Position numbers and translations under genes: made by a program. From positions 1 through 52,694 of IMG/VR virus record IMGVR_UViG_3300037882_000444: 52,694 nt of DNA. One strand, given 5' to 3'. Below are positions 1 through 52,694 of this stretch, piece by piece; positions within the stretch are counted from its first letter, which is position 1; each line of letters starts with the position of its first letter. The notes under the pieces were generated by a model, which saw only the letters and a list, made by a program, of their open reading frames with translations, had not been told where the DNA came from and did not search any database. Source of the DNA: a virus. Its lineage: Duplodnaviria; Caudoviricetes.

Positions 1-338
1 AATGCGTATTGCATTATATCGAATGATTCACAATGCCAGAACAGCTTCATCAATCTAAGGACACGTAATGTCCTAATCAAATCCATGTGTTCTTGTGGGA
101 CAAAGAACCCAACGTAGAAAGGGAGTATTGAAAGAAGATCCACCACGAACTCTCCAGTCTTCCAATACCCCCTCTCATTCTTCAGTTGATAATACAACTC
201 AAAGGTGAAGACGGCGGCAATGGATCGTTCTAACCACAAGAACCAAAAATTACCGTCACATTCACAACCTACTTCGAAAAAGTATGCAACTACACTGGCG
301 ACAGCTAGCCAGTTACACGCTTTCTTAAATAAGTTCAT
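1..338 (-). CDS. Voltage-gated ion channel-like protein, N-terminal voltage sensor S1-S4 (partial, runs off window)
   Basis: Manual translation from ATG at 338, open to the window edge: MNLFKKACNWLAVASVVAYFFE...WLERSIAAVFTFELYYQL...FVVDLLSILPFYVGFF...DLIRTLRVLRLMKLF. S3 motif DLLSILPFY and S4 RxxRxxRxxK are present. Not in the ORF track. Confidence 0.85.
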   Translation of the reverse strand, partial: MNLFKKACNWLAVASVVAYFFEVGCECDGNFWFLWLERSIAAVFTFELYYQLKNERGYWKTGEFVVDLLSILPFYVGFFVPQEHMDLIRTLRVLRLMKLFWHCESFDIMQYA

Positions 339-349
339 TGTATTATCTT

Positions 350-613
350 TTAGTCACCACCACCACAATCACATCCGCCGCCTGAGTCATAAGACCCACC
401 TGAGTCATAACTATGACCACTTGAGCCAGAGTCATAACTTGGAGCAGAATAACTAGGACTAGCTTCAGACATGAAACTAGACATAATCGCTACACTATCA
501 ATAGCACTATCAACAAGTAGCCACGTATTATCAATATACACTTCTTGTGTAGATCCATATCCACGGGTTCTATACTTGTTAGCCAATGCTTGCTTTTTCT
601 TTTCTTTCGTCAT
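350..613 (-). CDS. Small protein with Ser/Gly/Asp-rich (SYDSGG) C-terminal tail
   Basis: ORF 350..640; start moved to ATG 613, which overlaps the upstream stop (ATGA). Confidence 0.65.
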   Translation of the reverse strand: MTKEKKKQALANKYRTRGYGSTQEVYIDNTWLLVDSAIDSVAIMSSFMSEASPSYSAPSYDSGSSGHSYDSGGSYDSGGGCDCGGGD

Positions 614-1059
614 ACTTTTATTTCTATCATTTTGGGCCAATACATGTTCATATTGGTTCCCTTAGAATTTGCAATCGTTATATGAAGACCCTTATAGTTC
701 GGACCTTCAACGATACCTAAATCTCTCTTGATTTCATCAAGTTCTTCAGAAAAGACTTTGATGTAGAACATGATGAAACCCTTTAGGTATCCACCTTGAA
801 TCATATCAACGTCATACTCGAATTTGACTGACTTATTCTTCCATTTAGAAGCTTTCTCCCAATCAATAACAGGATGAAATTTTGAATTTGCTAAAGTTAT
901 GTGTGGTGCATACATCGGTGTTCCCAATGATACCCAATACTTCCTAGTAATGAACCAGTTGTAATATTTTGTGAAATCTTCACTTACATTAACCACAACC
1001 CGACCCCTACCATTTTGGCATTTCACGTATATTTTACCTTCTGATTTCACTAAGGCCAT
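610..1059 (-). CDS. 2H phosphoesterase superfamily protein
   Basis: Two HxT motifs (APHITL, GLHITI) about 70 aa apart. True start may be the in-frame GTG at 1050, judged by promoter spacing. Confidence 0.75.
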   Translation of the reverse strand: MALVKSEGKIYVKCQNGRGRVVVNVSEDFTKYYNWFITRKYWVSLGTPMYAPHITLANSKFHPVIDWEKASKWKNKSVKFEYDVDMIQGGYLKGFIMFYIKVFSEELDEIKRDLGIVEGPNYKGLHITIANSKGTNMNMYWPKMIEIKV

Positions 1060-1077
1060 AATAGTCGGGTTTTAATT
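1058..1077 (-). promoter_or_regulatory. AATTAAAACC-box promoter
   Basis: AATTAAAACC-CGAC-TATTAT-N7-GTG(1050). Confidence 0.75.
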
Positions 1078-1653
1078 AATTAGTAGATACTTATCGATTT
1101 CTCTTATGATCTCGATAGCATTCTTATCAAACATATTGAAGACTGGAATACCATAGTGATTTGCAATCCTAATAGCTTGACCAGTTCCGCCTACATCAGT
1201 CCCATCATGGGTCCAACATATAACAAACTCAGAATCAGCTTCTCCCCATCCTCTTACTTGACGATAGTTTCGAGACATGAATCTCATGAAACGATAATAT
1301 TCATCAGATCTTGAAGTGTCTTTCAACTCCAACATCTTTTTAAAATAAGGATGAAATTTCTCAACTGAATCCCATGCTTCAGGATCAGGTTCACCGGGAC
1401 AACATTCGTCACCAACTAACCTATACCTATGTTCAGGATATAGATCTTGAAACTCTTGTTCGAAATCTTTCCATGGTAGCCAAATTTGAGCATTTTTACC
1501 ATGAACACCTTTAGCGAATGCTTGATCGGAACCAGTGGCATTTCCACTTCTGAGTATATAACCTCTTTGAGTTAAACACTTGGAGATATTCTCCATGTCA
1601 ATAGCTACCGTCTTCGGTATAGTTCTTGATCCAATTCCAGCGAAAAATTTCAT
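1072..1653 (-). CDS. DprA-like / SLOG-fold nucleotide-binding protein
   Basis: Motifs AGIGSR, LRSGNATGSDQAF, RNYRQV, GGTGQAIRIA match the phage DprA-like SLOG family. Confidence 0.8.
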   Translation of the reverse strand: MKFFAGIGSRTIPKTVAIDMENISKCLTQRGYILRSGNATGSDQAFAKGVHGKNAQIWLPWKDFEQEFQDLYPEHRYRLVGDECCPGEPDPEAWDSVEKFHPYFKKMLELKDTSRSDEYYRFMRFMSRNYRQVRGWGEADSEFVICWTHDGTDVGGTGQAIRIANHYGIPVFNMFDKNAIEIIREIDKYLLIN

Positions 1654-2042
1654 TTTATGATTAGTTCAAATTTATCAGAATCGGGTCCAAAATTCTCTTT
1701 ATCAAAGGAATAAGTCTTATAGAACTTACCACCCTTTTCCCATTTTGAAATTTGTGAGTAATCCGTCCAATGATGATGAGTATAGTCATCTAATACGATG
1801 TCTAAGCCACCATCGTTAAGTTTAATCATAACTGGTGTAGTTTCAACCTGAGCAGTTTGTTTGTAATCCTTATCACTCCTAACTGCCACAGTAAGCATAC
1901 CACCCATCAACCAGAATACACACATAATCATAGCAAATCCCCCATCAGGTTCATTGTTATGACTATCAATTGCGGATATAATGATTGCAGTTATAAAAAT
2001 AACTGGAAACATACAAAACCATATTAATTCATACCAAGTCAT
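1650..2042 (-). CDS. Hypothetical membrane protein (2 N-terminal TM segments)
   Basis: Two hydrophobic stretches; own promoter box; ATGA overlap with the next gene. Confidence 0.7.
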   Translation of the reverse strand: MTWYELIWFCMFPVIFITAIIISAIDSHNNEPDGGFAMIMCVFWLMGGMLTVAVRSDKDYKQTAQVETTPVMIKLNDGGLDIVLDDYTHHHWTDYSQISKWEKGGKFYKTYSFDKENFGPDSDKFELIIK

Positions 2043-2043
2043 G

Positions 2044-2739
2044 TTAAGATGGTATTTGGGTTTTAATTGCTAAGTCTGCTTCAACTTGTGCTATTCTTTT
2101 AGCAATGCGTTTGGCATAAGAACTCACTCTTAGGGGAGTTAGATGACTTAGGATGTTTCCAGCTTTGGTTGTTTGAATTTCCCAAACTTCACCGTTATGT
2201 TGATTGGCCCACTCTTCAAATTGAGCAGTATCCCAATTCATTAAGTGCATCAGATATACTTTATTAAACTCACCATGAGCAACAATAACATTGATATCAT
2301 TGTTAGTCACCTTCTCCATCCATTGATGGAATAGGGCAGCACGTTGATAAGCATCAGCAAAGGATTCTCCACCTAGCGGAGTGTAATAGAAATTGAAGTG
2401 CTCTTCAGCTTTCAAGTTCTGTTCAATGATATCTCTCAATGATCCCCACTCACGCTCACGGCATAATGGAGTTGGAACGAATTTATCAACCATGTGACCA
2501 CTATCATTCAATCTATCATAGATGATGTTAGCGGTTTGTGTAGCTCTTTTGTAAGTGCTGTGAAAGATATTAATATGACCATGATTAGGTCCAAGCAATT
2601 CAACAATCCTATCTGCCGCATTGACAGCATCACCTTTTCCCTTATCTGTTAATTGCACATCACAATCGTTCATTTGGAAGTAAACCTGTTTGTTCACATT
2701 ACCTTCTGATTGTCCGTGTCTGACTAAAAATAATCTCAT
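2044..2739 (-). CDS. Histidine phosphatase (phosphoglycerate mutase family)
   Basis: LVRHGQS, RATQTA, REREWG, GGES and VAHG motifs. Confidence 0.9.
   Translation of the reverse strand: MRLFLVRHGQSEGNVNKQVYFQMNDCDVQLTDKGKGDAVNAADRIVELLGPNHGHINIFHSTYKRATQTANIIYDRLNDSGHMVDKFVPTPLCREREWGSLRDIIEQNLKAEEHFNFYYTPLGGESFADAYQRAALFHQWMEKVTNNDINVIVAHGEFNKVYLMHLMNWDTAQFEEWANQHNGEVWEIQTTKAGNILSHLTPLRVSSYAKRIAKRIAQVEADLAIKTQIPS
2049..2068 (-). promoter_or_regulatory. AATTAAAACC-box promoter
   Basis: AATTAAAACC-CAAA-TACCAT-N6-ATG(2042); lies in the 3' end of the upstream CDS. Confidence 0.7.
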
Positions 2740-3179
2740 TTCTCTATTATTAAGTTGTTTTCGTGTATGTTTCCTATTACCTCTACTTTGGACCAGTCAT
2801 ACTTACTGCCATTAAGGTTTGCCCTTCCGGTTGGATTGACTATGTTTTTCTCATGTAGAGTGAACTTCTTCCCATCGAAGGAATGATAGATATATGGACG
2901 AAGGAATGACCCTTGATAGAAATCAATCTTATAGATGCTATGCATGTATAGATCCTCACATAGTTTAGTTGGTTCTTCACCAAATCTTACTAAGTCGCCT
3001 TCATAGATCTCAACTCCGTGTTTATCTTTAAGACCAATATACTGCATTATGGGCGGTTGTTCATCATAAGAACAACCATCACCATCACATATCCATCCAT
3101 CTAAAGCTAAGGTATATTGTGATGATTTATAAGTCATCATACTTACCCCTGCCCAGATCCTGAACTTTATATCTCTCAT
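2736..3179 (-). CDS. YopX family protein
   Basis: MRDIKFRIW...MQYIGLKDKHGVEIYEGDLV...EVIGNIHEN. Confidence 0.9.
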   Translation of the reverse strand: MRDIKFRIWAGVSMMTYKSSQYTLALDGWICDGDGCSYDEQPPIMQYIGLKDKHGVEIYEGDLVRFGEEPTKLCEDLYMHSIYKIDFYQGSFLRPYIYHSFDGKKFTLHEKNIVNPTGRANLNGSKYDWSKVEVIGNIHENNLIIEK

Positions 3180-3757
3180 CGATTGACTATGTTGATCTTA
3201 TACTTCTGTCCCGCTACATAAGGTGTTGGAACCAATATCCTTCCGAGTTCTTTCCATGTTACACCCTTATCCTTAGAAGTCATGAGAAACATGTATTTCA
3301 CCTTAGATATGGTGTTTAGATTGTATTTGTATAATTGACCAGTTACGATTGGAGGTGGAACGACTGCTTGACCTATTACGATCCAAGTCTTGCCTTTATC
3401 TTTAGATGTTAGTCCAACCACATACTTCTGTATTACAGGAACTTCCTTTATCACCTTGAATGCTACTTCATTGGAGTATGGGCTTTCCGCTGTTCCATTA
3501 TAACCCTTAACTGCCACATAATAGACCTTATCGAATGTGAGATCAAGTAAAGCAGCTTCAGTGTTTGTAGTGAGATACTTATTAGTGTATGTATTGGGCG
3601 ATTCTCCAATATCCACCGAATAACTCTTAGTGTTGCCAGTAGTATCAGCATCCCATACAGCAGTAGCCTTGGCTTCCGTTGAAGTTATGATAGTTTGTGC
3701 GTTTACACTGGACAATGTTAGTCCAATGAACAGTAGTATAATGTTTAGATATTTCAT
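3176..3757 (-). CDS. Exported fibronectin type III-like protein with two Asp-box repeats
   Basis: Signal peptide; FN3-like YYVAVKGYNGTAESPYSNEV; two SKDKGxTW motifs. Confidence 0.7.
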   Translation of the reverse strand: MKYLNIILLFIGLTLSSVNAQTIITSTEAKATAVWDADTTGNTKSYSVDIGESPNTYTNKYLTTNTEAALLDLTFDKVYYVAVKGYNGTAESPYSNEVAFKVIKEVPVIQKYVVGLTSKDKGKTWIVIGQAVVPPPIVTGQLYKYNLNTISKVKYMFLMTSKDKGVTWKELGRILVPTPYVAGQKYKINIVNR

Positions 3758-3981
3758 AAGTCGTGTAGGTATTCCAACATTCCGGCTTCCACATCTTCCA
3801 TGATGTATTTGAAATCCTCTGGATACAAGTCAGCCTCAGTTATGTTATACTCATAGGCCAATTGAATTCTCATATCGAAATCAGTTTCATTTCGATACCA
3901 TTGAATTTCTTCAGGAGTTGGTTCATATCGCTCACAATAAAGATAATCTTCGTAAGCTTCTGGTGGATCTTCTGGTATCAT
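3754..3981 (-). CDS. Small acidic hypothetical protein
   Basis: ORF with ATGA overlaps on both sides. Confidence 0.6.
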   Translation of the reverse strand: MIPEDPPEAYEDYLYCERYEPTPEEIQWYRNETDFDMRIQLAYEYNITEADLYPEDFKYIMEDVEAGMLEYLHDL

Positions 3982-4382
3982 AGTAATGGTAGTTTATCAG
4001 TTATTCCTTCAAATTTTTCATCCCAATGAGGACCAATAGCAACAACAGTCTTAGTGAGAACTCCATTGAATTCCGTCGCACCGTTGTCGATAATCATATT
4101 CGACATTAATCCGTTGTCAAGTGCCTTTTGGTGAATAGCATCAAGTTCTTCCTCACTGTTCACAAAAACACAAATCTTACGAAACGAATTATTGAGCCAA
4201 TGAGCGACTTCTTCAGCATATTTGTTATCAATGGAACATCTGAAATGATCCCAAGGTGCTGTGTTCATCATAAGACCTTTTCTAGTCAAGAACGACATAG
4301 CAGCATGAGAACACTGAGCCGCAATCTTACCCTTACGCATGTTAAGATCCTTACGGACCACTAGAACTTGTTTTGTATTCAT
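3978..4382 (-). CDS. pth2: Peptidyl-tRNA hydrolase, PTH2 family
   Basis: KQVLVVRKDLNMRKGKIAAQCSHA, IIDNGATEF, TVVAIGP, ITDKLPLL. Confidence 0.92.
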   Translation of the reverse strand: MNTKQVLVVRKDLNMRKGKIAAQCSHAAMSFLTRKGLMMNTAPWDHFRCSIDNKYAEEVAHWLNNSFRKICVFVNSEEELDAIHQKALDNGLMSNMIIDNGATEFNGVLTKTVVAIGPHWDEKFEGITDKLPLL

Positions 4383-4885
4383 TTTAGTAGTCTCAATCCG
4401 TATTTTGTTCCTCTTTTACAGAAGGTAAATTTTCCTTTCACAACACCGAACACCATATCATTGACATAATCTGTGAAATCTGTTAAGAACACTGCGTATT
4501 CTTTTCCAGTGAGTGTGCTTTTGAATTCCAAACCAGCAGAAGATTGACCACGGTAGAATCCAGTGTATTTCAATTCATCATCAAAGATGAAATTCTTCAC
4601 AGTGTAATACTGATCACACTCACCAACATAAATATCATTTCCGTATGGTGCTGGCACTGGTTGTGGATGTTCCACGAAATTCAACTCAGCAAGAGTATAA
4701 AATGATGCTGTTTTGTTACGAGTATTTGTGAGATAATCATACTTGTCAGTTAGAACTCTATCACCAGATATCATATCTGCGGTCAAGTTCAACCGTATTC
4801 CACCCCAAGGGGTATGAGTTAGCATATTACCATCCATATCGAATGATATATCTCCAGCGTAAAGTTTCGGTGTTTTGATCTTCAT
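4379..4885 (-). CDS. Hypothetical protein
   Basis: 168 aa ORF in a coupled operon. Confidence 0.7.
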   Translation of the reverse strand: MKIKTPKLYAGDISFDMDGNMLTHTPWGGIRLNLTADMISGDRVLTDKYDYLTNTRNKTASFYTLAELNFVEHPQPVPAPYGNDIYVGECDQYYTVKNFIFDDELKYTGFYRGQSSAGLEFKSTLTGKEYAVFLTDFTDYVNDMVFGVVKGKFTFCKRGTKYGLRLLK

Positions 4886-5241
4886 ATCGTTTTGTATCGT
4901 TCAAACCAGTCGTCTAAGGTGTAGAAATCAATGTTTCCCATGTCCATATCACAGTAGTAAGTGTCACCCATAAAGGTGAACCATCCGCTATGGATATTGG
5001 TATCGTATTTCTCTCTGAATTTGTCCATGTATTCAATCCACTTCTCTTGGGTGTATTTGTGTTTGCCCATTGGATTGTTGGCTTCTTGCCACACACGAAA
5101 CTCATGGTAATTCTTCTTGGTTTCCTCTAAAAGAGTCAAGAAGTCATACTCCGCATCTTCAAGAGATTTGTATTCGAATGGGATTATATTTTCCCCACCC
5201 TCATACTCATTTCCATCGTAATATTTAATTATTAGTCTCAT
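4882..5241 (-). CDS. Hypothetical protein
   Basis: 119 aa ORF in a coupled operon. Confidence 0.7.
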   Translation of the reverse strand: MRLIIKYYDGNEYEGGENIIPFEYKSLEDAEYDFLTLLEETKKNYHEFRVWQEANNPMGKHKYTQEKWIEYMDKFREKYDTNIHSGWFTFMGDTYYCDMDMGNIDFYTLDDWFERYKTI

Positions 5242-5492
5242 CGGTTATACCAAACTATGTGTGTTGCCCATTCTGGAAAGTCATAGCCTTTAGCGTAAGA
5301 TGGTTGAATTATACTATTTGATTTCTTGTTAATTGTTGCGAGATTTCCATGACCGTCATAATCAATGAATCCGCCCCATTTAACTTCTTCTAACCATTCT
5401 GAAAGTGTGACATGATAATCATCAGATTCAATTGGTTCAAATATAGTCCCTTTCTCTTCGGCATCAGCCTTCATCATTTCTATAATGCTCAT
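5238..5492 (-). CDS. Hypothetical protein
   Basis: 84 aa ORF with ATGA overlaps. Confidence 0.7.
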   Translation of the reverse strand: MSIIEMMKADAEEKGTIFEPIESDDYHVTLSEWLEEVKWGGFIDYDGHGNLATINKKSNSIIQPSYAKGYDFPEWATHIVWYNR

Positions 5493-5752
5493 TGTAGTTC
5501 AAATGTTTCTCTAAAGTTATCTCCGTATTTTCCATCCTCTACCCATACACCCTTTTCGATAGCTTTGAGCCATCCATCAGGGAATGATTCAGCAGCAAAA
5601 GTAGAAAAAAGGCCAAACTGTTTATGTTTGACCTTTTCTTGGTAGAACTTGGTTATACCCAAGAACCTATCATCTGGATAGAGTTCAAGAATCTTGTTTA
5701 GTGTATCTCTCATCGTCTTTACATCTATGGATGAATTTGACAGTGTGACCAC
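5489..5752 (-). CDS. Hypothetical protein
   Basis: ORF fills the operon gap; likely start at ATG 5713. Confidence 0.6.
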   Translation of the reverse strand: MVTLSNSSIDVKTMRDTLNKILELYPDDRFLGITKFYQEKVKHKQFGLFSTFAAESFPDGWLKAIEKGVWVEDGKYGDNFRETFELQ

Positions 5753-6398
5753 CTTGATAAGTGCCAGCAGGACAAGTCATAGCGTCTCCAGTTACATCGG
5801 AGAAAGCAGCGATCTTGTTATACCACATCTTTTCAGTGATAAGAGGGATCTTGGACTTGTGAACGAAGATATGATAACCACCACGGGTTTCTGTGATATC
5901 ACAATATCCTTCAGTGATTTCAACAACTTGATCGACAAGCTTTTGTTCCTTATCGTCAATATCAAACATGACATACTTACGAGTTCCAGCATTTTTCTGG
6001 ATTTCGCTCATAACTTCGGCATGAGGATTGGAATTCCTACCATTACACTCAAGCACTTTAGCCAGTTGTCCAATAGAACGCACTGTAGCCTTCCACAAGT
6101 CGCGAGGATTGGGAGAGATATACAGAGCTAAGGATTCTTGTGGAACGGGATTACCGTCGAACGTGAACGCACCAACCTTACATTCTAGTTGAGCGATCTT
6201 ATCGTAAAGGAATTCTTTCTTGGAAGTGAATCGCTTGAGTTGTCCCTTATCGGATTTGATCCACGGGACATCCTTACAATACTTCTTACGCATGAAAAGG
6301 CAGCAATAGTATTGCTCGTTTTCAAGACAGTCTGGAAGCCATGCGATGAATTCTCTTAGAGCATCTGGGTTTGTGATTATTTGGTATGTTTCAGCCAT
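5685..6398 (-). CDS. Putative AEP (primase-polymerase) superfamily protein
   Basis: hhhDxD (VMFDIDD), then ETRGGYHIFV, then a downstream Asp, in AEP motif I-III order. Confidence 0.5.
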   Translation of the reverse strand: MAETYQIITNPDALREFIAWLPDCLENEQYYCCLFMRKKYCKDVPWIKSDKGQLKRFTSKKEFLYDKIAQLECKVGAFTFDGNPVPQESLALYISPNPRDLWKATVRSIGQLAKVLECNGRNSNPHAEVMSEIQKNAGTRKYVMFDIDDKEQKLVDQVVEITEGYCDITETRGGYHIFVHKSKIPLITEKMWYNKIAAFSDVTGDAMTCPAGTYQGGHTVKFIHRCKDDERYTKQDS

Positions 6399-6404
6399 AT
6401 GAGT

Positions 6405-6424
6405 ATTATTGTTCGGTTTTAATT
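6405..6424 (-). promoter_or_regulatory. AATTAAAACC-box promoter
   Basis: AATTAAAACC-GAAC-AATAAT-N6-ATG(6398). Confidence 0.8.
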
Positions 6425-6576
6425 ACCTTTTCATCGGTCTGGTTTATGTTTACTTTGAATTCGGCCTTATCACATAATTGACAAGTCGCCACTCCAACAC
6501 ATAAACAAAAGATAAAAATCCCTTGTCCAACCCATGAGGCGAACTCACTATTAAACCATTTAATTTCTTCTTCCAT
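6406..6576 (-). CDS. Small membrane protein
   Basis: 3' part of ORF 6406..6714 from ATG 6576 (MEEEIKWF), 1 nt after the upstream stop; one hydrophobic segment. Confidence 0.55.
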   Translation of the reverse strand: MEEEIKWFNSEFASWVGQGIFIFCLCVGVATCQLCDKAEFKVNINQTDEKVIKTEQ

Positions 6577-6577
6577 A

Positions 6578-6991
6578 TTAATTGCTTGCAAGTCTGAATT
6601 TACGAATGTAGTCATACACTCTCTTATCGTCACATGAATACCACCATTGATTTTCATCCCACTCATCCAACTTGCAATCGTATTGGGATTCCTTAAGGAT
6701 AAAGGCGATAGCACTCATAGATCCGTTAAGGTCAGGTTCGAAAAATGCTTCATATTGAATGTTTAAGTTTTGAACTTCTAAAGCCCTATCAAGCATATCA
6801 CCAGATCCACCACCATCCAATAGGATAAATGTTTTGTGGTCTTTGATGAACTCATTATAAATGGGATCATCTTTAAATGTATTGGCATATTCCAGTGCTG
6901 CATGACCCGCCTGAATACCCTTCTGGATTCCAGATAGGTTATACATGACAAAGAAATACATTCTTAGTCCATTTTGATTCGCAACTAACAT
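6578..6991 (-). CDS. Second, divergent PTH2-like protein
   Basis: MYFFVMYNLSGIQKGIQAGHAALE...FFEPDLNGSMSAIAF is the phage PTH2-like pattern. Confidence 0.7.
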   Translation of the reverse strand: MLVANQNGLRMYFFVMYNLSGIQKGIQAGHAALEYANTFKDDPIYNEFIKDHKTFILLDGGGSGDMLDRALEVQNLNIQYEAFFEPDLNGSMSAIAFILKESQYDCKLDEWDENQWWYSCDDKRVYDYIRKFRLASN

Positions 6992-6997
6992 AGTTAT

Positions 6998-7017
6998 ATC
7001 GTAATTGGGTTTTAATT
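6998..7017 (-). promoter_or_regulatory. AATTAAAACC-box promoter
   Basis: AATTAAAACC-CAAT-TACGAT-N6-ATG(6991). Confidence 0.8.
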
Positions 7018-7282
7018 AAAGGAATCTGAGAGTTACTGATAAGTCAAGACCACCTTTTATGGGTTTCAATCCTTCAATAAATTTCTCATGACATTTTATA
7101 AAATCATAACCATCAATACACACATTAGCATTAATAGTATGAACGTAAAAATTAGAGAAATCTTCTGTTTTTACATCAATCATAACCTCATCAGTTAATG
7201 TATCACAGATAACATCTCTAACAGATACCTTATCTTTCTTGTAGATAGAAACCGTTCCTTCTATGTGTGTCCAAACTGACAT
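7016..7282 (-). CDS. Hypothetical protein
   Basis: 88 aa ORF in operon. Confidence 0.65.
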   Translation of the reverse strand: MSVWTHIEGTVSIYKKDKVSVRDVICDTLTDEVMIDVKTEDFSNFYVHTINANVCIDGYDFIKCHEKFIEGLKPIKGGLDLSVTLRFL

Positions 7283-7283
7283 G

Positions 7284-7508
7284 TTAATTAATTATTGCGA
7301 CACCATTCTTCATAGTGATGCTATTTGCTTTCCCTGCTATTACCCAAAATGGTTGAGACTTTCTGAGTCTCCCCTTTATGGGAACACTACATTCTAAGTT
7401 GTCAACGATGTGACAAGCATTCATATAGTGAATGGTAATTTGAGTCTTACCACATTTTCTGGATTCGGGTTTATTGTAGTGAAACCAAAAGGCTTTCATA
7501 TTAATCAC
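7284..7508 (-). CDS. Hypothetical protein
   Basis: 74 aa ORF in operon. Confidence 0.65.
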   Translation of the reverse strand: MINMKAFWFHYNKPESRKCGKTQITIHYMNACHIVDNLECSVPIKGRLRKSQPFWVIAGKANSITMKNGVAIIN

Positions 7509-8637
7509 AGTCGCGAATTGAGTAAACGTAAGGGAATCTAGGAATCAACTTATCTGGAGTCAAGTTAAAGAATCTAATCGTAGCTTTTTTGCCGATGAAT
7601 TCTTCTTGATGTTCCCAGATGTATTTCAGATACTCTCTAGTTCCTTTGATGTTTGATTTGAAAGTATGACCAAGTTCATTGGTGAATACCATTGCGCCTG
7701 CCATTCCAGAACGATTTCCTGTTCCTTCGATGATAGCCTCAATAACATACTCAGCATCTTGGAACTCTTTTCTTTTGAGAAGAGTGTTGGAACGCTTGTA
7801 TTCATAAGGTTCATTGATACGAACCATTTGACCCTCATAACCATCTTCCAAGTATCCACCATAAACAGCAGTCAAGTCTTCGACATTAGCTACTTCAGTG
7901 GTTGGAACATAAACAATAGGAGAATTTTCATCGGAGAAATGTTTACGATGGTTGAAACGAATGAATCGTTGTCTTCCAAAGACGTTTCTCTTCGGATCAC
8001 AGACATCATACCACCAGAATTGAACATACTTCTCAGACCAGTATAAATCTTCTGACTTCGGTTTGGTCTTTTTGACCAATGAAGTGATTTTGTTGAAGTC
8101 ATCATGGAACTCATGATTATACAACTCACCATCAATAACCAAATCAGGGAACTCAGCGAATAAGGGTTCCAGTGCTCTCAGAATATGAGGAATTGAAACC
8201 CATCGTTTTCCTGATCTTGCAAATGCACCATCCTTAGAGATAACAGCACGAAGACCATCAAGCTTTGGTTGTGAGTATAGAGGAAAGACAACTTTAGCCT
8301 TTCGATCATCCCACTTCTTAGCAAGCATTGGTTCAGTGAATGTGAAGTTGTCGATATTATCAACATCCTCATGGTATCCACTATCTATTTTCCTTTGCCA
8401 CATTGCTCTAGCTTCAAATACAGCCTGCATATCAGGAAGTCTTTGATTAGCTCGACCTTCATTGGTCACGATACAAACTGTCCATTCAGTTGTTTGTAGC
8501 TTACCACCAACTTGACCGTGAATGGTTCGATATGAATCTTTAAAGACTTCAACAGTCCATTCTTGAATCGCACCAGTATTAGTTCTTGCGTATAGGGTGG
8601 GGAATTCTTCCTCCACATCATCGTTCATTCCAAACAT
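7501..8637 (-). CDS. lig: ATP-dependent DNA ligase
   Basis: PMLAK, QPKLDGLRA (motif I), IDGELY, GYEGQMVR, KRSNTLLKRK, C-terminal PRFP. Start set at ATG 8637; the ORF track extends to 8724, overlapping the upstream gene. Confidence 0.93.
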   Translation of the reverse strand: MFGMNDDVEEEFPTLYARTNTGAIQEWTVEVFKDSYRTIHGQVGGKLQTTEWTVCIVTNEGRANQRLPDMQAVFEARAMWQRKIDSGYHEDVDNIDNFTFTEPMLAKKWDDRKAKVVFPLYSQPKLDGLRAVISKDGAFARSGKRWVSIPHILRALEPLFAEFPDLVIDGELYNHEFHDDFNKITSLVKKTKPKSEDLYWSEKYVQFWWYDVCDPKRNVFGRQRFIRFNHRKHFSDENSPIVYVPTTEVANVEDLTAVYGGYLEDGYEGQMVRINEPYEYKRSNTLLKRKEFQDAEYVIEAIIEGTGNRSGMAGAMVFTNELGHTFKSNIKGTREYLKYIWEHQEEFIGKKATIRFFNLTPDKLIPRFPYVYSIRDCD

Positions 8638-8638
8638 A

Positions 8639-9178
8639 TTAAAATAGTATATCTTTATCGTTAATTTGACGACCTTCGTAATACTCAACCCAGCCACCAC
8701 CATCGTTATACACTCCGGTTTCAATTAGCATGATGTTGTAGTCAACGATTTGGGCATCAGTTGTCCATTCGACAATACAAGTCTTGCCAAAGAGTTCATT
8801 TTGAACTTTCTTTTTGAAGACGATATCATCGCAATAAATTTCTGCTGGATAATTCTGATTATCAAACAGCCACTTATGTTCACCTTCCATCAAGATCTCC
8901 CTTTTGTCAGGAGTATAGAAGTCAGGTTCACAGTATAGATACACATCACATGCATCTTGGAATGTTGAGCAGACTAGAATATATTCATAGTCCGTTCCGA
9001 TATGGTCAAGCGTTAAGATGACATAATCAGATAGATTACGTGAATACTCGCGCTTCTCTTTGATTAGGAAATCTGGAACAGCTTTGACATCATCAAGTTG
9101 AATCAAAAGGTCCACATCATTGACACGGACCAATTGACCAACCGCACAGTTTTTAAAACTTTTGATCAGATCTTTCAT
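8639..9178 (-). CDS. Hypothetical protein, possibly DUF4178/DUF2491-like PspA-operon partner
   Basis: Acidic beta-rich protein ending LIETG...VEYYEGRQINDKDILF; lies downstream of pspA. Family resemblance from memory only. Confidence 0.45.
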   Translation of the reverse strand: MKDLIKSFKNCAVGQLVRVNDVDLLIQLDDVKAVPDFLIKEKREYSRNLSDYVILTLDHIGTDYEYILVCSTFQDACDVYLYCEPDFYTPDKREILMEGEHKWLFDNQNYPAEIYCDDIVFKKKVQNELFGKTCIVEWTTDAQIVDYNIMLIETGVYNDGGGWVEYYEGRQINDKDILF

Positions 9179-9906
9179 AAGAATTTCTTAGCAAGGAAGA
9201 AAGCACCGACACTGATACCTCCTATGATAATGGCAGTTAGGAAGAATGTTCCCCAACCAGAACCGGAAGACTTATGAACATGAGTGACTTGAGCAGGTGG
9301 AGGACCAACATGGTAGTTGCTCTTATCCATCATAGCATTCATCATAATAGCATCAGACATCATATCATACATGATGAAGGTTCCGAGTCCCGGTCCACCA
9401 CCACCCCAATATCCATAACCACCACCTTGTTGATTATATGTAACGTCATAATTTCTACCATCATTACCTCGGTAAGAGGATGGAATATGTTCAGGACGAC
9501 TTGAGGGTTCTGAAGTGTATTTACTTGTATAAGATGATGCTTTAGTAGCTTTGAAGTCTGCCACAGCACTATCTCTAGTTTGGAATGTTTTACCACTCTT
9601 GACCGCTTCCTTATATCGAGCAGCTTCAACATTAGACTTTGGTCTGGATGAAGTTTGTGCTACCGAAGTATTAGGTTTGCTTACTGGAGCAGACTGAGCA
9701 GTAGGCGCAGGAGTTGCTTGTTTAGGAGCAACAGTAGGCTTAGGAGCAGGTGCTACATAAGGTTTTGGTGCGGGTGCAGCAGGTCGAGAATAACTACTAG
9801 AACTTCGACTAGAAGAACTAGAACTCCTACCCCCACCACCACCTTTAGCTTCCAACGATCCAACGCTAAGAAAAGCGATGGCTAGAATTTGCATTAATTG
9901 TTTCAT
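9175..9906 (-). CDS. Exported, C-terminally membrane-anchored Gly/Ser/Pro-rich protein
   Basis: Signal peptide (..GSLEA), GGGGGRSSSSSS and PAPKP low-complexity segments, C-terminal TM helix. Confidence 0.75.
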   Translation of the reverse strand: MKQLMQILAIAFLSVGSLEAKGGGGGRSSSSSSRSSSSYSRPAAPAPKPYVAPAPKPTVAPKQATPAPTAQSAPVSKPNTSVAQTSSRPKSNVEAARYKEAVKSGKTFQTRDSAVADFKATKASSYTSKYTSEPSSRPEHIPSSYRGNDGRNYDVTYNQQGGGYGYWGGGGPGLGTFIMYDMMSDAIMMNAMMDKSNYHVGPPPAQVTHVHKSSGSGWGTFFLTAIIIGGISVGAFFLAKKFL

Positions 9907-9912
9907 ACGTCT

Positions 9913-9932
9913 ATTATGTTCGGGTTTTAATT
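9913..9932 (-). promoter_or_regulatory. AATTAAAACC-box promoter
   Basis: AATTAAAACC-CGAA-CATAAT-N6-ATG(9906). Confidence 0.8.
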
Positions 9933-10647
9933 AACCCATAACCTTGCTAACTGGAGCAGAACTTACGGAAGGAGAAGCGATACCCATTTCGGCTTCGAAT
10001 TGTGCTAGAGCAATTTCTGCCATAGTATGATCCGCAGCTTCCATTTCAGCGATTTGAGAGAAGTCAGCACTATCCTTAGCAACACGAAGTCTTCCAGCAG
10101 CCTTGTTACGCTCTGCATCAACGATTTCGCTGATTCTATTCATATTATCAGCACCAGTTCCAATTTGGGAGATCATACCATTAGCCATTTCAGTCAGATT
10201 TGCCGCAGCAGTATCCATCTTCATACCTTTGATATCTCTTGAGAGTTTCTCCATCTTTTCCTTAGCACCCTTAACAGACAAGTCTCTTGCTTTGGTCAGT
10301 TCCTTATACTTCTGCTCGGAAGTAGTAAGACGTTCCAAGACTTCATCATGCTCTTTATCAATAGCATCCAATCGAACAGCAAGTTGTCCTGCTAGTTCTC
10401 TCTTACCTGCTTGAATTAGAGCTTTGACTTTGAGACGAAGATCATTTTCTTCAGCATCTAGTTTCTTAGCTTGTGCAGCAAGACTTTCTACAAGACCAGC
10501 ATGTTCTGCTAGACCATTGTTGAAAGATGCGATTTGTTTTCGCATGTTTTCTTTTTCCAATTCCAGAAGTGCTTCTGGGTTATTCTTTTCGAGTCCTGAT
10601 ACAAACAGTCCGAAAAATCCTTTGATTAAGTTTAGTAGTCGTTTCAT
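9931..10647 (-). CDS. pspA: PspA/IM30 (bacterial ESCRT-III) family protein
   Basis: N-terminal amphipathic helix MKRLLNLIKGFFGLFVSGLE, then NPEALLE, long coiled coils and AGKRELAGQLA. Start at ATG 10647. Confidence 0.85.
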   Translation of the reverse strand: MKRLLNLIKGFFGLFVSGLEKNNPEALLELEKENMRKQIASFNNGLAEHAGLVESLAAQAKKLDAEENDLRLKVKALIQAGKRELAGQLAVRLDAIDKEHDEVLERLTTSEQKYKELTKARDLSVKGAKEKMEKLSRDIKGMKMDTAAANLTEMANGMISQIGTGADNMNRISEIVDAERNKAAGRLRVAKDSADFSQIAEMEAADHTMAEIALAQFEAEMGIASPSVSSAPVSKVMG

Positions 10648-10662
10648 ATATATATACTTCAA

Positions 10663-10794
10663 TTAGATACCATCTCGAATGGGAAATTGCTCACATTCTT
10701 TAGCATTCTGAGCTAAAATCTCAGCAGCCTTTTCAAACTTCTCTATTTGCTCTGGTGTTAATACCAATGGTTTGTTTTTAATAATGTCTTCCAT
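10663..10794 (-). CDS. Small hypothetical protein
   Basis: 3' part of ORF 10663..10848 from ATG 10794, adjacent to the ligase stop. Confidence 0.5.
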   Translation of the reverse strand: MEDIIKNKPLVLTPEQIEKFEKAAEILAQNAKECEQFPIRDGI

Positions 10795-10795
10795 A

Positions 10796-12181
10796 TTAGC
10801 TATCTTCTTCAATATTACTCTCACCAGCATCACGTTCAGCAGATTCACCTAAGATGAACTTAGGACTCTTGAACTTAAACACAGGCTTTTTCTCACGGTT
10901 GTTAATCTTGAGGACAACACCTTCATTGACCACACCAGTAGTGCAAAGTCCGCATGTCTTATCAAGATACTCTTCCTTCATTGCAGTGAGGAAATCACTA
11001 TTCCAAGTTGGAGTTAGGGGAAGGTTGAATAGTTCTACTGCTGGTCCATGATAATAGACCGGAGTGTGTTTGAAACCATGTTCTACACAGAACTTTTCGA
11101 TTTCATCCCAAGACAATTCTCGGGTAGGATCAACATCGGTAGTGTATGTTACACGATACACCCAGAATTCAGATTCACCCTTGGCAACACCATAGTCATA
11201 GTTCTTTTGAACCATCTTACCGTGATTGACATATCCAACGATTTCACCATATACAGCATAACCCGCTGGAATCATTCCTTTGAACTCTTCAGCATGTTTG
11301 CCCCATACATCGTCTGTGTATTTTCCATCGCGTCTATTCTTGAGAACACTTCTGCTAGAGTAGATTTCTTTGTATTCCACTTCAGAATATGTAGCACCAA
11401 ACCAGTTGGCAATATTTCTGAATGGATTGAAAGTCTTCTTCACAAGAAGATTCGCATAGATAGCGGAAGTTCCATGAACTTTGGAAGTAATGGAAATGTC
11501 ATCGTTAGGATTCAGAACGAAGATGTTCTTACCCAGATGTTCCGTGCTGTAATGGAATTGGAATTGTCCATCAACGATTTGAGACTTGATTCCTTCAGCG
11601 TTGCGATTGAACCACGCATTAACAAAGAGATAAGCCTTCCTACGAATAGGACGAGGGAAGAAGCCAATTGTAGCGTCGATCCACTTAGGAACACGACTCT
11701 TCTTAGCGTTAGCTTCTCCAGAACCCTTAGCGTCACCCTTGATGTATTTCTTCACTAGAAGTTCTCCGTTAAGAGAATCAAACACCTCACCCACATTGAA
11801 GTGGGCATCATCAACACCAGAGAATTCTGCTAGTTTAGAAGTAGGGAATAGGAATCCTTGACTTGGAATACCACGGAGAGAAACAGCACGAACACGACCC
11901 TTAGATTCAAAGAATCCTTTAGTCTTTTCGTCTGCATTCAATTCTGGTTTAGTCAGAAGGTTCGCCCAAGAAAGAAACTTGGTAGATAGGCAACTTTCCA
12001 CAGGAAAGTAGACGACCTTTTCATGTTCTTTATAGGAGTCCTTACCAATGATAATCGTATTACCATAAATTTCCACTAGGGATAGCTTATCAGCATTAGG
12101 ATGATCCTTGATTGTAGGAACTTGAACAACTGTCGCCAGATAGTTAGGGTCTGCCCCTTCTGTATATGTCAGTAATCTCAT
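10796..12181 (-). CDS. RNA ligase, DRB0094/Rnl5-like family
   Basis: N-terminal OB-like HPNADKL...LRGIPSQG; TSKVHGTS (motif I), VYGEIVG, EGVVLK, FKFKS. Confidence 0.85.
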   Translation of the reverse strand: MRLLTYTEGADPNYLATVVQVPTIKDHPNADKLSLVEIYGNTIIIGKDSYKEHEKVVYFPVESCLSTKFLSWANLLTKPELNADEKTKGFFESKGRVRAVSLRGIPSQGFLFPTSKLAEFSGVDDAHFNVGEVFDSLNGELLVKKYIKGDAKGSGEANAKKSRVPKWIDATIGFFPRPIRRKAYLFVNAWFNRNAEGIKSQIVDGQFQFHYSTEHLGKNIFVLNPNDDISITSKVHGTSAIYANLLVKKTFNPFRNIANWFGATYSEVEYKEIYSSRSVLKNRRDGKYTDDVWGKHAEEFKGMIPAGYAVYGEIVGYVNHGKMVQKNYDYGVAKGESEFWVYRVTYTTDVDPTRELSWDEIEKFCVEHGFKHTPVYYHGPAVELFNLPLTPTWNSDFLTAMKEEYLDKTCGLCTTGVVNEGVVLKINNREKKPVFKFKSPKFILGESAERDAGESNIEEDS

Positions 12182-12187
12182 GTGTTG

Positions 12188-12207
12188 ATTATAGGGTGGT
12201 TTTAATT
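12188..12207 (-). promoter_or_regulatory. AATTAAAACC-box promoter
   Basis: AATTAAAACC-ACCC-TATAAT-N6-ATG(12181); perfect -10 hexamer. Confidence 0.85.
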
Positions 12208-12781
12208 AACCGTTGACTTCTTCGTAGGCTTTGAGGATACCTTTAACATTTTCAATTGTGATGCGTTGGCAACCAACTTGGACGTAATCCAATCCCTTAG
12301 TAACGGTTCCGCTGTAATCACGGGAGACACTAACACTGATAGACTTTGGCTTCTTAGCTGCATCTTCAGGGATGAATTCTTCAACGGTTTCGTAGAAATC
12401 TGTAAGACGACTTCCACTATCAAGATAGTCCGGCCAATCAACTTCATCATTATCATCAAAGACTTCTGCATTCAAAGCGAGTCCAAGATCATAGAGTGTA
12501 TCAACACAAGCAGTATCAACGCGATCAGTGAAGTCTAAGTCCCAAAGTCTATCTCCAATATCAAGACTCAACACATCAAATAATGCCTTAATCTCTTTGG
12601 TCGCCTTAAAATCGATTTCATCGAAGTCAATGTCACCATACGGGGACATATTATACTTCGCCGTGACCGTAAGGCCAGAATATAGATCAAACTTCAGTGT
12701 TTGTGTTTTGATAAAGTTCTTCTTATAGAAGTCGAAGTATGCCTTTGCCGCTGCTTTAATTGCTTTGATGTCTTTTTTCAT
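12206..12781 (-). CDS. Hypothetical acidic protein
   Basis: 191 aa ORF in operon. Confidence 0.7.
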   Translation of the reverse strand: MKKDIKAIKAAAKAYFDFYKKNFIKTQTLKFDLYSGLTVTAKYNMSPYGDIDFDEIDFKATKEIKALFDVLSLDIGDRLWDLDFTDRVDTACVDTLYDLGLALNAEVFDDNDEVDWPDYLDSGSRLTDFYETVEEFIPEDAAKKPKSISVSVSRDYSGTVTKGLDYVQVGCQRITIENVKGILKAYEEVNG

Positions 12782-12795
12782 ATCGTTATTAGTTA

Positions 12796-13338
12796 TTAGA
12801 TTTTTACGCTAGATTGTGCTCTCAGTTCTGCTTCGTCAATTTCATAGACGAAGAAGACAATTCGATGGAATTTAGATTCGATGCTTTCGATGATTGCTTC
12901 AACAATGTTCCACTCACCACCAGCACGGGCGCATCCCATATACTTAGGGACACCCACTTTAAACATACCCTCATAATAAGGAGCATTTGCGATGATGTCT
13001 GCACATATTCTGTATAGAGCATCGAATAGGCTGTCGTAACTACAATTCCTATGAAGAGGATCGCCATCATTACCAACACCCCACATGGCATACATATTAT
13101 ATACACCACGACCATCACCAACATCTGCTAGGGTAAAGTAACCAAGTTTGTCATCAGGAACGGCATCACAGTCATTCATATCAAGATTGTCTTGGAAATC
13201 CAAATCTGCTTGATACACTTGTGGCCATTTCTTACGAAGAAAATACGCCACACCTGATCCCATCACGCAATGAGAATTTGCTACGTGTGCAGCAAAATCC
13301 CAATCGCCTTCTAGTAAGTCACCCTTAATATGTTCCAT
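12796..13338 (-). CDS. Macrodomain (ADP-ribose binding/hydrolase) protein
   Basis: IKGDLL, HVANSHCVMGSGVA, PKYMGCARAGGEW. Confidence 0.88.
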   Translation of the reverse strand: MEHIKGDLLEGDWDFAAHVANSHCVMGSGVAYFLRKKWPQVYQADLDFQDNLDMNDCDAVPDDKLGYFTLADVGDGRGVYNMYAMWGVGNDGDPLHRNCSYDSLFDALYRICADIIANAPYYEGMFKVGVPKYMGCARAGGEWNIVEAIIESIESKFHRIVFFVYEIDEAELRAQSSVKI

Positions 13339-13344
13339 GACACG

Positions 13345-13364
13345 ATTATGCTTCGGTTTTAATT
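13345..13364 (-). promoter_or_regulatory. AATTAAAACC-box promoter
   Basis: AATTAAAACC-GAAG-CATAAT-N6-ATG(13338). Confidence 0.8.
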
Positions 13365-13534
13365 AAGAGTTCTTCCTTGCGTTTATTGATAGCTTTTTCC
13401 AAGTTATCTAAACGCTTGGTGATTTCTTTGGTATGGCCCAAGCTCTCTTTAACGATGAGTTTGAAGTAACGACCCTTTAAAGAAGTCAGAACTTCATCCT
13501 CAACCACCTCAACAACTTTTTTCTTTCTAGGCAT
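13346..13534 (-). CDS. Small basic hypothetical protein
   Basis: 62 aa ORF with TAATG overlap. Confidence 0.6.
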   Translation of the reverse strand: MPRKKKVVEVVEDEVLTSLKGRYFKLIVKESLGHTKEITKRLDNLEKAINKRKEELLIKTEA

Positions 13535-13722
13535 TATTCGAAATCCTCCTGTTTTCCGTAACCTGAGTAAGTATATTCATCCTTGCGGTATTCCTTACCC
13601 TCCCAGAATCCAGATTCAAAAACGTCTAATAGTCTTTCACGAAAGTCGTTCAACTCTTCAGTTTCATAACCCCAAGTTTCCTTGAGTTCCTCAATATGTG
13701 CGTCGATTACGTTCTTGTTCAT
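13534..13722 (-). CDS. Small acidic hypothetical protein
   Basis: 62 aa ORF with ATGA overlap. Confidence 0.6.
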   Translation of the reverse strand: MNKNVIDAHIEELKETWGYETEELNDFRERLLDVFESGFWEGKEYRKDEYTYSGYGKQEDFE

Positions 13723-14300
13723 AAAAATATTGCTCTGGTTATTCTGTTTTTTGTTTCGTCAATAAATTGATCGATGTGGTTCTTATCTACATCCCCAACC
13801 CATACAGTAAATTTTGGTATCTGTATCAGATTATTCTTAGGAATTCCACTTAGGAAATCGATCTTATTATTACCTTCTGATCTTTTGATGTGATGAGCAA
13901 AGCTCATATCGTCAATTAATATATTATGTGTATCTTTAAATTTTGGATGAACTTTTAAGGTTGCTATATCCTCTTTCCCAAAAATTTGGAAGTTAGGATC
14001 AAACCCAAGCCCCATCTTAACATTAGCCCATAGAATGTATTCCTTTCCTCCAATGGAAAGCATATTCACATTATCAAATCCCGCAAGATTTCTTGTAAAC
14101 TCTAATAGTTCTAATGCTCCATTTCTCAGAAATGAAACATACCACCCATCATGGCGAATATAATACTTAACACCTTTCCAGTATTCGCTATATAAATCCA
14201 TCAATTGATCGGCATGTTTTTCACTATCAGCATAGAATGTGTGTATTAAACTTTCATCCAAATCCCAAAATAGTTTATTTCCAGTCTGCATTAAAATCAA
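13719..14300 (-). CDS. HAD-superfamily (FCP1/NIF-like) phosphatase
   Basis: LFWDLDESLIHT (DxD), LRNGALELL, ILIDD. Confidence 0.75.
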   Translation of the reverse strand: MILMQTGNKLFWDLDESLIHTFYADSEKHADQLMDLYSEYWKGVKYYIRHDGWYVSFLRNGALELLEFTRNLAGFDNVNMLSIGGKEYILWANVKMGLGFDPNFQIFGKEDIATLKVHPKFKDTHNILIDDMSFAHHIKRSEGNNKIDFLSGIPKNNLIQIPKFTVWVGDVDKNHIDQFIDETKNRITRAIFL

Positions 14301-14988
14301 ATAATTCGTTAATGTTTAAACATCGATAATCGACACCATTATAGTGCCCATAATCCGTGTTGTGGAAATGTCCACCAATAATTACTTTAGCTCCAGAACG
14401 GGCAACAATATCACCAACAACTTGACGTTGATTGATTGCATCTTGTAAAAGATTTACATCACGTTCATTATACCACGACCAATGTTTAGGAATCGTATAA
14501 GAAGAGTGATTGAATTCCTCTGGAGCATCATGTGAAAATACAAAGTCAGCACTCTCAACTGACTCCAAATGTGGAGTAACTTCATCAAGCCAATAGTCTA
14601 TACCAACTTTGCGAGTGTAACGATCAATTGATATACCTCCACCGATGAATAGTGCTTTCTTTCCATTGGGGAATTCAAGTGTATCACCTGTTTGGACAAA
14701 TATCAAATTAGAGTAGTTGGGAAACTTCCAAACATCAGGATTATCATGATTTCCGATGATATGATACAAAACAATGTTGAGATCAACACAAGTTTCGTTA
14801 ATCATTTGTCCCCATGTGCGTGCATTATCTAGTGCATAAGAAGGATCACCAAATCCCCATCCACCATCACCAATATGAACCACATCGTTTCCCGATGGGA
14901 TCTTCTTCTTTAGAAGTTGGTTTGTAATATCCGTGGAGTGTGTATCCCCCATCGCGATAAGGTTGTTATATCTTGTCTTGTATTGCAT
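14275..14988 (-). CDS. Calcineurin-like metallophosphoesterase
   Basis: GDTH, HIGD, GNHD, SHDAP, GHFH. Confidence 0.9.
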   Translation of the reverse strand: MQYKTRYNNLIAMGDTHSTDITNQLLKKKIPSGNDVVHIGDGGWGFGDPSYALDNARTWGQMINETCVDLNIVLYHIIGNHDNPDVWKFPNYSNLIFVQTGDTLEFPNGKKALFIGGGISIDRYTRKVGIDYWLDEVTPHLESVESADFVFSHDAPEEFNHSSYTIPKHWSWYNERDVNLLQDAINQRQVVGDIVARSGAKVIIGGHFHNTDYGHYNGVDYRCLNINELFDFNADWK

Positions 14989-15553
14989 CTTCGAGAATCT
15001 TTCTAATCACTTTTCGCCCTATGTTGTTGGCAGAATGCACATAATACTTAGGGACTGGTTTATTTTGGGCAGCACATTGGGCGACCAAATACTGAGCGCA
15101 GTGTGCTCCGGTTTTAATTGAGAAGTTCTCCCAATCCTTCATCATAAACTGATCCTTCAATTCTTCATCAGAAACTTTAGGATTTCTGACATCAAACAGA
15201 TCATTATCAAATGACACTACATCGGGAATTCCATTCTTTTCAATGTATTCCACAAACTGATTATATGATCTAACGATAGACCATTCGCCATGTTTAATAC
15301 CTGACATATCCCACAATGACATATTCTCATCCCAACAGAAAGCATTCTGTGGAACTCTGTCATCATCAAGGAATAGATAATGTGGTTTATATCTACTCGA
15401 TTTAGGTTCGTCATCTACTGGATCAATAAAGCCAACTTCATCACTTACAAAGAGTGGTCCCTTCTTCTTATGCCAAAGTGGACTCTCCCAATACGCCTTG
15501 TGATTAGAAACTCTCGATTCATCGCCCTTTCCTCCACCCCATGATTTTCCCAT
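14966..15553 (-). CDS. Cyclic-phosphate-processing receiver-domain-like protein
   Basis: LFLDDDRVP, VRSYNQF, VSFDNDL, TGAHCAQYL, VHSANNIG. Confidence 0.75.
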   Translation of the reverse strand: MGKSWGGGKGDESRVSNHKAYWESPLWHKKKGPLFVSDEVGFIDPVDDEPKSSRYKPHYLFLDDDRVPQNAFCWDENMSLWDMSGIKHGEWSIVRSYNQFVEYIEKNGIPDVVSFDNDLFDVRNPKVSDEELKDQFMMKDWENFSIKTGAHCAQYLVAQCAAQNKPVPKYYVHSANNIGRKVIRKILEDAIQDKI

Positions 15554-15554
15554 A

Positions 15555-15662
15555 CTATTCGTGATCTACATTTGTTACTCCCATGAAGTGCCATACTGCT
15601 ATTCCTATACATATAAGAAATACTGGAACTCCTATCGCCAACACTATTATTATAAAGTCCAT
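15555..15662 (-). CDS. 35-aa single-pass membrane protein (not in ORF track)
   Basis: MDFIIIVLAIGVPVFLICIGIAVWHFMGVTNVDHE; exactly fills the gap, with TAATG overlap upstream and 1 nt spacing downstream. Confidence 0.65.
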   Translation of the reverse strand: MDFIIIVLAIGVPVFLICIGIAVWHFMGVTNVDHE

Positions 15663-15901
15663 TATATCTCCATGACTAAATTGATAGTTCCATCAACAGT
15701 TTCAGTCTTAGCTATTCCCTCATCAATCAAGAGGTCAAGAATGCTCATCAGATCCTCGTCTTCATTCCACATATCCTTACATGGAACGTCCATGTGTGGG
15801 ATACACATCAATACGACGATTGCTCCGATTTCTGCTAAGGTGAATCTTCCAGAAGATAATTCGACTGGTATTACTATGTCTTGTTTTTGTATGCTTTCCA
15901 T
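15662..15901 (-). CDS. Hypothetical protein
   Basis: 79 aa ORF in operon. Confidence 0.6.
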   Translation of the reverse strand: MESIQKQDIVIPVELSSGRFTLAEIGAIVVLMCIPHMDVPCKDMWNEDEDLMSILDLLIDEGIAKTETVDGTINLVMEI

Positions 15902-15902
15902 A

Positions 15903-16610
15903 TTATTTCTTTTTTGCGTTTTTGTTCCCCAAATTAGCCTGTCTTAGTTTTTCTTTGGTTTCCTCAGACATTTTTCGACCAGTATTAAGTTTTCTCATTT
16001 TTTCTCTCATCGCATCGGACATTTTTTTACCAATATTTATTTGTCTGAGTTTTTCTTTAGTTTCCTCTGAACGAGGAATTCCCGTATGATGCATCCTAAG
16101 TTTTTCCTTATGTTCTTCGGAAATTACTTTTCCCAAATTACCTACTCTTATTTTTTCTCTAATTTCCTCTGATCGAGGAACTCCACGAATAGCTAAATTA
16201 GGTTTCCCCATTAAAGAATCGCTTATCTTTTTTTTATGCTCTTCCGTTAAAGGATTTCTAGTAAGTCCGGTAGAATCGTTTGAATAACTACATATGTTAT
16301 ATCCTTTGTCTTTATTCACACTATCAAATAATTCAATATAATATGATTCTCTTTTGAGAAGATTTTCGTTATCTTTTATTTTATCAAAATTTTCTACAAC
16401 TTCCAAAATTTCCACATTAAAAGAATCCCATCCGTATTTCATTATCGCACTTTTCAAAATGCTTTTGAGTTTTAGAATACTCCCACATCTCTTGTGATAA
16501 GAGAGTCTCATCCTCAAATCAATAGTTTTACCTATATAAACTTTACCATTGACCACGCAGGTCAATTTATATATACCAGCACTTTTAGGATATTTGAATT
16601 TTGTATTCAT
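15903..16610 (-). CDS. Free-standing GIY-YIG homing endonuclease with NUMOD3 repeats
   Basis: GIYKLTC..KVYIGK, RESYYI, GYN; repeated SEETKEKLR. Confidence 0.92.
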   Translation of the reverse strand: MNTKFKYPKSAGIYKLTCVVNGKVYIGKTIDLRMRLSYHKRCGSILKLKSILKSAIMKYGWDSFNVEILEVVENFDKIKDNENLLKRESYYIELFDSVNKDKGYNICSYSNDSTGLTRNPLTEEHKKKISDSLMGKPNLAIRGVPRSEEIREKIRVGNLGKVISEEHKEKLRMHHTGIPRSEETKEKLRQINIGKKMSDAMREKMRKLNTGRKMSEETKEKLRQANLGNKNAKKK

Positions 16611-17531
16611 TTATGTATTTACCTTCGGAGTAAACCTTTTCCATATTGCGCTTTGTCCTCTACCGTATTTGATAACCTTCATTTCATTTTCCAGTTCGGA
16701 AAGTAAAAGTCTAGCTGTCTGTTCTTTGATTTCAAAATGATCCATAACACGATTTACGGTGATTAGTGGAGGATCATCCATCAATAAAATTTCTTCTTTT
16801 CTAGAATCCTTAACAGGAACCTTTTTAGTCTTCTCTTGTTCAGGTTCGCCATCATAGAGTCCGATGAATTCATATCCATCTTTTCCAAATTTAGCACCAT
16901 GATCTCCAATTGGACCACATCTGTTCTTGTAATTAGAAATGATCCTAACGTCCTTATCCAGCTTACACTTCAAGATTTCCATGTTGACATCTACTGCATA
17001 AAGTAGTGTGGGACCACCTCGGATTTCTCCAGAAGAAGTTTCCTGCACGATAAAGAGCAGTGTGCAATGGTTGTCTTTAGCTTTTCTGACGAGATTATTA
17101 ATGAAATATTCTGTCTTCTGCTTATTAGAAAGGTCCAAATTTGCTGTTAAAGTCTGAAAGGAGTCGATTACCATGAAATCCATATCGGGCAAATGCTCCA
17201 ATATTTCAGTAACATCGGTAATTGTTGCAACTTGAAGGTCTTCAACTTTCAATCTGGCGCAATTGAACGCTAGTTGTTCTTGAGATTCCTCTCCAGACGT
17301 ATATCCTACAGTATAACCCGCCTTTGTCAAGAGTTCTGCCAAGGAAAGAGCGAAAACACTCTTACCAACACCGGGACGAGCCTTCAAAGTGATGGTAGAA
17401 CCCGGAAGCAAACCACCTCCAAAGATTTCATCAAGCGCATCAATGCCAGTTTTGAACCTATTATAAAAAATCTCCGGTATTTTCACATCGGAGATTTTGG
17501 TAAATGTTTTTTTGTCGTATCCTAAGTTCAC
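16611..17531 (-). CDS. RadA/Sms-like RecA-family ATPase
   Basis: FKTGIDALDEIFGGGLLPGS, Walker A RPGVGKS, GEES, VIDSFQT, KNRCG. Lacks the Zn finger and Lon-like domain of cellular RadA. Confidence 0.85.
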   Translation of the reverse strand: MNLGYDKKTFTKISDVKIPEIFYNRFKTGIDALDEIFGGGLLPGSTITLKARPGVGKSVFALSLAELLTKAGYTVGYTSGEESQEQLAFNCARLKVEDLQVATITDVTEILEHLPDMDFMVIDSFQTLTANLDLSNKQKTEYFINNLVRKAKDNHCTLLFIVQETSSGEIRGGPTLLYAVDVNMEILKCKLDKDVRIISNYKNRCGPIGDHGAKFGKDGYEFIGLYDGEPEQEKTKKVPVKDSRKEEILLMDDPPLITVNRVMDHFEIKEQTARLLLSELENEMKVIKYGRGQSAIWKRFTPKVNT

Positions 17532-17537
17532 TAAACG

Positions 17538-17557
17538 ATTATCATCCGGTTTTAATT
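17538..17557 (-). promoter_or_regulatory. AATTAAAACC-box promoter
   Basis: AATTAAAACC-GGAT-GATAAT-N6-GTG(17531). Confidence 0.8.
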
Positions 17558-17700
17558 AGGTTGTCGATTTCCAACCTCTGTTCTGGGGTAACTTCTAATT
17601 TAGAATTGGCCAAAATAAGTAATAAAGTCTGTATGATCGCCCTCAGTTGAGAATTATCTTTAAGAAGTTTACCTTCGTATGTAGATGGATTATCCTGCAT
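17542..17700 (-). CDS. Small hypothetical protein
   Basis: ORF 17542..17733; likely start at ATG 17700. Confidence 0.5.
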   Translation of the reverse strand: MQDNPSTYEGKLLKDNSQLRAIIQTLLLILANSKLEVTPEQRLEIDNLIKTG

Positions 17701-17872
17701 TTTGCATATACCAGTAAGAAATTTCGGTATCAAAATCTTTTTGTGACTTTACACCACCCCCGCTGAGATAAATGTATGATTCGGGACGATCATTATCATA
17801 TCCCCACACCTCGATCACATCTTCTTCCAACATTTGGAAACTGTAGCTTCCAATAACTCCTTCGTATTTCAT
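17690..17872 (-). CDS. Small hypothetical protein
   Basis: 60 aa ORF in operon. Confidence 0.6.
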   Translation of the reverse strand: MKYEGVIGSYSFQMLEEDVIEVWGYDNDRPESYIYLSGGGVKSQKDFDTEISYWYMQNAG

Positions 17873-17890
17873 TTCATTTGTATTTCGTGT

Positions 17891-18769
17891 TTATAACCTC
17901 GTAAGAATCTTTTTTACGAGCGATTTAAATTTGTAGGTTAGGGCATTATTAGGAAACTTTTTCCAGTTCTCTATAATAATAGCAAAGAGTTCATCAGGAT
18001 TGGTCAGACCGTATTGAGGAAATCCCAACTTTTGGGAAATTCTTCTTCTCATATTGTCGTTTATTTCTTCTGGTTGAAGCTTTCTCTTCTTAACTTTCGA
18101 GAAATAAAGGTCTAACATCTCTTTATAAGCTTGCACCAACATAGAACTTGTCTGTGTTGGGATAGAATCTGTTAGTTGGTGAGCATATTCGTGAATGTAA
18201 TACACTGGATCAGCAATATACTTCTCATCAATGAAAATATTCTTACTGAATTGGAAACCAGCCGCCTCATTAGGTTGTGGTCCTCTTGTGTATTTGTTCT
18301 TGTCGAAATCAGTGATGATGATCTTGGGCTTCCTATTTGGAAGGATATCCTTGATATACATCAACATCTTATCAACAGCATTCTTGATGAGTGCTACATT
18401 TTGTGAACCGGGACTGAAATCTCCAGATAAATTCTCAAGATCTGCAAAGACTTGCACCCCATCACGCTCATAGACTTTTTGATAACCTTTAGTAGAGGGG
18501 CGTTTTATGCCCTCAATATACTTCTTAGCTTCTTGGTCCAAGTATTGTTCTGCCCTTGGAGGTAAGGTTGCTCTAAGCTTTTCATATTGTTGTTTGATTG
18601 GAATCCACTCAGGATTACCCATATCATCAACATCTGAGAACTTGATTATGTCCTTCCAGTCTTGGGCGTAACTTGGGTCATTGTAATGACTGAAACCTGA
18701 TTGCGCTAACTCAGCTTTCCTAATCGGATTGCTGACACGTTTTTCTGTAAACACTTTAAATGGAATCAT
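17891..18769 (-). CDS. Putative zincin metallopeptidase, possible virion-internal protein
   Basis: HEYAH plus downstream YGLTNPDELFA; N-terminus MIPFKVFTE; TAAATA-N5-ATG upstream. Confidence 0.6.
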   Translation of the reverse strand: MIPFKVFTEKRVSNPIRKAELAQSGFSHYNDPSYAQDWKDIIKFSDVDDMGNPEWIPIKQQYEKLRATLPPRAEQYLDQEAKKYIEGIKRPSTKGYQKVYERDGVQVFADLENLSGDFSPGSQNVALIKNAVDKMLMYIKDILPNRKPKIIITDFDKNKYTRGPQPNEAAGFQFSKNIFIDEKYIADPVYYIHEYAHQLTDSIPTQTSSMLVQAYKEMLDLYFSKVKKRKLQPEEINDNMRRRISQKLGFPQYGLTNPDELFAIIIENWKKFPNNALTYKFKSLVKKILTRL

Positions 18770-18809
18770 TCTAATATTTAGTCAAAATATGGTTATCCAT
18801 ATCCGTGCC

Positions 18810-18829
18810 ATTGTCCTCCGGTTTTAATT
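18810..18829 (-). promoter_or_regulatory. AATTAAAACC-box promoter
   Basis: AATTAAAACC-GGAG-GACAAT; the next ATG is 9 nt downstream (18800). Confidence 0.65.
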
Positions 18830-19892
18830 AACCCTTTGAAGCAATAGAGACACCCAAGGTTGAGATATTTGCCTTGCCGTTTGATATTAAGACTTGTTCA
18901 ACACCAAATGAATCATCAGATCCTAGAGATACGATATTGAATCCTTGTTGCCAATTCATAGCAGTTCCATAAGCGGCATCTAGGTTACATAGACATCCAC
19001 CTTCGAATCCATAATACTGTTTCTCTGGTCTTCCTGCTAATGCTGGAACTCTTTGGCATGAGGAACCGATTCTGTGAGTATGACCATGTAAGATGGAAGC
19101 GTGCCACTTATCAATTTCTCCACGGGGAGAGGCACCACCATTCTTACGAACAGTTTCGCCATGAGTTACAATAAGACCATTGAGATCTACATAGTCAACG
19201 TGACTTACCTTATCTTGGTAATCACCCAAGAAGACATTTTGATAGGAAAGAGTATCGAGGATTTCTGGTAAGGAACCAAGCTCACCAATTCTCTCAGAGA
19301 GATAACGTCTCCATCTACCACCAACAGATTGTCCTGAGTGATTGGAAACTGTTTCAAAGATTTCAGCACCACCAGATACTCCAATGAGTTCATCTAAGAA
19401 TGCATGATAAGCTTCTCTTTCCTTCTGCAAGGACCAGTTGTGCTTAAGATCTTTAGGATACTTGGAAATAGCCAAGAAGTCCATGGTATCACCATTCAAA
19501 ACAATGGTCTTTGGTTTCAATTGGAAAATTGTTTCCAAGAAGATGTCAATAGCCCTTTGATCTTCGCATCCAAAGTGGAAGTCTGAACCAACAACAGCAT
19601 ATTCTGTTAATGTGGACTTTGCTAATGGAGCTTCATAACGAGGGGAAACCTTAATAGGTGCGAGTTGTGATAAGAAGTCTAAAATCTCATCTTCATTCTT
19701 TTTAAACCTAACGGGCTTATCTCGTTGGAGAGTATCCACCACATAACCTATCGGGGAGGCTACCTCATCTTGAAATCCTAAAGCTTTTACCCATCCTTGG
19801 GCTGTGGACTTAGCGATACCAAATTCTGCGGTAATGTCGCTGTATGTGCTTCCACTCAGCCTTGCTTCTATAACTTGCTCTTTAATTGTCAT
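18828..19892 (-). CDS. Metallophosphoesterase with N-terminal HTH
   Basis: N-terminal TYSDITAEFGIAKSTAQGWV; SDFHFG, NGDTMD, SNH, THG, HGHTHR. Confidence 0.85.
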   Translation of the reverse strand: MTIKEQVIEARLSGSTYSDITAEFGIAKSTAQGWVKALGFQDEVASPIGYVVDTLQRDKPVRFKKNEDEILDFLSQLAPIKVSPRYEAPLAKSTLTEYAVVGSDFHFGCEDQRAIDIFLETIFQLKPKTIVLNGDTMDFLAISKYPKDLKHNWSLQKEREAYHAFLDELIGVSGGAEIFETVSNHSGQSVGGRWRRYLSERIGELGSLPEILDTLSYQNVFLGDYQDKVSHVDYVDLNGLIVTHGETVRKNGGASPRGEIDKWHASILHGHTHRIGSSCQRVPALAGRPEKQYYGFEGGCLCNLDAAYGTAMNWQQGFNIVSLGSDDSFGVEQVLISNGKANISTLGVSIASKG

Positions 19893-20106
19893 ATTCTGTG
19901 TTTATTGAATCTTTCAAGTCGTTGAAGAATTTCAATACTTCAGACTGACTTGGTTTTCGATGAATGTCATCTAAAGCTTCTTTAGCCTCGTCAAGAGTAT
20001 CATGGAGACTTTCAATTGTCAAGGCTTTGGTCGAAAGATTTTTCGCCAACACAGCATATTGTCCGTCACTCTGCCTCTTGACAGCGTATTTGATGTGTTT
20101 ACTCAT
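19882..20106 (-). CDS. Hypothetical protein
   Basis: 74 aa ORF overlapping the next gene start. Confidence 0.6.
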   Translation of the reverse strand: MSKHIKYAVKRQSDGQYAVLAKNLSTKALTIESLHDTLDEAKEALDDIHRKPSQSEVLKFFNDLKDSINTEYDN

Positions 20107-20233
20107 AGTATAGTAAGGTAAATCTGTCAGATTTATAAATTTATCAAATCGACAAAGTTATTAAATCGCTCTGTATATATTTAACGATTTCCGGCGAACT
20201 TTCCGGCGTAAAAATCTACGAAGCTCATTCCTA

Positions 20234-20261
20234 TGTTTAGCATTGATAATGAGGATGTCAA
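20234..20261 (-). promoter_or_regulatory. Possible sigma70-type promoter
   Basis: TTGACA-N16 (ending TGC)-TAAACA in a divergent intergenic region. Confidence 0.45.
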
Positions 20262-20275
20262 GGGTAAATATTTGA

Positions 20276-20749
20276 ATGAGTAACTGTGATGATGACTTGG
20301 ACCGTGATGTTGACAGCATTATATTTCAAATAAAAAATCAAGGCAAGTCTTTGAAGACTGTCGAGAAAGAAAAACCAGAATTGAAGAAAGAGGACATCGA
20401 AGCCTTTGTTCTGGAGAATGCTTCGTCCATCGTCCTAGACTCTATTGAGATGGTTCAAAGTTTGAAACAAGATGTTATGGCTGGAGGTGATTCAAAGATG
20501 GTAGAGGCTATCTCTGAGCTTGTTAAAGCAACTACTGCCGCCCTTGACTCATTAAGTAAATTGAAAATGGCTGATGACAAGCTTAAAGGTCAAAAGGAAC
20601 TTAAGCAAATGGATATCGATGCTAAAGCCATCGGAGCAGAGACTACTGAAGGTGGAGGAATATTCCTAAGCCAACAAGAAGTCATGAATCATCTTTTCGG
20701 GAAGAAAGATAAAGCACCTATCTTAGAAGATAAGGCTATAGACGTTTAA
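20276..20749 (+). CDS. Putative terminase small subunit (T4 gp16-like)
   Basis: Size and helical pattern DSKMVEAISELVKATTAALDSL...GGIFLSQQEVMNHL recall gp16; TAAATA-N5-ATG upstream. Confidence 0.5.
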   Translation: MSNCDDDLDRDVDSIIFQIKNQGKSLKTVEKEKPELKKEDIEAFVLENASSIVLDSIEMVQSLKQDVMAGGDSKMVEAISELVKATTAALDSLSKLKMADDKLKGQKELKQMDIDAKAIGAETTEGGGIFLSQQEVMNHLFGKKDKAPILEDKAIDV

Positions 20750-21663
20750 TTACCTAACTGACCTTCATTGGTATTCAGTAAGAATTCCTCATCCTTTTCA
20801 GGTGAAGACATCTTGAGTTTTGAACCACGTTTCTCTTCAGAATCGAATTCATCACCCATAAGGTCTAATGTTATTACTCGGGACTCATCACCAACAGTGA
20901 ATTCTTTCTCGATCTTAGTTATCTCTGATGTTGAGGTGTTCTTATCAGAATCAAATGCAGTGTATTGTTTCTTATCCTTATAGATTCTGAAGTTGTCATC
21001 GCCAAGATAACTCTTCACAGAATCAAAGATATTTTGGGACACATCCTTAACAGACACAAGGAAGAAGCTGTCCTTAACCATATAGTTACCATTGGGACGT
21101 AATACCCAACTACCTAACTGTTCTTCCTGATATCTCTGTTGATTATGTTTATCAACCAATGGTAATGTGTTATCGACAATAGAAGAACTACCAAAACTTT
21201 CTCTAAATAAATCCTCACTAACTTTAGTAGCACTTTGTATCGTTGTTTGTATAAATCCCGGAAGTCTATTATAAACATCAACTGAACACCCCAAAGGGTA
21301 GTCATCATGAGTAGATATAGTATTGTTTAATGAAGACTTAGTTATATTACCCAACATCCCAATACAATCAGGAGTATTTACAAAATACTTCTTATCCTTA
21401 GCAAACTCTCTAACATAAGACCCTAATGGACCATTTAATAATACCCTAATATAATAGTTTATAGAATATGTATCAAGTTCATCACCTTCCTCATCTATTT
21501 TATCTACAAAACTTTTAAGTTGATCTAATCCTAGTTCATAAATCTTCTTAAACTCTACCATAAATTCAATATCCTTATCAGAGAAATCTCCAAGGTTTTG
21601 AATTGTATCTATATCATCTTTAGTAAAGCATATAGAGCGTAGTGTTTCTATTTTATTATCCAT
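20746..21663 (-). CDS. Hypothetical acidic protein
   Basis: 305 aa ORF convergent with the gp16-like gene. Confidence 0.75.
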   Translation of the reverse strand: MDNKIETLRSICFTKDDIDTIQNLGDFSDKDIEFMVEFKKIYELGLDQLKSFVDKIDEEGDELDTYSINYYIRVLLNGPLGSYVREFAKDKKYFVNTPDCIGMLGNITKSSLNNTISTHDDYPLGCSVDVYNRLPGFIQTTIQSATKVSEDLFRESFGSSSIVDNTLPLVDKHNQQRYQEEQLGSWVLRPNGNYMVKDSFFLVSVKDVSQNIFDSVKSYLGDDNFRIYKDKKQYTAFDSDKNTSTSEITKIEKEFTVGDESRVITLDLMGDEFDSEEKRGSKLKMSSPEKDEEFLLNTNEGQLGN

Positions 21664-21675
21664 TATTATAATATC

Positions 21676-21703
21676 ATTAAAGCATAGGGATTTTGATTGT
21701 CAA
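21676..21703 (-). promoter_or_regulatory. Possible sigma70-type promoter
   Basis: TTGACA-N16 (ending TGC)-TTTAAT upstream of ATG 21663. Confidence 0.45.
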
Positions 21704-21713
21704 GCGGGAATTT

Positions 21714-23021
21714 TTACTCCACATCTTCCTTGACATTTGATCTTGGTCCGATATAAGTTTTGCAAGCGAAGATCTGATTGGAATACAAGTCTGCGAAAAA
21801 GTTATGTCTAACTTCTGTAACATACCATCTACCCAATATCTTCTCATCACTTTTTAGTTCAGTATTTCCTCTAGTGGAGAAAATATCAATGAATCTATTA
21901 CTCCTACGTTTGACATCTCCAATATTGGAGAATGATAACTGAAGGTTTAAGAATGTTAAATTATTATGCATTTCTGCTTCTACTAATTTAACACCATCTT
22001 CTACAGCATACGGAAATTTGTAATATTTGAATCTTGTGTTGGTTGTGTTGTTGACAACACCAAAAGGTTTCGGCTTTCCATCAATACTCTTGAATACATC
22101 GACAAATTTCTTTGTCCACTTTTCCTTAACGTCATCAAACTTGAGTTTTTGGATTTTACTTTGCCCCATTATTCTATCATAACCAATGATCAAGGAATTT
22201 AAGAAGTAATCCTTTGTCCAATCATATAGAGGTGTTGAGTAACTCATGCTTCTAAGTTGTCCAATGTATTCCTTAACTTCTGGCCCAGAAGGAGGATTGT
22301 TGACATTAGATGTGTCGATCTTGTCAGACAAATCTCCCAATGGGAATGCTTCCAAGGTGTTATCGTTGTTCTTAGAGAAAATCTTGGATATAAATTGTAA
22401 CGTGAACTTCCCGTCTTCTCTGAAAAGGAAACCTTTAACATAGATCTCTTCATCTTTGCCATAATATAATCTCATCAGATATCTAAGCAAGTCTATGTAT
22501 CTAAAGGTTGTTGGTGGGATATAGTTGATGATGAAATCACCTTCCTCCCACTTATCTTTATCTACAAGGTCTTCTCCAAGTAGTTCAATGAATATTTCTT
22601 GAATGATGGTTCCAACCTTACCAGAATAGGACTTACCGTAAGGAACATTGTCCATGAATGGTATTGCCTCGGAATCTATTAACGTAAACGTCTTTATATT
22701 CTCCGATCTAACCATTGGGTTTACATTATCAGCATCATCAATAATAATGAAATCGTTTTCGACTTTTTCTTCACCATCTTTGGTCTTAAACATGATGTGT
22801 ATCTTATCACGACCATCACCACGCATGAAATACTTATCTTCGATGAAATCGTATGGATTCGCTATAGATATAGTTCCAGATGTGAATGGGTCAAATACAT
22901 TATCAACCAATGTCATTCCACGAACAGCAGATTTTGTAAACGACACTTCCTGACCATCAGGATTTGATAGCTTACATTCGAATTCGTATTCAACGTCATT
23001 GATTTTAAAAATTTCTGCCAT
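21714..23021 (-). CDS. Putative baseplate hub protein (gp27-like)
   Basis: Size, tail-module position, DNVFDPFTSGTISI near the N-terminus and GRWYVTEVRHNF near the C-terminus. Confidence 0.6.
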   Translation of the reverse strand: MAEIFKINDVEYEFECKLSNPDGQEVSFTKSAVRGMTLVDNVFDPFTSGTISIANPYDFIEDKYFMRGDGRDKIHIMFKTKDGEEKVENDFIIIDDADNVNPMVRSENIKTFTLIDSEAIPFMDNVPYGKSYSGKVGTIIQEIFIELLGEDLVDKDKWEEGDFIINYIPPTTFRYIDLLRYLMRLYYGKDEEIYVKGFLFREDGKFTLQFISKIFSKNNDNTLEAFPLGDLSDKIDTSNVNNPPSGPEVKEYIGQLRSMSYSTPLYDWTKDYFLNSLIIGYDRIMGQSKIQKLKFDDVKEKWTKKFVDVFKSIDGKPKPFGVVNNTTNTRFKYYKFPYAVEDGVKLVEAEMHNNLTFLNLQLSFSNIGDVKRRSNRFIDIFSTRGNTELKSDEKILGRWYVTEVRHNFFADLYSNQIFACKTYIGPRSNVKEDVE

Positions 23022-23419
23022 TAGTAATGTCGTCCTCCAAAGACGGTAGAGTTGGTTATGTCAGTATATATTGCAGTCCTTAATGGGTCTGTGATATACT
23101 TAACCTGAACACCACCCTCAACGAAGAATGGTGCTCCTTCAAATTTGTCTTTATTCAACAGATATATGATCCACCAGCTATCCATATCCCCATAGATTCT
23201 ATAGGATAGGATTGACATAGGTGTTCGACTCAATGGAGTATAGAACTCAATGAATGTTGAATCAATATCTGGAAACTCGATCTTCTTCAAGATGTTATAT
23301 GTGAAGAACTCCTTATCATCAGTGGATTGCTTGAAGACTTTGAAAATTCTCTCATAATCTCTAATATCCAATGCGGATAGAGTTGGTATTTCGTTTCTGT
23401 AGGAACCCGTATCGATCAT
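23021..23419 (-). CDS. Baseplate wedge protein (gp53-like)
   Basis: LSYRIYGDMDSWWIIYLLN motif. Confidence 0.75.
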   Translation of the reverse strand: MIDTGSYRNEIPTLSALDIRDYERIFKVFKQSTDDKEFFTYNILKKIEFPDIDSTFIEFYTPLSRTPMSILSYRIYGDMDSWWIIYLLNKDKFEGAPFFVEGGVQVKYITDPLRTAIYTDITNSTVFGGRHY

Positions 23420-24042
23420 ATTGTCAATTTCTTTCTAAGTAAAGTTTGTCTTCTTTTTTCCTTTGTTTCTTCAGAAACAATTCTTCCTTTACTACTTAAT
23501 CTAATTTTTTCCTTTGTTTCTTCTGAACGCGGTTTACCAATCCTTGATATACTAATTTTTTGCTTAGACTCTTCGGATTGAACTCGACCTAGATTGATAG
23601 TATTTCCTAACATTTGAATACGCAACTTCTCTTTATTTTCATCAGACATTTTCTTACCTATATTGGATATTCTGATTTTTTCTTTTCTTTCATCTGGAAC
23701 CGGAATTCCTGTCTGATCATCAGAATATTTACATATATTATACCCTTTGAGCTTATTTGTAGAGTCAAATAATTCGATATAATAAGCTTCTCGAAATAGA
23801 AGCTTTAGATTATCTTTCGTTTTGTCAAAATTATCAAAAGTTTCTAATATCTCAACTTTAAATGATTTCCAACCATATTTCTTTATAGCATTTTGGAAAT
23901 AACCATTCCCAATAATTTTATTTTCAGAATGTTTATGCAATCTGAGTCTATTTTTAATATCCACCGATTTTCCAATATATATTTTACCGTTATCTATACA
24001 GGTCAATTTATATACTCCCACTATTTTTGATGATTTTCTCAT
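23416..24042 (-). CDS. Free-standing GIY-YIG homing endonuclease with NUMOD3 repeats
   Basis: GVYKLTC..KIYIGK, REAYYI, GYN, SEETKEK repeats. Start moved to ATG 24042 (TAAATA-N5); track start 24066. Confidence 0.92.
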   Translation of the reverse strand: MRKSSKIVGVYKLTCIDNGKIYIGKSVDIKNRLRLHKHSENKIIGNGYFQNAIKKYGWKSFKVEILETFDNFDKTKDNLKLLFREAYYIELFDSTNKLKGYNICKYSDDQTGIPVPDERKEKIRISNIGKKMSDENKEKLRIQMLGNTINLGRVQSEESKQKISISRIGKPRSEETKEKIRLSSKGRIVSEETKEKRRQTLLRKKLTI

Positions 24043-24086
24043 GTTATTATTTAGTCTTGGAATCATTTATTCTCCTGTGTCTATCA

Positions 24087-24851
24087 TTAAACTTCCTTTC
24101 CAAATCCAGCGTGTTCAAGTGTAAGTGATTGGAATGACATATCGATCTGATATGCTTCAGGAACAATTACACCATTAATCTCTCTTCTAGTTCCAATCAA
24201 GTTGATGGAAAAATCACTACAGTATGCCCAGCGAATGAATCTATGACCCGGAACCTTAACTTGATAAATCCTTGGAGGATCAACAGCGATACTATCCTTT
24301 CTCAAAGGTCTATTGATATAGGTTAGCCTTTGAATTAGATTGTGGTTCTTATCAACACTATCTGCATTGATAGTGTTGGCCAATACGAATGAAACCTGTA
24401 ATGGTCCATCTGATTTCTCAAACTGATAAAACATTGGAGTTTCGACATAAGAACCCGGATCACCTTTAATGAATCCTGTAATATCTGCCGCTAATCCTGC
24501 AACATTCTTGACAATATCATTCAATGCTGTTCCTACTCCACCACCGCTACCAATACCATTTTGGAATGTGTCACCGAATGTATTGCTGAACGATCTCACA
24601 TTATCACCGAAAAATGGGAAGTTGAAATCGTCTTCTGCTGTGGTCGAGTCACCATACATATTATCATAGAACTTCTTAGCATCGCCTCCCGCTTGGGATG
24701 CAATGTTGAGATAGTTCTTCACAGATTGCATGATCTGATTCGAGTTGATCTTGTAAGACTTCACCCAGACTCTAGGTGCTTTCTTACGCATACCAGAACC
24801 TCTAGGAGAACTAGTCCAATCATAATCCTTCACCACATCATATTTTGCCAT
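24087..24851 (-). CDS. Putative baseplate/tail-tube junction protein (gp48-like)
   Basis: Position; DPPRIYQVKVPG...PEAYQIDMSFQSL pattern. Confidence 0.5.
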   Translation of the reverse strand: MAKYDVVKDYDWTSSPRGSGMRKKAPRVWVKSYKINSNQIMQSVKNYLNIASQAGGDAKKFYDNMYGDSTTAEDDFNFPFFGDNVRSFSNTFGDTFQNGIGSGGGVGTALNDIVKNVAGLAADITGFIKGDPGSYVETPMFYQFEKSDGPLQVSFVLANTINADSVDKNHNLIQRLTYINRPLRKDSIAVDPPRIYQVKVPGHRFIRWAYCSDFSINLIGTRREINGVIVPEAYQIDMSFQSLTLEHAGFGKEV

Positions 24852-24859
24852 AAGTTTAT

Positions 24860-26665
24860 TTAACCTAGAGCGTAAGGACTAGAAACATACCCACCTCTAT
24901 TGTTTGGTATATCCATCCTTGGTGCCTGTTGAGATGTTGGAGAATTCACAATCTTCTTCTGTTCGTTGAAGTTTACACGTTCAGCCACATTTTGCTTATG
25001 TAACATCTTGGATGTATTATTAGCTATGATCATAAGGAACTTATTAGCTTGAACATTCAGATCATATAGAGATTGAGATATCTTATTAGTGTCTTTGACC
25101 AATACATCCTGAGTTTTGGCAAATGAATCAACCTTAGTAGTTAATACGTCTTTTCTCGTTGATTGATAATCAGTTAAGGTCTTCTTAGCTGAGTTGACAA
25201 TTGAGTTAGTAGTATCTTTGGCTGATGAAGTCAGAGAATCCCATAGGTTTCCAACGACAGATTTAGTCTTGTCGTATGCACCTTTTGCTTTATCTGCAAC
25301 ATAGTTTGTAAGCTCTTTGGTTGATTCCGCAGTGCTTTTAGCAAACTCCACGGCAGCTTTACCACCCGGAATCAAACCAGCAATACCATCTTTAACCTTT
25401 TGCTTAATCCATTCCCAAAGTTCCATTATCTTCTTACCGACAACTTGAGACATTTCAGAGATGAATGACTTATTTGGTTTCGGAGCGGATTGGCTACCAC
25501 CGTCAGATTGGAATAGACCCATGAAACCTGAAACACCGTCCATGATAACTTGTCCATCAACACCAGTAACAAGATTAGATAATGCTAATCCAAAGTTTCC
25601 AAATCCTCCAGCAATATCACCAGACTTAAAGGAATCCCAAGCCATCATCAATCTATTAATAGAACTCAGAATAGGAATGTTCATTCTTCTTTCCCATATC
25701 CATTTTCCGACACTGCTCGCCATATCTTTCAGTATGGTTAGCTTATCTCTCTTAGGTTTACCCGGTCCTTGGTCTGCTTTAGAGTCAAGAACAGCATTTA
25801 ATACATCAAGACCAATAGACATAGCAGTTCCAAGACCCGGAAGAACTAAGTCAACCAATCCAGCTAAACCACTAAGGACATCAATGGTTCCACCAACGAT
25901 ATCACCTTTTTTGAATCTCGAATACGCAAATGCTATGGATAGGATGGTTCCTATAACTGGAATTCTCTTGAATACCTTAGCAAAGGATTTCAAGAACTTA
26001 GTCATCATCTTGAATAATCCGCTTCCGCCAATCTTACCCAGAACTTTACCACCAATCTTGGAGACACCTCCAAGTAAGAACTTACCAAGTTTAGCAAATG
26101 ACTGTCCTAAGAACTTACCAATCTTTCCAAGGAACTTCATTGGAGTTGACAGCAATCTCTTTGCCATTGCTAAGAATGGCTTGACTGCATTAGCTAAAAG
26201 CTTAACGGCACCCTTTATACCGAATCGGGACAAGATTTTAAGAAGACCTTTGAATGGTCCATCGGTCATAAGACCAGTAACGAAAGCTGCAAGTCCACTT
26301 ACAAGCAATAAGAGTCCACCCAAGATGGAACCAAATCCAAACTTAGATTTTTCACCATCCTTTTTAGGCATAGGTGGTGGAGATACTTGTCTCTTAGCTA
26401 TTTGACTAACCTTAGTCTTTTCTTTAGCATCTGGTTCAACTTTCTTCTTATAATCGAAGAATAGTTTGTTGAACAGGTTAAAAGACTCAGTTAGTCTCTT
26501 TTTCTCGAAACTATTAAGATTTCCACTTGGTTTCTTACCATTTTCCAATGGAGAATTAGGAGATGTGACGATATTCTTGGCAACGGCAGCATCCTTCTTT
26601 GGAACACCCTTCTCTTCAACGAGTTGTTCCAATAGACCTAATAACTTTAGAATGACTTCATCCAC
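24860..26665 (-). CDS. Putative tape-measure/baseplate hub protein (gp29-like)
   Basis: Gly/Lys-rich amphipathic and hydrophobic segments (KRIPVIGTILSIAFAY); follows the gp26-like genes. Confidence 0.6.
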   Translation of the reverse strand: MDEVILKLLGLLEQLVEEKGVPKKDAAVAKNIVTSPNSPLENGKKPSGNLNSFEKKRLTESFNLFNKLFFDYKKKVEPDAKEKTKVSQIAKRQVSPPPMPKKDGEKSKFGFGSILGGLLLLVSGLAAFVTGLMTDGPFKGLLKILSRFGIKGAVKLLANAVKPFLAMAKRLLSTPMKFLGKIGKFLGQSFAKLGKFLLGGVSKIGGKVLGKIGGSGLFKMMTKFLKSFAKVFKRIPVIGTILSIAFAYSRFKKGDIVGGTIDVLSGLAGLVDLVLPGLGTAMSIGLDVLNAVLDSKADQGPGKPKRDKLTILKDMASSVGKWIWERRMNIPILSSINRLMMAWDSFKSGDIAGGFGNFGLALSNLVTGVDGQVIMDGVSGFMGLFQSDGGSQSAPKPNKSFISEMSQVVGKKIMELWEWIKQKVKDGIAGLIPGGKAAVEFAKSTAESTKELTNYVADKAKGAYDKTKSVVGNLWDSLTSSAKDTTNSIVNSAKKTLTDYQSTRKDVLTTKVDSFAKTQDVLVKDTNKISQSLYDLNVQANKFLMIIANNTSKMLHKQNVAERVNFNEQKKIVNSPTSQQAPRMDIPNNRGGYVSSPYALG

Positions 26666-26678
26666 ATATATTATTTAA

Positions 26679-27413
26679 TCAAGAATCAAAAAAGCTAACG
26701 TCGATATCAATTGTTTTTTCAACATTATCCACCATTAGGGTCAATACCTCTACTTCTTTAGCTTTGATGTCCTGAATAAACAGAATAATGTCCTTGTTCA
26801 GAGAAAGAGGAAGCTTATCAACGATCTTATAGCGATCTTTGATTGGAATGTCTTGGAAATTGAGAACCAAGTCGTCAAACTTGACACTCTTGATATATTT
26901 GACGATTTCGTAGGTGTAGATGTTCCCAATGCTCTTACCAAGCTCATCATCACCGTCTTTCTTGACGATATCTATAGTGGTTTGGATTACTTTGTTCTCC
27001 TGAGCCAGTGTAGGTGCATCTAGTTCGACTTTGATCTGATCTCCTATGGTTTTTGTGCTTATCAGTTTAAGCTTTTTGGCCTTTTCTAATACTTTTTCCA
27101 GATCTAGCTCTTCTTGGTCAAATTTATAAATTTTTCCGATGGAATCGATTCGAAGTTTTAAAATAATAGGGAGTTTATCACTAACTTTGATGTCATTGTT
27201 CCCTGTATTCGCAATGATGATGTCATTGATGATCTTGGTGAACTTAATAGAACCAACGGAACCATCAGCAATCGTGCTAATCAGATCTTTTTGCTGTTTG
27301 AAGGTTAATACAGAACATTCAACCTCTTTACCAGTTGATAAAATTTGAACTTTGCTTTTAACTTCTTTTAATTCCTCAATTTTATCTAAAAAGGATTTTA
27401 CATTTTCTTCCAT
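26679..27413 (-). CDS. Baseplate hub assembly protein (gp26-like)
   Basis: LTFKQQKDLI, DKLPIILKLRIDSIG, C-terminal SFF. Start at ATG 27413 (TAAATA-N5). Confidence 0.65.
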   Translation of the reverse strand: MEENVKSFLDKIEELKEVKSKVQILSTGKEVECSVLTFKQQKDLISTIADGSVGSIKFTKIINDIIIANTGNNDIKVSDKLPIILKLRIDSIGKIYKFDQEELDLEKVLEKAKKLKLISTKTIGDQIKVELDAPTLAQENKVIQTTIDIVKKDGDDELGKSIGNIYTYEIVKYIKSVKFDDLVLNFQDIPIKDRYKIVDKLPLSLNKDIILFIQDIKAKEVEVLTLMVDNVEKTIDIDVSFFDS

Positions 27414-27442
27414 ATTCCTATTTACAGAGACGGGTGGATTTA

Positions 27443-28174
27443 TCAAATATGAATTGCTTCACTCTTATCACCATCCTCAGACATTTTTTCGACGTAATAT
27501 TCAATCTCCAATGGAGTGCTCTGAAGCAGAAGTTCTCCACCTATTCTCTTACTAAGGTAGAAGATCACATCTTTGAAGTAATAGTCGTCAAAGTTCATGA
27601 ATAGTCCTTTGAGGAAATTCAATGGATCTGAAGAAAGGAAGTTGATTCTAAAATGCTCCAACATCGGGTTATCAACTGAGAATGTCTTATCATTCAATTT
27701 CTCAATATTGTGGAGGATTATGTTATACACATTCGCTGGAAGCTTATCTATAACTCTTTGTCTATCATAGAAAGACAAATTTGTCAGATCTATAGATATA
27801 CCAGATATGTTGATATATTTCAGAATATTGTATATTGGAATGGTGTCACTCAGTTCAAACTGGTTCGGAATTCCTATGACAATCTCCAAATCATCCTCCT
27901 TAATGAGCACATCATCTGATAATGGTCTGAATTGAGAGTTGATATATGATAGCTGTATCTTGGTAGGAGTATCCCCCACATTGAAGTTGAGAGTATAGGA
28001 TACATCATGCTCCCATGACTTGAGTAGATTCTTAAACTTCTCATGTATATCTGAACCTTTGAAAGAGTTGATATAATCCACAAAAACTTCGTAATGTCCT
28101 TTCTGTAAAGCATCTGTGACTGCTTTAAGTTCGGAAAAGGTTATCTTATATCTGTTCATAATTCTCGCATCCAA
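27443..28174 (-). CDS. Putative baseplate hub assembly protein (gp26/gp51-like)
   Basis: Position; C-terminal LLQSTPLEIEYYV resembles gp51. Confidence 0.45.
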   Translation of the reverse strand: MDARIMNRYKITFSELKAVTDALQKGHYEVFVDYINSFKGSDIHEKFKNLLKSWEHDVSYTLNFNVGDTPTKIQLSYINSQFRPLSDDVLIKEDDLEIVIGIPNQFELSDTIPIYNILKYINISGISIDLTNLSFYDRQRVIDKLPANVYNIILHNIEKLNDKTFSVDNPMLEHFRINFLSSDPLNFLKGLFMNFDDYYFKDVIFYLSKRIGGELLLQSTPLEIEYYVEKMSEDGDKSEAIHI

Positions 28175-28742
28175 AGGTTACGGATTTGATCTTGAAGTCT
28201 GTGCTCTCGTAGTTCAAGGTATATCCTTCTACTGCGGTTGGGAATATCTTATTGAATTTGAATCCCTTCATGAATCCACCACTATTAGTGTATTGCTTAA
28301 CTGACATGCTACCCTTTAAGGATACACCCTCTTCAATCAATCCCTTGATTCCTATTGCAATCATCCAAGGTCTAAAGAAGTTATGTTCGATATCCATCTC
28401 TGTCTCCAAGAAGTTTACAGAAAATGAACGATCCAAGAAGTTTGATCTATTATTCAGACCATACCCCGGAAGGAATCCACCCATAGTAGAACCAGACTCT
28501 AATGCTGAGAAGTTGGATGACTCATTTGGTAATGCTACTTCTTGAGCAACCAAGATATTGCCAGTTTTAGTCATAGATCCCGGTGAAGTTCTAGCTTGCC
28601 ACTTTTCTCCACCCTCACTCAATACACTATTAATAGATCCTTCACTTACTCCGTCTATAGTAACTGTCCATAGAACAGGTAGATGGAGAAAGAACTTCTG
28701 GTCGTTCGCAAATGCAGAAAAGAACTCGTTGATATCGGTCAC
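28146..28742 (-). CDS. Tail tube-like protein (gp19/gp54 family)
   Basis: SVNFLET..FFRPWM..FNKIFPTAV..SVTF tube-fold pattern. Confidence 0.65.
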   Translation of the reverse strand: MTDINEFFSAFANDQKFFLHLPVLWTVTIDGVSEGSINSVLSEGGEKWQARTSPGSMTKTGNILVAQEVALPNESSNFSALESGSTMGGFLPGYGLNNRSNFLDRSFSVNFLETEMDIEHNFFRPWMIAIGIKGLIEEGVSLKGSMSVKQYTNSGGFMKGFKFNKIFPTAVEGYTLNYESTDFKIKSVTFGCENYEQI

Positions 28743-28757
28743 AGAAGTATTTAACTA

Positions 28758-28795
28758 TAAAAACGAAAAACCCAACCTCATTACAAGGTTGGGTT
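28758..28795 (-). terminator. Intrinsic terminator after tail tube gene
   Basis: AACCCAACCT-N7-AGGTTGGGTT followed by a T-rich tract. Confidence 0.8.
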
Positions 28796-28812
28796 CTCCA
28801 ATAGGGGTTTTA

Positions 28813-29379
28813 TTACTTGGCAAAGTTCTCATACCAGTGATATGAGAATGTGCAAGGTATAGTTAGAACTTCACCAGTTCCGTCAGCGATCTGATATTGG
28901 ACTTCTCCAATGTCTCGGATGGAAACACCAACAAACTTAACTTGTTCGATGACTTCCATACCTTGTCCACCTGAATTACCTTGTCCACATGGAACAGAGA
29001 GTAAATCTAGGATAATATAGGCTTCTGGTCCCGGCATACACATTTGGCCAGTTGTAGTCTCATTGTCGAATGCTGTTCTTGAAGCAACTTCCAGTTTCTT
29101 ACGAAGATCAAGATCTGCTGTATGATAAAATTCCACGCTATAGCCTTCACTATTAGGGTAAGTAGATTTACCATTTAAATTAAATTGTTGGCCAGAGTAA
29201 TTTACTGTCTTATTCTCAATATTTCTTCCGGGTAGTGCTGCCGTTCTGGCAAATACTAGATCAGTCTCCCCATCTAATTGAAGTCCGGGTAAGGAAATTT
29301 GCTTAACACGCATAAAGAAGTCCCTTGCGAACTGTCTTTGTGAAGCCATGTTAAAGAATGTGTTGATATTGGCGGGCAT
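28813..29379 (-). CDS. Tail tube protein (gp19-like)
   Basis: Follows the sheath gene; ARTAALPGR, C-terminal TFSYHWYE. Confidence 0.8.
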   Translation of the reverse strand: MPANINTFFNMASQRQFARDFFMRVKQISLPGLQLDGETDLVFARTAALPGRNIENKTVNYSGQQFNLNGKSTYPNSEGYSVEFYHTADLDLRKKLEVASRTAFDNETTTGQMCMPGPEAYIILDLLSVPCGQGNSGGQGMEVIEQVKFVGVSIRDIGEVQYQIADGTGEVLTIPCTFSYHWYENFAK

Positions 29380-29383
29380 ATTA

Positions 29384-30022
29384 TTATTTATCTATTGGAA
29401 TAAATTTTATAGTGAAACCTTTAGCTGTTTCGACTTTTTTCTGATAAAGTTTGGACAATGCCATGTTAGACATTAATTTATCTGGTGATGTGTGGACTTC
29501 CTTTTGGGAATTAAACGGACCATACTCCACACCATCTTTAATCAAATAAAAAGGAGGATATTTATTTTTACGATACTCGGCAGTTGCAGCCCAAGCTTTT
29601 TCGCGTATAGCCTCCATCAAGTGAGGCTTCTCTTTGTGTAATTTCTTAGCTGAGTCTGATTGTAGCTTTTTAGTTTCCTCTGATCTCTTCTTGCCTTTAT
29701 TAAATTCATGAGCTTGCCAAGGATTAGTATTAATTTTTCCACCCATAGATTGTTTAGCTAAATTTACACAATTATCAAGTCCAAAATGTTCATCTAAATA
29801 TGTCTGTTCCACATTCAATAAATCTTTATCTTCAGATACTTCCTCTATAATAGAAAATATTAAATATTCCTCCCCATATTTGTTATATATAGATTGAATT
29901 ATTCTATTCTTATGTATTTGTCTTTTCAATTCTCTGAGATGTCTCCATCTACGGTCCCTTAAATTCTTGGTTGATCCGATGTAATATCTATCACCCATTT
30001 GTATTTTATATATCACTCTCAT
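29384..30022 (-). CDS. Free-standing GIY-YIG homing endonuclease
   Basis: VIYKI..YYIGST..RRWRH, EQTYLD, one NUMOD3-like SEETKK. Start at ATG 30022 (TAAATA-N5). Confidence 0.88.
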   Translation of the reverse strand: MRVIYKIQMGDRYYIGSTKNLRDRRWRHLRELKRQIHKNRIIQSIYNKYGEEYLIFSIIEEVSEDKDLLNVEQTYLDEHFGLDNCVNLAKQSMGGKINTNPWQAHEFNKGKKRSEETKKLQSDSAKKLHKEKPHLMEAIREKAWAATAEYRKNKYPPFYLIKDGVEYGPFNSQKEVHTSPDKLMSNMALSKLYQKKVETAKGFTIKFIPIDK

Positions 30023-30057
30023 AAGGTTATTTAATTGAGTTGTATGCAATTTTCAAG

Positions 30058-30092
30058 AAAAAAATGGGAGATTTTTAAAAATCTCCCATTTT
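30058..30092 (-). terminator. Terminator after sheath gene (32-bp perfect palindrome)
   Basis: AAAATGGGAGATTTTT/AAAAATCTCCCATTTT at 30061-30092, with a U-tract on the minus strand. Confidence 0.8.
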
Positions 30093-30106
30093 ATGATTAT
30101 TTCAAA

Positions 30107-32437
30107 TTATCCAATTAATTCTTCGAAATTAGCATCAGTGCGGGTTGCAATGAAGGTAACGATGATGAATTCAGCGGTTCTCACTGGTTTGATATAGATA
30201 TCTGCTCTTAGTTCGTTACTGTCGATAACTTGTGGAGTGTTATTACGTTCATCACAGACGATGAGGTAGTCATACACACCTTCGTTTTGCTTCGCATATT
30301 CGAAGATCGGAGTTAGAGTGTTTACGAAACGTGTTCTTGTGAACTCAGTGTTTGGTTCGAATACGAAGAAGATAGAAGCCTTCTTAGTAGGACGTTCCAG
30401 AGCAAAGAAGCAACGACGAACATTGATTCTGTCAAATGCACTTGGTTTTCTACTTAGGGTCTTTTGACCGAAGATAGCCATACCTTGTGATGGGCTGAAT
30501 AAGACAGGGTTGATACTTGACTTGTAAAGTTCATCACGTTGTTTTTGGTTTGGAGTGATTGCAATGTTCACAACATTACCACTTACCAATCCTCTAGTAT
30601 AACCAGCAGGTGCGCTCCATGGGAACTCAGCAGCGTCGTTTCTTGCATAACATGCAGCAGCAACACTTGAGAATGGAACCCAAATCTTATCACCTAGGAA
30701 TTCGTCATAGATTTGCGCCCAATTTCCATAGGTTGCTCCGTATGAGGTATTCTCAAGTTCGAATTGATGTCTGATAGCCCAATAGATGTCAGTTTGGAAG
30801 TTCTTAGTTCTGTCAGCAAGAACCTTAGTATTGCTTCCAACGATCATGATGTGTCTGATTGGATCAGCGATTACCATACAGTCACCACGACCACCAGTGT
30901 TACTTGGAAGATTACAGAAGTTTTCAAACACATTGAAGATTGTGCTATAATCCGCTCTGATGTTTTCACCAGTTGCTCCAAGAGTATTGGAAGTTCTAAG
31001 AGTTGCCATAGCACCACTCAATGTAGCGTTATAGATAGTATCATCGTAATATGCAGATGAAAGGATTTCAGTAACTACGTGAATAGTTCCAAGTCCAGCT
31101 TCAACCACAACATCGATGTCGTAGATTTCGTCATTCTTGACAGCTTCGATTGCTCTTGTAAGTTTACCCGGAATTGATCCAAGGTCTTTAGAAGAGATAG
31201 TAGCACCACCGTATGTTCCAACAGGGTAGATATTGTCAGCATAACCAAGATTGGTTACAAGTGCTGCAAGTGAGTTTGTGTGGATACCTGAAGATGTCAG
31301 ATCATTTCCATTAACTAGAGCGTTAGTAAGAACACGAACCTTTTTCTTTGGAAGACCATCAACACCGATTGAAGTAACTCCATACTTGTTGGAGATATAT
31401 GGGTTGACCAGAACTTCGATATTTCTATCGTTAGAGTCTTGGTTTTCAAGGAAGAAGGAAATTTGTGGTCCGCCAGCTTGGTTAGGGATTTGTCTGTAGT
31501 AGTCGATTGAACCAACAACAGCACCTTCAAGGACATAATCCAGTTTGAAAGACTCAGTAGCATATAGACTCTTGCGAAGTTTGAATACACCAATGTTTAG
31601 AAGATCATCATCATCTCTACCGTCAATGTTGTAGTCGGTAAGGTTCTCCATGATTTGAGAGATACTACCAGACGCACCAGTTGGGGTTGAGCTTAGTTTG
31701 AATTGGAAGGTTCCAAGTGGGATGTCAGTATAACTCACTGCACCGTTACCGATGTAGGTTGAGGAAACACTGACTGTCTTAGCACCGATGACAGCATCAT
31801 AGTTGGATGCTGGGTTTAGATTGAAGTTGTCGGCAATACCAACATAGTAACCTTCAAACTGACTATTGATAGTAGTTTGAGACTTGTTGGTGATGATGAT
31901 CGCAGCTTTACCTAAGTTGGCAATTGAGCTTAGGTCGTTTGTATTACATCCAGACTGACTCCATGTGAATAGAGAACCATCTTGAAGCGCAAGATATTGT
32001 TCTTCAGTAAGTTCTAAGTGAACCGGAGCACCAACAACCACAACACTTGCAGATAAGGAGTTGATATCGCTGAAGTCAACACCGATACTTGAAAGGTTAG
32101 CATTGTATGTATTAGCTGGATACGCTAGAGCGGAATAGGTAGAACCAAATCCAGCACCGCTTCCAGCACCATAAGGAAGACGGGAAGTATAGATATTTGC
32201 TGGAGAATTCAGAAGCTCTCTGATACCATGATAGAAATATCGCTCCGCACTATTAGTAGGAGTTCCATAAATCTGATCTAGTTCGCTTCGTGAAGTAATC
32301 TTTAGGACTTCATCGGTTGGGCCTTGTTGGGCATAACCAGCGATGAAGACATTAGTTCCAACATTTTGTTGAGCCACCACGGAAATATCCTTTTCGAATA
32401 TTTCTACACCGGGGGATAAAATTGTTCTTGTTGCCAT
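30107..32437 (-). CDS. Tail sheath protein (gp18-like)
   Basis: LSPGVEIFEKD, PWSAPAGYTRG, GQKTL, FDRINVRR, FEPNTEFTR, IKPVRTAEFI. Confidence 0.95.
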   Translation of the reverse strand: MATRTILSPGVEIFEKDISVVAQQNVGTNVFIAGYAQQGPTDEVLKITSRSELDQIYGTPTNSAERYFYHGIRELLNSPANIYTSRLPYGAGSGAGFGSTYSALAYPANTYNANLSSIGVDFSDINSLSASVVVVGAPVHLELTEEQYLALQDGSLFTWSQSGCNTNDLSSIANLGKAAIIITNKSQTTINSQFEGYYVGIADNFNLNPASNYDAVIGAKTVSVSSTYIGNGAVSYTDIPLGTFQFKLSSTPTGASGSISQIMENLTDYNIDGRDDDDLLNIGVFKLRKSLYATESFKLDYVLEGAVVGSIDYYRQIPNQAGGPQISFFLENQDSNDRNIEVLVNPYISNKYGVTSIGVDGLPKKKVRVLTNALVNGNDLTSSGIHTNSLAALVTNLGYADNIYPVGTYGGATISSKDLGSIPGKLTRAIEAVKNDEIYDIDVVVEAGLGTIHVVTEILSSAYYDDTIYNATLSGAMATLRTSNTLGATGENIRADYSTIFNVFENFCNLPSNTGGRGDCMVIADPIRHIMIVGSNTKVLADRTKNFQTDIYWAIRHQFELENTSYGATYGNWAQIYDEFLGDKIWVPFSSVAAACYARNDAAEFPWSAPAGYTRGLVSGNVVNIAITPNQKQRDELYKSSINPVLFSPSQGMAIFGQKTLSRKPSAFDRINVRRCFFALERPTKKASIFFVFEPNTEFTRTRFVNTLTPIFEYAKQNEGVYDYLIVCDERNNTPQVIDSNELRADIYIKPVRTAEFIIVTFIATRTDANFEELIG

Positions 32438-32495
32438 AGAACTATTTATCTTTTCTTGAACTAATTTCCTGAATGATTAAATACAGTATTTCGTT

Positions 32496-33077
32496 TTACT
32501 GTTCTTCTAAGAGATTTAAGTGCATCTGTGAATATAAGAAAGTGAACCCACTTTCGATCTCTTCGCCCTGATCACTCTTTTGATTGAAGGTAATACCATC
32601 AAGAGTGGTTGGGAATGCTTTGGTATATGTGAAGCTGATTCTTTTCTTACCATATTCATCCAAACCGTAAACAGTGAGGTCAGTTTGGTAGTCGTTGAAG
32701 TTGGCATCCTCTGGGATTAGACCTTGTTGGTTATATATACCAGTTTTCTCATCATGTAGCAAATTCAACCATCTATAAATGGTATGGTAGTTATTATACA
32801 TGGAATCTACAGTAAATTTTATGTTTACTGGTGGGTATGAGTCTTTACTGAACGAACTTATATATAGAGTCGAACCAGCAAAACGTGTTTCGATACCTTT
32901 AACAGTGATTTCAGGCACAATTGTTCCAAATACGGAGAATTGGACACTATCAGGGATAACAGTCTTATCGCCTCTATTGTATTTCTTAGCAATTGGCTTC
33001 ATTATAGGTGGCAAGTCGAAGACAAGTATAAACTTGTCTGCGCGTGCTTTGTTTAGGACCGATTGATGAACACTCAT
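32496..33077 (-). CDS. Tail completion / tube-like protein (gp3/gp19 fold)
   Basis: FTVDSMYNNYHTIYRWL, FTYTKAFPTTL. Confidence 0.65.
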   Translation of the reverse strand: MSVHQSVLNKARADKFILVFDLPPIMKPIAKKYNRGDKTVIPDSVQFSVFGTIVPEITVKGIETRFAGSTLYISSFSKDSYPPVNIKFTVDSMYNNYHTIYRWLNLLHDEKTGIYNQQGLIPEDANFNDYQTDLTVYGLDEYGKKRISFTYTKAFPTTLDGITFNQKSDQGEEIESGFTFLYSQMHLNLLEEQ

Positions 33078-33085
33078 GAAAATAT

Positions 33086-34885
33086 TTAACTAAATAATCT
33101 TTCGTAGGACTCCCATTGAGAATCATTGAATGTTCTTGATGGATCATTGTATGGCATACCTCCACCACCGACAAATGACCAACCATCTGCCTTCAATTGT
33201 TCCATTTCACCAACACCTTCAGTAAATGGTGATCCAAATGCCATAGGAGACAGTCTTGATTGCTCGATTCTGTCAACTTGTTCATTAGAATAGATGGAAG
33301 TTGGGTTTTCAAAGTAACCAATACCAAAATCCAATGGTGTTATAACTAGAGGCTTTCCACATTGGTCATATTCTTCAACAGTGAACCATCTTTCACATAA
33401 ATCTTTGTCTAAGATCATCAATGCCCAGATCAATGCCATAGTTCTATCGTCATGCTTACCAGAAATAGCTTGCCAAGTGTCATTGACCTTAACGAAGTCT
33501 TTGAAAAGCTCTTCAAGAGAGTGTTCATTTCTCAATACAACTGCTGATTGGTCAGAATAGTAGTATCTTGCATTAGAACATGCATAGTATTTGGTGTTGC
33601 GGGATGATACCATACCAAATAACTCCAAATTCTTACGCCCAGCCAGTTTGGAACCCCAATTAACCATTCTAGGATATCCAAAGTCGAATCCTAAGCGGTC
33701 AGCTACTTGTCCACCTTGGTTGTTTCGTTCAATACATACTAAAGGACTGCCCCAATGCTGTAATATTTCATATACCTTGTTGGAGAACTCCATAACTGGT
33801 ATTGTGTTGTCATAATACTCAGCAACTTCAGTAATTTCTCTCAAATCGGTGATATCAAGCACTTTAATAACAGAATAGTCACCACCAACACCTTCGGCAA
33901 CGTCAACACCAGCAACATATAGTCTGCTTGCATCAGGATGTTCCCAAATCTGATACTTTCCGTCCATTAGGACTTCAACTGGCTTTCTGATTTGTTTCTT
34001 TAGGTTATTATAGAGATTTTCACTCAGAGATGATGTTCCACTGTTAATGAACTCACATTCATACTCCTGTCTCCATTTTTCTTCGGAAGCAAGACCACCT
34101 TTGATCTTTTCTGCCCATTTCTCTGTTCTACCCGGAACTTCGTTCCAAATGATCTTATCATTAGACCAACCTTGACCATCTTTACCTTCAACAGACCCAG
34201 AATAGAGTTGGTGAAAGAGATTACCTGTTCCATTTGGAGTTGAACACATGAATACCTTACCATTTGGAATAGATGATACAATTGGGAATACAGATGCCCA
34301 GAATGGGTCCATTAAGTGTTCTTCGATGAATGCAGCTTCATCAATAACTAGAATATTACAAGATTGACCACGGGCAGCGGTTCCAGTTGTTGTAGAAATA
34401 GATATTCTTGATCCATTCTCTAATCCCATGGAAGTTTTACCATAGCCACCGAGACTTTCGTCAATAGGAGACTTAATCCAGTTCGGCATCATCTCGTATG
34501 CCATTCTAATACGTGTGAAAATTTCAATAGCAGTCGCTTCTTTGTTGGCAACTAGAAGAATCTTGTTGTCATTATAGAAAAGAGCAGTCCATAGTAGATA
34601 AATGGTCATCAGAGTTGACTTACCAACCTGTCTGCTTGCTAATAGAATGAAATATGGGTCTTTCCTCATCTTTTTGAGGATTCTTCTCTGTGCAGCGTAG
34701 AGTTTAATCTTCTCTTTTCCCTTACCCGGTATAAGAATGTAGAAATAGTTCTCCGCAAAGTGTAAAATGTCTGATTTACACTTCTCGATTTCAGAAACCA
34801 TCTCCGCAGTATATTCAAACTCCGCACCTCTCGATGGGACGTTTGGATTACCCATGTAGAATTTATCTTTTTTGACCTTTGGCAT
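33086..34885 (-). CDS. terL: Terminase large subunit (gp17-like)
   Basis: SRQVGKST, VIDEAAF, STPNG, QEYECEF, GVDVAEGVGGDYS, HDDRTMA. Confidence 0.95.
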   Translation of the reverse strand: MPKVKKDKFYMGNPNVPSRGAEFEYTAEMVSEIEKCKSDILHFAENYFYILIPGKGKEKIKLYAAQRRILKKMRKDPYFILLASRQVGKSTLMTIYLLWTALFYNDNKILLVANKEATAIEIFTRIRMAYEMMPNWIKSPIDESLGGYGKTSMGLENGSRISISTTTGTAARGQSCNILVIDEAAFIEEHLMDPFWASVFPIVSSIPNGKVFMCSTPNGTGNLFHQLYSGSVEGKDGQGWSNDKIIWNEVPGRTEKWAEKIKGGLASEEKWRQEYECEFINSGTSSLSENLYNNLKKQIRKPVEVLMDGKYQIWEHPDASRLYVAGVDVAEGVGGDYSVIKVLDITDLREITEVAEYYDNTIPVMEFSNKVYEILQHWGSPLVCIERNNQGGQVADRLGFDFGYPRMVNWGSKLAGRKNLELFGMVSSRNTKYYACSNARYYYSDQSAVVLRNEHSLEELFKDFVKVNDTWQAISGKHDDRTMALIWALMILDKDLCERWFTVEEYDQCGKPLVITPLDFGIGYFENPTSIYSNEQVDRIEQSRLSPMAFGSPFTEGVGEMEQLKADGWSFVGGGGMPYNDPSRTFNDSQWESYERLFS

Positions 34886-34897
34886 ATATTATAAACA

Positions 34898-34912
34898 TAT
34901 TTATAGTAAATA
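34898..34912. promoter_or_regulatory. Back-to-back divergent late-type promoters
   Basis: TATTTA-TAG-TAAATA between terL and the plus-strand gene; the minus-strand copy is the full T4 late consensus TATAAATA. Confidence 0.75.
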
Positions 34913-34918
34913 GTATAT

Positions 34919-35872
34919 ATGAGCAGAAAAGAACTTACTTCCATCGGTGAAGTCTATGGAAAAATGTTGAATAATTTCAAATATAACCATATCAAAGAGA
35001 GCAATTCCAATGCATTTGGTGATCAACCTAAGCTAGTTGGTAAAGGTCCAGACACAGATGGATATAATAAGGCACTTAATGACGAGAAACCGGAAGAGTG
35101 TGAAGAGGACGAAGAAGATGTCGAGTCCACAAAGAGGCAAGACACTACTCAGAAACTCAAAGCTAAGTTGAATGATCCGAAACTTTCTCCAGAAGCCAAG
35201 AAAAAACTTCAAAAACAGATTGATTTGAGAACAGCCGAAGAATCAGAGGAAGAAATTGTCTCTGAATCAAAAAAAATCACCAAAAGAACACTAAATAACT
35301 TCATGAGCAAATCAGTGTTCGATAAACTATACAATAAAGTCCTTAAAGAAAATTTCGGTCAAGAGGATGATACCGATGCACTAGGTCTTTCCGATGCTAC
35401 CCCAGATTCCGAATTTGGTGATGAAGGCTTTGGAGACGAAGGTGAAGACGATCTAGGTGGAGAAGGTGACGAAGTTACTTTCAGTCTTCCTAGAGATGTG
35501 GCACAACAATTAATTGATGTTCTTCAAGGTGTCCTAGGTGGCGGCGAAGAAGACTTTGGTGATGAAGGTGGAACAGATGATCTAAACTTCGATGACGAAG
35601 GCGCAGATGATTTTGGTGTTGAAGAAGATGAAATGTCTTTTGAAGAAGACGAAGAAGAAGGAACGAAAGTTGCTCCTGACAAAAAGAAAGTCTTCCAAGC
35701 TAAATCCAACAAGGTTTCTGGACCTCCAGCACCTAAGAGTGGTAAAGCCAAGTCTGACATCACAGATGAAACTGGAACTAAAGATGGAGCACCTCCAATT
35801 ACTGCCCTACAAGGTAAGAGTAATCAGGTTCCCGGTTCAACCCTCAAAAAAGCTACCGACTACTTTAAGTAA
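34919..35872 (+). CDS. Highly acidic protein, putative prohead core/scaffold
   Basis: D/E-rich tracts; IKES, VSES, LKEN putative processing sites; late-type promoter. Confidence 0.6.
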   Translation: MSRKELTSIGEVYGKMLNNFKYNHIKESNSNAFGDQPKLVGKGPDTDGYNKALNDEKPEECEEDEEDVESTKRQDTTQKLKAKLNDPKLSPEAKKKLQKQIDLRTAEESEEEIVSESKKITKRTLNNFMSKSVFDKLYNKVLKENFGQEDDTDALGLSDATPDSEFGDEGFGDEGEDDLGGEGDEVTFSLPRDVAQQLIDVLQGVLGGGEEDFGDEGGTDDLNFDDEGADDFGVEEDEMSFEEDEEEGTKVAPDKKKVFQAKSNKVSGPPAPKSGKAKSDITDETGTKDGAPPITALQGKSNQVPGSTLKKATDYFK

Positions 35873-35898
35873 TCGCTAATTAAAAACTTAACCCAAAA

Positions 35899-35930
35899 CA
35901 AGCTCGCTCTAAACAGCGGGCTTTTTTGTT
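35899..35930 (+). terminator. Intrinsic terminator
   Basis: AAGCTCGCT-CTAAAC-AGCGGGCTT followed by TTTT. Confidence 0.8.
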
Positions 35931-35941
35931 AAATAGATATA

Positions 35942-36280
35942 GTGAAATCCTTCCGCCAGTTCTTTCTTGAATATCGTCATAATCTTGCCGATGGAACTCC
36001 TTCTCAGTCTATCCAAGCCACAAACGGTAAAGATCCTAATAGAGTATTGAGTAGAAAACATTCTAATACTCAAGCTAAGGAATATCAAGCACTAAATCCA
36101 AAGACTCAAGTTCTTGGTGCTATATTTGCAGGACAGGAATTGGCTAATTTGATGAATGACTATAATTTCACCAAATATGATGAGGGAACCATACATAAGA
36201 TCAAAAACAGTCCATTTGCTCTTCAGATGTATTCCGATAATAGAGGTCAACCGACTGGACGCATCATAAAGGTTAAATAA
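35942..36280 (+). CDS. Hypothetical protein with capsid-targeting-like N-terminus
   Basis: MKSFRQFFLE; TAAATA-N6-GTG upstream. Confidence 0.65.
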   Translation: MKSFRQFFLEYRHNLADGTPSQSIQATNGKDPNRVLSRKHSNTQAKEYQALNPKTQVLGAIFAGQELANLMNDYNFTKYDEGTIHKIKNSPFALQMYSDNRGQPTGRIIKVK

Positions 36281-36284
36281 CTTT

Positions 36285-37067
36285 ATGGGATGCCCTGTAA
36301 CACCACTTTCTTGTCTTGAACCATCGAATATTTTCGCTGGTGTATATAATCCTCATTGTGGAGGATTTGCAGACCCATCCAACTTCCAAGCTGAACGTGC
36401 TATCTTGGGAAGTATGTATCAGGAGTTGATTAACAACTATGGAGTTGAAATGAACTACTATGTTAATGGATTCAACCTCTCAGCAATGAATCTATTGTAT
36501 GGAGAACATCCAACACAAGAATACACTGGTCCATTCGTGATCAAAGCATATCTCGAACTAGAAGAATCCATATCATTATCACAATTCGGGATGAATGCCG
36601 ATGATACTTTGACAGCTTACATTGCAATCAAAGATTTCACAAACCTATTCGCTTTATCTGCTTATATATTCTCTGCTAATGGTCAGAGAATAGAGCCGAA
36701 GTCTGATGATTTACTTGAAATCACTGCTTTAGGTTGTGATAGACCCGGAACTCGCGGACCTAAGATTTTCCGTGTCACTGAAGTATTAGATCAAGATGTT
36801 GCGGGAGGTATCAATCCATTTATGGGACACTATATCTGGAAAATCTCAGCGAAACGCTACGAAACCTCTTACGAGACAAATGCTCCTATGGAACTTGGAA
36901 ATGATCAAGTATATGATAACACATTTAGTGGTAAACTATCCTCTATTCTGTTCCCATCTCTCTCAACTGAAGAGAAAGTATATCCGGGTAATGCTGATGA
37001 ATTAAGTCAAGAGACTGTATATGATATGAGTGTCAATGACACCAATATCTACGGAACCTACTATTAA
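36285..37067 (+). CDS. Neck / head-closure protein (gp14-like)
   Basis: QELINNYGVEMNYY, LLYGEHP, LSQFGM..DD, PKSDDLL. Confidence 0.7.
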   Translation: MGCPVTPLSCLEPSNIFAGVYNPHCGGFADPSNFQAERAILGSMYQELINNYGVEMNYYVNGFNLSAMNLLYGEHPTQEYTGPFVIKAYLELEESISLSQFGMNADDTLTAYIAIKDFTNLFALSAYIFSANGQRIEPKSDDLLEITALGCDRPGTRGPKIFRVTEVLDQDVAGGINPFMGHYIWKISAKRYETSYETNAPMELGNDQVYDNTFSGKLSSILFPSLSTEEKVYPGNADELSQETVYDMSVNDTNIYGTYY

Positions 37068-38002
37068 AATTGTAAAGATCCAAAGTCTGTAGTAGTTACT
37101 GTATATCCAGTGGAAATTCCTGATGATAAATCCACTAGTCTAATTAATTCATTTATAAATCTCACATGAGAGTCCTTATAGATTATAGACACCCCATAAT
37201 TTCCATTAGTCACTATACCAAACAGATATAAATTATCATTTATTAAAGTAAATGCTGGTGTTCCAGAGTCTCCAACAAATACCTCATAATAATACGAATA
37301 AATATCTGGTGAAGGATGTTTTTTATCATAAAATGACCCATCACCAGATATTACATCCTTTACTTGATAAGCCCAATTATTGCCCATATATAATCTTTGG
37401 GGGTCAGTAGACCCAGCGTTTGTTCCTTGTGATATACTTATGGTAGGTAGAACCTTTCCTGATGTTCTACTATTACCCGAAGTTATATATGTAGAGTGTT
37501 CACCAAACTGTATTATTGAGAATATGTGAACCCATTCTGGCAACTCATCATTCAGAAGAAATACTTCCAAATCGTATGAATTACCTTCAAATGACATATA
37601 TCCAGAAGTGGGATATTGGTCTATGATAGTAGTTTCGAAATATTCCCCAACACCACCTCCACCATCCTTTATAAATCGAACAGTTTTTCCTATAAAAGAA
37701 TCTGGCCAATGAGCGCAATTTAATAAATGTCTTCTAGTAATGGCTACACCCCCCGCGCCTTGCCCCCATCCACCGTTTTTATATTCAACATGTCCAGTTA
37801 GTTGAGATCTTAAATCATCAGCCCAAAGTAGGGGACTCCTACTAACAGTATTGAGATATGGGTCACCCACCCACATATTAATAGCACTGAGGGGATCTTT
37901 ACCAGTAGTTCTACTAGTAATTTGGTCGATGGTATGATCTATATACCTCTCAACCTTCATCCTTTTATTGGATCTTTGAGATATGGCTGATAATAATGAC
38001 AT
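37064..38002 (-). CDS. Trypsin-like serine protease
   Basis: Catalytic triad motifs in order: LLNCAHW, YDLEVFLL, GDSGTP. Confidence 0.8.
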   Translation of the reverse strand: MSLLSAISQRSNKRMKVERYIDHTIDQITSRTTGKDPLSAINMWVGDPYLNTVSRSPLLWADDLRSQLTGHVEYKNGGWGQGAGGVAITRRHLLNCAHWPDSFIGKTVRFIKDGGGGVGEYFETTIIDQYPTSGYMSFEGNSYDLEVFLLNDELPEWVHIFSIIQFGEHSTYITSGNSRTSGKVLPTISISQGTNAGSTDPQRLYMGNNWAYQVKDVISGDGSFYDKKHPSPDIYSYYYEVFVGDSGTPAFTLINDNLYLFGIVTNGNYGVSIIYKDSHVRFINELIRLVDLSSGISTGYTVTTTDFGSLQF

Positions 38003-38003
38003 A

Positions 38004-38738
38004 TTATGCTAATCTTAACCATACACCATTACCAGATGTTCGAACACACTGAAATGCATATGATTCATTTGAATTTGCAGTAGTTAAAGGTGTTCCAAGG
38101 AAGGAACCCCCACCACTAACTGATACGGTTAAGGTTGTTATGTTTTGACTTGTCCAGAATGTTTTGATTTGTCCAACTCTTGCAGTATTAACCTTTGGCA
38201 AGGACCAACTTAATGCGGATAGTGAAGAAGTTGGTAGAATGACGAGCGATTCATCATAGTATGGACGAGACACTACTGTTTGGCTGTTTATGGCTGATAA
38301 TATGGTCACCAATGCATTAGTTGCAGCTTCATTTGCGCTATAACTACCACCTCCAGTATAATCATTATATAATTGAATATTGGTTCCACTCCAGTCAAGT
38401 AATGGTGTTGCAACTGTATTACTTAATTGCCTATTAGACACCCCAATCGAAGAAATTCCACTAAAATCACTAAATGTATTCTCGTTGCTCGTATAAAGTG
38501 TAATTCCTCCTTGTTGAACACTTATAGTCCCGCTTTCTACTAATATTTTAGATGATTCATCTCCTAGTGTGATACTTGGACCAGATAAAACAACAGTTCC
38601 GGTGTTTCTTATATCATAATTATTAACAAATAATGAACTCACAGATACAATATTATTGGTCCCACCTTGAACTATTGGAATTATAGCATTTGGGCTTGCA
38701 CTAGGAAGCAGGGTAAATTGGGAAATTTTTAAGTCCAT
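38004..38738 (-). CDS. Putative tail fibre/appendage protein
   Basis: N-terminal KISQF...IPIVQGG motif; Ser/Thr-rich and beta-rich. Confidence 0.55.
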   Translation of the reverse strand: MDLKISQFTLLPSASPNAIIPIVQGGTNNIVSVSSLFVNNYDIRNTGTVVLSGPSITLGDESSKILVESGTISVQQGGITLYTSNENTFSDFSGISSIGVSNRQLSNTVATPLLDWSGTNIQLYNDYTGGGSYSANEAATNALVTILSAINSQTVVSRPYYDESLVILPTSSLSALSWSLPKVNTARVGQIKTFWTSQNITTLTVSVSGGGSFLGTPLTTANSNESYAFQCVRTSGNGVWLRLA

Positions 38739-38749
38739 TATAATAGTAT

Positions 38750-40969
38750 TTAATATATCAGAGATAACGATGCATATAATGTATCTACAAACATGTGTTC
38801 TTTTATCCCATCCAACTCATTCAAATCTTCACCAGTTGTGAGGAACGGAATTGATGTCTTTGGATTATCAAAATCGACAACTCCATCCAAAATGGTATTG
38901 TCATATTGGTCAACAAAGTCGAAGAATAAGTAGTATTTTTCAATTTCATCGAAGTTTAGGGTTACTGGTAATACCAATGGCCAACCCCAATCAGTTGTGA
39001 ATGAGGATAGAGGATAGATATGTGATCCTGTGGCTGATATTGGTTGATATGTGTTCAGTAGAGTGTATTCATTGGAGAATTTTTCCAATGCAACAATTGG
39101 TGTATTGGAGCTGATGACATAAGTTGTTGTATCAAGCTTGTCTCCAATGTTTGTTCCATATATTGTCTTACTTGATCTACCTTTAACGTCAAAGTTCTCT
39201 CTGAATTTATTCTCGTATCCAAGAAGTTTGATTTTGTCGATGGATAGAAGATCAACCAGTCTCTTAACCTTGACTGGATAGATGTATTTCTCTTCATACA
39301 CGTCATTGTATCCCATGAATTCACCCATAGAGTCCAACGCATCAATTGTGCTGTGGTCTATATCTTGAGTGTTTTGAACAAAGTTCGCACTTGCTTCATA
39401 AGTCTTAATTCCGATGTCTTCGTGCTCTGTCGAGTCACCACCAAGAATACCACCAAAGAAGTCATCAAACAGAACTGTCTTATCTAGTAGAATTTCTTGG
39501 AATCTAAGGTCTTTTAGGGTTTGAGCAGCATTGAAGTCTTCGTTCTTCTTATACATGTCGAAGTAGTTCGTAGGATATACGTTGAAGTAGTTCGAACTAC
39601 CTTCAAGATACCAAGAATTACCTTGATCATCAACAAGAGTGGCATTGAAGTCCATTCTCACATTTTGCGTTAAATCTTCCAACTCTGGGAATGTAACAAA
39701 TCCTCTAAATGAACCTCCAGTTGACTGTGCAGACAACGTATAGTTCAATGATGATATTGAGTATGCTGAATTAGAAAGTGTGTATGCAGTTCCATTAGCA
39801 TATATCTCATTTCCTAGCTCATCCAGAAGGAATTCCCCCAATTCAGTAGTTAGCACTACATCGACAGTTGTCGTTAAAGTGTAGTTTAAAGATGATAGTT
39901 GGATTGTATCAAAATTCTTGATACTGAAGTCCAAATAGTCCTTAATCTTGATTACAAAGGGTATCTTCGTGTTGTAAAATTTTATAGGTGCAATCTCGAA
40001 TGAGTCAACAGGGAATCCTTCACCGTCAAGACCATTAGATGTCACACTTAGTCTCACCGGAACATTTTCAACAACTCGGGCAGATAGAGTTATCCCCAAA
40101 TTATTCAAATAGTTGAAATTGGTGTTGTATGGGTGCTTATATTTGGTCTTATCGAATGATAGATAAACCAGCAATGAATCAGTGATATTATCTTCTTTGA
40201 TATAGCACAGTTTAGTCCCTGATAGACCAGCATAGCATGAGTTGTCATCACTACTTAAACATTGAACAATGGTCGTTCCATCAAGCTTCAAGAATATTGG
40301 ATTCTGAGTAGCTGTGATCTTCGGAATTTCGGAATACTGATAAGATGACAGAGTGTAATTATAGATCTGCTCATAAAACACATTAAAAGATTCCAAATGT
40401 GCATATTTATTATCGTCAATGTCCCACCAATTCAAGCTATCACTGTTATAAATATCATAGTAAATATCCAATGCTGGTTGATAGCTTGGGAAATATGTGT
40501 TGAATTGGATCGGTGATGATATTTGACCAGCAGATAGTAATATAAGATTACTATCTCTTTCCAACAAGGTGTAGCTTCCATCCTCCAATAGTATGAAGTC
40601 TCCACCTTCTGTAAGAGTATAGCTACCGTCTGGGTCTAACACAAACCCCATAAATGTTACATCGAAAGTTAGAGGGATGTAGTCATAGATTTGGATAGTC
40701 TTAGTGACTGATGATATCATTGCATTGTTATTGCAATCATATTGAATGAGAGAGACAGTATAAATACCGGGGAACTCGTAAAACTTGGAAGCTGAGAATG
40801 ATTTTGCAATCGTTCCATCACCGAAGTCCCAAACCATTTTATGATTTATAGAATCTTCCAGATCTGGAATGAATATAAATGGAGTGATGGACAAGGCATA
40901 AGAAGATAAGGAATCTACTCCCTTATAATCTATAGCACTGAATGCTAGGTATGTAGTTGAATTACTCAT
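38750..40969 (-). CDS. PKD-domain baseplate-associated structural protein
   Basis: WDFGDGT...PGIYTVSL; coupled to the gp6-like gene. Confidence 0.7.
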   Translation of the reverse strand: MSNSTTYLAFSAIDYKGVDSLSSYALSITPFIFIPDLEDSINHKMVWDFGDGTIAKSFSASKFYEFPGIYTVSLIQYDCNNNAMISSVTKTIQIYDYIPLTFDVTFMGFVLDPDGSYTLTEGGDFILLEDGSYTLLERDSNLILLSAGQISSPIQFNTYFPSYQPALDIYYDIYNSDSLNWWDIDDNKYAHLESFNVFYEQIYNYTLSSYQYSEIPKITATQNPIFLKLDGTTIVQCLSSDDNSCYAGLSGTKLCYIKEDNITDSLLVYLSFDKTKYKHPYNTNFNYLNNLGITLSARVVENVPVRLSVTSNGLDGEGFPVDSFEIAPIKFYNTKIPFVIKIKDYLDFSIKNFDTIQLSSLNYTLTTTVDVVLTTELGEFLLDELGNEIYANGTAYTLSNSAYSISSLNYTLSAQSTGGSFRGFVTFPELEDLTQNVRMDFNATLVDDQGNSWYLEGSSNYFNVYPTNYFDMYKKNEDFNAAQTLKDLRFQEILLDKTVLFDDFFGGILGGDSTEHEDIGIKTYEASANFVQNTQDIDHSTIDALDSMGEFMGYNDVYEEKYIYPVKVKRLVDLLSIDKIKLLGYENKFRENFDVKGRSSKTIYGTNIGDKLDTTTYVISSNTPIVALEKFSNEYTLLNTYQPISATGSHIYPLSSFTTDWGWPLVLPVTLNFDEIEKYYLFFDFVDQYDNTILDGVVDFDNPKTSIPFLTTGEDLNELDGIKEHMFVDTLYASLSLIY

Positions 40970-42773
40970 CTATGACTTCGATTTTATTAATTAGTCCATT
41001 AGGAGCATATAGATAGGGAAATTTGAAATATTCAAGAGTCGTGTTTTGGTTCAGTAGAGCTTCATCGACACCTTCAAATAATGGGTTCCAAGTTACGAAT
41101 GAGATACCATCGTATTGAATTCCACTGCTTGTATTTTTGGTCTTTAGAGATTTGATTCCACGAATGCTAAGAATACCAGAAGTTATTTCACTGATGTCGA
41201 TCTTCTGTCCAAGTTTTATATTCTTCGGACTGAAGTAGTTTACGATGTAAGTCAGCACTTGTTGTTTTAACAAGTCTTTATTGATCTTCTCATTCTTCTC
41301 TCTAACCACAACCAATTTGGTAACATCCTTAACGTCCTTAGACTCCAAGGTATTGTCGAAACCTAGATCGAATGCAACATAGATCGGATCTCTTGGGATT
41401 ACATCATTACTGATCATCTTCTTATCCTTGGTTAAGGATACAATTTGGTTTTTGAAGCTGTTACTTAGGAAGTCTGGGTATTGACCATCGGAAGTCAGAT
41501 TGAATGATGGCACACAGAATACGTTAATGTTGTTGAAGTCGCAAGGATCTGCAAAGTTGACTTGGTTTAAGATAACTCTGTTTACTTTGTTCGGATCTAC
41601 GCAGATATCATAGAAGTATTGAATGTATCCTGACATATAGGTGTCATTATCAACAACCTTGATATCGTTTAGAACAGTTGGGATACTCTTCTTCAAGAAT
41701 TTTTCATAATCAGACTCAGTTACCAATCTTACTTGTGTTGACAAGAAGGTTGGAGTGTTTTCTCTGATTTGGTCAACAGTCTCAGCTTCATAGATGAGTG
41801 TTGAGTTGGAAGTGTTGGTGAAGATTAGGTTTGAGTTGTTTGTAGTGTCGATCTGAGTTGAGATTGAGCTATTAACGTCAGCATAGATCTCTTCAAACTG
41901 TCTGCTTGAGTAGATAAACAACTTATTTCCATTGATTGTGTTCTTACTGATCAATCCTTTGTCTCCATCGGAGAGAATATAGGTAATAACAACCTCATCA
42001 GAGGCATCAAGTCGTCTTCCAAAGATACCATTACCAAATTTCACCTCATAATGTCCGTTTTCATTCAAACGGATGTCGAATACCTTGTCTGTTGAGCTAG
42101 AAAGGAACAAACTCTCCACTTCTGAGTATTCATACCATAGATCAGTGTTCACTTCCTTAACATATACACTAATAGACCCATGAGAGATGAACCTAGTGTC
42201 ACCTGAATCAACTAAGTTGTCGATTATGATAGGGAAAGACTCATATTCGGCACCTTCAGCAGTATATGTAGGATATTCACCCACTGTTCCTTGATATAGG
42301 ATAGCAGATTCGGCTAAAGAGTCGATAGTTTCCTCTCCTGTGCCTACTTTGTCGAAGGAATGGTCATTATTGAAGGTATATTGGATATTATCGACCAAAA
42401 AGTAGCTATACTTCCTGATATTGTAGTTTCCGGGTGCCAAATTGGACGAAGCAACACAATTGATAGGTGCTAGGGAGGTTTGACGACCTGTAGGCTTATA
42501 TCCGATCAGTTTAACGATCTTATTCATGTTTTCATAGATCGTAGCCTGAGAAAACATCGATTCTGCTGATGTTTGGTTCAAATAGAACATCAGAACGTGT
42601 GTATAATACGCCAAAACGTCAAGAATAGCTGAAATATTGCTACCTTCATAGTTCTGATCAGTAAAAACTCCCCCTTCGTTGAGTCTTTCGATCATAAACG
42701 ACCTCAATGACACAGCATCGAAGTTGACGTATGCATTTTGAGGTAGGTTGAACTCCAAATTTTGATTATCCAC
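40962..42773 (-). CDS. Baseplate wedge protein (gp6-like)
   Basis: FTDQNYEGSNISAILDVLAY, LIGYKP, FGNGIFG, ETVDQIR, RLVTESDY. Confidence 0.9.
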   Translation of the reverse strand: MDNQNLEFNLPQNAYVNFDAVSLRSFMIERLNEGGVFTDQNYEGSNISAILDVLAYYTHVLMFYLNQTSAESMFSQATIYENMNKIVKLIGYKPTGRQTSLAPINCVASSNLAPGNYNIRKYSYFLVDNIQYTFNNDHSFDKVGTGEETIDSLAESAILYQGTVGEYPTYTAEGAEYESFPIIIDNLVDSGDTRFISHGSISVYVKEVNTDLWYEYSEVESLFLSSSTDKVFDIRLNENGHYEVKFGNGIFGRRLDASDEVVITYILSDGDKGLISKNTINGNKLFIYSSRQFEEIYADVNSSISTQIDTTNNSNLIFTNTSNSTLIYEAETVDQIRENTPTFLSTQVRLVTESDYEKFLKKSIPTVLNDIKVVDNDTYMSGYIQYFYDICVDPNKVNRVILNQVNFADPCDFNNINVFCVPSFNLTSDGQYPDFLSNSFKNQIVSLTKDKKMISNDVIPRDPIYVAFDLGFDNTLESKDVKDVTKLVVVREKNEKINKDLLKQQVLTYIVNYFSPKNIKLGQKIDISEITSGILSIRGIKSLKTKNTSSGIQYDGISFVTWNPLFEGVDEALLNQNTTLEYFKFPYLYAPNGLINKIEVIDE

Positions 42774-42785
42774 AACTATATTTAA

Positions 42786-43271
42786 TTACACGATGGAATA
42801 ACCAGTGGAATTCAATTCAGTTTTTATAGATAATCCTTTGATATCAAGAGATGGGACGTTTATCTGTAGAGTAATGGTGATTGTGTTCTGATCTTCGAAG
42901 CCTAGAACCTCTACATTCTCTACTGTGATCCTTGGTTCCATCCTTGGAAGTTGATTTGATATCAGATCTTCGAGAATATCAATCAAGAAGTCATCAATTG
43001 GTTCAAATAGATACTGTCGAAGATCCATTCCGTATGTCGGAGAGAGAATTTTATCACCCGGAGCAGTCAAGAACGCAGTAACTATACTGTTCTTCACAGC
43101 CTCAACATCATAAAAGGCTGCAAGATCTTTTAGATACTCCCTTTTGTTGAGTTGCTTGTTGAGATATACATCTTGAGCTAAGTCCAACGCCAAGTCTTTG
43201 TATAGATAATCCTTTTTCAAGGATTTCTCAGTCAACTTATCAGACTTTAGCGATGTTATCTTAATACTCAC
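42786..43271 (-). CDS. Baseplate wedge protein (gp25-like)
   Basis: AVKNSI..LTAPGDK..PTYGMDLRQYLFEP..EPRI. Confidence 0.9.
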   Translation of the reverse strand: MSIKITSLKSDKLTEKSLKKDYLYKDLALDLAQDVYLNKQLNKREYLKDLAAFYDVEAVKNSIVTAFLTAPGDKILSPTYGMDLRQYLFEPIDDFLIDILEDLISNQLPRMEPRITVENVEVLGFEDQNTITITLQINVPSLDIKGLSIKTELNSTGYSIV

Positions 43272-43272
43272 C

Positions 43273-44883
43273 TTAATATTTAGGGCGTTTGATACTATTC
43301 AAAATTTCCATAGTATCAATCATGAAATCATCGATATCATAATGGTTTTCGATAAGAATTCTACTAGCAAATGAATCAAATGACTCATTTCTTGGTTTGA
43401 ATCTCTTCAAGTCAGCATCAATAGATGATAGCAACTGACTATAATTGTTAAATCCGCTTCGTGACACAGACCATGGACGACTCAACATACTTATAATGTT
43501 GTTCTTAGACTGAGTTGGAAGGGCAAGACCCATAATCATAGTTTGAAGCTTCTGTTTCTCTGCTGGATTGTTCCAAGAAGTCACCGAATCCGCAGAAGTT
43601 GTTTTCTTGCTGTCGATATAGTTCTTGAGTTCACCATAAGAATCCTTGTGCTCATCACTTTCGATACCAGAATCAATTTGAAATGCTTTCTTGAGGTTCA
43701 GACTGTTGTAGATTCTAAGTAGAACCATGAATGGAAGTCTATTACGATCTCTCATCTTGGAAATGTTGACGTTTTTATCCAATGCTTTACCAGCATCGAA
43801 GTCAACATCTTCATATTGACGTTTGAATCTCTCAAGATAACCCAAAACTGGATTGATATTCTCGTCATCAGAAGCTAGAGCATCTAAACGGGCAATATTA
43901 TCTTGAACCTTTTGTGGATTAACATCATCCCAATTGATTTGACTGAGTGAATTGACATTTACTGGAGTGTTTAGTTTGGATCTATGCTCATCGGCAAGTT
44001 GTTTTGCTGTATATTTTACCAAATCAACAAATCCATTGACAGCCTTTTCGTTGGCAGTCTCGTTTTTAGTATTGATAGTATTGATACGCTCATACAGAGC
44101 TTCCAACTCTTCAGTTGTCTTCTCTAATTTCTTAGTTCTGTCTTCGAATTTGGTTTCTAAATCGAAGTAAGTAGATTTGATCTTCTCCAACTCGGCAGGT
44201 TTCATAGTTGCCTGACTATACTTGTCGGTAAGTTTGTCGATTCTTTGAGTAAGCTCTCCGATTTCTGTATCGAATTGTGCCTTTCTCTTAGGATCTTTCT
44301 TAATTAGCTTTCTTAGAGAGTTGGCACGACCTTCCAGTTCACCAATCTTGGTAAACATAGCATTCTTCTCAGAAGGTGAGAGTTTGGTTCTGTTGATGAC
44401 AACATCCAAGTCTTTCAATTGTTGTCTGAAACCTTCGAGGTCACTTCTATACTTGGTTTGGTTACGTTCCAGCTTTTCGAGTTGGTTTTCTTCGTCATAT
44501 TTGACTGGAGCACCGTCTTCATCAAATCCTTTGATGTTTTTATAGGAATCTAAGCCAGCATCAAACACTTTACCAATTTTCTTAACTTGTTTGTCGAAAA
44601 AGTCGTCATTGAGTAATAGACCAATACTTCCCATCATGGATTTCCACAACTTTGACTCAGTTGCAGCACCACTTTTACCACTCATTAGTGATGGATCGAA
44701 CTCCCAACGAGACATTGGAGTTTGGGTTTCTGGATTATCATTCTTACCAACAGAACTAGAAGAGAATTGTGCAGGACCACTCGCAGTTTGTGCTCTGTGG
44801 AATCTGTTTCCTCCTTGACTCTTATTGGAATTGGGTCTAAATCCCGATTCAGAGACTAATCTTACTAGTTTTTCGAACTTCAT
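43273..44883 (-). CDS. Coiled-coil hypothetical protein, putative virion-internal
   Basis: 536 aa, charged coiled coil; MKFEKLVRLVSE N-terminus; late-type promoter. Confidence 0.7.
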   Translation of the reverse strand: MKFEKLVRLVSESGFRPNSNKSQGGNRFHRAQTASGPAQFSSSSVGKNDNPETQTPMSRWEFDPSLMSGKSGAATESKLWKSMMGSIGLLLNDDFFDKQVKKIGKVFDAGLDSYKNIKGFDEDGAPVKYDEENQLEKLERNQTKYRSDLEGFRQQLKDLDVVINRTKLSPSEKNAMFTKIGELEGRANSLRKLIKKDPKRKAQFDTEIGELTQRIDKLTDKYSQATMKPAELEKIKSTYFDLETKFEDRTKKLEKTTEELEALYERINTINTKNETANEKAVNGFVDLVKYTAKQLADEHRSKLNTPVNVNSLSQINWDDVNPQKVQDNIARLDALASDDENINPVLGYLERFKRQYEDVDFDAGKALDKNVNISKMRDRNRLPFMVLLRIYNSLNLKKAFQIDSGIESDEHKDSYGELKNYIDSKKTTSADSVTSWNNPAEKQKLQTMIMGLALPTQSKNNIISMLSRPWSVSRSGFNNYSQLLSSIDADLKRFKPRNESFDSFASRILIENHYDIDDFMIDTMEILNSIKRPKY

Positions 44884-44888
44884 AGTAT

Positions 44889-44912
44889 TATTTATGGAAT
44901 TATCACTAAATA
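44889..44912. promoter_or_regulatory. Divergent pair of late-type promoters
   Basis: TATTTA 44889-44894 (N5 to ATG 44883) and TAAATA 44907-44912 (N5 to ATG 44918). Confidence 0.75.
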
Positions 44913-44917
44913 TGTCT

Positions 44918-45472
44918 ATGGGAAAAAAATTTGACGCTATTTACGAAGCTGTGGTATCCAGATATCAGGTTGGTGGCTATCTACCGGGCGATCTTGTGAA
45001 GTTTCGTCCAAATTATAAATCATCTCCGACGTATAATGCAATGCATTCCGTCATGAAAGCTGAATTAGACGAACTGGCAAACAGTGGACTGAACATTAAA
45101 GTTGTTCAAATCGGAAATAATAAGAGCACAAGCTCTATTGCTTTAGATCACAAACTGGCAAACGATGTAAGTGTTACTATTGCTGGAGATCAAGGTGGTG
45201 GTCGCCACTTCGGTTCTATTACTGTATCACCTGACATGATTGATATCTTATCTGCTTCAGATCCAAGTCCTGCTATTCCAGATCAATTCTACAGAAAAGA
45301 TAATACAAACTATAAACCGGAAGAATATAAGGCTGATCCTAATAATATCACCCGTGTAACCGACAAAGGTAATGGTAAAAATACTCCTACCAATATCAAA
45401 CTAGCTGGAGAATCCGTAAGGATGAAAAGGGACAATGACAACATGGCAATGTTGTATGAACAGATCAACTAA
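44918..45472 (+). CDS. Hypothetical late protein
   Basis: ORF 44825..45472; start moved to ATG 44918 (MGKKFDAIYE). Confidence 0.7.
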   Translation: MGKKFDAIYEAVVSRYQVGGYLPGDLVKFRPNYKSSPTYNAMHSVMKAELDELANSGLNIKVVQIGNNKSTSSIALDHKLANDVSVTIAGDQGGGRHFGSITVSPDMIDILSASDPSPAIPDQFYRKDNTNYKPEEYKADPNNITRVTDKGNGKNTPTNIKLAGESVRMKRDNDNMAMLYEQIN

Positions 45473-45480
45473 ATAACAAT

Positions 45481-46125
45481 ATGTCGAATTACAACAAAAA
45501 AGATATGATGCTTCTAGGTGAAGCTTATGACCTGAGACTTCTTAAAGAGAATGCTCCTAATATGACTCTATCACAAGTTCAGGCTCGTATTGAATTCATG
45601 ACAGAATCCGAAGCTGAGTATATCAATACCGTTCATGAAAGAATTCTTAACGAATTCTGGGGTGGGTTGAAAGCTCTTGGAGGTGCCGCTAAACAAGCTG
45701 GACAAGCTGTTGGTGGTAAGTTAGCTCAGAAGGGTCAAGCAGTCGCTCAGAAGGTCGGACAAGCGGGTTCCGCAGTCGCTCAGAAAGCAAGTCAAGTTGG
45801 TCAAGGTGCTGTAGCTGGAGCAAAACAACTTGCTTCAAATGCACAAGACATTTATCAAACAGGTAATGATTCTGCTAAGTCTGGTGATGCTATTAAAAAA
45901 GCTCAAACTTCTGCTCAACAACTTATTGACTTAGTAACTCAAGCTCAACAAATGGGATTAGTTCAAGCTCAAGGTGCTGTCTCTGATATGACTCTAGCTC
46001 AAATTATTGATGAATTAACTACTGCACAACAATCAGCAGGAACATTCAAACAAGGTGCATTGGATAAAGGATTCACTGGTGGAGTTGCACAAGCAGCTAA
46101 AAAAGGATTCCAAGGACAAGCTTAA
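45481..46125 (+). CDS. Ala/Gln/Gly-rich protein with 11-mer repeats
   Basis: AVAQK repeats at 33-bp period (45739, 45772); TAAATA-N5-ATG upstream. Confidence 0.7.
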   Translation: MSNYNKKDMMLLGEAYDLRLLKENAPNMTLSQVQARIEFMTESEAEYINTVHERILNEFWGGLKALGGAAKQAGQAVGGKLAQKGQAVAQKVGQAGSAVAQKASQVGQGAVAGAKQLASNAQDIYQTGNDSAKSGDAIKKAQTSAQQLIDLVTQAQQMGLVQAQGAVSDMTLAQIIDELTTAQQSAGTFKQGALDKGFTGGVAQAAKKGFQGQA

Positions 46126-46133
46126 TTTTAAAC

Positions 46134-46172
46134 ACAAAAAAGGCGAGGTATTTAATACCTCGCCTTTTTTGT
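46134..46172. terminator. Bidirectional intrinsic terminator
   Basis: ACAAAAAAGGCGAGGTATT-T-AATACCTCGCCTTTTTTGT between convergent genes. Confidence 0.9.
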
Positions 46173-47092
46173 TATACAGTTTCTAGGTTGAGAAGACAAG
46201 CAAAGAAATTAATCTCTTTGTCTATGACTCTTGTAGCTTTATCCAGATGTTCCGCTATAAGAATTATCATATTCTTTTTCGGTAAATCTTCTATAGTTTC
46301 AATATAGATGTGGTTTAATAGATCCACCATCAATTGATCCCAATCTGAATTGAACCTACTCTCATTCTCGATGAGATACTTCCTAGTTTCGAATGATCTA
46401 TTAGCACATACGTTTTCAAAGATCATCTTACATAAACCAGTGTTGTTAATTTGCTCTTTGATTAGAAGAACTTTACCAACACAATTTTTGGATAGCTCTC
46501 CGATACAATCTCTAATATCTGGGAAGAACCTTTTAATCAGTTCGATTGCCAACTTCTTATCATCCTGATTCAGTTCGATCCCCTCACTCTTCAGAATGAA
46601 GAAACATCTCATTACAGCATCTCGCAATGTTGGATTGAGAGAGAAACTTTGACAGCGTGATTGAATGGCTGGACTAATCTTGTGTTTATAGTTACCAGTC
46701 AGAATAAATCTTGCAGTATCAGAATAAGATTCCATTAGGTTTCTCAAACATTTCTGTCCATCCACTGTCAATCCATCTGCTTCATCAAGAATGACAACTT
46801 TGACCTTACCATCTAAACTTTTGGTTTGGACGAATCCAGTTACTTTGGTTCGAATGGTGTCGATACCGTTTTCATCTGATGCATTCAGGTAAAGATAATC
46901 ACAATCTAATATGTCTTGGACTAGGATTCTGGCAAGTGTTGTCTTACCAACACCAGCATTACCTATCAAAAGCAAATGAGGGATCTCTTGCCCCCAATCT
47001 GCAATCTTATCTTTGATCTCTTGGGAGATACACATGTCCTCCAACTTAGTTGGCCTATATTTTTCGATCCAGAGATTGTCGTAATTGCTCAT
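46172..47092 (-). CDS. Sliding clamp loader ATPase subunit (gp44/RFC-like)
   Basis: LWIEKYRP, GNAGVGKTT, LNASDENGID, ILDEAD, SRC motif. Confidence 0.95.
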   Translation of the reverse strand: MSNYDNLWIEKYRPTKLEDMCISQEIKDKIADWGQEIPHLLLIGNAGVGKTTLARILVQDILDCDYLYLNASDENGIDTIRTKVTGFVQTKSLDGKVKVVILDEADGLTVDGQKCLRNLMESYSDTARFILTGNYKHKISPAIQSRCQSFSLNPTLRDAVMRCFFILKSEGIELNQDDKKLAIELIKRFFPDIRDCIGELSKNCVGKVLLIKEQINNTGLCKMIFENVCANRSFETRKYLIENESRFNSDWDQLMVDLLNHIYIETIEDLPKKNMIILIAEHLDKATRVIDKEINFFACLLNLETV

Positions 47093-47104
47093 AACTTGGT
47101 CAGG

Positions 47105-47132
47105 AGGATATCACGGGTGGTTCGTTTGTCAA
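47105..47132 (-). promoter_or_regulatory. Sigma70-type promoter for clamp loader
   Basis: TTGACA-N16 (ending TGA)-TATCCT, 12 nt before the ATG. Confidence 0.6.
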
Positions 47133-47181
47133 GTGCTGGGCAAGATAATTTCCAATATAACCCCTACCCAATACTAATACG

Positions 47182-47394
47182 TTATTCTCCCTCTTCTTCG
47201 ATAAAGTTTCTGATCTCATTCATAGACATGGTATCATTCTCGTGGATAAAGTCAACCATCGCCTCGCAAAAATCTGCGCCCATAGATGAAAGTTCCTCGT
47301 CTTCCGTTGAATCGAGCAATTCCTGAATTTCATAAACGCAATCCAATAATTTTTCTTCTTTTTCTCTGAGCTTCTTCAATAATTTAGTGTTCAT
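47182..47394 (-). CDS. Small acidic hypothetical protein
   Basis: ORF 47182..47400; ATG 47394 is TAAATA-N6. Confidence 0.6.
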   Translation of the reverse strand: MNTKLLKKLREKEEKLLDCVYEIQELLDSTEDEELSSMGADFCEAMVDFIHENDTMSMNEIRNFIEEEGE

Positions 47395-47479
47395 TTCCAC
47401 TATTTACTCCAACTTATCAAATAACAACATGTTTTAAAAATTTTTATTGTTTAAGAGAGTAGTTTTCATAAATAGTAAT

Positions 47480-49096
47480 ATGAGCGGAATTAAAATTTCA
47501 CAATTACCTACAGCAGCACTCGCTTTGTCTGGTGGGGAAACTGTGGTAATGAACCAAAGGGGATCAACTGTAACTGCGATCCTAAGTGATATCAAGACCT
47601 ATACCAATACTGGTATCAGTGGTGGAGGTGGAACTGGTAATCTTGCTGCATTATCTGCTAATTGGCAGAACACTTATACTACTGTAACTGCTAATTCCGC
47701 TAATTGGAATGGAACTTATACTACTGTTAAAGCAAGTTCAGCTAATTGGCAGGGTGTATATACTACTGTCAATGCGAACTCTGCAAAGTGGGAACTTGCG
47801 TATTCCGCTTCTTTAAGTTCTGGATTGTCAGGTGGGTCCATAGCATTTAACGACATAAACAACAACTTCACTTCTGGACAAACAATTAAAGGGGGTCTTA
47901 CTGCACAATTTTTGCAACTATCTGGGAATTTTTTATCATATAGAACCGGAGGAGTTGGAAGTGGAACAGAAAACAATACTATTATAAGTAACCATTCAAA
48001 TATTGGGAATAGTAGTGGAGTTATTCTTATTGGTATAGATGCTGGGAATGGAGCTTTAAGTGCGAATAGTATGATAATGTTGGGTGTGGCGGTGGGTGAA
48101 AACGCCACCAATGCGAAGAACTCAAACTTTATTGGTAATGGTGTCGGTAATTCCGCTACCAACGCAAACCACTCTAACTTCATTGGATACACCGCTGGTG
48201 CTGGTGCAACAAATGCCAGCACCTCCAATTTTATTGGATTTTTTGCTGGATATGGTGCAACAAATGCCAACAACTCCAATTTTATTGGATATAATGCTGG
48301 AAAAAATTCCACTGGTGCAGCCAGCTCAAATTTTTTGGGTAGGAATTCTGGTGTTAGTGCCACAGGTGCTAGCTATTCAAACTTCTTAGGAAATTTGGCA
48401 GGGCACATTGCCACCAATGCAAGTGATTCCAACTTTTTGGGAAGAACTTCCGGTGCTAATGCCACCGCTGCGAATTTTTCCAACTTTTTGGGAAGATCTT
48501 CTGGTAATAGTGCCACTAACGCCTCCAATTCAAACTTTTTAGGTTATAATTCTGGATTTTCTGCAACAACAGCCTATTATTCAAACTTTTTGGGAAAATC
48601 TTCTGGGTATAGTGCTACTAACGCCTCCAATTCAAACTTTTTAGGATATAAGTCTGGTTATAACGCACCTTTTACATCACATTCAAACTTTTTAGGATAT
48701 AAGTCTGGTTATAACGCAACTTATGCCTCCGATTCAAATTTCTTGGGTAGACAATCTGGTTATAACGCAACTTATGCCTCCAATTCCACTTTTATTGGTA
48801 ATAGTGCTGGATTTGGTTCGACCAACGCATCCAATTCCACTTTTATTGGTAATAGTGCTGGACTTGGTTCCACAGGAACTAGAAATGTGGTTATTGGAAA
48901 TAACTCAACTATGAGTCCAGTCACTCTTAGTGGATGTTTGGTTATTGGTAATAATGCAACTGCAACACAGAATAACAGTATTGTTCTCGGTTCTACATTG
49001 TATCCATACCTAACCTCTGGAACTGGAACCGCAACCGGAGAATATTTGGTGGTTAGAGTTAATGGGGCGAATAGGAAACTTCTATTATTCTCTTGA
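47480..49096 (+). CDS. Putative tail fibre/spike with 17-aa beta-solenoid repeats
   Basis: N-terminal KISQLP; three SANW 14-aa repeats; about 15 SNF(L/I)GxxxGxxATNAxx repeats. Start at ATG 47480. Confidence 0.75.
   Translation: MSGIKISQLPTAALALSGGETVVMNQRGSTVTAILSDIKTYTNTGISGGGGTGNLAALSANWQNTYTTVTANSANWNGTYTTVKASSANWQGVYTTVNANSAKWELAYSASLSSGLSGGSIAFNDINNNFTSGQTIKGGLTAQFLQLSGNFLSYRTGGVGSGTENNTIISNHSNIGNSSGVILIGIDAGNGALSANSMIMLGVAVGENATNAKNSNFIGNGVGNSATNANHSNFIGYTAGAGATNASTSNFIGFFAGYGATNANNSNFIGYNAGKNSTGAASSNFLGRNSGVSATGASYSNFLGNLAGHIATNASDSNFLGRTSGANATAANFSNFLGRSSGNSATNASNSNFLGYNSGFSATTAYYSNFLGKSSGYSATNASNSNFLGYKSGYNAPFTSHSNFLGYKSGYNATYASDSNFLGRQSGYNATYASNSTFIGNSAGFGSTNASNSTFIGNSAGLGSTGTRNVVIGNNSTMSPVTLSGCLVIGNNATATQNNSIVLGSTLYPYLTSGTGTATGEYLVVRVNGANRKLLLFS
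48070..48880 (+). repeat. Degenerate 51-bp coding tandem repeat
   Basis: Recurrent tcaaactttttaggata/ttgggaa units encoding SNFLG; boundaries approximate. Confidence 0.8.
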
Positions 49097-49124
49097 TATT
49101 TCACAACTCCTTGTAAATATCCAC

Positions 49125-49907
49125 ATGAGAGAGATATTTTATGTTTCCGGTCTTCCAAGATCAGGTTCTACCTTGTTGATGAGTCTTCTGGCACAACACC
49201 CCATAGTGAAAACCACCCCAACCTCGGGATTACATGACCTATTATTTGGTATTAAAGGAAACTGGAATAACATTGTGGAACATAAAGCTGATAAAGCCTC
49301 TGGTGATCCAGAAAATCTGAAGCGTGTTCTTAGTTCAACTCTATATTCATATCACAATACAGATAAGCCTGTAATTGTTGATAAGTCAAGAGCGTGGGTC
49401 CATAGTATTGAGATGATTGAGTCAATTACAGGTAAAAGGGCAAAAATTATATGTCCGGTTCGTAATATAACTAATATTTTATCATCTTTTGAAAGATTGT
49501 ATAGAAGAGGGTCGAATCTTGGAATCAACCATTCCCAATTTCAAAACACCGAAGAAAGAATTAATCATTGGGCAAGTAATATGGGAGAAGTCGGGTCGGC
49601 ATATAATCGATTACGTGATGTATTTACTAGAGGTCTTCAGGATAGATTGTGTTTGGTGGAATATGATTCTTTGGTGGGTAATCCTGAATACACAATGAAA
49701 GAAATCTGGAAATACTTAGGAATGGATTGTCCTGATCATGACTTTAATAATGTTGATAATCCAACACCAGAAGATGATTCCGTTTATGGATATATCGATC
49801 TCCACACTATCCGTCCAAAAGTGTTCCCGAATAAATATTCCGCAGAATCAATTATAGGTTCAGATATGTTTGTCAAATACTCAAATTCTGAATTCTGGAG
49901 ATCATAA
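49125..49907 (+). CDS. Sulfotransferase family protein
   Basis: 5'-PSB loop SGLPRSGSTLL, VDKSR, PVRNITNILSSF, VEYDSLVGNP. Start at ATG 49125 (TAAATA-N5). Confidence 0.88.
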   Translation: MREIFYVSGLPRSGSTLLMSLLAQHPIVKTTPTSGLHDLLFGIKGNWNNIVEHKADKASGDPENLKRVLSSTLYSYHNTDKPVIVDKSRAWVHSIEMIESITGKRAKIICPVRNITNILSSFERLYRRGSNLGINHSQFQNTEERINHWASNMGEVGSAYNRLRDVFTRGLQDRLCLVEYDSLVGNPEYTMKEIWKYLGMDCPDHDFNNVDNPTPEDDSVYGYIDLHTIRPKVFPNKYSAESIIGSDMFVKYSNSEFWRS

Positions 49908-49934
49908 TCAAGTATATACTTGTAAATAATAGTA

Positions 49935-52601
49935 ATGGCTTTATCATTACAATTGGGATTCCCTCAGATCCCCAAATCTATAACGAATCCGAACGTAAAT
50001 AAGAAGGATGCACTGGATACATCCGGTCCTTTGTCGTTTTTGACGTTCATTAAGTTGATTAACGTCTCGTTTGAGCCAGATTCTTTACAGGATTACTATA
50101 ACCACTACATTAAGAGTTGGAATTCGATCACTGTATCGTCTCAAACAACCAATGAGAGGCTAGTTGTAGAGAATTATAGGGATTTCTTGAAGGAAATCAC
50201 CCTAAATTACACAACTCTTGAAGAGAAACAGTATCTATCCAAGATAGATTTCAATGATCCATTCGATTTGGACATTGCTATGGGCTTCTATGGTCGCAAA
50301 CTGAGAGAAATCACTCAGTTTTACAACAATAAGAGGAACGATATCAAGTTTAACTTGATCAGAAACAAGATCAAGGGGACTAACTATGGTTCTGAGAAGA
50401 CTGTAATCGAACTTACCTTGAATTATCTCAAGGGATTGGATGATGGTAAGATCCTTTACGACTATGAAGCAGCCAAATCTCAGCTAGAAGTTGAGATTGA
50501 AGAGTTATTTGATACATATCCTCTGTATTTCAACCAGACTCCAGACCCTTTAGTGTATGACAACAAGGATTTGGACTATGGAATGGATCTATTCCTCAAA
50601 TCCAATGCCCAAGTTGAGACAGAATTCTTTTCTTCACTCTCTGACGAACTAAAAGAACTAAAGGAACTTGATGATCTCTTCGATAACAAGAGAAAATTGA
50701 CTCAAAAGAACGTATTCACCAACTTTTACTACCTTTCTACTGGTAGTGTCGTGACAGATTTCCTTTCTGGACAGCTTTTTGAGTCAGATCACGCCATTAA
50801 TGCTTTCTCTAATAGAGATTATCCAACAAGTGCGTCAACTGAACAAGAATGCTGCATCGAAACAGCAAGAGAACGTGGTTTCTTCAGACCATTAAACACT
50901 TCTATTGTCCTTTTGGACGGTATTAACGGTAGTTATGCCTTCAATTTCGACAATTTAACTCCAAATACGCTATATTACTTCCCAGATCCTAATGTTTTGG
51001 GTCGCAATGGTGACGTTATTACCTTTGTTGTCGATGATTCCTTCCTAAAGAAGCATGTTTCATCTGGAAATGCAGTAGATCAACCTGCTTCAAATCCATA
51101 TGACACCAAATACTATGGATATGTGAGTAAGAATGATCCAAATGTTCAGAAGAACTTGGATGTTATCTTCGATCAAGGGTATATCAAGGACTCAAAACGA
51201 GATATCTATGGAAATCTCTTCGGATTATTCAATAATGAGGGTCGATTCGAGTCTCATATTACAATATTGCCGACTTCTGAACGTATTAACATGCTTATCA
51301 ACGGTCATACCTTCTATGATGACCTATATAACGAAGGATTTGCGTTCAATTACCTAACTTTCGATGATTCAACCTATACAGAAACCCTAAGAACTGGTTT
51401 ATCATCATATACTAATGGATTCTTGGGCAATGTTCCAGAGATAAACATCTATGCTGGCTCGTTCCTACCTCTTATAGCGTTTGCAGCACCAACAGAAGAC
51501 GTTTTACTTCCACATTACACTATTTTGGAAGGTGCATATCTGTTGAAAGCTGATAATACACCATATCCAGAGACATATTCATCTGATTTATCAGCATTTG
51601 AGTATCTTCCGGGTCAGTATTACTTCGATGCACTCATTGAATGTGGTGTTCATACAGCTAATCCATATCAAAGACCACTCTTAGATCCATCATTCCCATC
51701 ATTAACAGCCAATATGACTGAAATGGTGAGAACATCAGCCTTGCATGTCTATGATGGTGGTTGGTTTGGACAAATAACAGACTTCGATATATCACTTGGG
51801 GGTCAATCCTATGGATATTCGGGTGAAACTGCTGGTGTTACCGAGTTCTATGCTATATCTAATCTTCCTGTGGACTTCTATGGTAAGATTATGGTGAGAA
51901 ATTCAGACACCAGAACTGTCGATACCATCGTAAACGTCCTACCATACTTGTCAACCAAGTATGATGCAGCTATTGTTGCTGAATTAGAAAACGAAGTAGA
52001 GAAGTTTGAAGTTGTCACTGACATCCTATTCATCGAAACGACCAACTATCTCGTCATTGATAAGGTGAAATACACTAATAGTGCTTTCTTCGACCCTAAA
52101 GTATCTCCTACATACCTTGAACACAATACTGATTGGTGTGATAGAATATCCAACAGGTTCAAAGTGAATAATGGTGTATATTACATACATTTATACACCT
52201 CTACGCCTAGTATATCATCCAATACGGTAACTATATATCCTCGTATCTATAGATTCGACACCATCAACTTCAAGAACGACATCATATTCAATGAAGAATC
52301 TGACATCTTCGAAATCACGAATGATAATGTCCTATTCAGTCATGTCGATCCTCCAACTCTGACATATAATAGCCGAAACAACCTATTCAAATTATCCTAC
52401 TTGTTGAAGGATCAGAACAATACACCTACCCTATTCGAGTATGACTTCAAGGTTGGTTCTACTGTCGAGTTCCTAAGTAAGAGAGAATACTCATTCAATG
52501 GTAATGGATACTCTACCCTATTTGAAGTTGTCCCACCTAGCTTCAATTTCTATATGACCTCAACTACCGTGTTCGCTCAAGACTTTGAAATGCTATTATG
52601 A
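49935..52601 (+). CDS. Large hypothetical structural protein
   Basis: 888 aa, acidic and aromatic-rich; TAAATA-N6-ATG upstream. Confidence 0.7.
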   Translation: MALSLQLGFPQIPKSITNPNVNKKDALDTSGPLSFLTFIKLINVSFEPDSLQDYYNHYIKSWNSITVSSQTTNERLVVENYRDFLKEITLNYTTLEEKQYLSKIDFNDPFDLDIAMGFYGRKLREITQFYNNKRNDIKFNLIRNKIKGTNYGSEKTVIELTLNYLKGLDDGKILYDYEAAKSQLEVEIEELFDTYPLYFNQTPDPLVYDNKDLDYGMDLFLKSNAQVETEFFSSLSDELKELKELDDLFDNKRKLTQKNVFTNFYYLSTGSVVTDFLSGQLFESDHAINAFSNRDYPTSASTEQECCIETARERGFFRPLNTSIVLLDGINGSYAFNFDNLTPNTLYYFPDPNVLGRNGDVITFVVDDSFLKKHVSSGNAVDQPASNPYDTKYYGYVSKNDPNVQKNLDVIFDQGYIKDSKRDIYGNLFGLFNNEGRFESHITILPTSERINMLINGHTFYDDLYNEGFAFNYLTFDDSTYTETLRTGLSSYTNGFLGNVPEINIYAGSFLPLIAFAAPTEDVLLPHYTILEGAYLLKADNTPYPETYSSDLSAFEYLPGQYYFDALIECGVHTANPYQRPLLDPSFPSLTANMTEMVRTSALHVYDGGWFGQITDFDISLGGQSYGYSGETAGVTEFYAISNLPVDFYGKIMVRNSDTRTVDTIVNVLPYLSTKYDAAIVAELENEVEKFEVVTDILFIETTNYLVIDKVKYTNSAFFDPKVSPTYLEHNTDWCDRISNRFKVNNGVYYIHLYTSTPSISSNTVTIYPRIYRFDTINFKNDIIFNEESDIFEITNDNVLFSHVDPPTLTYNSRNNLFKLSYLLKDQNNTPTLFEYDFKVGSTVEFLSKREYSFNGNGYSTLFEVVPPSFNFYMTSTTVFAQDFEMLL

Positions 52602-52694
52602 ACAATTACACCTTAAATCTGTCCTCAAATTCGACCTCTTATATTGCCCACATGGCGCAATTGGAGTTTGACGACTTTACCAGACTTACTCTGG
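52598..52694 (+). CDS. Partial CDS running off the window
   Basis: ATGA overlap with the previous stop; MNNYTLNLSSNSTSY... open to the edge. Confidence 0.55.
   Translation, partial: MNNYTLNLSSNSTSYIAHMAQLEFDDFTRLTL

Follow-up and report, generated by a model that had tools for sequence, protein, structure and literature searches.

A probable voltage-gated potassium channel gene at the end of a T4-like phage contig and the compact phage-borne family to which it belongs

The first bases of a 52,694-bp phage contig (IMG/VR record IMGVR_UViG_3300037882_000444, here called the window, which is the whole record) hold, on the minus strand at 338..3, what is very probably the opening half of a phage gene whose product would be a compact voltage-gated, K+-selective channel of ~220 amino acids. 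Such a channel would consist of an S1–S4 sensor, S5, a pore helix, a filter and S6, almost without cytoplasmic tails, and among the roles that it might play during infection we prefer that of a repolarising clamp. The fragment is a real gene, half of which lies in the window; this copy is presumably intact. Voltage-gated K+ channels are among the best-understood of proteins; their roles in bacteria are largely unclear. The window itself adds half a gene, and its value lies in the family to which it points: the members sit on large phage genomes, and the sampled cellular genomes hold nothing close to them.

The frame at the contig end

The preliminary description of this DNA had claimed an open frame, missed by the ORF track, that encodes part of a voltage-sensor channel. 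We confirm this frame and place it on the minus strand, a detail absent from the description: the frame opens with an ATG at 338 and stays open to base 3, giving 112 amino acids without a stop before the window's first base. It is listed only if ORFs that overrun the ends are included, consistent with its having been missed. Its features, several of them placed with the aid of an AlphaFold2 (AF2) model of P0001, a full-length relative of 220 aa, are as follows.

3..338, minus strand: 5' part of a compact six-transmembrane (6TM) Kv-type channel gene, S1–S4 and the start of the S4–S5 linker (112 codons; Ion_trans and phrog_7872 matches; 96% identity to P0001)
267..335, minus strand: S1 helix, residues 2–24 (AF2 model of the relative; hydropathy peak centred on residues 13–20)
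177..248, minus strand: S2 helix, residues 31–54, with E37 (outer acidic), F44 (aromatic cap) and E47 (inner acidic) (AF2 model of the relative)
111..155, minus strand: S3 helix, residues 62–76, with D67 and DLLSILPFY (AF2 model of the relative)
33..95, minus strand: S4 helix, residues 82–102, with the charge ladder R89, R92, R95, K98 (AF2 model of the relative)
3..29, minus strand: start of the S4–S5 linker, residues 104–112, the frame running beyond the contig (a helix from residue 104 goes on in the full-length relative)
339..640, minus strand: 11-nt spacer and upstream co-oriented 96-aa ORF at 350..640 (ORF table)

Both motifs on which the preliminary description relied are present, DLLSILPFY in S3 at residues 67–75 (window 114..140, minus strand) and IRTLRVLRLMKLF in S4 at residues 88–100 (window 39..77, minus strand). 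Its statement that there are four hydrophobic segments holds in part: the model of the relative has four helices here but only S1 and S3 are strongly hydrophobic, being the only two strong peaks in a Kyte–Doolittle scan of the fragment (15 residues, cutoff 1.2). S2 and S4 are amphipathic and charged, as a voltage sensor predicts.

The proposed Kv-like identity is borne out by profile searches. The fragment matches Pfam Ion_trans (PF00520) with an E-value of 5.9e-10 and 39.2 bits (gathering cutoff 25) over profile positions 16–118 of 241, and matches phrog_7872 with an E-value of 6.6e-8. It is these matches that provide the above-chance evidence, since the bare ladder motif R..R..R..[RK] occurs eight times in the six-frame translation of the window (105,384 residues) and is therefore not significant by itself. 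The window's own sequence has basic residues at every third S4 position (R89, R92, R95 and K98) and also holds E37, F44, E47 and D67, an arrangement of S2 acidic pair, intervening aromatic residue and S3 aspartate that we take to be the 'charge-transfer centre'. As D86 stands where the first S4 charge would be and W101 at the ladder position after K98, S4 holds only four charges.

The pore had been said to lie outside the window, and it lies outside the whole record too. A circular or terminally redundant contig was considered as a source of it and rejected: we found no overlap between the contig's two ends and no continuation of the minus-strand frame at the far end. With only 112 codons visible and the second half nowhere in the record, this copy might be a dead remnant, truncated or decayed, of which the N-terminal half survives, but we regard this as very unlikely. 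The break falls exactly at the contig end with the frame still open, only 4 of the 112 residues differ from the intact P0001 and every conserved sensor residue is kept. In addition, a low-depth contig of 151 nt from an independent sequencing run, which covers window positions 1–133, extends 18 letters past base 1, the sole contig to do so. On our reading, the channel gene is cut solely by the assembly ending at this point.

Full-length relatives and conserved residues

Searches for longer relatives yielded 29 among 254 candidates, all of them with both PF00520 and PF07885 (Ion_trans_2). A close clade of 19 proteins, 212–222 aa in length and 54–96% identical to the fragment, includes P0001. In 19 of 19 the sensor is followed by S5, a pore helix, a T-(I/V)-G-F-G-D filter and S6, so that the expectation of an S5-P-S6 pore with a TxGYG-like signature holds in the relatives, whereas the contig itself ends before S5. 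P0001 scores 70.8 bits with Ion_trans and 48.7 bits with Ion_trans_2, and in the three clade members scanned against Pfam these two domains are the only ones found, Ion_trans_2 at 45–49 bits against a cutoff of 22.5.

Residues E37, R38, F44, T45, E47, R89, R92, R95, K98 and G164-F165-G166-D167 are invariant in all 19 members, as are P73 and F74, while D67 is nearly so; P0001 carries a glycine at the position of this aspartate, which is conserved in the window. That the S4 charges, the S2 acidic residues, the aromatic cap and G-F-G-D are invariant despite divergence of up to 46% points to both voltage sensing and the K+ filter being under selection. The clade is a coherent family of compact channels that keep the canonical sensor residues and the K+ filter.

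The full-length clade members, like the fragment, match phrog_7872, which in PHROGs v4 is annotated as 'unknown function', with E-values of 1e-21 to 1e-22 over about 175–180 of 254 profile positions. A more distant metagenomic protein, P0021, fits this PHROG better (E 8.1e-32), and the window's clade is therefore a divergent branch of it.

Structure predictions and comparison with known channels

Structure predictions were made on P0001 as a full-length proxy for the window's copy. The AF2 model is of moderate confidence (mean pLDDT 73.2, pTM 0.48) and places the sensor helices at residues 2–24, 31–54, 62–76 and 82–102. Foldseek searches with this model returned 94 matches at E <= 0.001, headed by Kv4.2, Kv4.3, Kv2.1 and Shaker (TMq 0.54–0.64). 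Among solved structures, Kv4.2 (7ukf) is the best match to the clade profile, with an E-value of 3.8e-19 over profile positions 25–208, which span S2 to S6. In a homotetramer prediction P0001 scored 0.62 against 0.00 for the best of three controls, a pass that may reflect mere likeness because solved Kv tetramers exist; among proteins of solved structure, 20 of the 30 that form pairs of one chain and one of the 23 that are single chains attain this mark. Contacts agreed to at least 90% between runs with a partner pLDDT of at least 66, and the predicted contacts centre on filter residues 161–167 and on the pore helix against S6. The clade protein would, on this model, assemble as four subunits around a central filter.

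The best profile and fold matches of the clade thus lie in the transmembrane core of the Shaker superfamily (Kv4.2, Kv4.3, Kv2.1, Kv1.2 and Shaker), with identities of 17–24% between the clade model and these matches. Residue for residue, D, F and E of Kv4.2 S2 align with E37, F44 and E47 of the clade, the S3 aspartate of Kv4.2 with D67, and R-R-R-K of its S4 with R89, R92, R95 and K98. The Shaker-type T1 tetramerisation domain is absent from the clade, in which only ~10 residues precede S1, and so too is the PVP gate motif of eukaryotic Kv channels: in the HMMER alignment, P-V-P of Kv4.2 lies opposite S-(F/M/L)-V. The clade would resemble Shaker-type channels in its working but falls outside that subfamily. 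With the prokaryotic 6TM channels of the KvAP type (PDB 1orq, 2a0l, 6uwm) it has in common the S1–S6 arrangement, the lack of large cytoplasmic domains, the S4 ladder and the K+ filter, but it differs from them in being shorter (212–222 aa), in having four S4 charges and in being phage-borne.

The absence of the PVP motif and the presence of only four S4 charges could be taken to mean that the sensor no longer senses voltage or that the pore is not K+-selective, in which case the protein would be a constitutive or otherwise gated cation leak that depolarises the host for shut-off, lysis timing or the exclusion of a second phage. L168, the nearest relative of the clade on a large viral contig, lends something to this with its unusual T-C-G-F-G-E filter. 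However, the four S4 charges, the S2 acidic pair, the aromatic cap and G-F-G-D are the very residues that do not vary among 19 proteins differing at up to 46% of positions, and KvAP (1orq) matches the clade profile across S1–S6 (E 3.1e-9, profile positions 10–198). We consider a cation leak distinctly unlikely, and retain a voltage-gated K+ channel as the preferred reading.

Small K+ channels are already familiar from viruses. Those of the Kcv type, from chloroviruses and other algal viruses, are described by Greiner et al. (2018; PMC6163359) as virus-encoded and very small, with a G(Y/F)GD filter. The clade has in common with them that it is a small virus-encoded K+ channel with a filter of this kind, but Kcv-type proteins are 2TM pore modules of about 80–160 aa that lack a voltage sensor, whereas the window encodes a complete S1–S4 sensor, and the contrast drawn in the preliminary description was a fair one. 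In PBCV-1, Kcv resides in a membrane inside the virion and functions during entry (PMC9405923). A tailed phage has no membrane, and the window's channel must therefore act from the host membrane after expression.

Greiner et al. (2018; PMC6163359) also list bacteriophage genes whose products have G(Y/F)GD and two or more TM helices, among them genes of Mycobacterium phage Myrna, KVP40-like vibriophages, Lactobacillus phage PLE and others. The window's gene has a phage context and the filter is seen in its orthologues, and the clade shares with the catalogued genes a (T/S)T(I/V)GFGD-type signature and an occurrence in large T4-like myophages; most of the catalogued channels, unlike the 6TM clade, are 2TM proteins of 117–124 aa, and the word 'voltage' does not occur in the paper (PMC6163359). 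Phage K+ channel genes were thus already catalogued in 2018, and the window provides a further example, with a voltage sensor. Our literature search, which took in sources other than the supplementary tables of PMC6163359 (these perhaps list the topologies of vibriophage channels), turned up no report of phage K+ channels with a voltage sensor; one match on the search term concerned trkA in bacteria and was discarded. According to a 2026 paper, phage K+ channels have not been studied functionally (PMC13715775).

Separation from cellular channels

In a phylogenetic tree the clade is monophyletic, separate and long-stemmed, has no cellular sister group and groups with channels of other large viral contigs. 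On the clade's own profile its members score 390–408 bits and the sampled cellular Kv proteins no more than 95.5 bits; the best cellular match in a scan of species-representative genomes was 39% identical. The filters also differ, being G-F-G in the clade and mostly G-Y-G in the sampled cellular proteins. The clade is far from every cellular Kv protein sampled.

Phage context and gene neighbourhood

CheckV estimates the contig to be ~26% of the genome of a ~200-kb T4-like contractile-tailed phage (myophage). The window encodes sheath, tube, baseplate wedge, TerL, clamp loader and RNA and DNA ligases, its TerL being 30–36% identical to those of T4-like phages. Megablast of positions 1–20000 against phage records gave no match, and no deposited phage shares DNA with the window. 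In the visible DNA the channel gene closes a densely packed run of minus-strand genes within the accessory, non-structural portion of the genome. No minus-strand terminator-like site is present here. Across positions 1..4000, promoter-like sites (15 against 16.2 ± 4.4 in shuffled sequences) and terminator-like sites (1 against 1.6 ± 1.3) are no more frequent than expected by chance, and no tRNA genes were found in the window.

Relatives of the channel also occur inside two IMG/VR contigs of 166 kb and 83 kb (loci L001 and L002; records G001 and G002), with ~32 kb and ~34 kb to the closer contig end, and several of the genes around them have counterparts in the window. The L001 channel has 212 aa. 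Identity to the window's fragment is 69% for the channel of L001 and 62% for that of L002, against 34–53% (L001) and 26–59% (L002) for the other shared genes, which speaks for constraint on the channel. The GC content of the channel gene follows that of its carrier (36/35, 44/41 and 49/48%). The window's TerL and sheath proteins gave no match in these two records; both are fragments (CheckV 78% and 47%), so that their kinship with the window rests on accessory genes. Among PHROGs, phrog_23 (sheath) matches the window, weakly G002 and not G001, and phrog_168 (clamp loader) matches the window and G001. No neighbour or partner gene recurs across the window, L001 and L002: the neighbours are His_Phos_1, YopX, PTH2 and DprA-like genes in the window, NAMPT in L001 and an RNA ligase in L002.

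The position of the gene at the extreme end of the contig raises the question of whether it is phage-borne at all, as the contig end might be host chromosome (a prophage border or an assembly chimera) carrying a bacterial Kv gene. Many small IMG/VR matches also lie near contig ends, and one deposited record, 'Acinetobacter phage MD-2021a', which we had considered as a phage precedent and rejected, has its ion transport protein between acnB and ydhP and resembles bacterial DNA. Against this, the window's frame is only 11 bases from a co-oriented array of genes with PHROG matches, its orthologues are embedded deep within the two viral contigs among homologues of the window's phage genes, and nothing close is found in the cellular genomes sampled. 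A bacterial origin is extremely unlikely. With myovirus structural and replication genes in the window and relatives well inside viral contigs, the attribution of the gene to a phage in the preliminary description stands.

A possible role in infection

The position of the gene in an accessory, non-structural region suggests that the channel protein would be made in the infected cell. It would then insert into the cytoplasmic membrane and form a homotetramer around the T-(I/V)-G-F-G-D filter, and the S4 charges R89, R92, R95 and K98 would move through the E37/F44/E47/D67 centre so as to open the gate upon a change in membrane voltage. An open K+ pore draws the membrane potential toward the K+ equilibrium potential. 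It is for this reason that we prefer a self-limiting repolarising clamp, which would sustain the energy state of the infected cell until it lyses. Since sequence does not reveal the polarity of gating, the clamp is one of several possible roles. Those put forward in the preliminary description, superinfection exclusion or the offsetting of depolarising abortive-infection effectors, are speculative.

The same channel might instead supply K+, as a hyperpolarisation-activated or constitutively leaky inward path that loads the cell with K+ for phage translation and as counter-ion to the ~200 kb of DNA in each progeny genome, much as bacterial K+ channels can aid uptake. The hidden polarity leaves room for this, as does the very compact form of the clade: an archaeal channel of like size, MVP, is opened by hyperpolarisation. 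According to Greiner et al. (2018; PMC6163359), T4 and T5 need a raised host K+ conductance for DNA injection, and any function of phage channels is speculative. However, pieces of the window's phage, with 95–100% likeness, were found in three of the four freshwater metagenome runs examined. Typical bacterial membrane potentials are less negative than the K+ equilibrium potential in dilute fresh water, so that K+ would leave rather than enter the cell through an open channel in such a setting, and no K+ transporter or regulatory (RCK/TrkA) gene recurs as a neighbour. K+ supply appears unlikely, and we continue to favour the repolarising clamp.

On a broader scale, phages of about 100–480 kb might keep an old minimal-Kv lineage of their own, distinct from bacterial ones, as a voltage-triggered safety valve in which depolarisation opens the channel, K+ flows out and the potential is restored. 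We put this forward tentatively, as an idea that is rather doubtful as it stands. The trigger could be a membrane-attacking abortive-infection effector, a superinfecting phage or premature holin leakage. If the idea is correct, phage production and the timing of lysis would be protected, bioelectric control of the host would be a phage counter-defence strategy, and ion-channel research would gain some of the smallest natural voltage-gated K+ channels. The clade proteins are of a size suited to cell-free expression and to recording in bilayers, so that a simple experiment could show whether phages set the membrane voltage of their hosts, and they might also offer a minimal scaffold for studies of how voltage is sensed.

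Occurrence in phage records and metagenomes

Among 50,697 phage records, tblastn with the 112-aa fragment found no match, whereas tblastn with P0001 found seven records; as none of these is from a Vibrio or Mycobacterium phage, we see no close sequence kinship to the catalogued examples. In the freshwater runs examined, parts of window positions 1–3000 were without cover, and none of the 21 runs listed was an RNA run holding the window's phage. A scan of metagenome contigs with the clade alignment gave at least 183 relatives among at least 596 candidate stretches, of which 80 were kept; only L084 among the kept metagenome loci is close (72% identity), and its 1.7-kb contig adds no context. A pattern scan of IMG/VR with the 112-aa fragment returned one candidate and no relative. 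The IMG/VR scan for the family gave 296 relatives, and 67 of the 80 loci kept carry both the S4 ladder and the K+ filter; loci L168–L181 are on large viral contigs. With this number, and with phage K+ channel genes catalogued in 2018 (PMC6163359), the rarity implied by the preliminary description was overstated.

Channel gene at the contig edge

The window's own copy of the channel gene is an N-terminal half, encoded in a minus-strand frame that is free of stop codons up to the first base of the contig. The frame is tabulated only if frames running off the contig ends are included, which explains its possible omission by an ORF track, and the preliminary description was right to report an open frame that such a track had missed. 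Both of the motifs quoted there lie within the fragment:

338 (ATG) to base 3, minus strand, 5' part of the channel ORF, 112 residues
114..140, minus strand, S3 motif DLLSILPFY, residues 67-75
39..77, minus strand, S4 motif IRTLRVLRLMKLF, residues 88-100

Four hydrophobic segments had been described, and a hydropathy scan of the fragment bears this out for S1 and S3, which form two strong hydrophobic peaks, but not for S2 and S4, which are amphipathic and charged. This is the appearance of a voltage sensor. Since a six-frame translation of the window contains R..R..R..[RK] eight times, the ladder motif is by itself no evidence, and it is the profile matches that carry the case. The fragment scores 39.2 bits with Pfam Ion_trans, above the gathering score of 25 (E 5.9e-10, covering profile positions 16-118 of 241), as had been anticipated for a channel of this type, and also matches phrog_7872 (E 6.6e-8).

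The record is a single linear contig, 52,694 bp long, and has the same extent as the window; its CheckV completeness is about 26%. There is no overlap between the two contig ends and no minus-strand frame that continues the channel at the far end, so that the pore is unreadable for the window's own copy; the preliminary description had correctly placed it outside the window, and this half of the channel lies beyond the contig end. A 151-nt contig from an independent sequencing run spans window positions 1-133 with one mismatch and has 18 extra letters before base 1, showing that the DNA continues past the end of the assembly, on this one low-depth piece.

Full-length relatives, sensor and fold

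Among 254 candidates we found 29 longer relatives, every one of which has both Ion_trans and Ion_trans_2. Nineteen of these, here called the clade, have lengths of 212-222 aa and share 54-96% identity with the fragment. The nearest full-length relative, P0001 (220 aa), differs at 4 of 112 positions, one of the differences being that it has Gly in place of the conserved S3 Asp67, a residue kept in the window. After S4, all 19 clade members continue through an S4-S5 linker, S5, a pore helix, a T-(I/V)-G-F-G-D filter and S6 to a short basic tail. In the orthologues the sensor is joined to a K+ pore, and several clade members were already named 'voltage-gated potassium channel' by JGI automatic annotation.

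Invariant throughout the 19 sequences are E37, R38, F44, T45 and E47 in S2, P73 and F74 in S3, R89, R92, R95 and K98 in S4, and the G-F-G-D of the filter; D67 in S3 is nearly so. That every sensor and filter residue is invariant counts against a degenerate sensor in a protein acting as a leak or as a depolarising device, a reading that we disfavour. A dead remnant is a further, improbable rival explanation. What is observed is a conserved gene, under constraint, that encodes a complete Kv-type sensor and is found in the accessory region of large phages.

Compared with all PDB sequences, the clade profile gave 192 distinct matches at E <= 0.001, headed by human Kv4.2 (E 3.8e-19), whose alignment runs from S2 to S6, with KvAP next at about 1e-9 across S1-S6. 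In the profile alignment, the S2 Asp, Phe and Glu of Kv4.2 correspond to clade E37, F44 and E47, its S3 Asp to D67 and its S4 R-R-R-K to R89, R92, R95 and K98, which we take to be the second to fifth ladder positions in Shaker numbering. The ladder position preceding R89 is D86 and that following K98 is W101, leaving four sensor charges. Membership of the eukaryotic Kv1-4 subfamilies is ruled out: unlike these channels, the clade has no T1 domain, and the positions of their PVP gate read S-(F/M/L)-V.

An AlphaFold2 model of P0001 made from the 19-sequence alignment (mean pLDDT 73.2, pTM 0.48) has helices at residues 2-24, 31-54, 62-76, 82-102, 104-141, 149-162 and 173-218, and its top Foldseek matches in the PDB are Kv4.2, Kv4.3, Kv2.1 and Shaker (query TM-score 0.54-0.64, identity 17-24%). 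A four-copy complex prediction scored 0.62, as against 0.00 for the best of three controls, and passed a mark attained by 20 of 30 proteins solved as one-chain pairs and 1 of 23 solved as single chains; because Kv tetramers have already been solved, this pass may reflect only likeness to them. The runs agreed on at least 90% of contacts, with a partner pLDDT of at least 66, and the best-determined contacts are those of filter residues 161-167 around the axis and of the pore helix with S6. Residues of S1 and S4 are included in the predicted interface of two copies, an arrangement compatible with a domain-swapped sensor.

Phage carrier and gene neighbourhood

Comparison of 64 long window ORFs with phage families gave matches for many, among them baseplate wedge subunits, a clamp loader, an RNA ligase, an ATP-dependent DNA ligase and the following:

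15906-16610, 23419-24066 and 29387-30049, minus strand, three GIY-YIG-type homing endonucleases (phrog_314, E 1e-24 to 1e-35)
28816-29379 and 32499-33077, minus strand, two tail-tube paralogues (phrog_45, E 6e-9 and 1.6e-18)
30110-32437, tail sheath
33089-34885, large terminase

The sheath gene is flanked on each side by one phrog_45 ORF, the two looking like tube paralogues, and the GIY-YIG ORFs are dispersed across the replication and tail modules, one of them separating a tail-tube paralogue from the sheath gene. Four large ORFs in or near the baseplate region (38753-40969, 43276-44883, 47447-49093 and 49935-52598; 739, 536, 549 and 888 aa) have no PHROG match at E <= 1e-5 and may encode divergent baseplate or fibre proteins.

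Identity of the terminase to its counterparts in T4-like phages of Rhizobium, Sinorhizobium, Synechococcus and Pseudoalteromonas is no more than 30-36%, and no DNA shared with deposited phages was found in the first 20 kb of the window; the carrier is thus a T4-like myophage, deeply divergent and about 200 kb in size. A Kcv-type entry channel carried in the virion can in practice be excluded, this being a tailed phage without a membrane. Short pieces of the window, with 95-100% likeness, are present in three of the four freshwater metagenome runs examined.

The channel gene lies in an accessory region outside the structural module, where it is the last visible gene in a dense array on the minus strand and is separated from the preceding ORF, upstream, by 11 nt; promoter and terminator signals near it are not above chance. 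Its neighbours include:

350-640, minus strand, 96-aa ORF directly upstream of the channel, with a tail rich in Ser, Gly, Tyr and Asp that ends in a Cys-Asp-Cys-Gly run
1075-1653, minus strand, DprA-like protein
2047-2739, minus strand, histidine phosphatase (His_Phos_1)
2739-3179, minus strand, YopX
3981-4382, minus strand, PTH2 peptidyl-tRNA hydrolase

The 96-aa ORF has no family match in Pfam or PHROG, and one metagenome contig has a 3-nt deletion in it at position 355.

A non-phage origin for the channel is a further, very unlikely rival. Full-length orthologues are internal to two IMG/VR contigs of 166 kb (L001) and 83 kb (L002), whose flanks share accessory genes with the window: an RNA ligase (48.5% identity) and four more (34-53%) in L001, and four (26-59%) in L002. 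The channels themselves, at 69% (L001) and 62% (L002) identity to the fragment, stand above every other gene that each contig shares with the window. Channel and carrier contig have similar GC contents (36/35%, 44/41% and 49/48%), which fits long residence in phage genomes. The original claim of a phage-encoded voltage-sensor (Kv-type) channel gene proves correct in substance. In L001, the upstream neighbour of the channel is a metabolic gene (8307-9704, plus strand) for a nicotinamide phosphoribosyltransferase with NAMPT_N and NAPRTase domains.

Possible role in infection

We consider the following molecular identity and mode of action likely. The channel protein would be made during infection and inserted in the host cytoplasmic membrane as a tetramer, passing K+ when S4 moves. 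With the pore open, the membrane would be pulled toward the equilibrium potential of K+, which is very negative in dilute fresh water, so that opening would release K+ and repolarise the cell. A channel opened by depolarisation would then provide negative feedback on the membrane potential of the infected cell, stabilising it against depolarising insults and so also sustaining ATP synthesis, transport and the timing of the holin. Within this reading, the potential-holding role is put forward tentatively, as a possibility somewhat short of probable; the counter-defence idea of the preliminary description is a special case of it. As gating polarity is unreadable from sequence, the protein might instead be a K+ supply channel, an alternative disfavoured by the freshwater setting.

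Cellular and viral relatives

A pattern scan of one genome per species, covering 185,579 prokaryotic species and at least 600 candidate stretches, yielded at least 91 relatives, the best among the matches listed being 39% identical to the fragment. Clade members score 390-408 bits against the clade profile, whereas the best of the listed cellular proteins scores 93; these cellular relatives are 242-494 aa long and mostly G-Y-G, as opposed to 212-222 aa and G-F-G-D in the clade. Added whole-genome searches of two plausible freshwater host groups gave matches in 165 of 401 genomes of the phylum of a Flavobacteriaceae genome (best 95.5 bits) and in 61 of 400 scored genomes of the class of a Polynucleobacter genome (best 84.8 bits). 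No close cellular counterpart of the clade was found in the genomes searched, that is, among the listed matches of the species scan and in the two host groups. In a 75-row tree whose cellular part was the best-scoring 45 of 80 loci, all 19 members of the clade group together (SH-aLRT 100, stem about 2 changes per site), apart from all 45 included cellular proteins and adjoined by unnamed metagenomic proteins. As the unnamed proteins near the clade may be cellular, 'phage-restricted' cannot be claimed for it. The interest lies in the family thereby exposed: minimal Kv channels maintained by large phages, without a close cellular counterpart in the genomes searched.

An exhaustive clade-profile search of 1.84 billion cluster representatives gave 11,029 matches at E <= 0.001, of which 1,632 had E <= 1e-10 and 22 had E <= 1e-30. 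The highest score was only 254 bits, indicating that very few 50% clusters represent the whole clade. Lower-scoring matches form a continuum of compact proteins (205-280 aa) with E47, P73, F74, G77, F78, R89, R92 and R95 as common sensor invariants. Other top profile matches, including the metagenomic proteins P0046, P0047 and P0049, are 760-1750 aa long with 3-5 matched stretches, and are multi-repeat channels of several sensor-pore units.

The isolation of the channel implied by the preliminary description is overstated, given 296 IMG/VR relatives and a catalogue of phage K+ channel genes published in 2018 (Greiner et al. 2018; PMC6163359). The entries of that catalogue include 2TM proteins of 117-124 aa from phages of Mycobacterium, Acinetobacter, Pseudomonas and Streptomyces, proteins of 149-228 aa with a (T/S)T(I/V)GFGD signature from at least nine vibriophages, and a 259-aa protein of Lactobacillus phage PLE identical to a host protein; the word 'voltage' does not occur in its main text. 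A full-text literature search for voltage-sensor K+ channels in phages found no paper, and a 2026 article notes K+ channel-like genes in some phages and no reports of functional studies (PMC13715775).

The 296 relatives came from an IMG/VR scan with a broader alignment (568 candidate stretches), from which 80 loci were kept, all with the K+ filter and 67 also with an S4-type ladder. Viral contigs of 99-479 kb carry eight of the 80, four of which have the window's RTLRxLRxLK spelling. In a 91-row tree that sampled the clade (10 of its 19 members), the cellular loci (30 of 80) and the viral loci (22 of 80) together with 29 unnamed proteins, all eight large-contig viral channels fall on the side of the clade and unnamed proteins (50 rows, SH-aLRT 87). 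The opposite side holds every one of the 30 cellular proteins, together with 11 viral loci that are small and prophage-like. The clade nests with two unnamed metagenomic proteins, P0044 and P0045, and the channel of a 179-kb viral contig (13 rows, SH-aLRT 99). The nearest large-viral relative (L168, locus 4001-4666 of the 179-kb IMG/VR contig) has T-C-G-F-G-E as its filter, an unusual departure from the expected T-(I/V)-G-F-G-D.

Among deposited phage records, tblastn with P0001 found seven, each below 35% identity. The channel of 'Acinetobacter phage MD-2021a' (CAKLQH020000004.1, 226272-232245) was rejected as a phage case, its flanks (acnB, ydhP) having the look of a bacterial chromosome. 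Dulem virus 33, a 40-kb circular temperate phage, is a genuine one:

2866-3573 of PP511792.1 (L165), 235-aa channel with an S4 ladder and a T-M-G-Y-G-D filter

Its 'Ion transport protein' is encoded between an XRE repressor and an integrase, a moron-like position in the lysogeny module.
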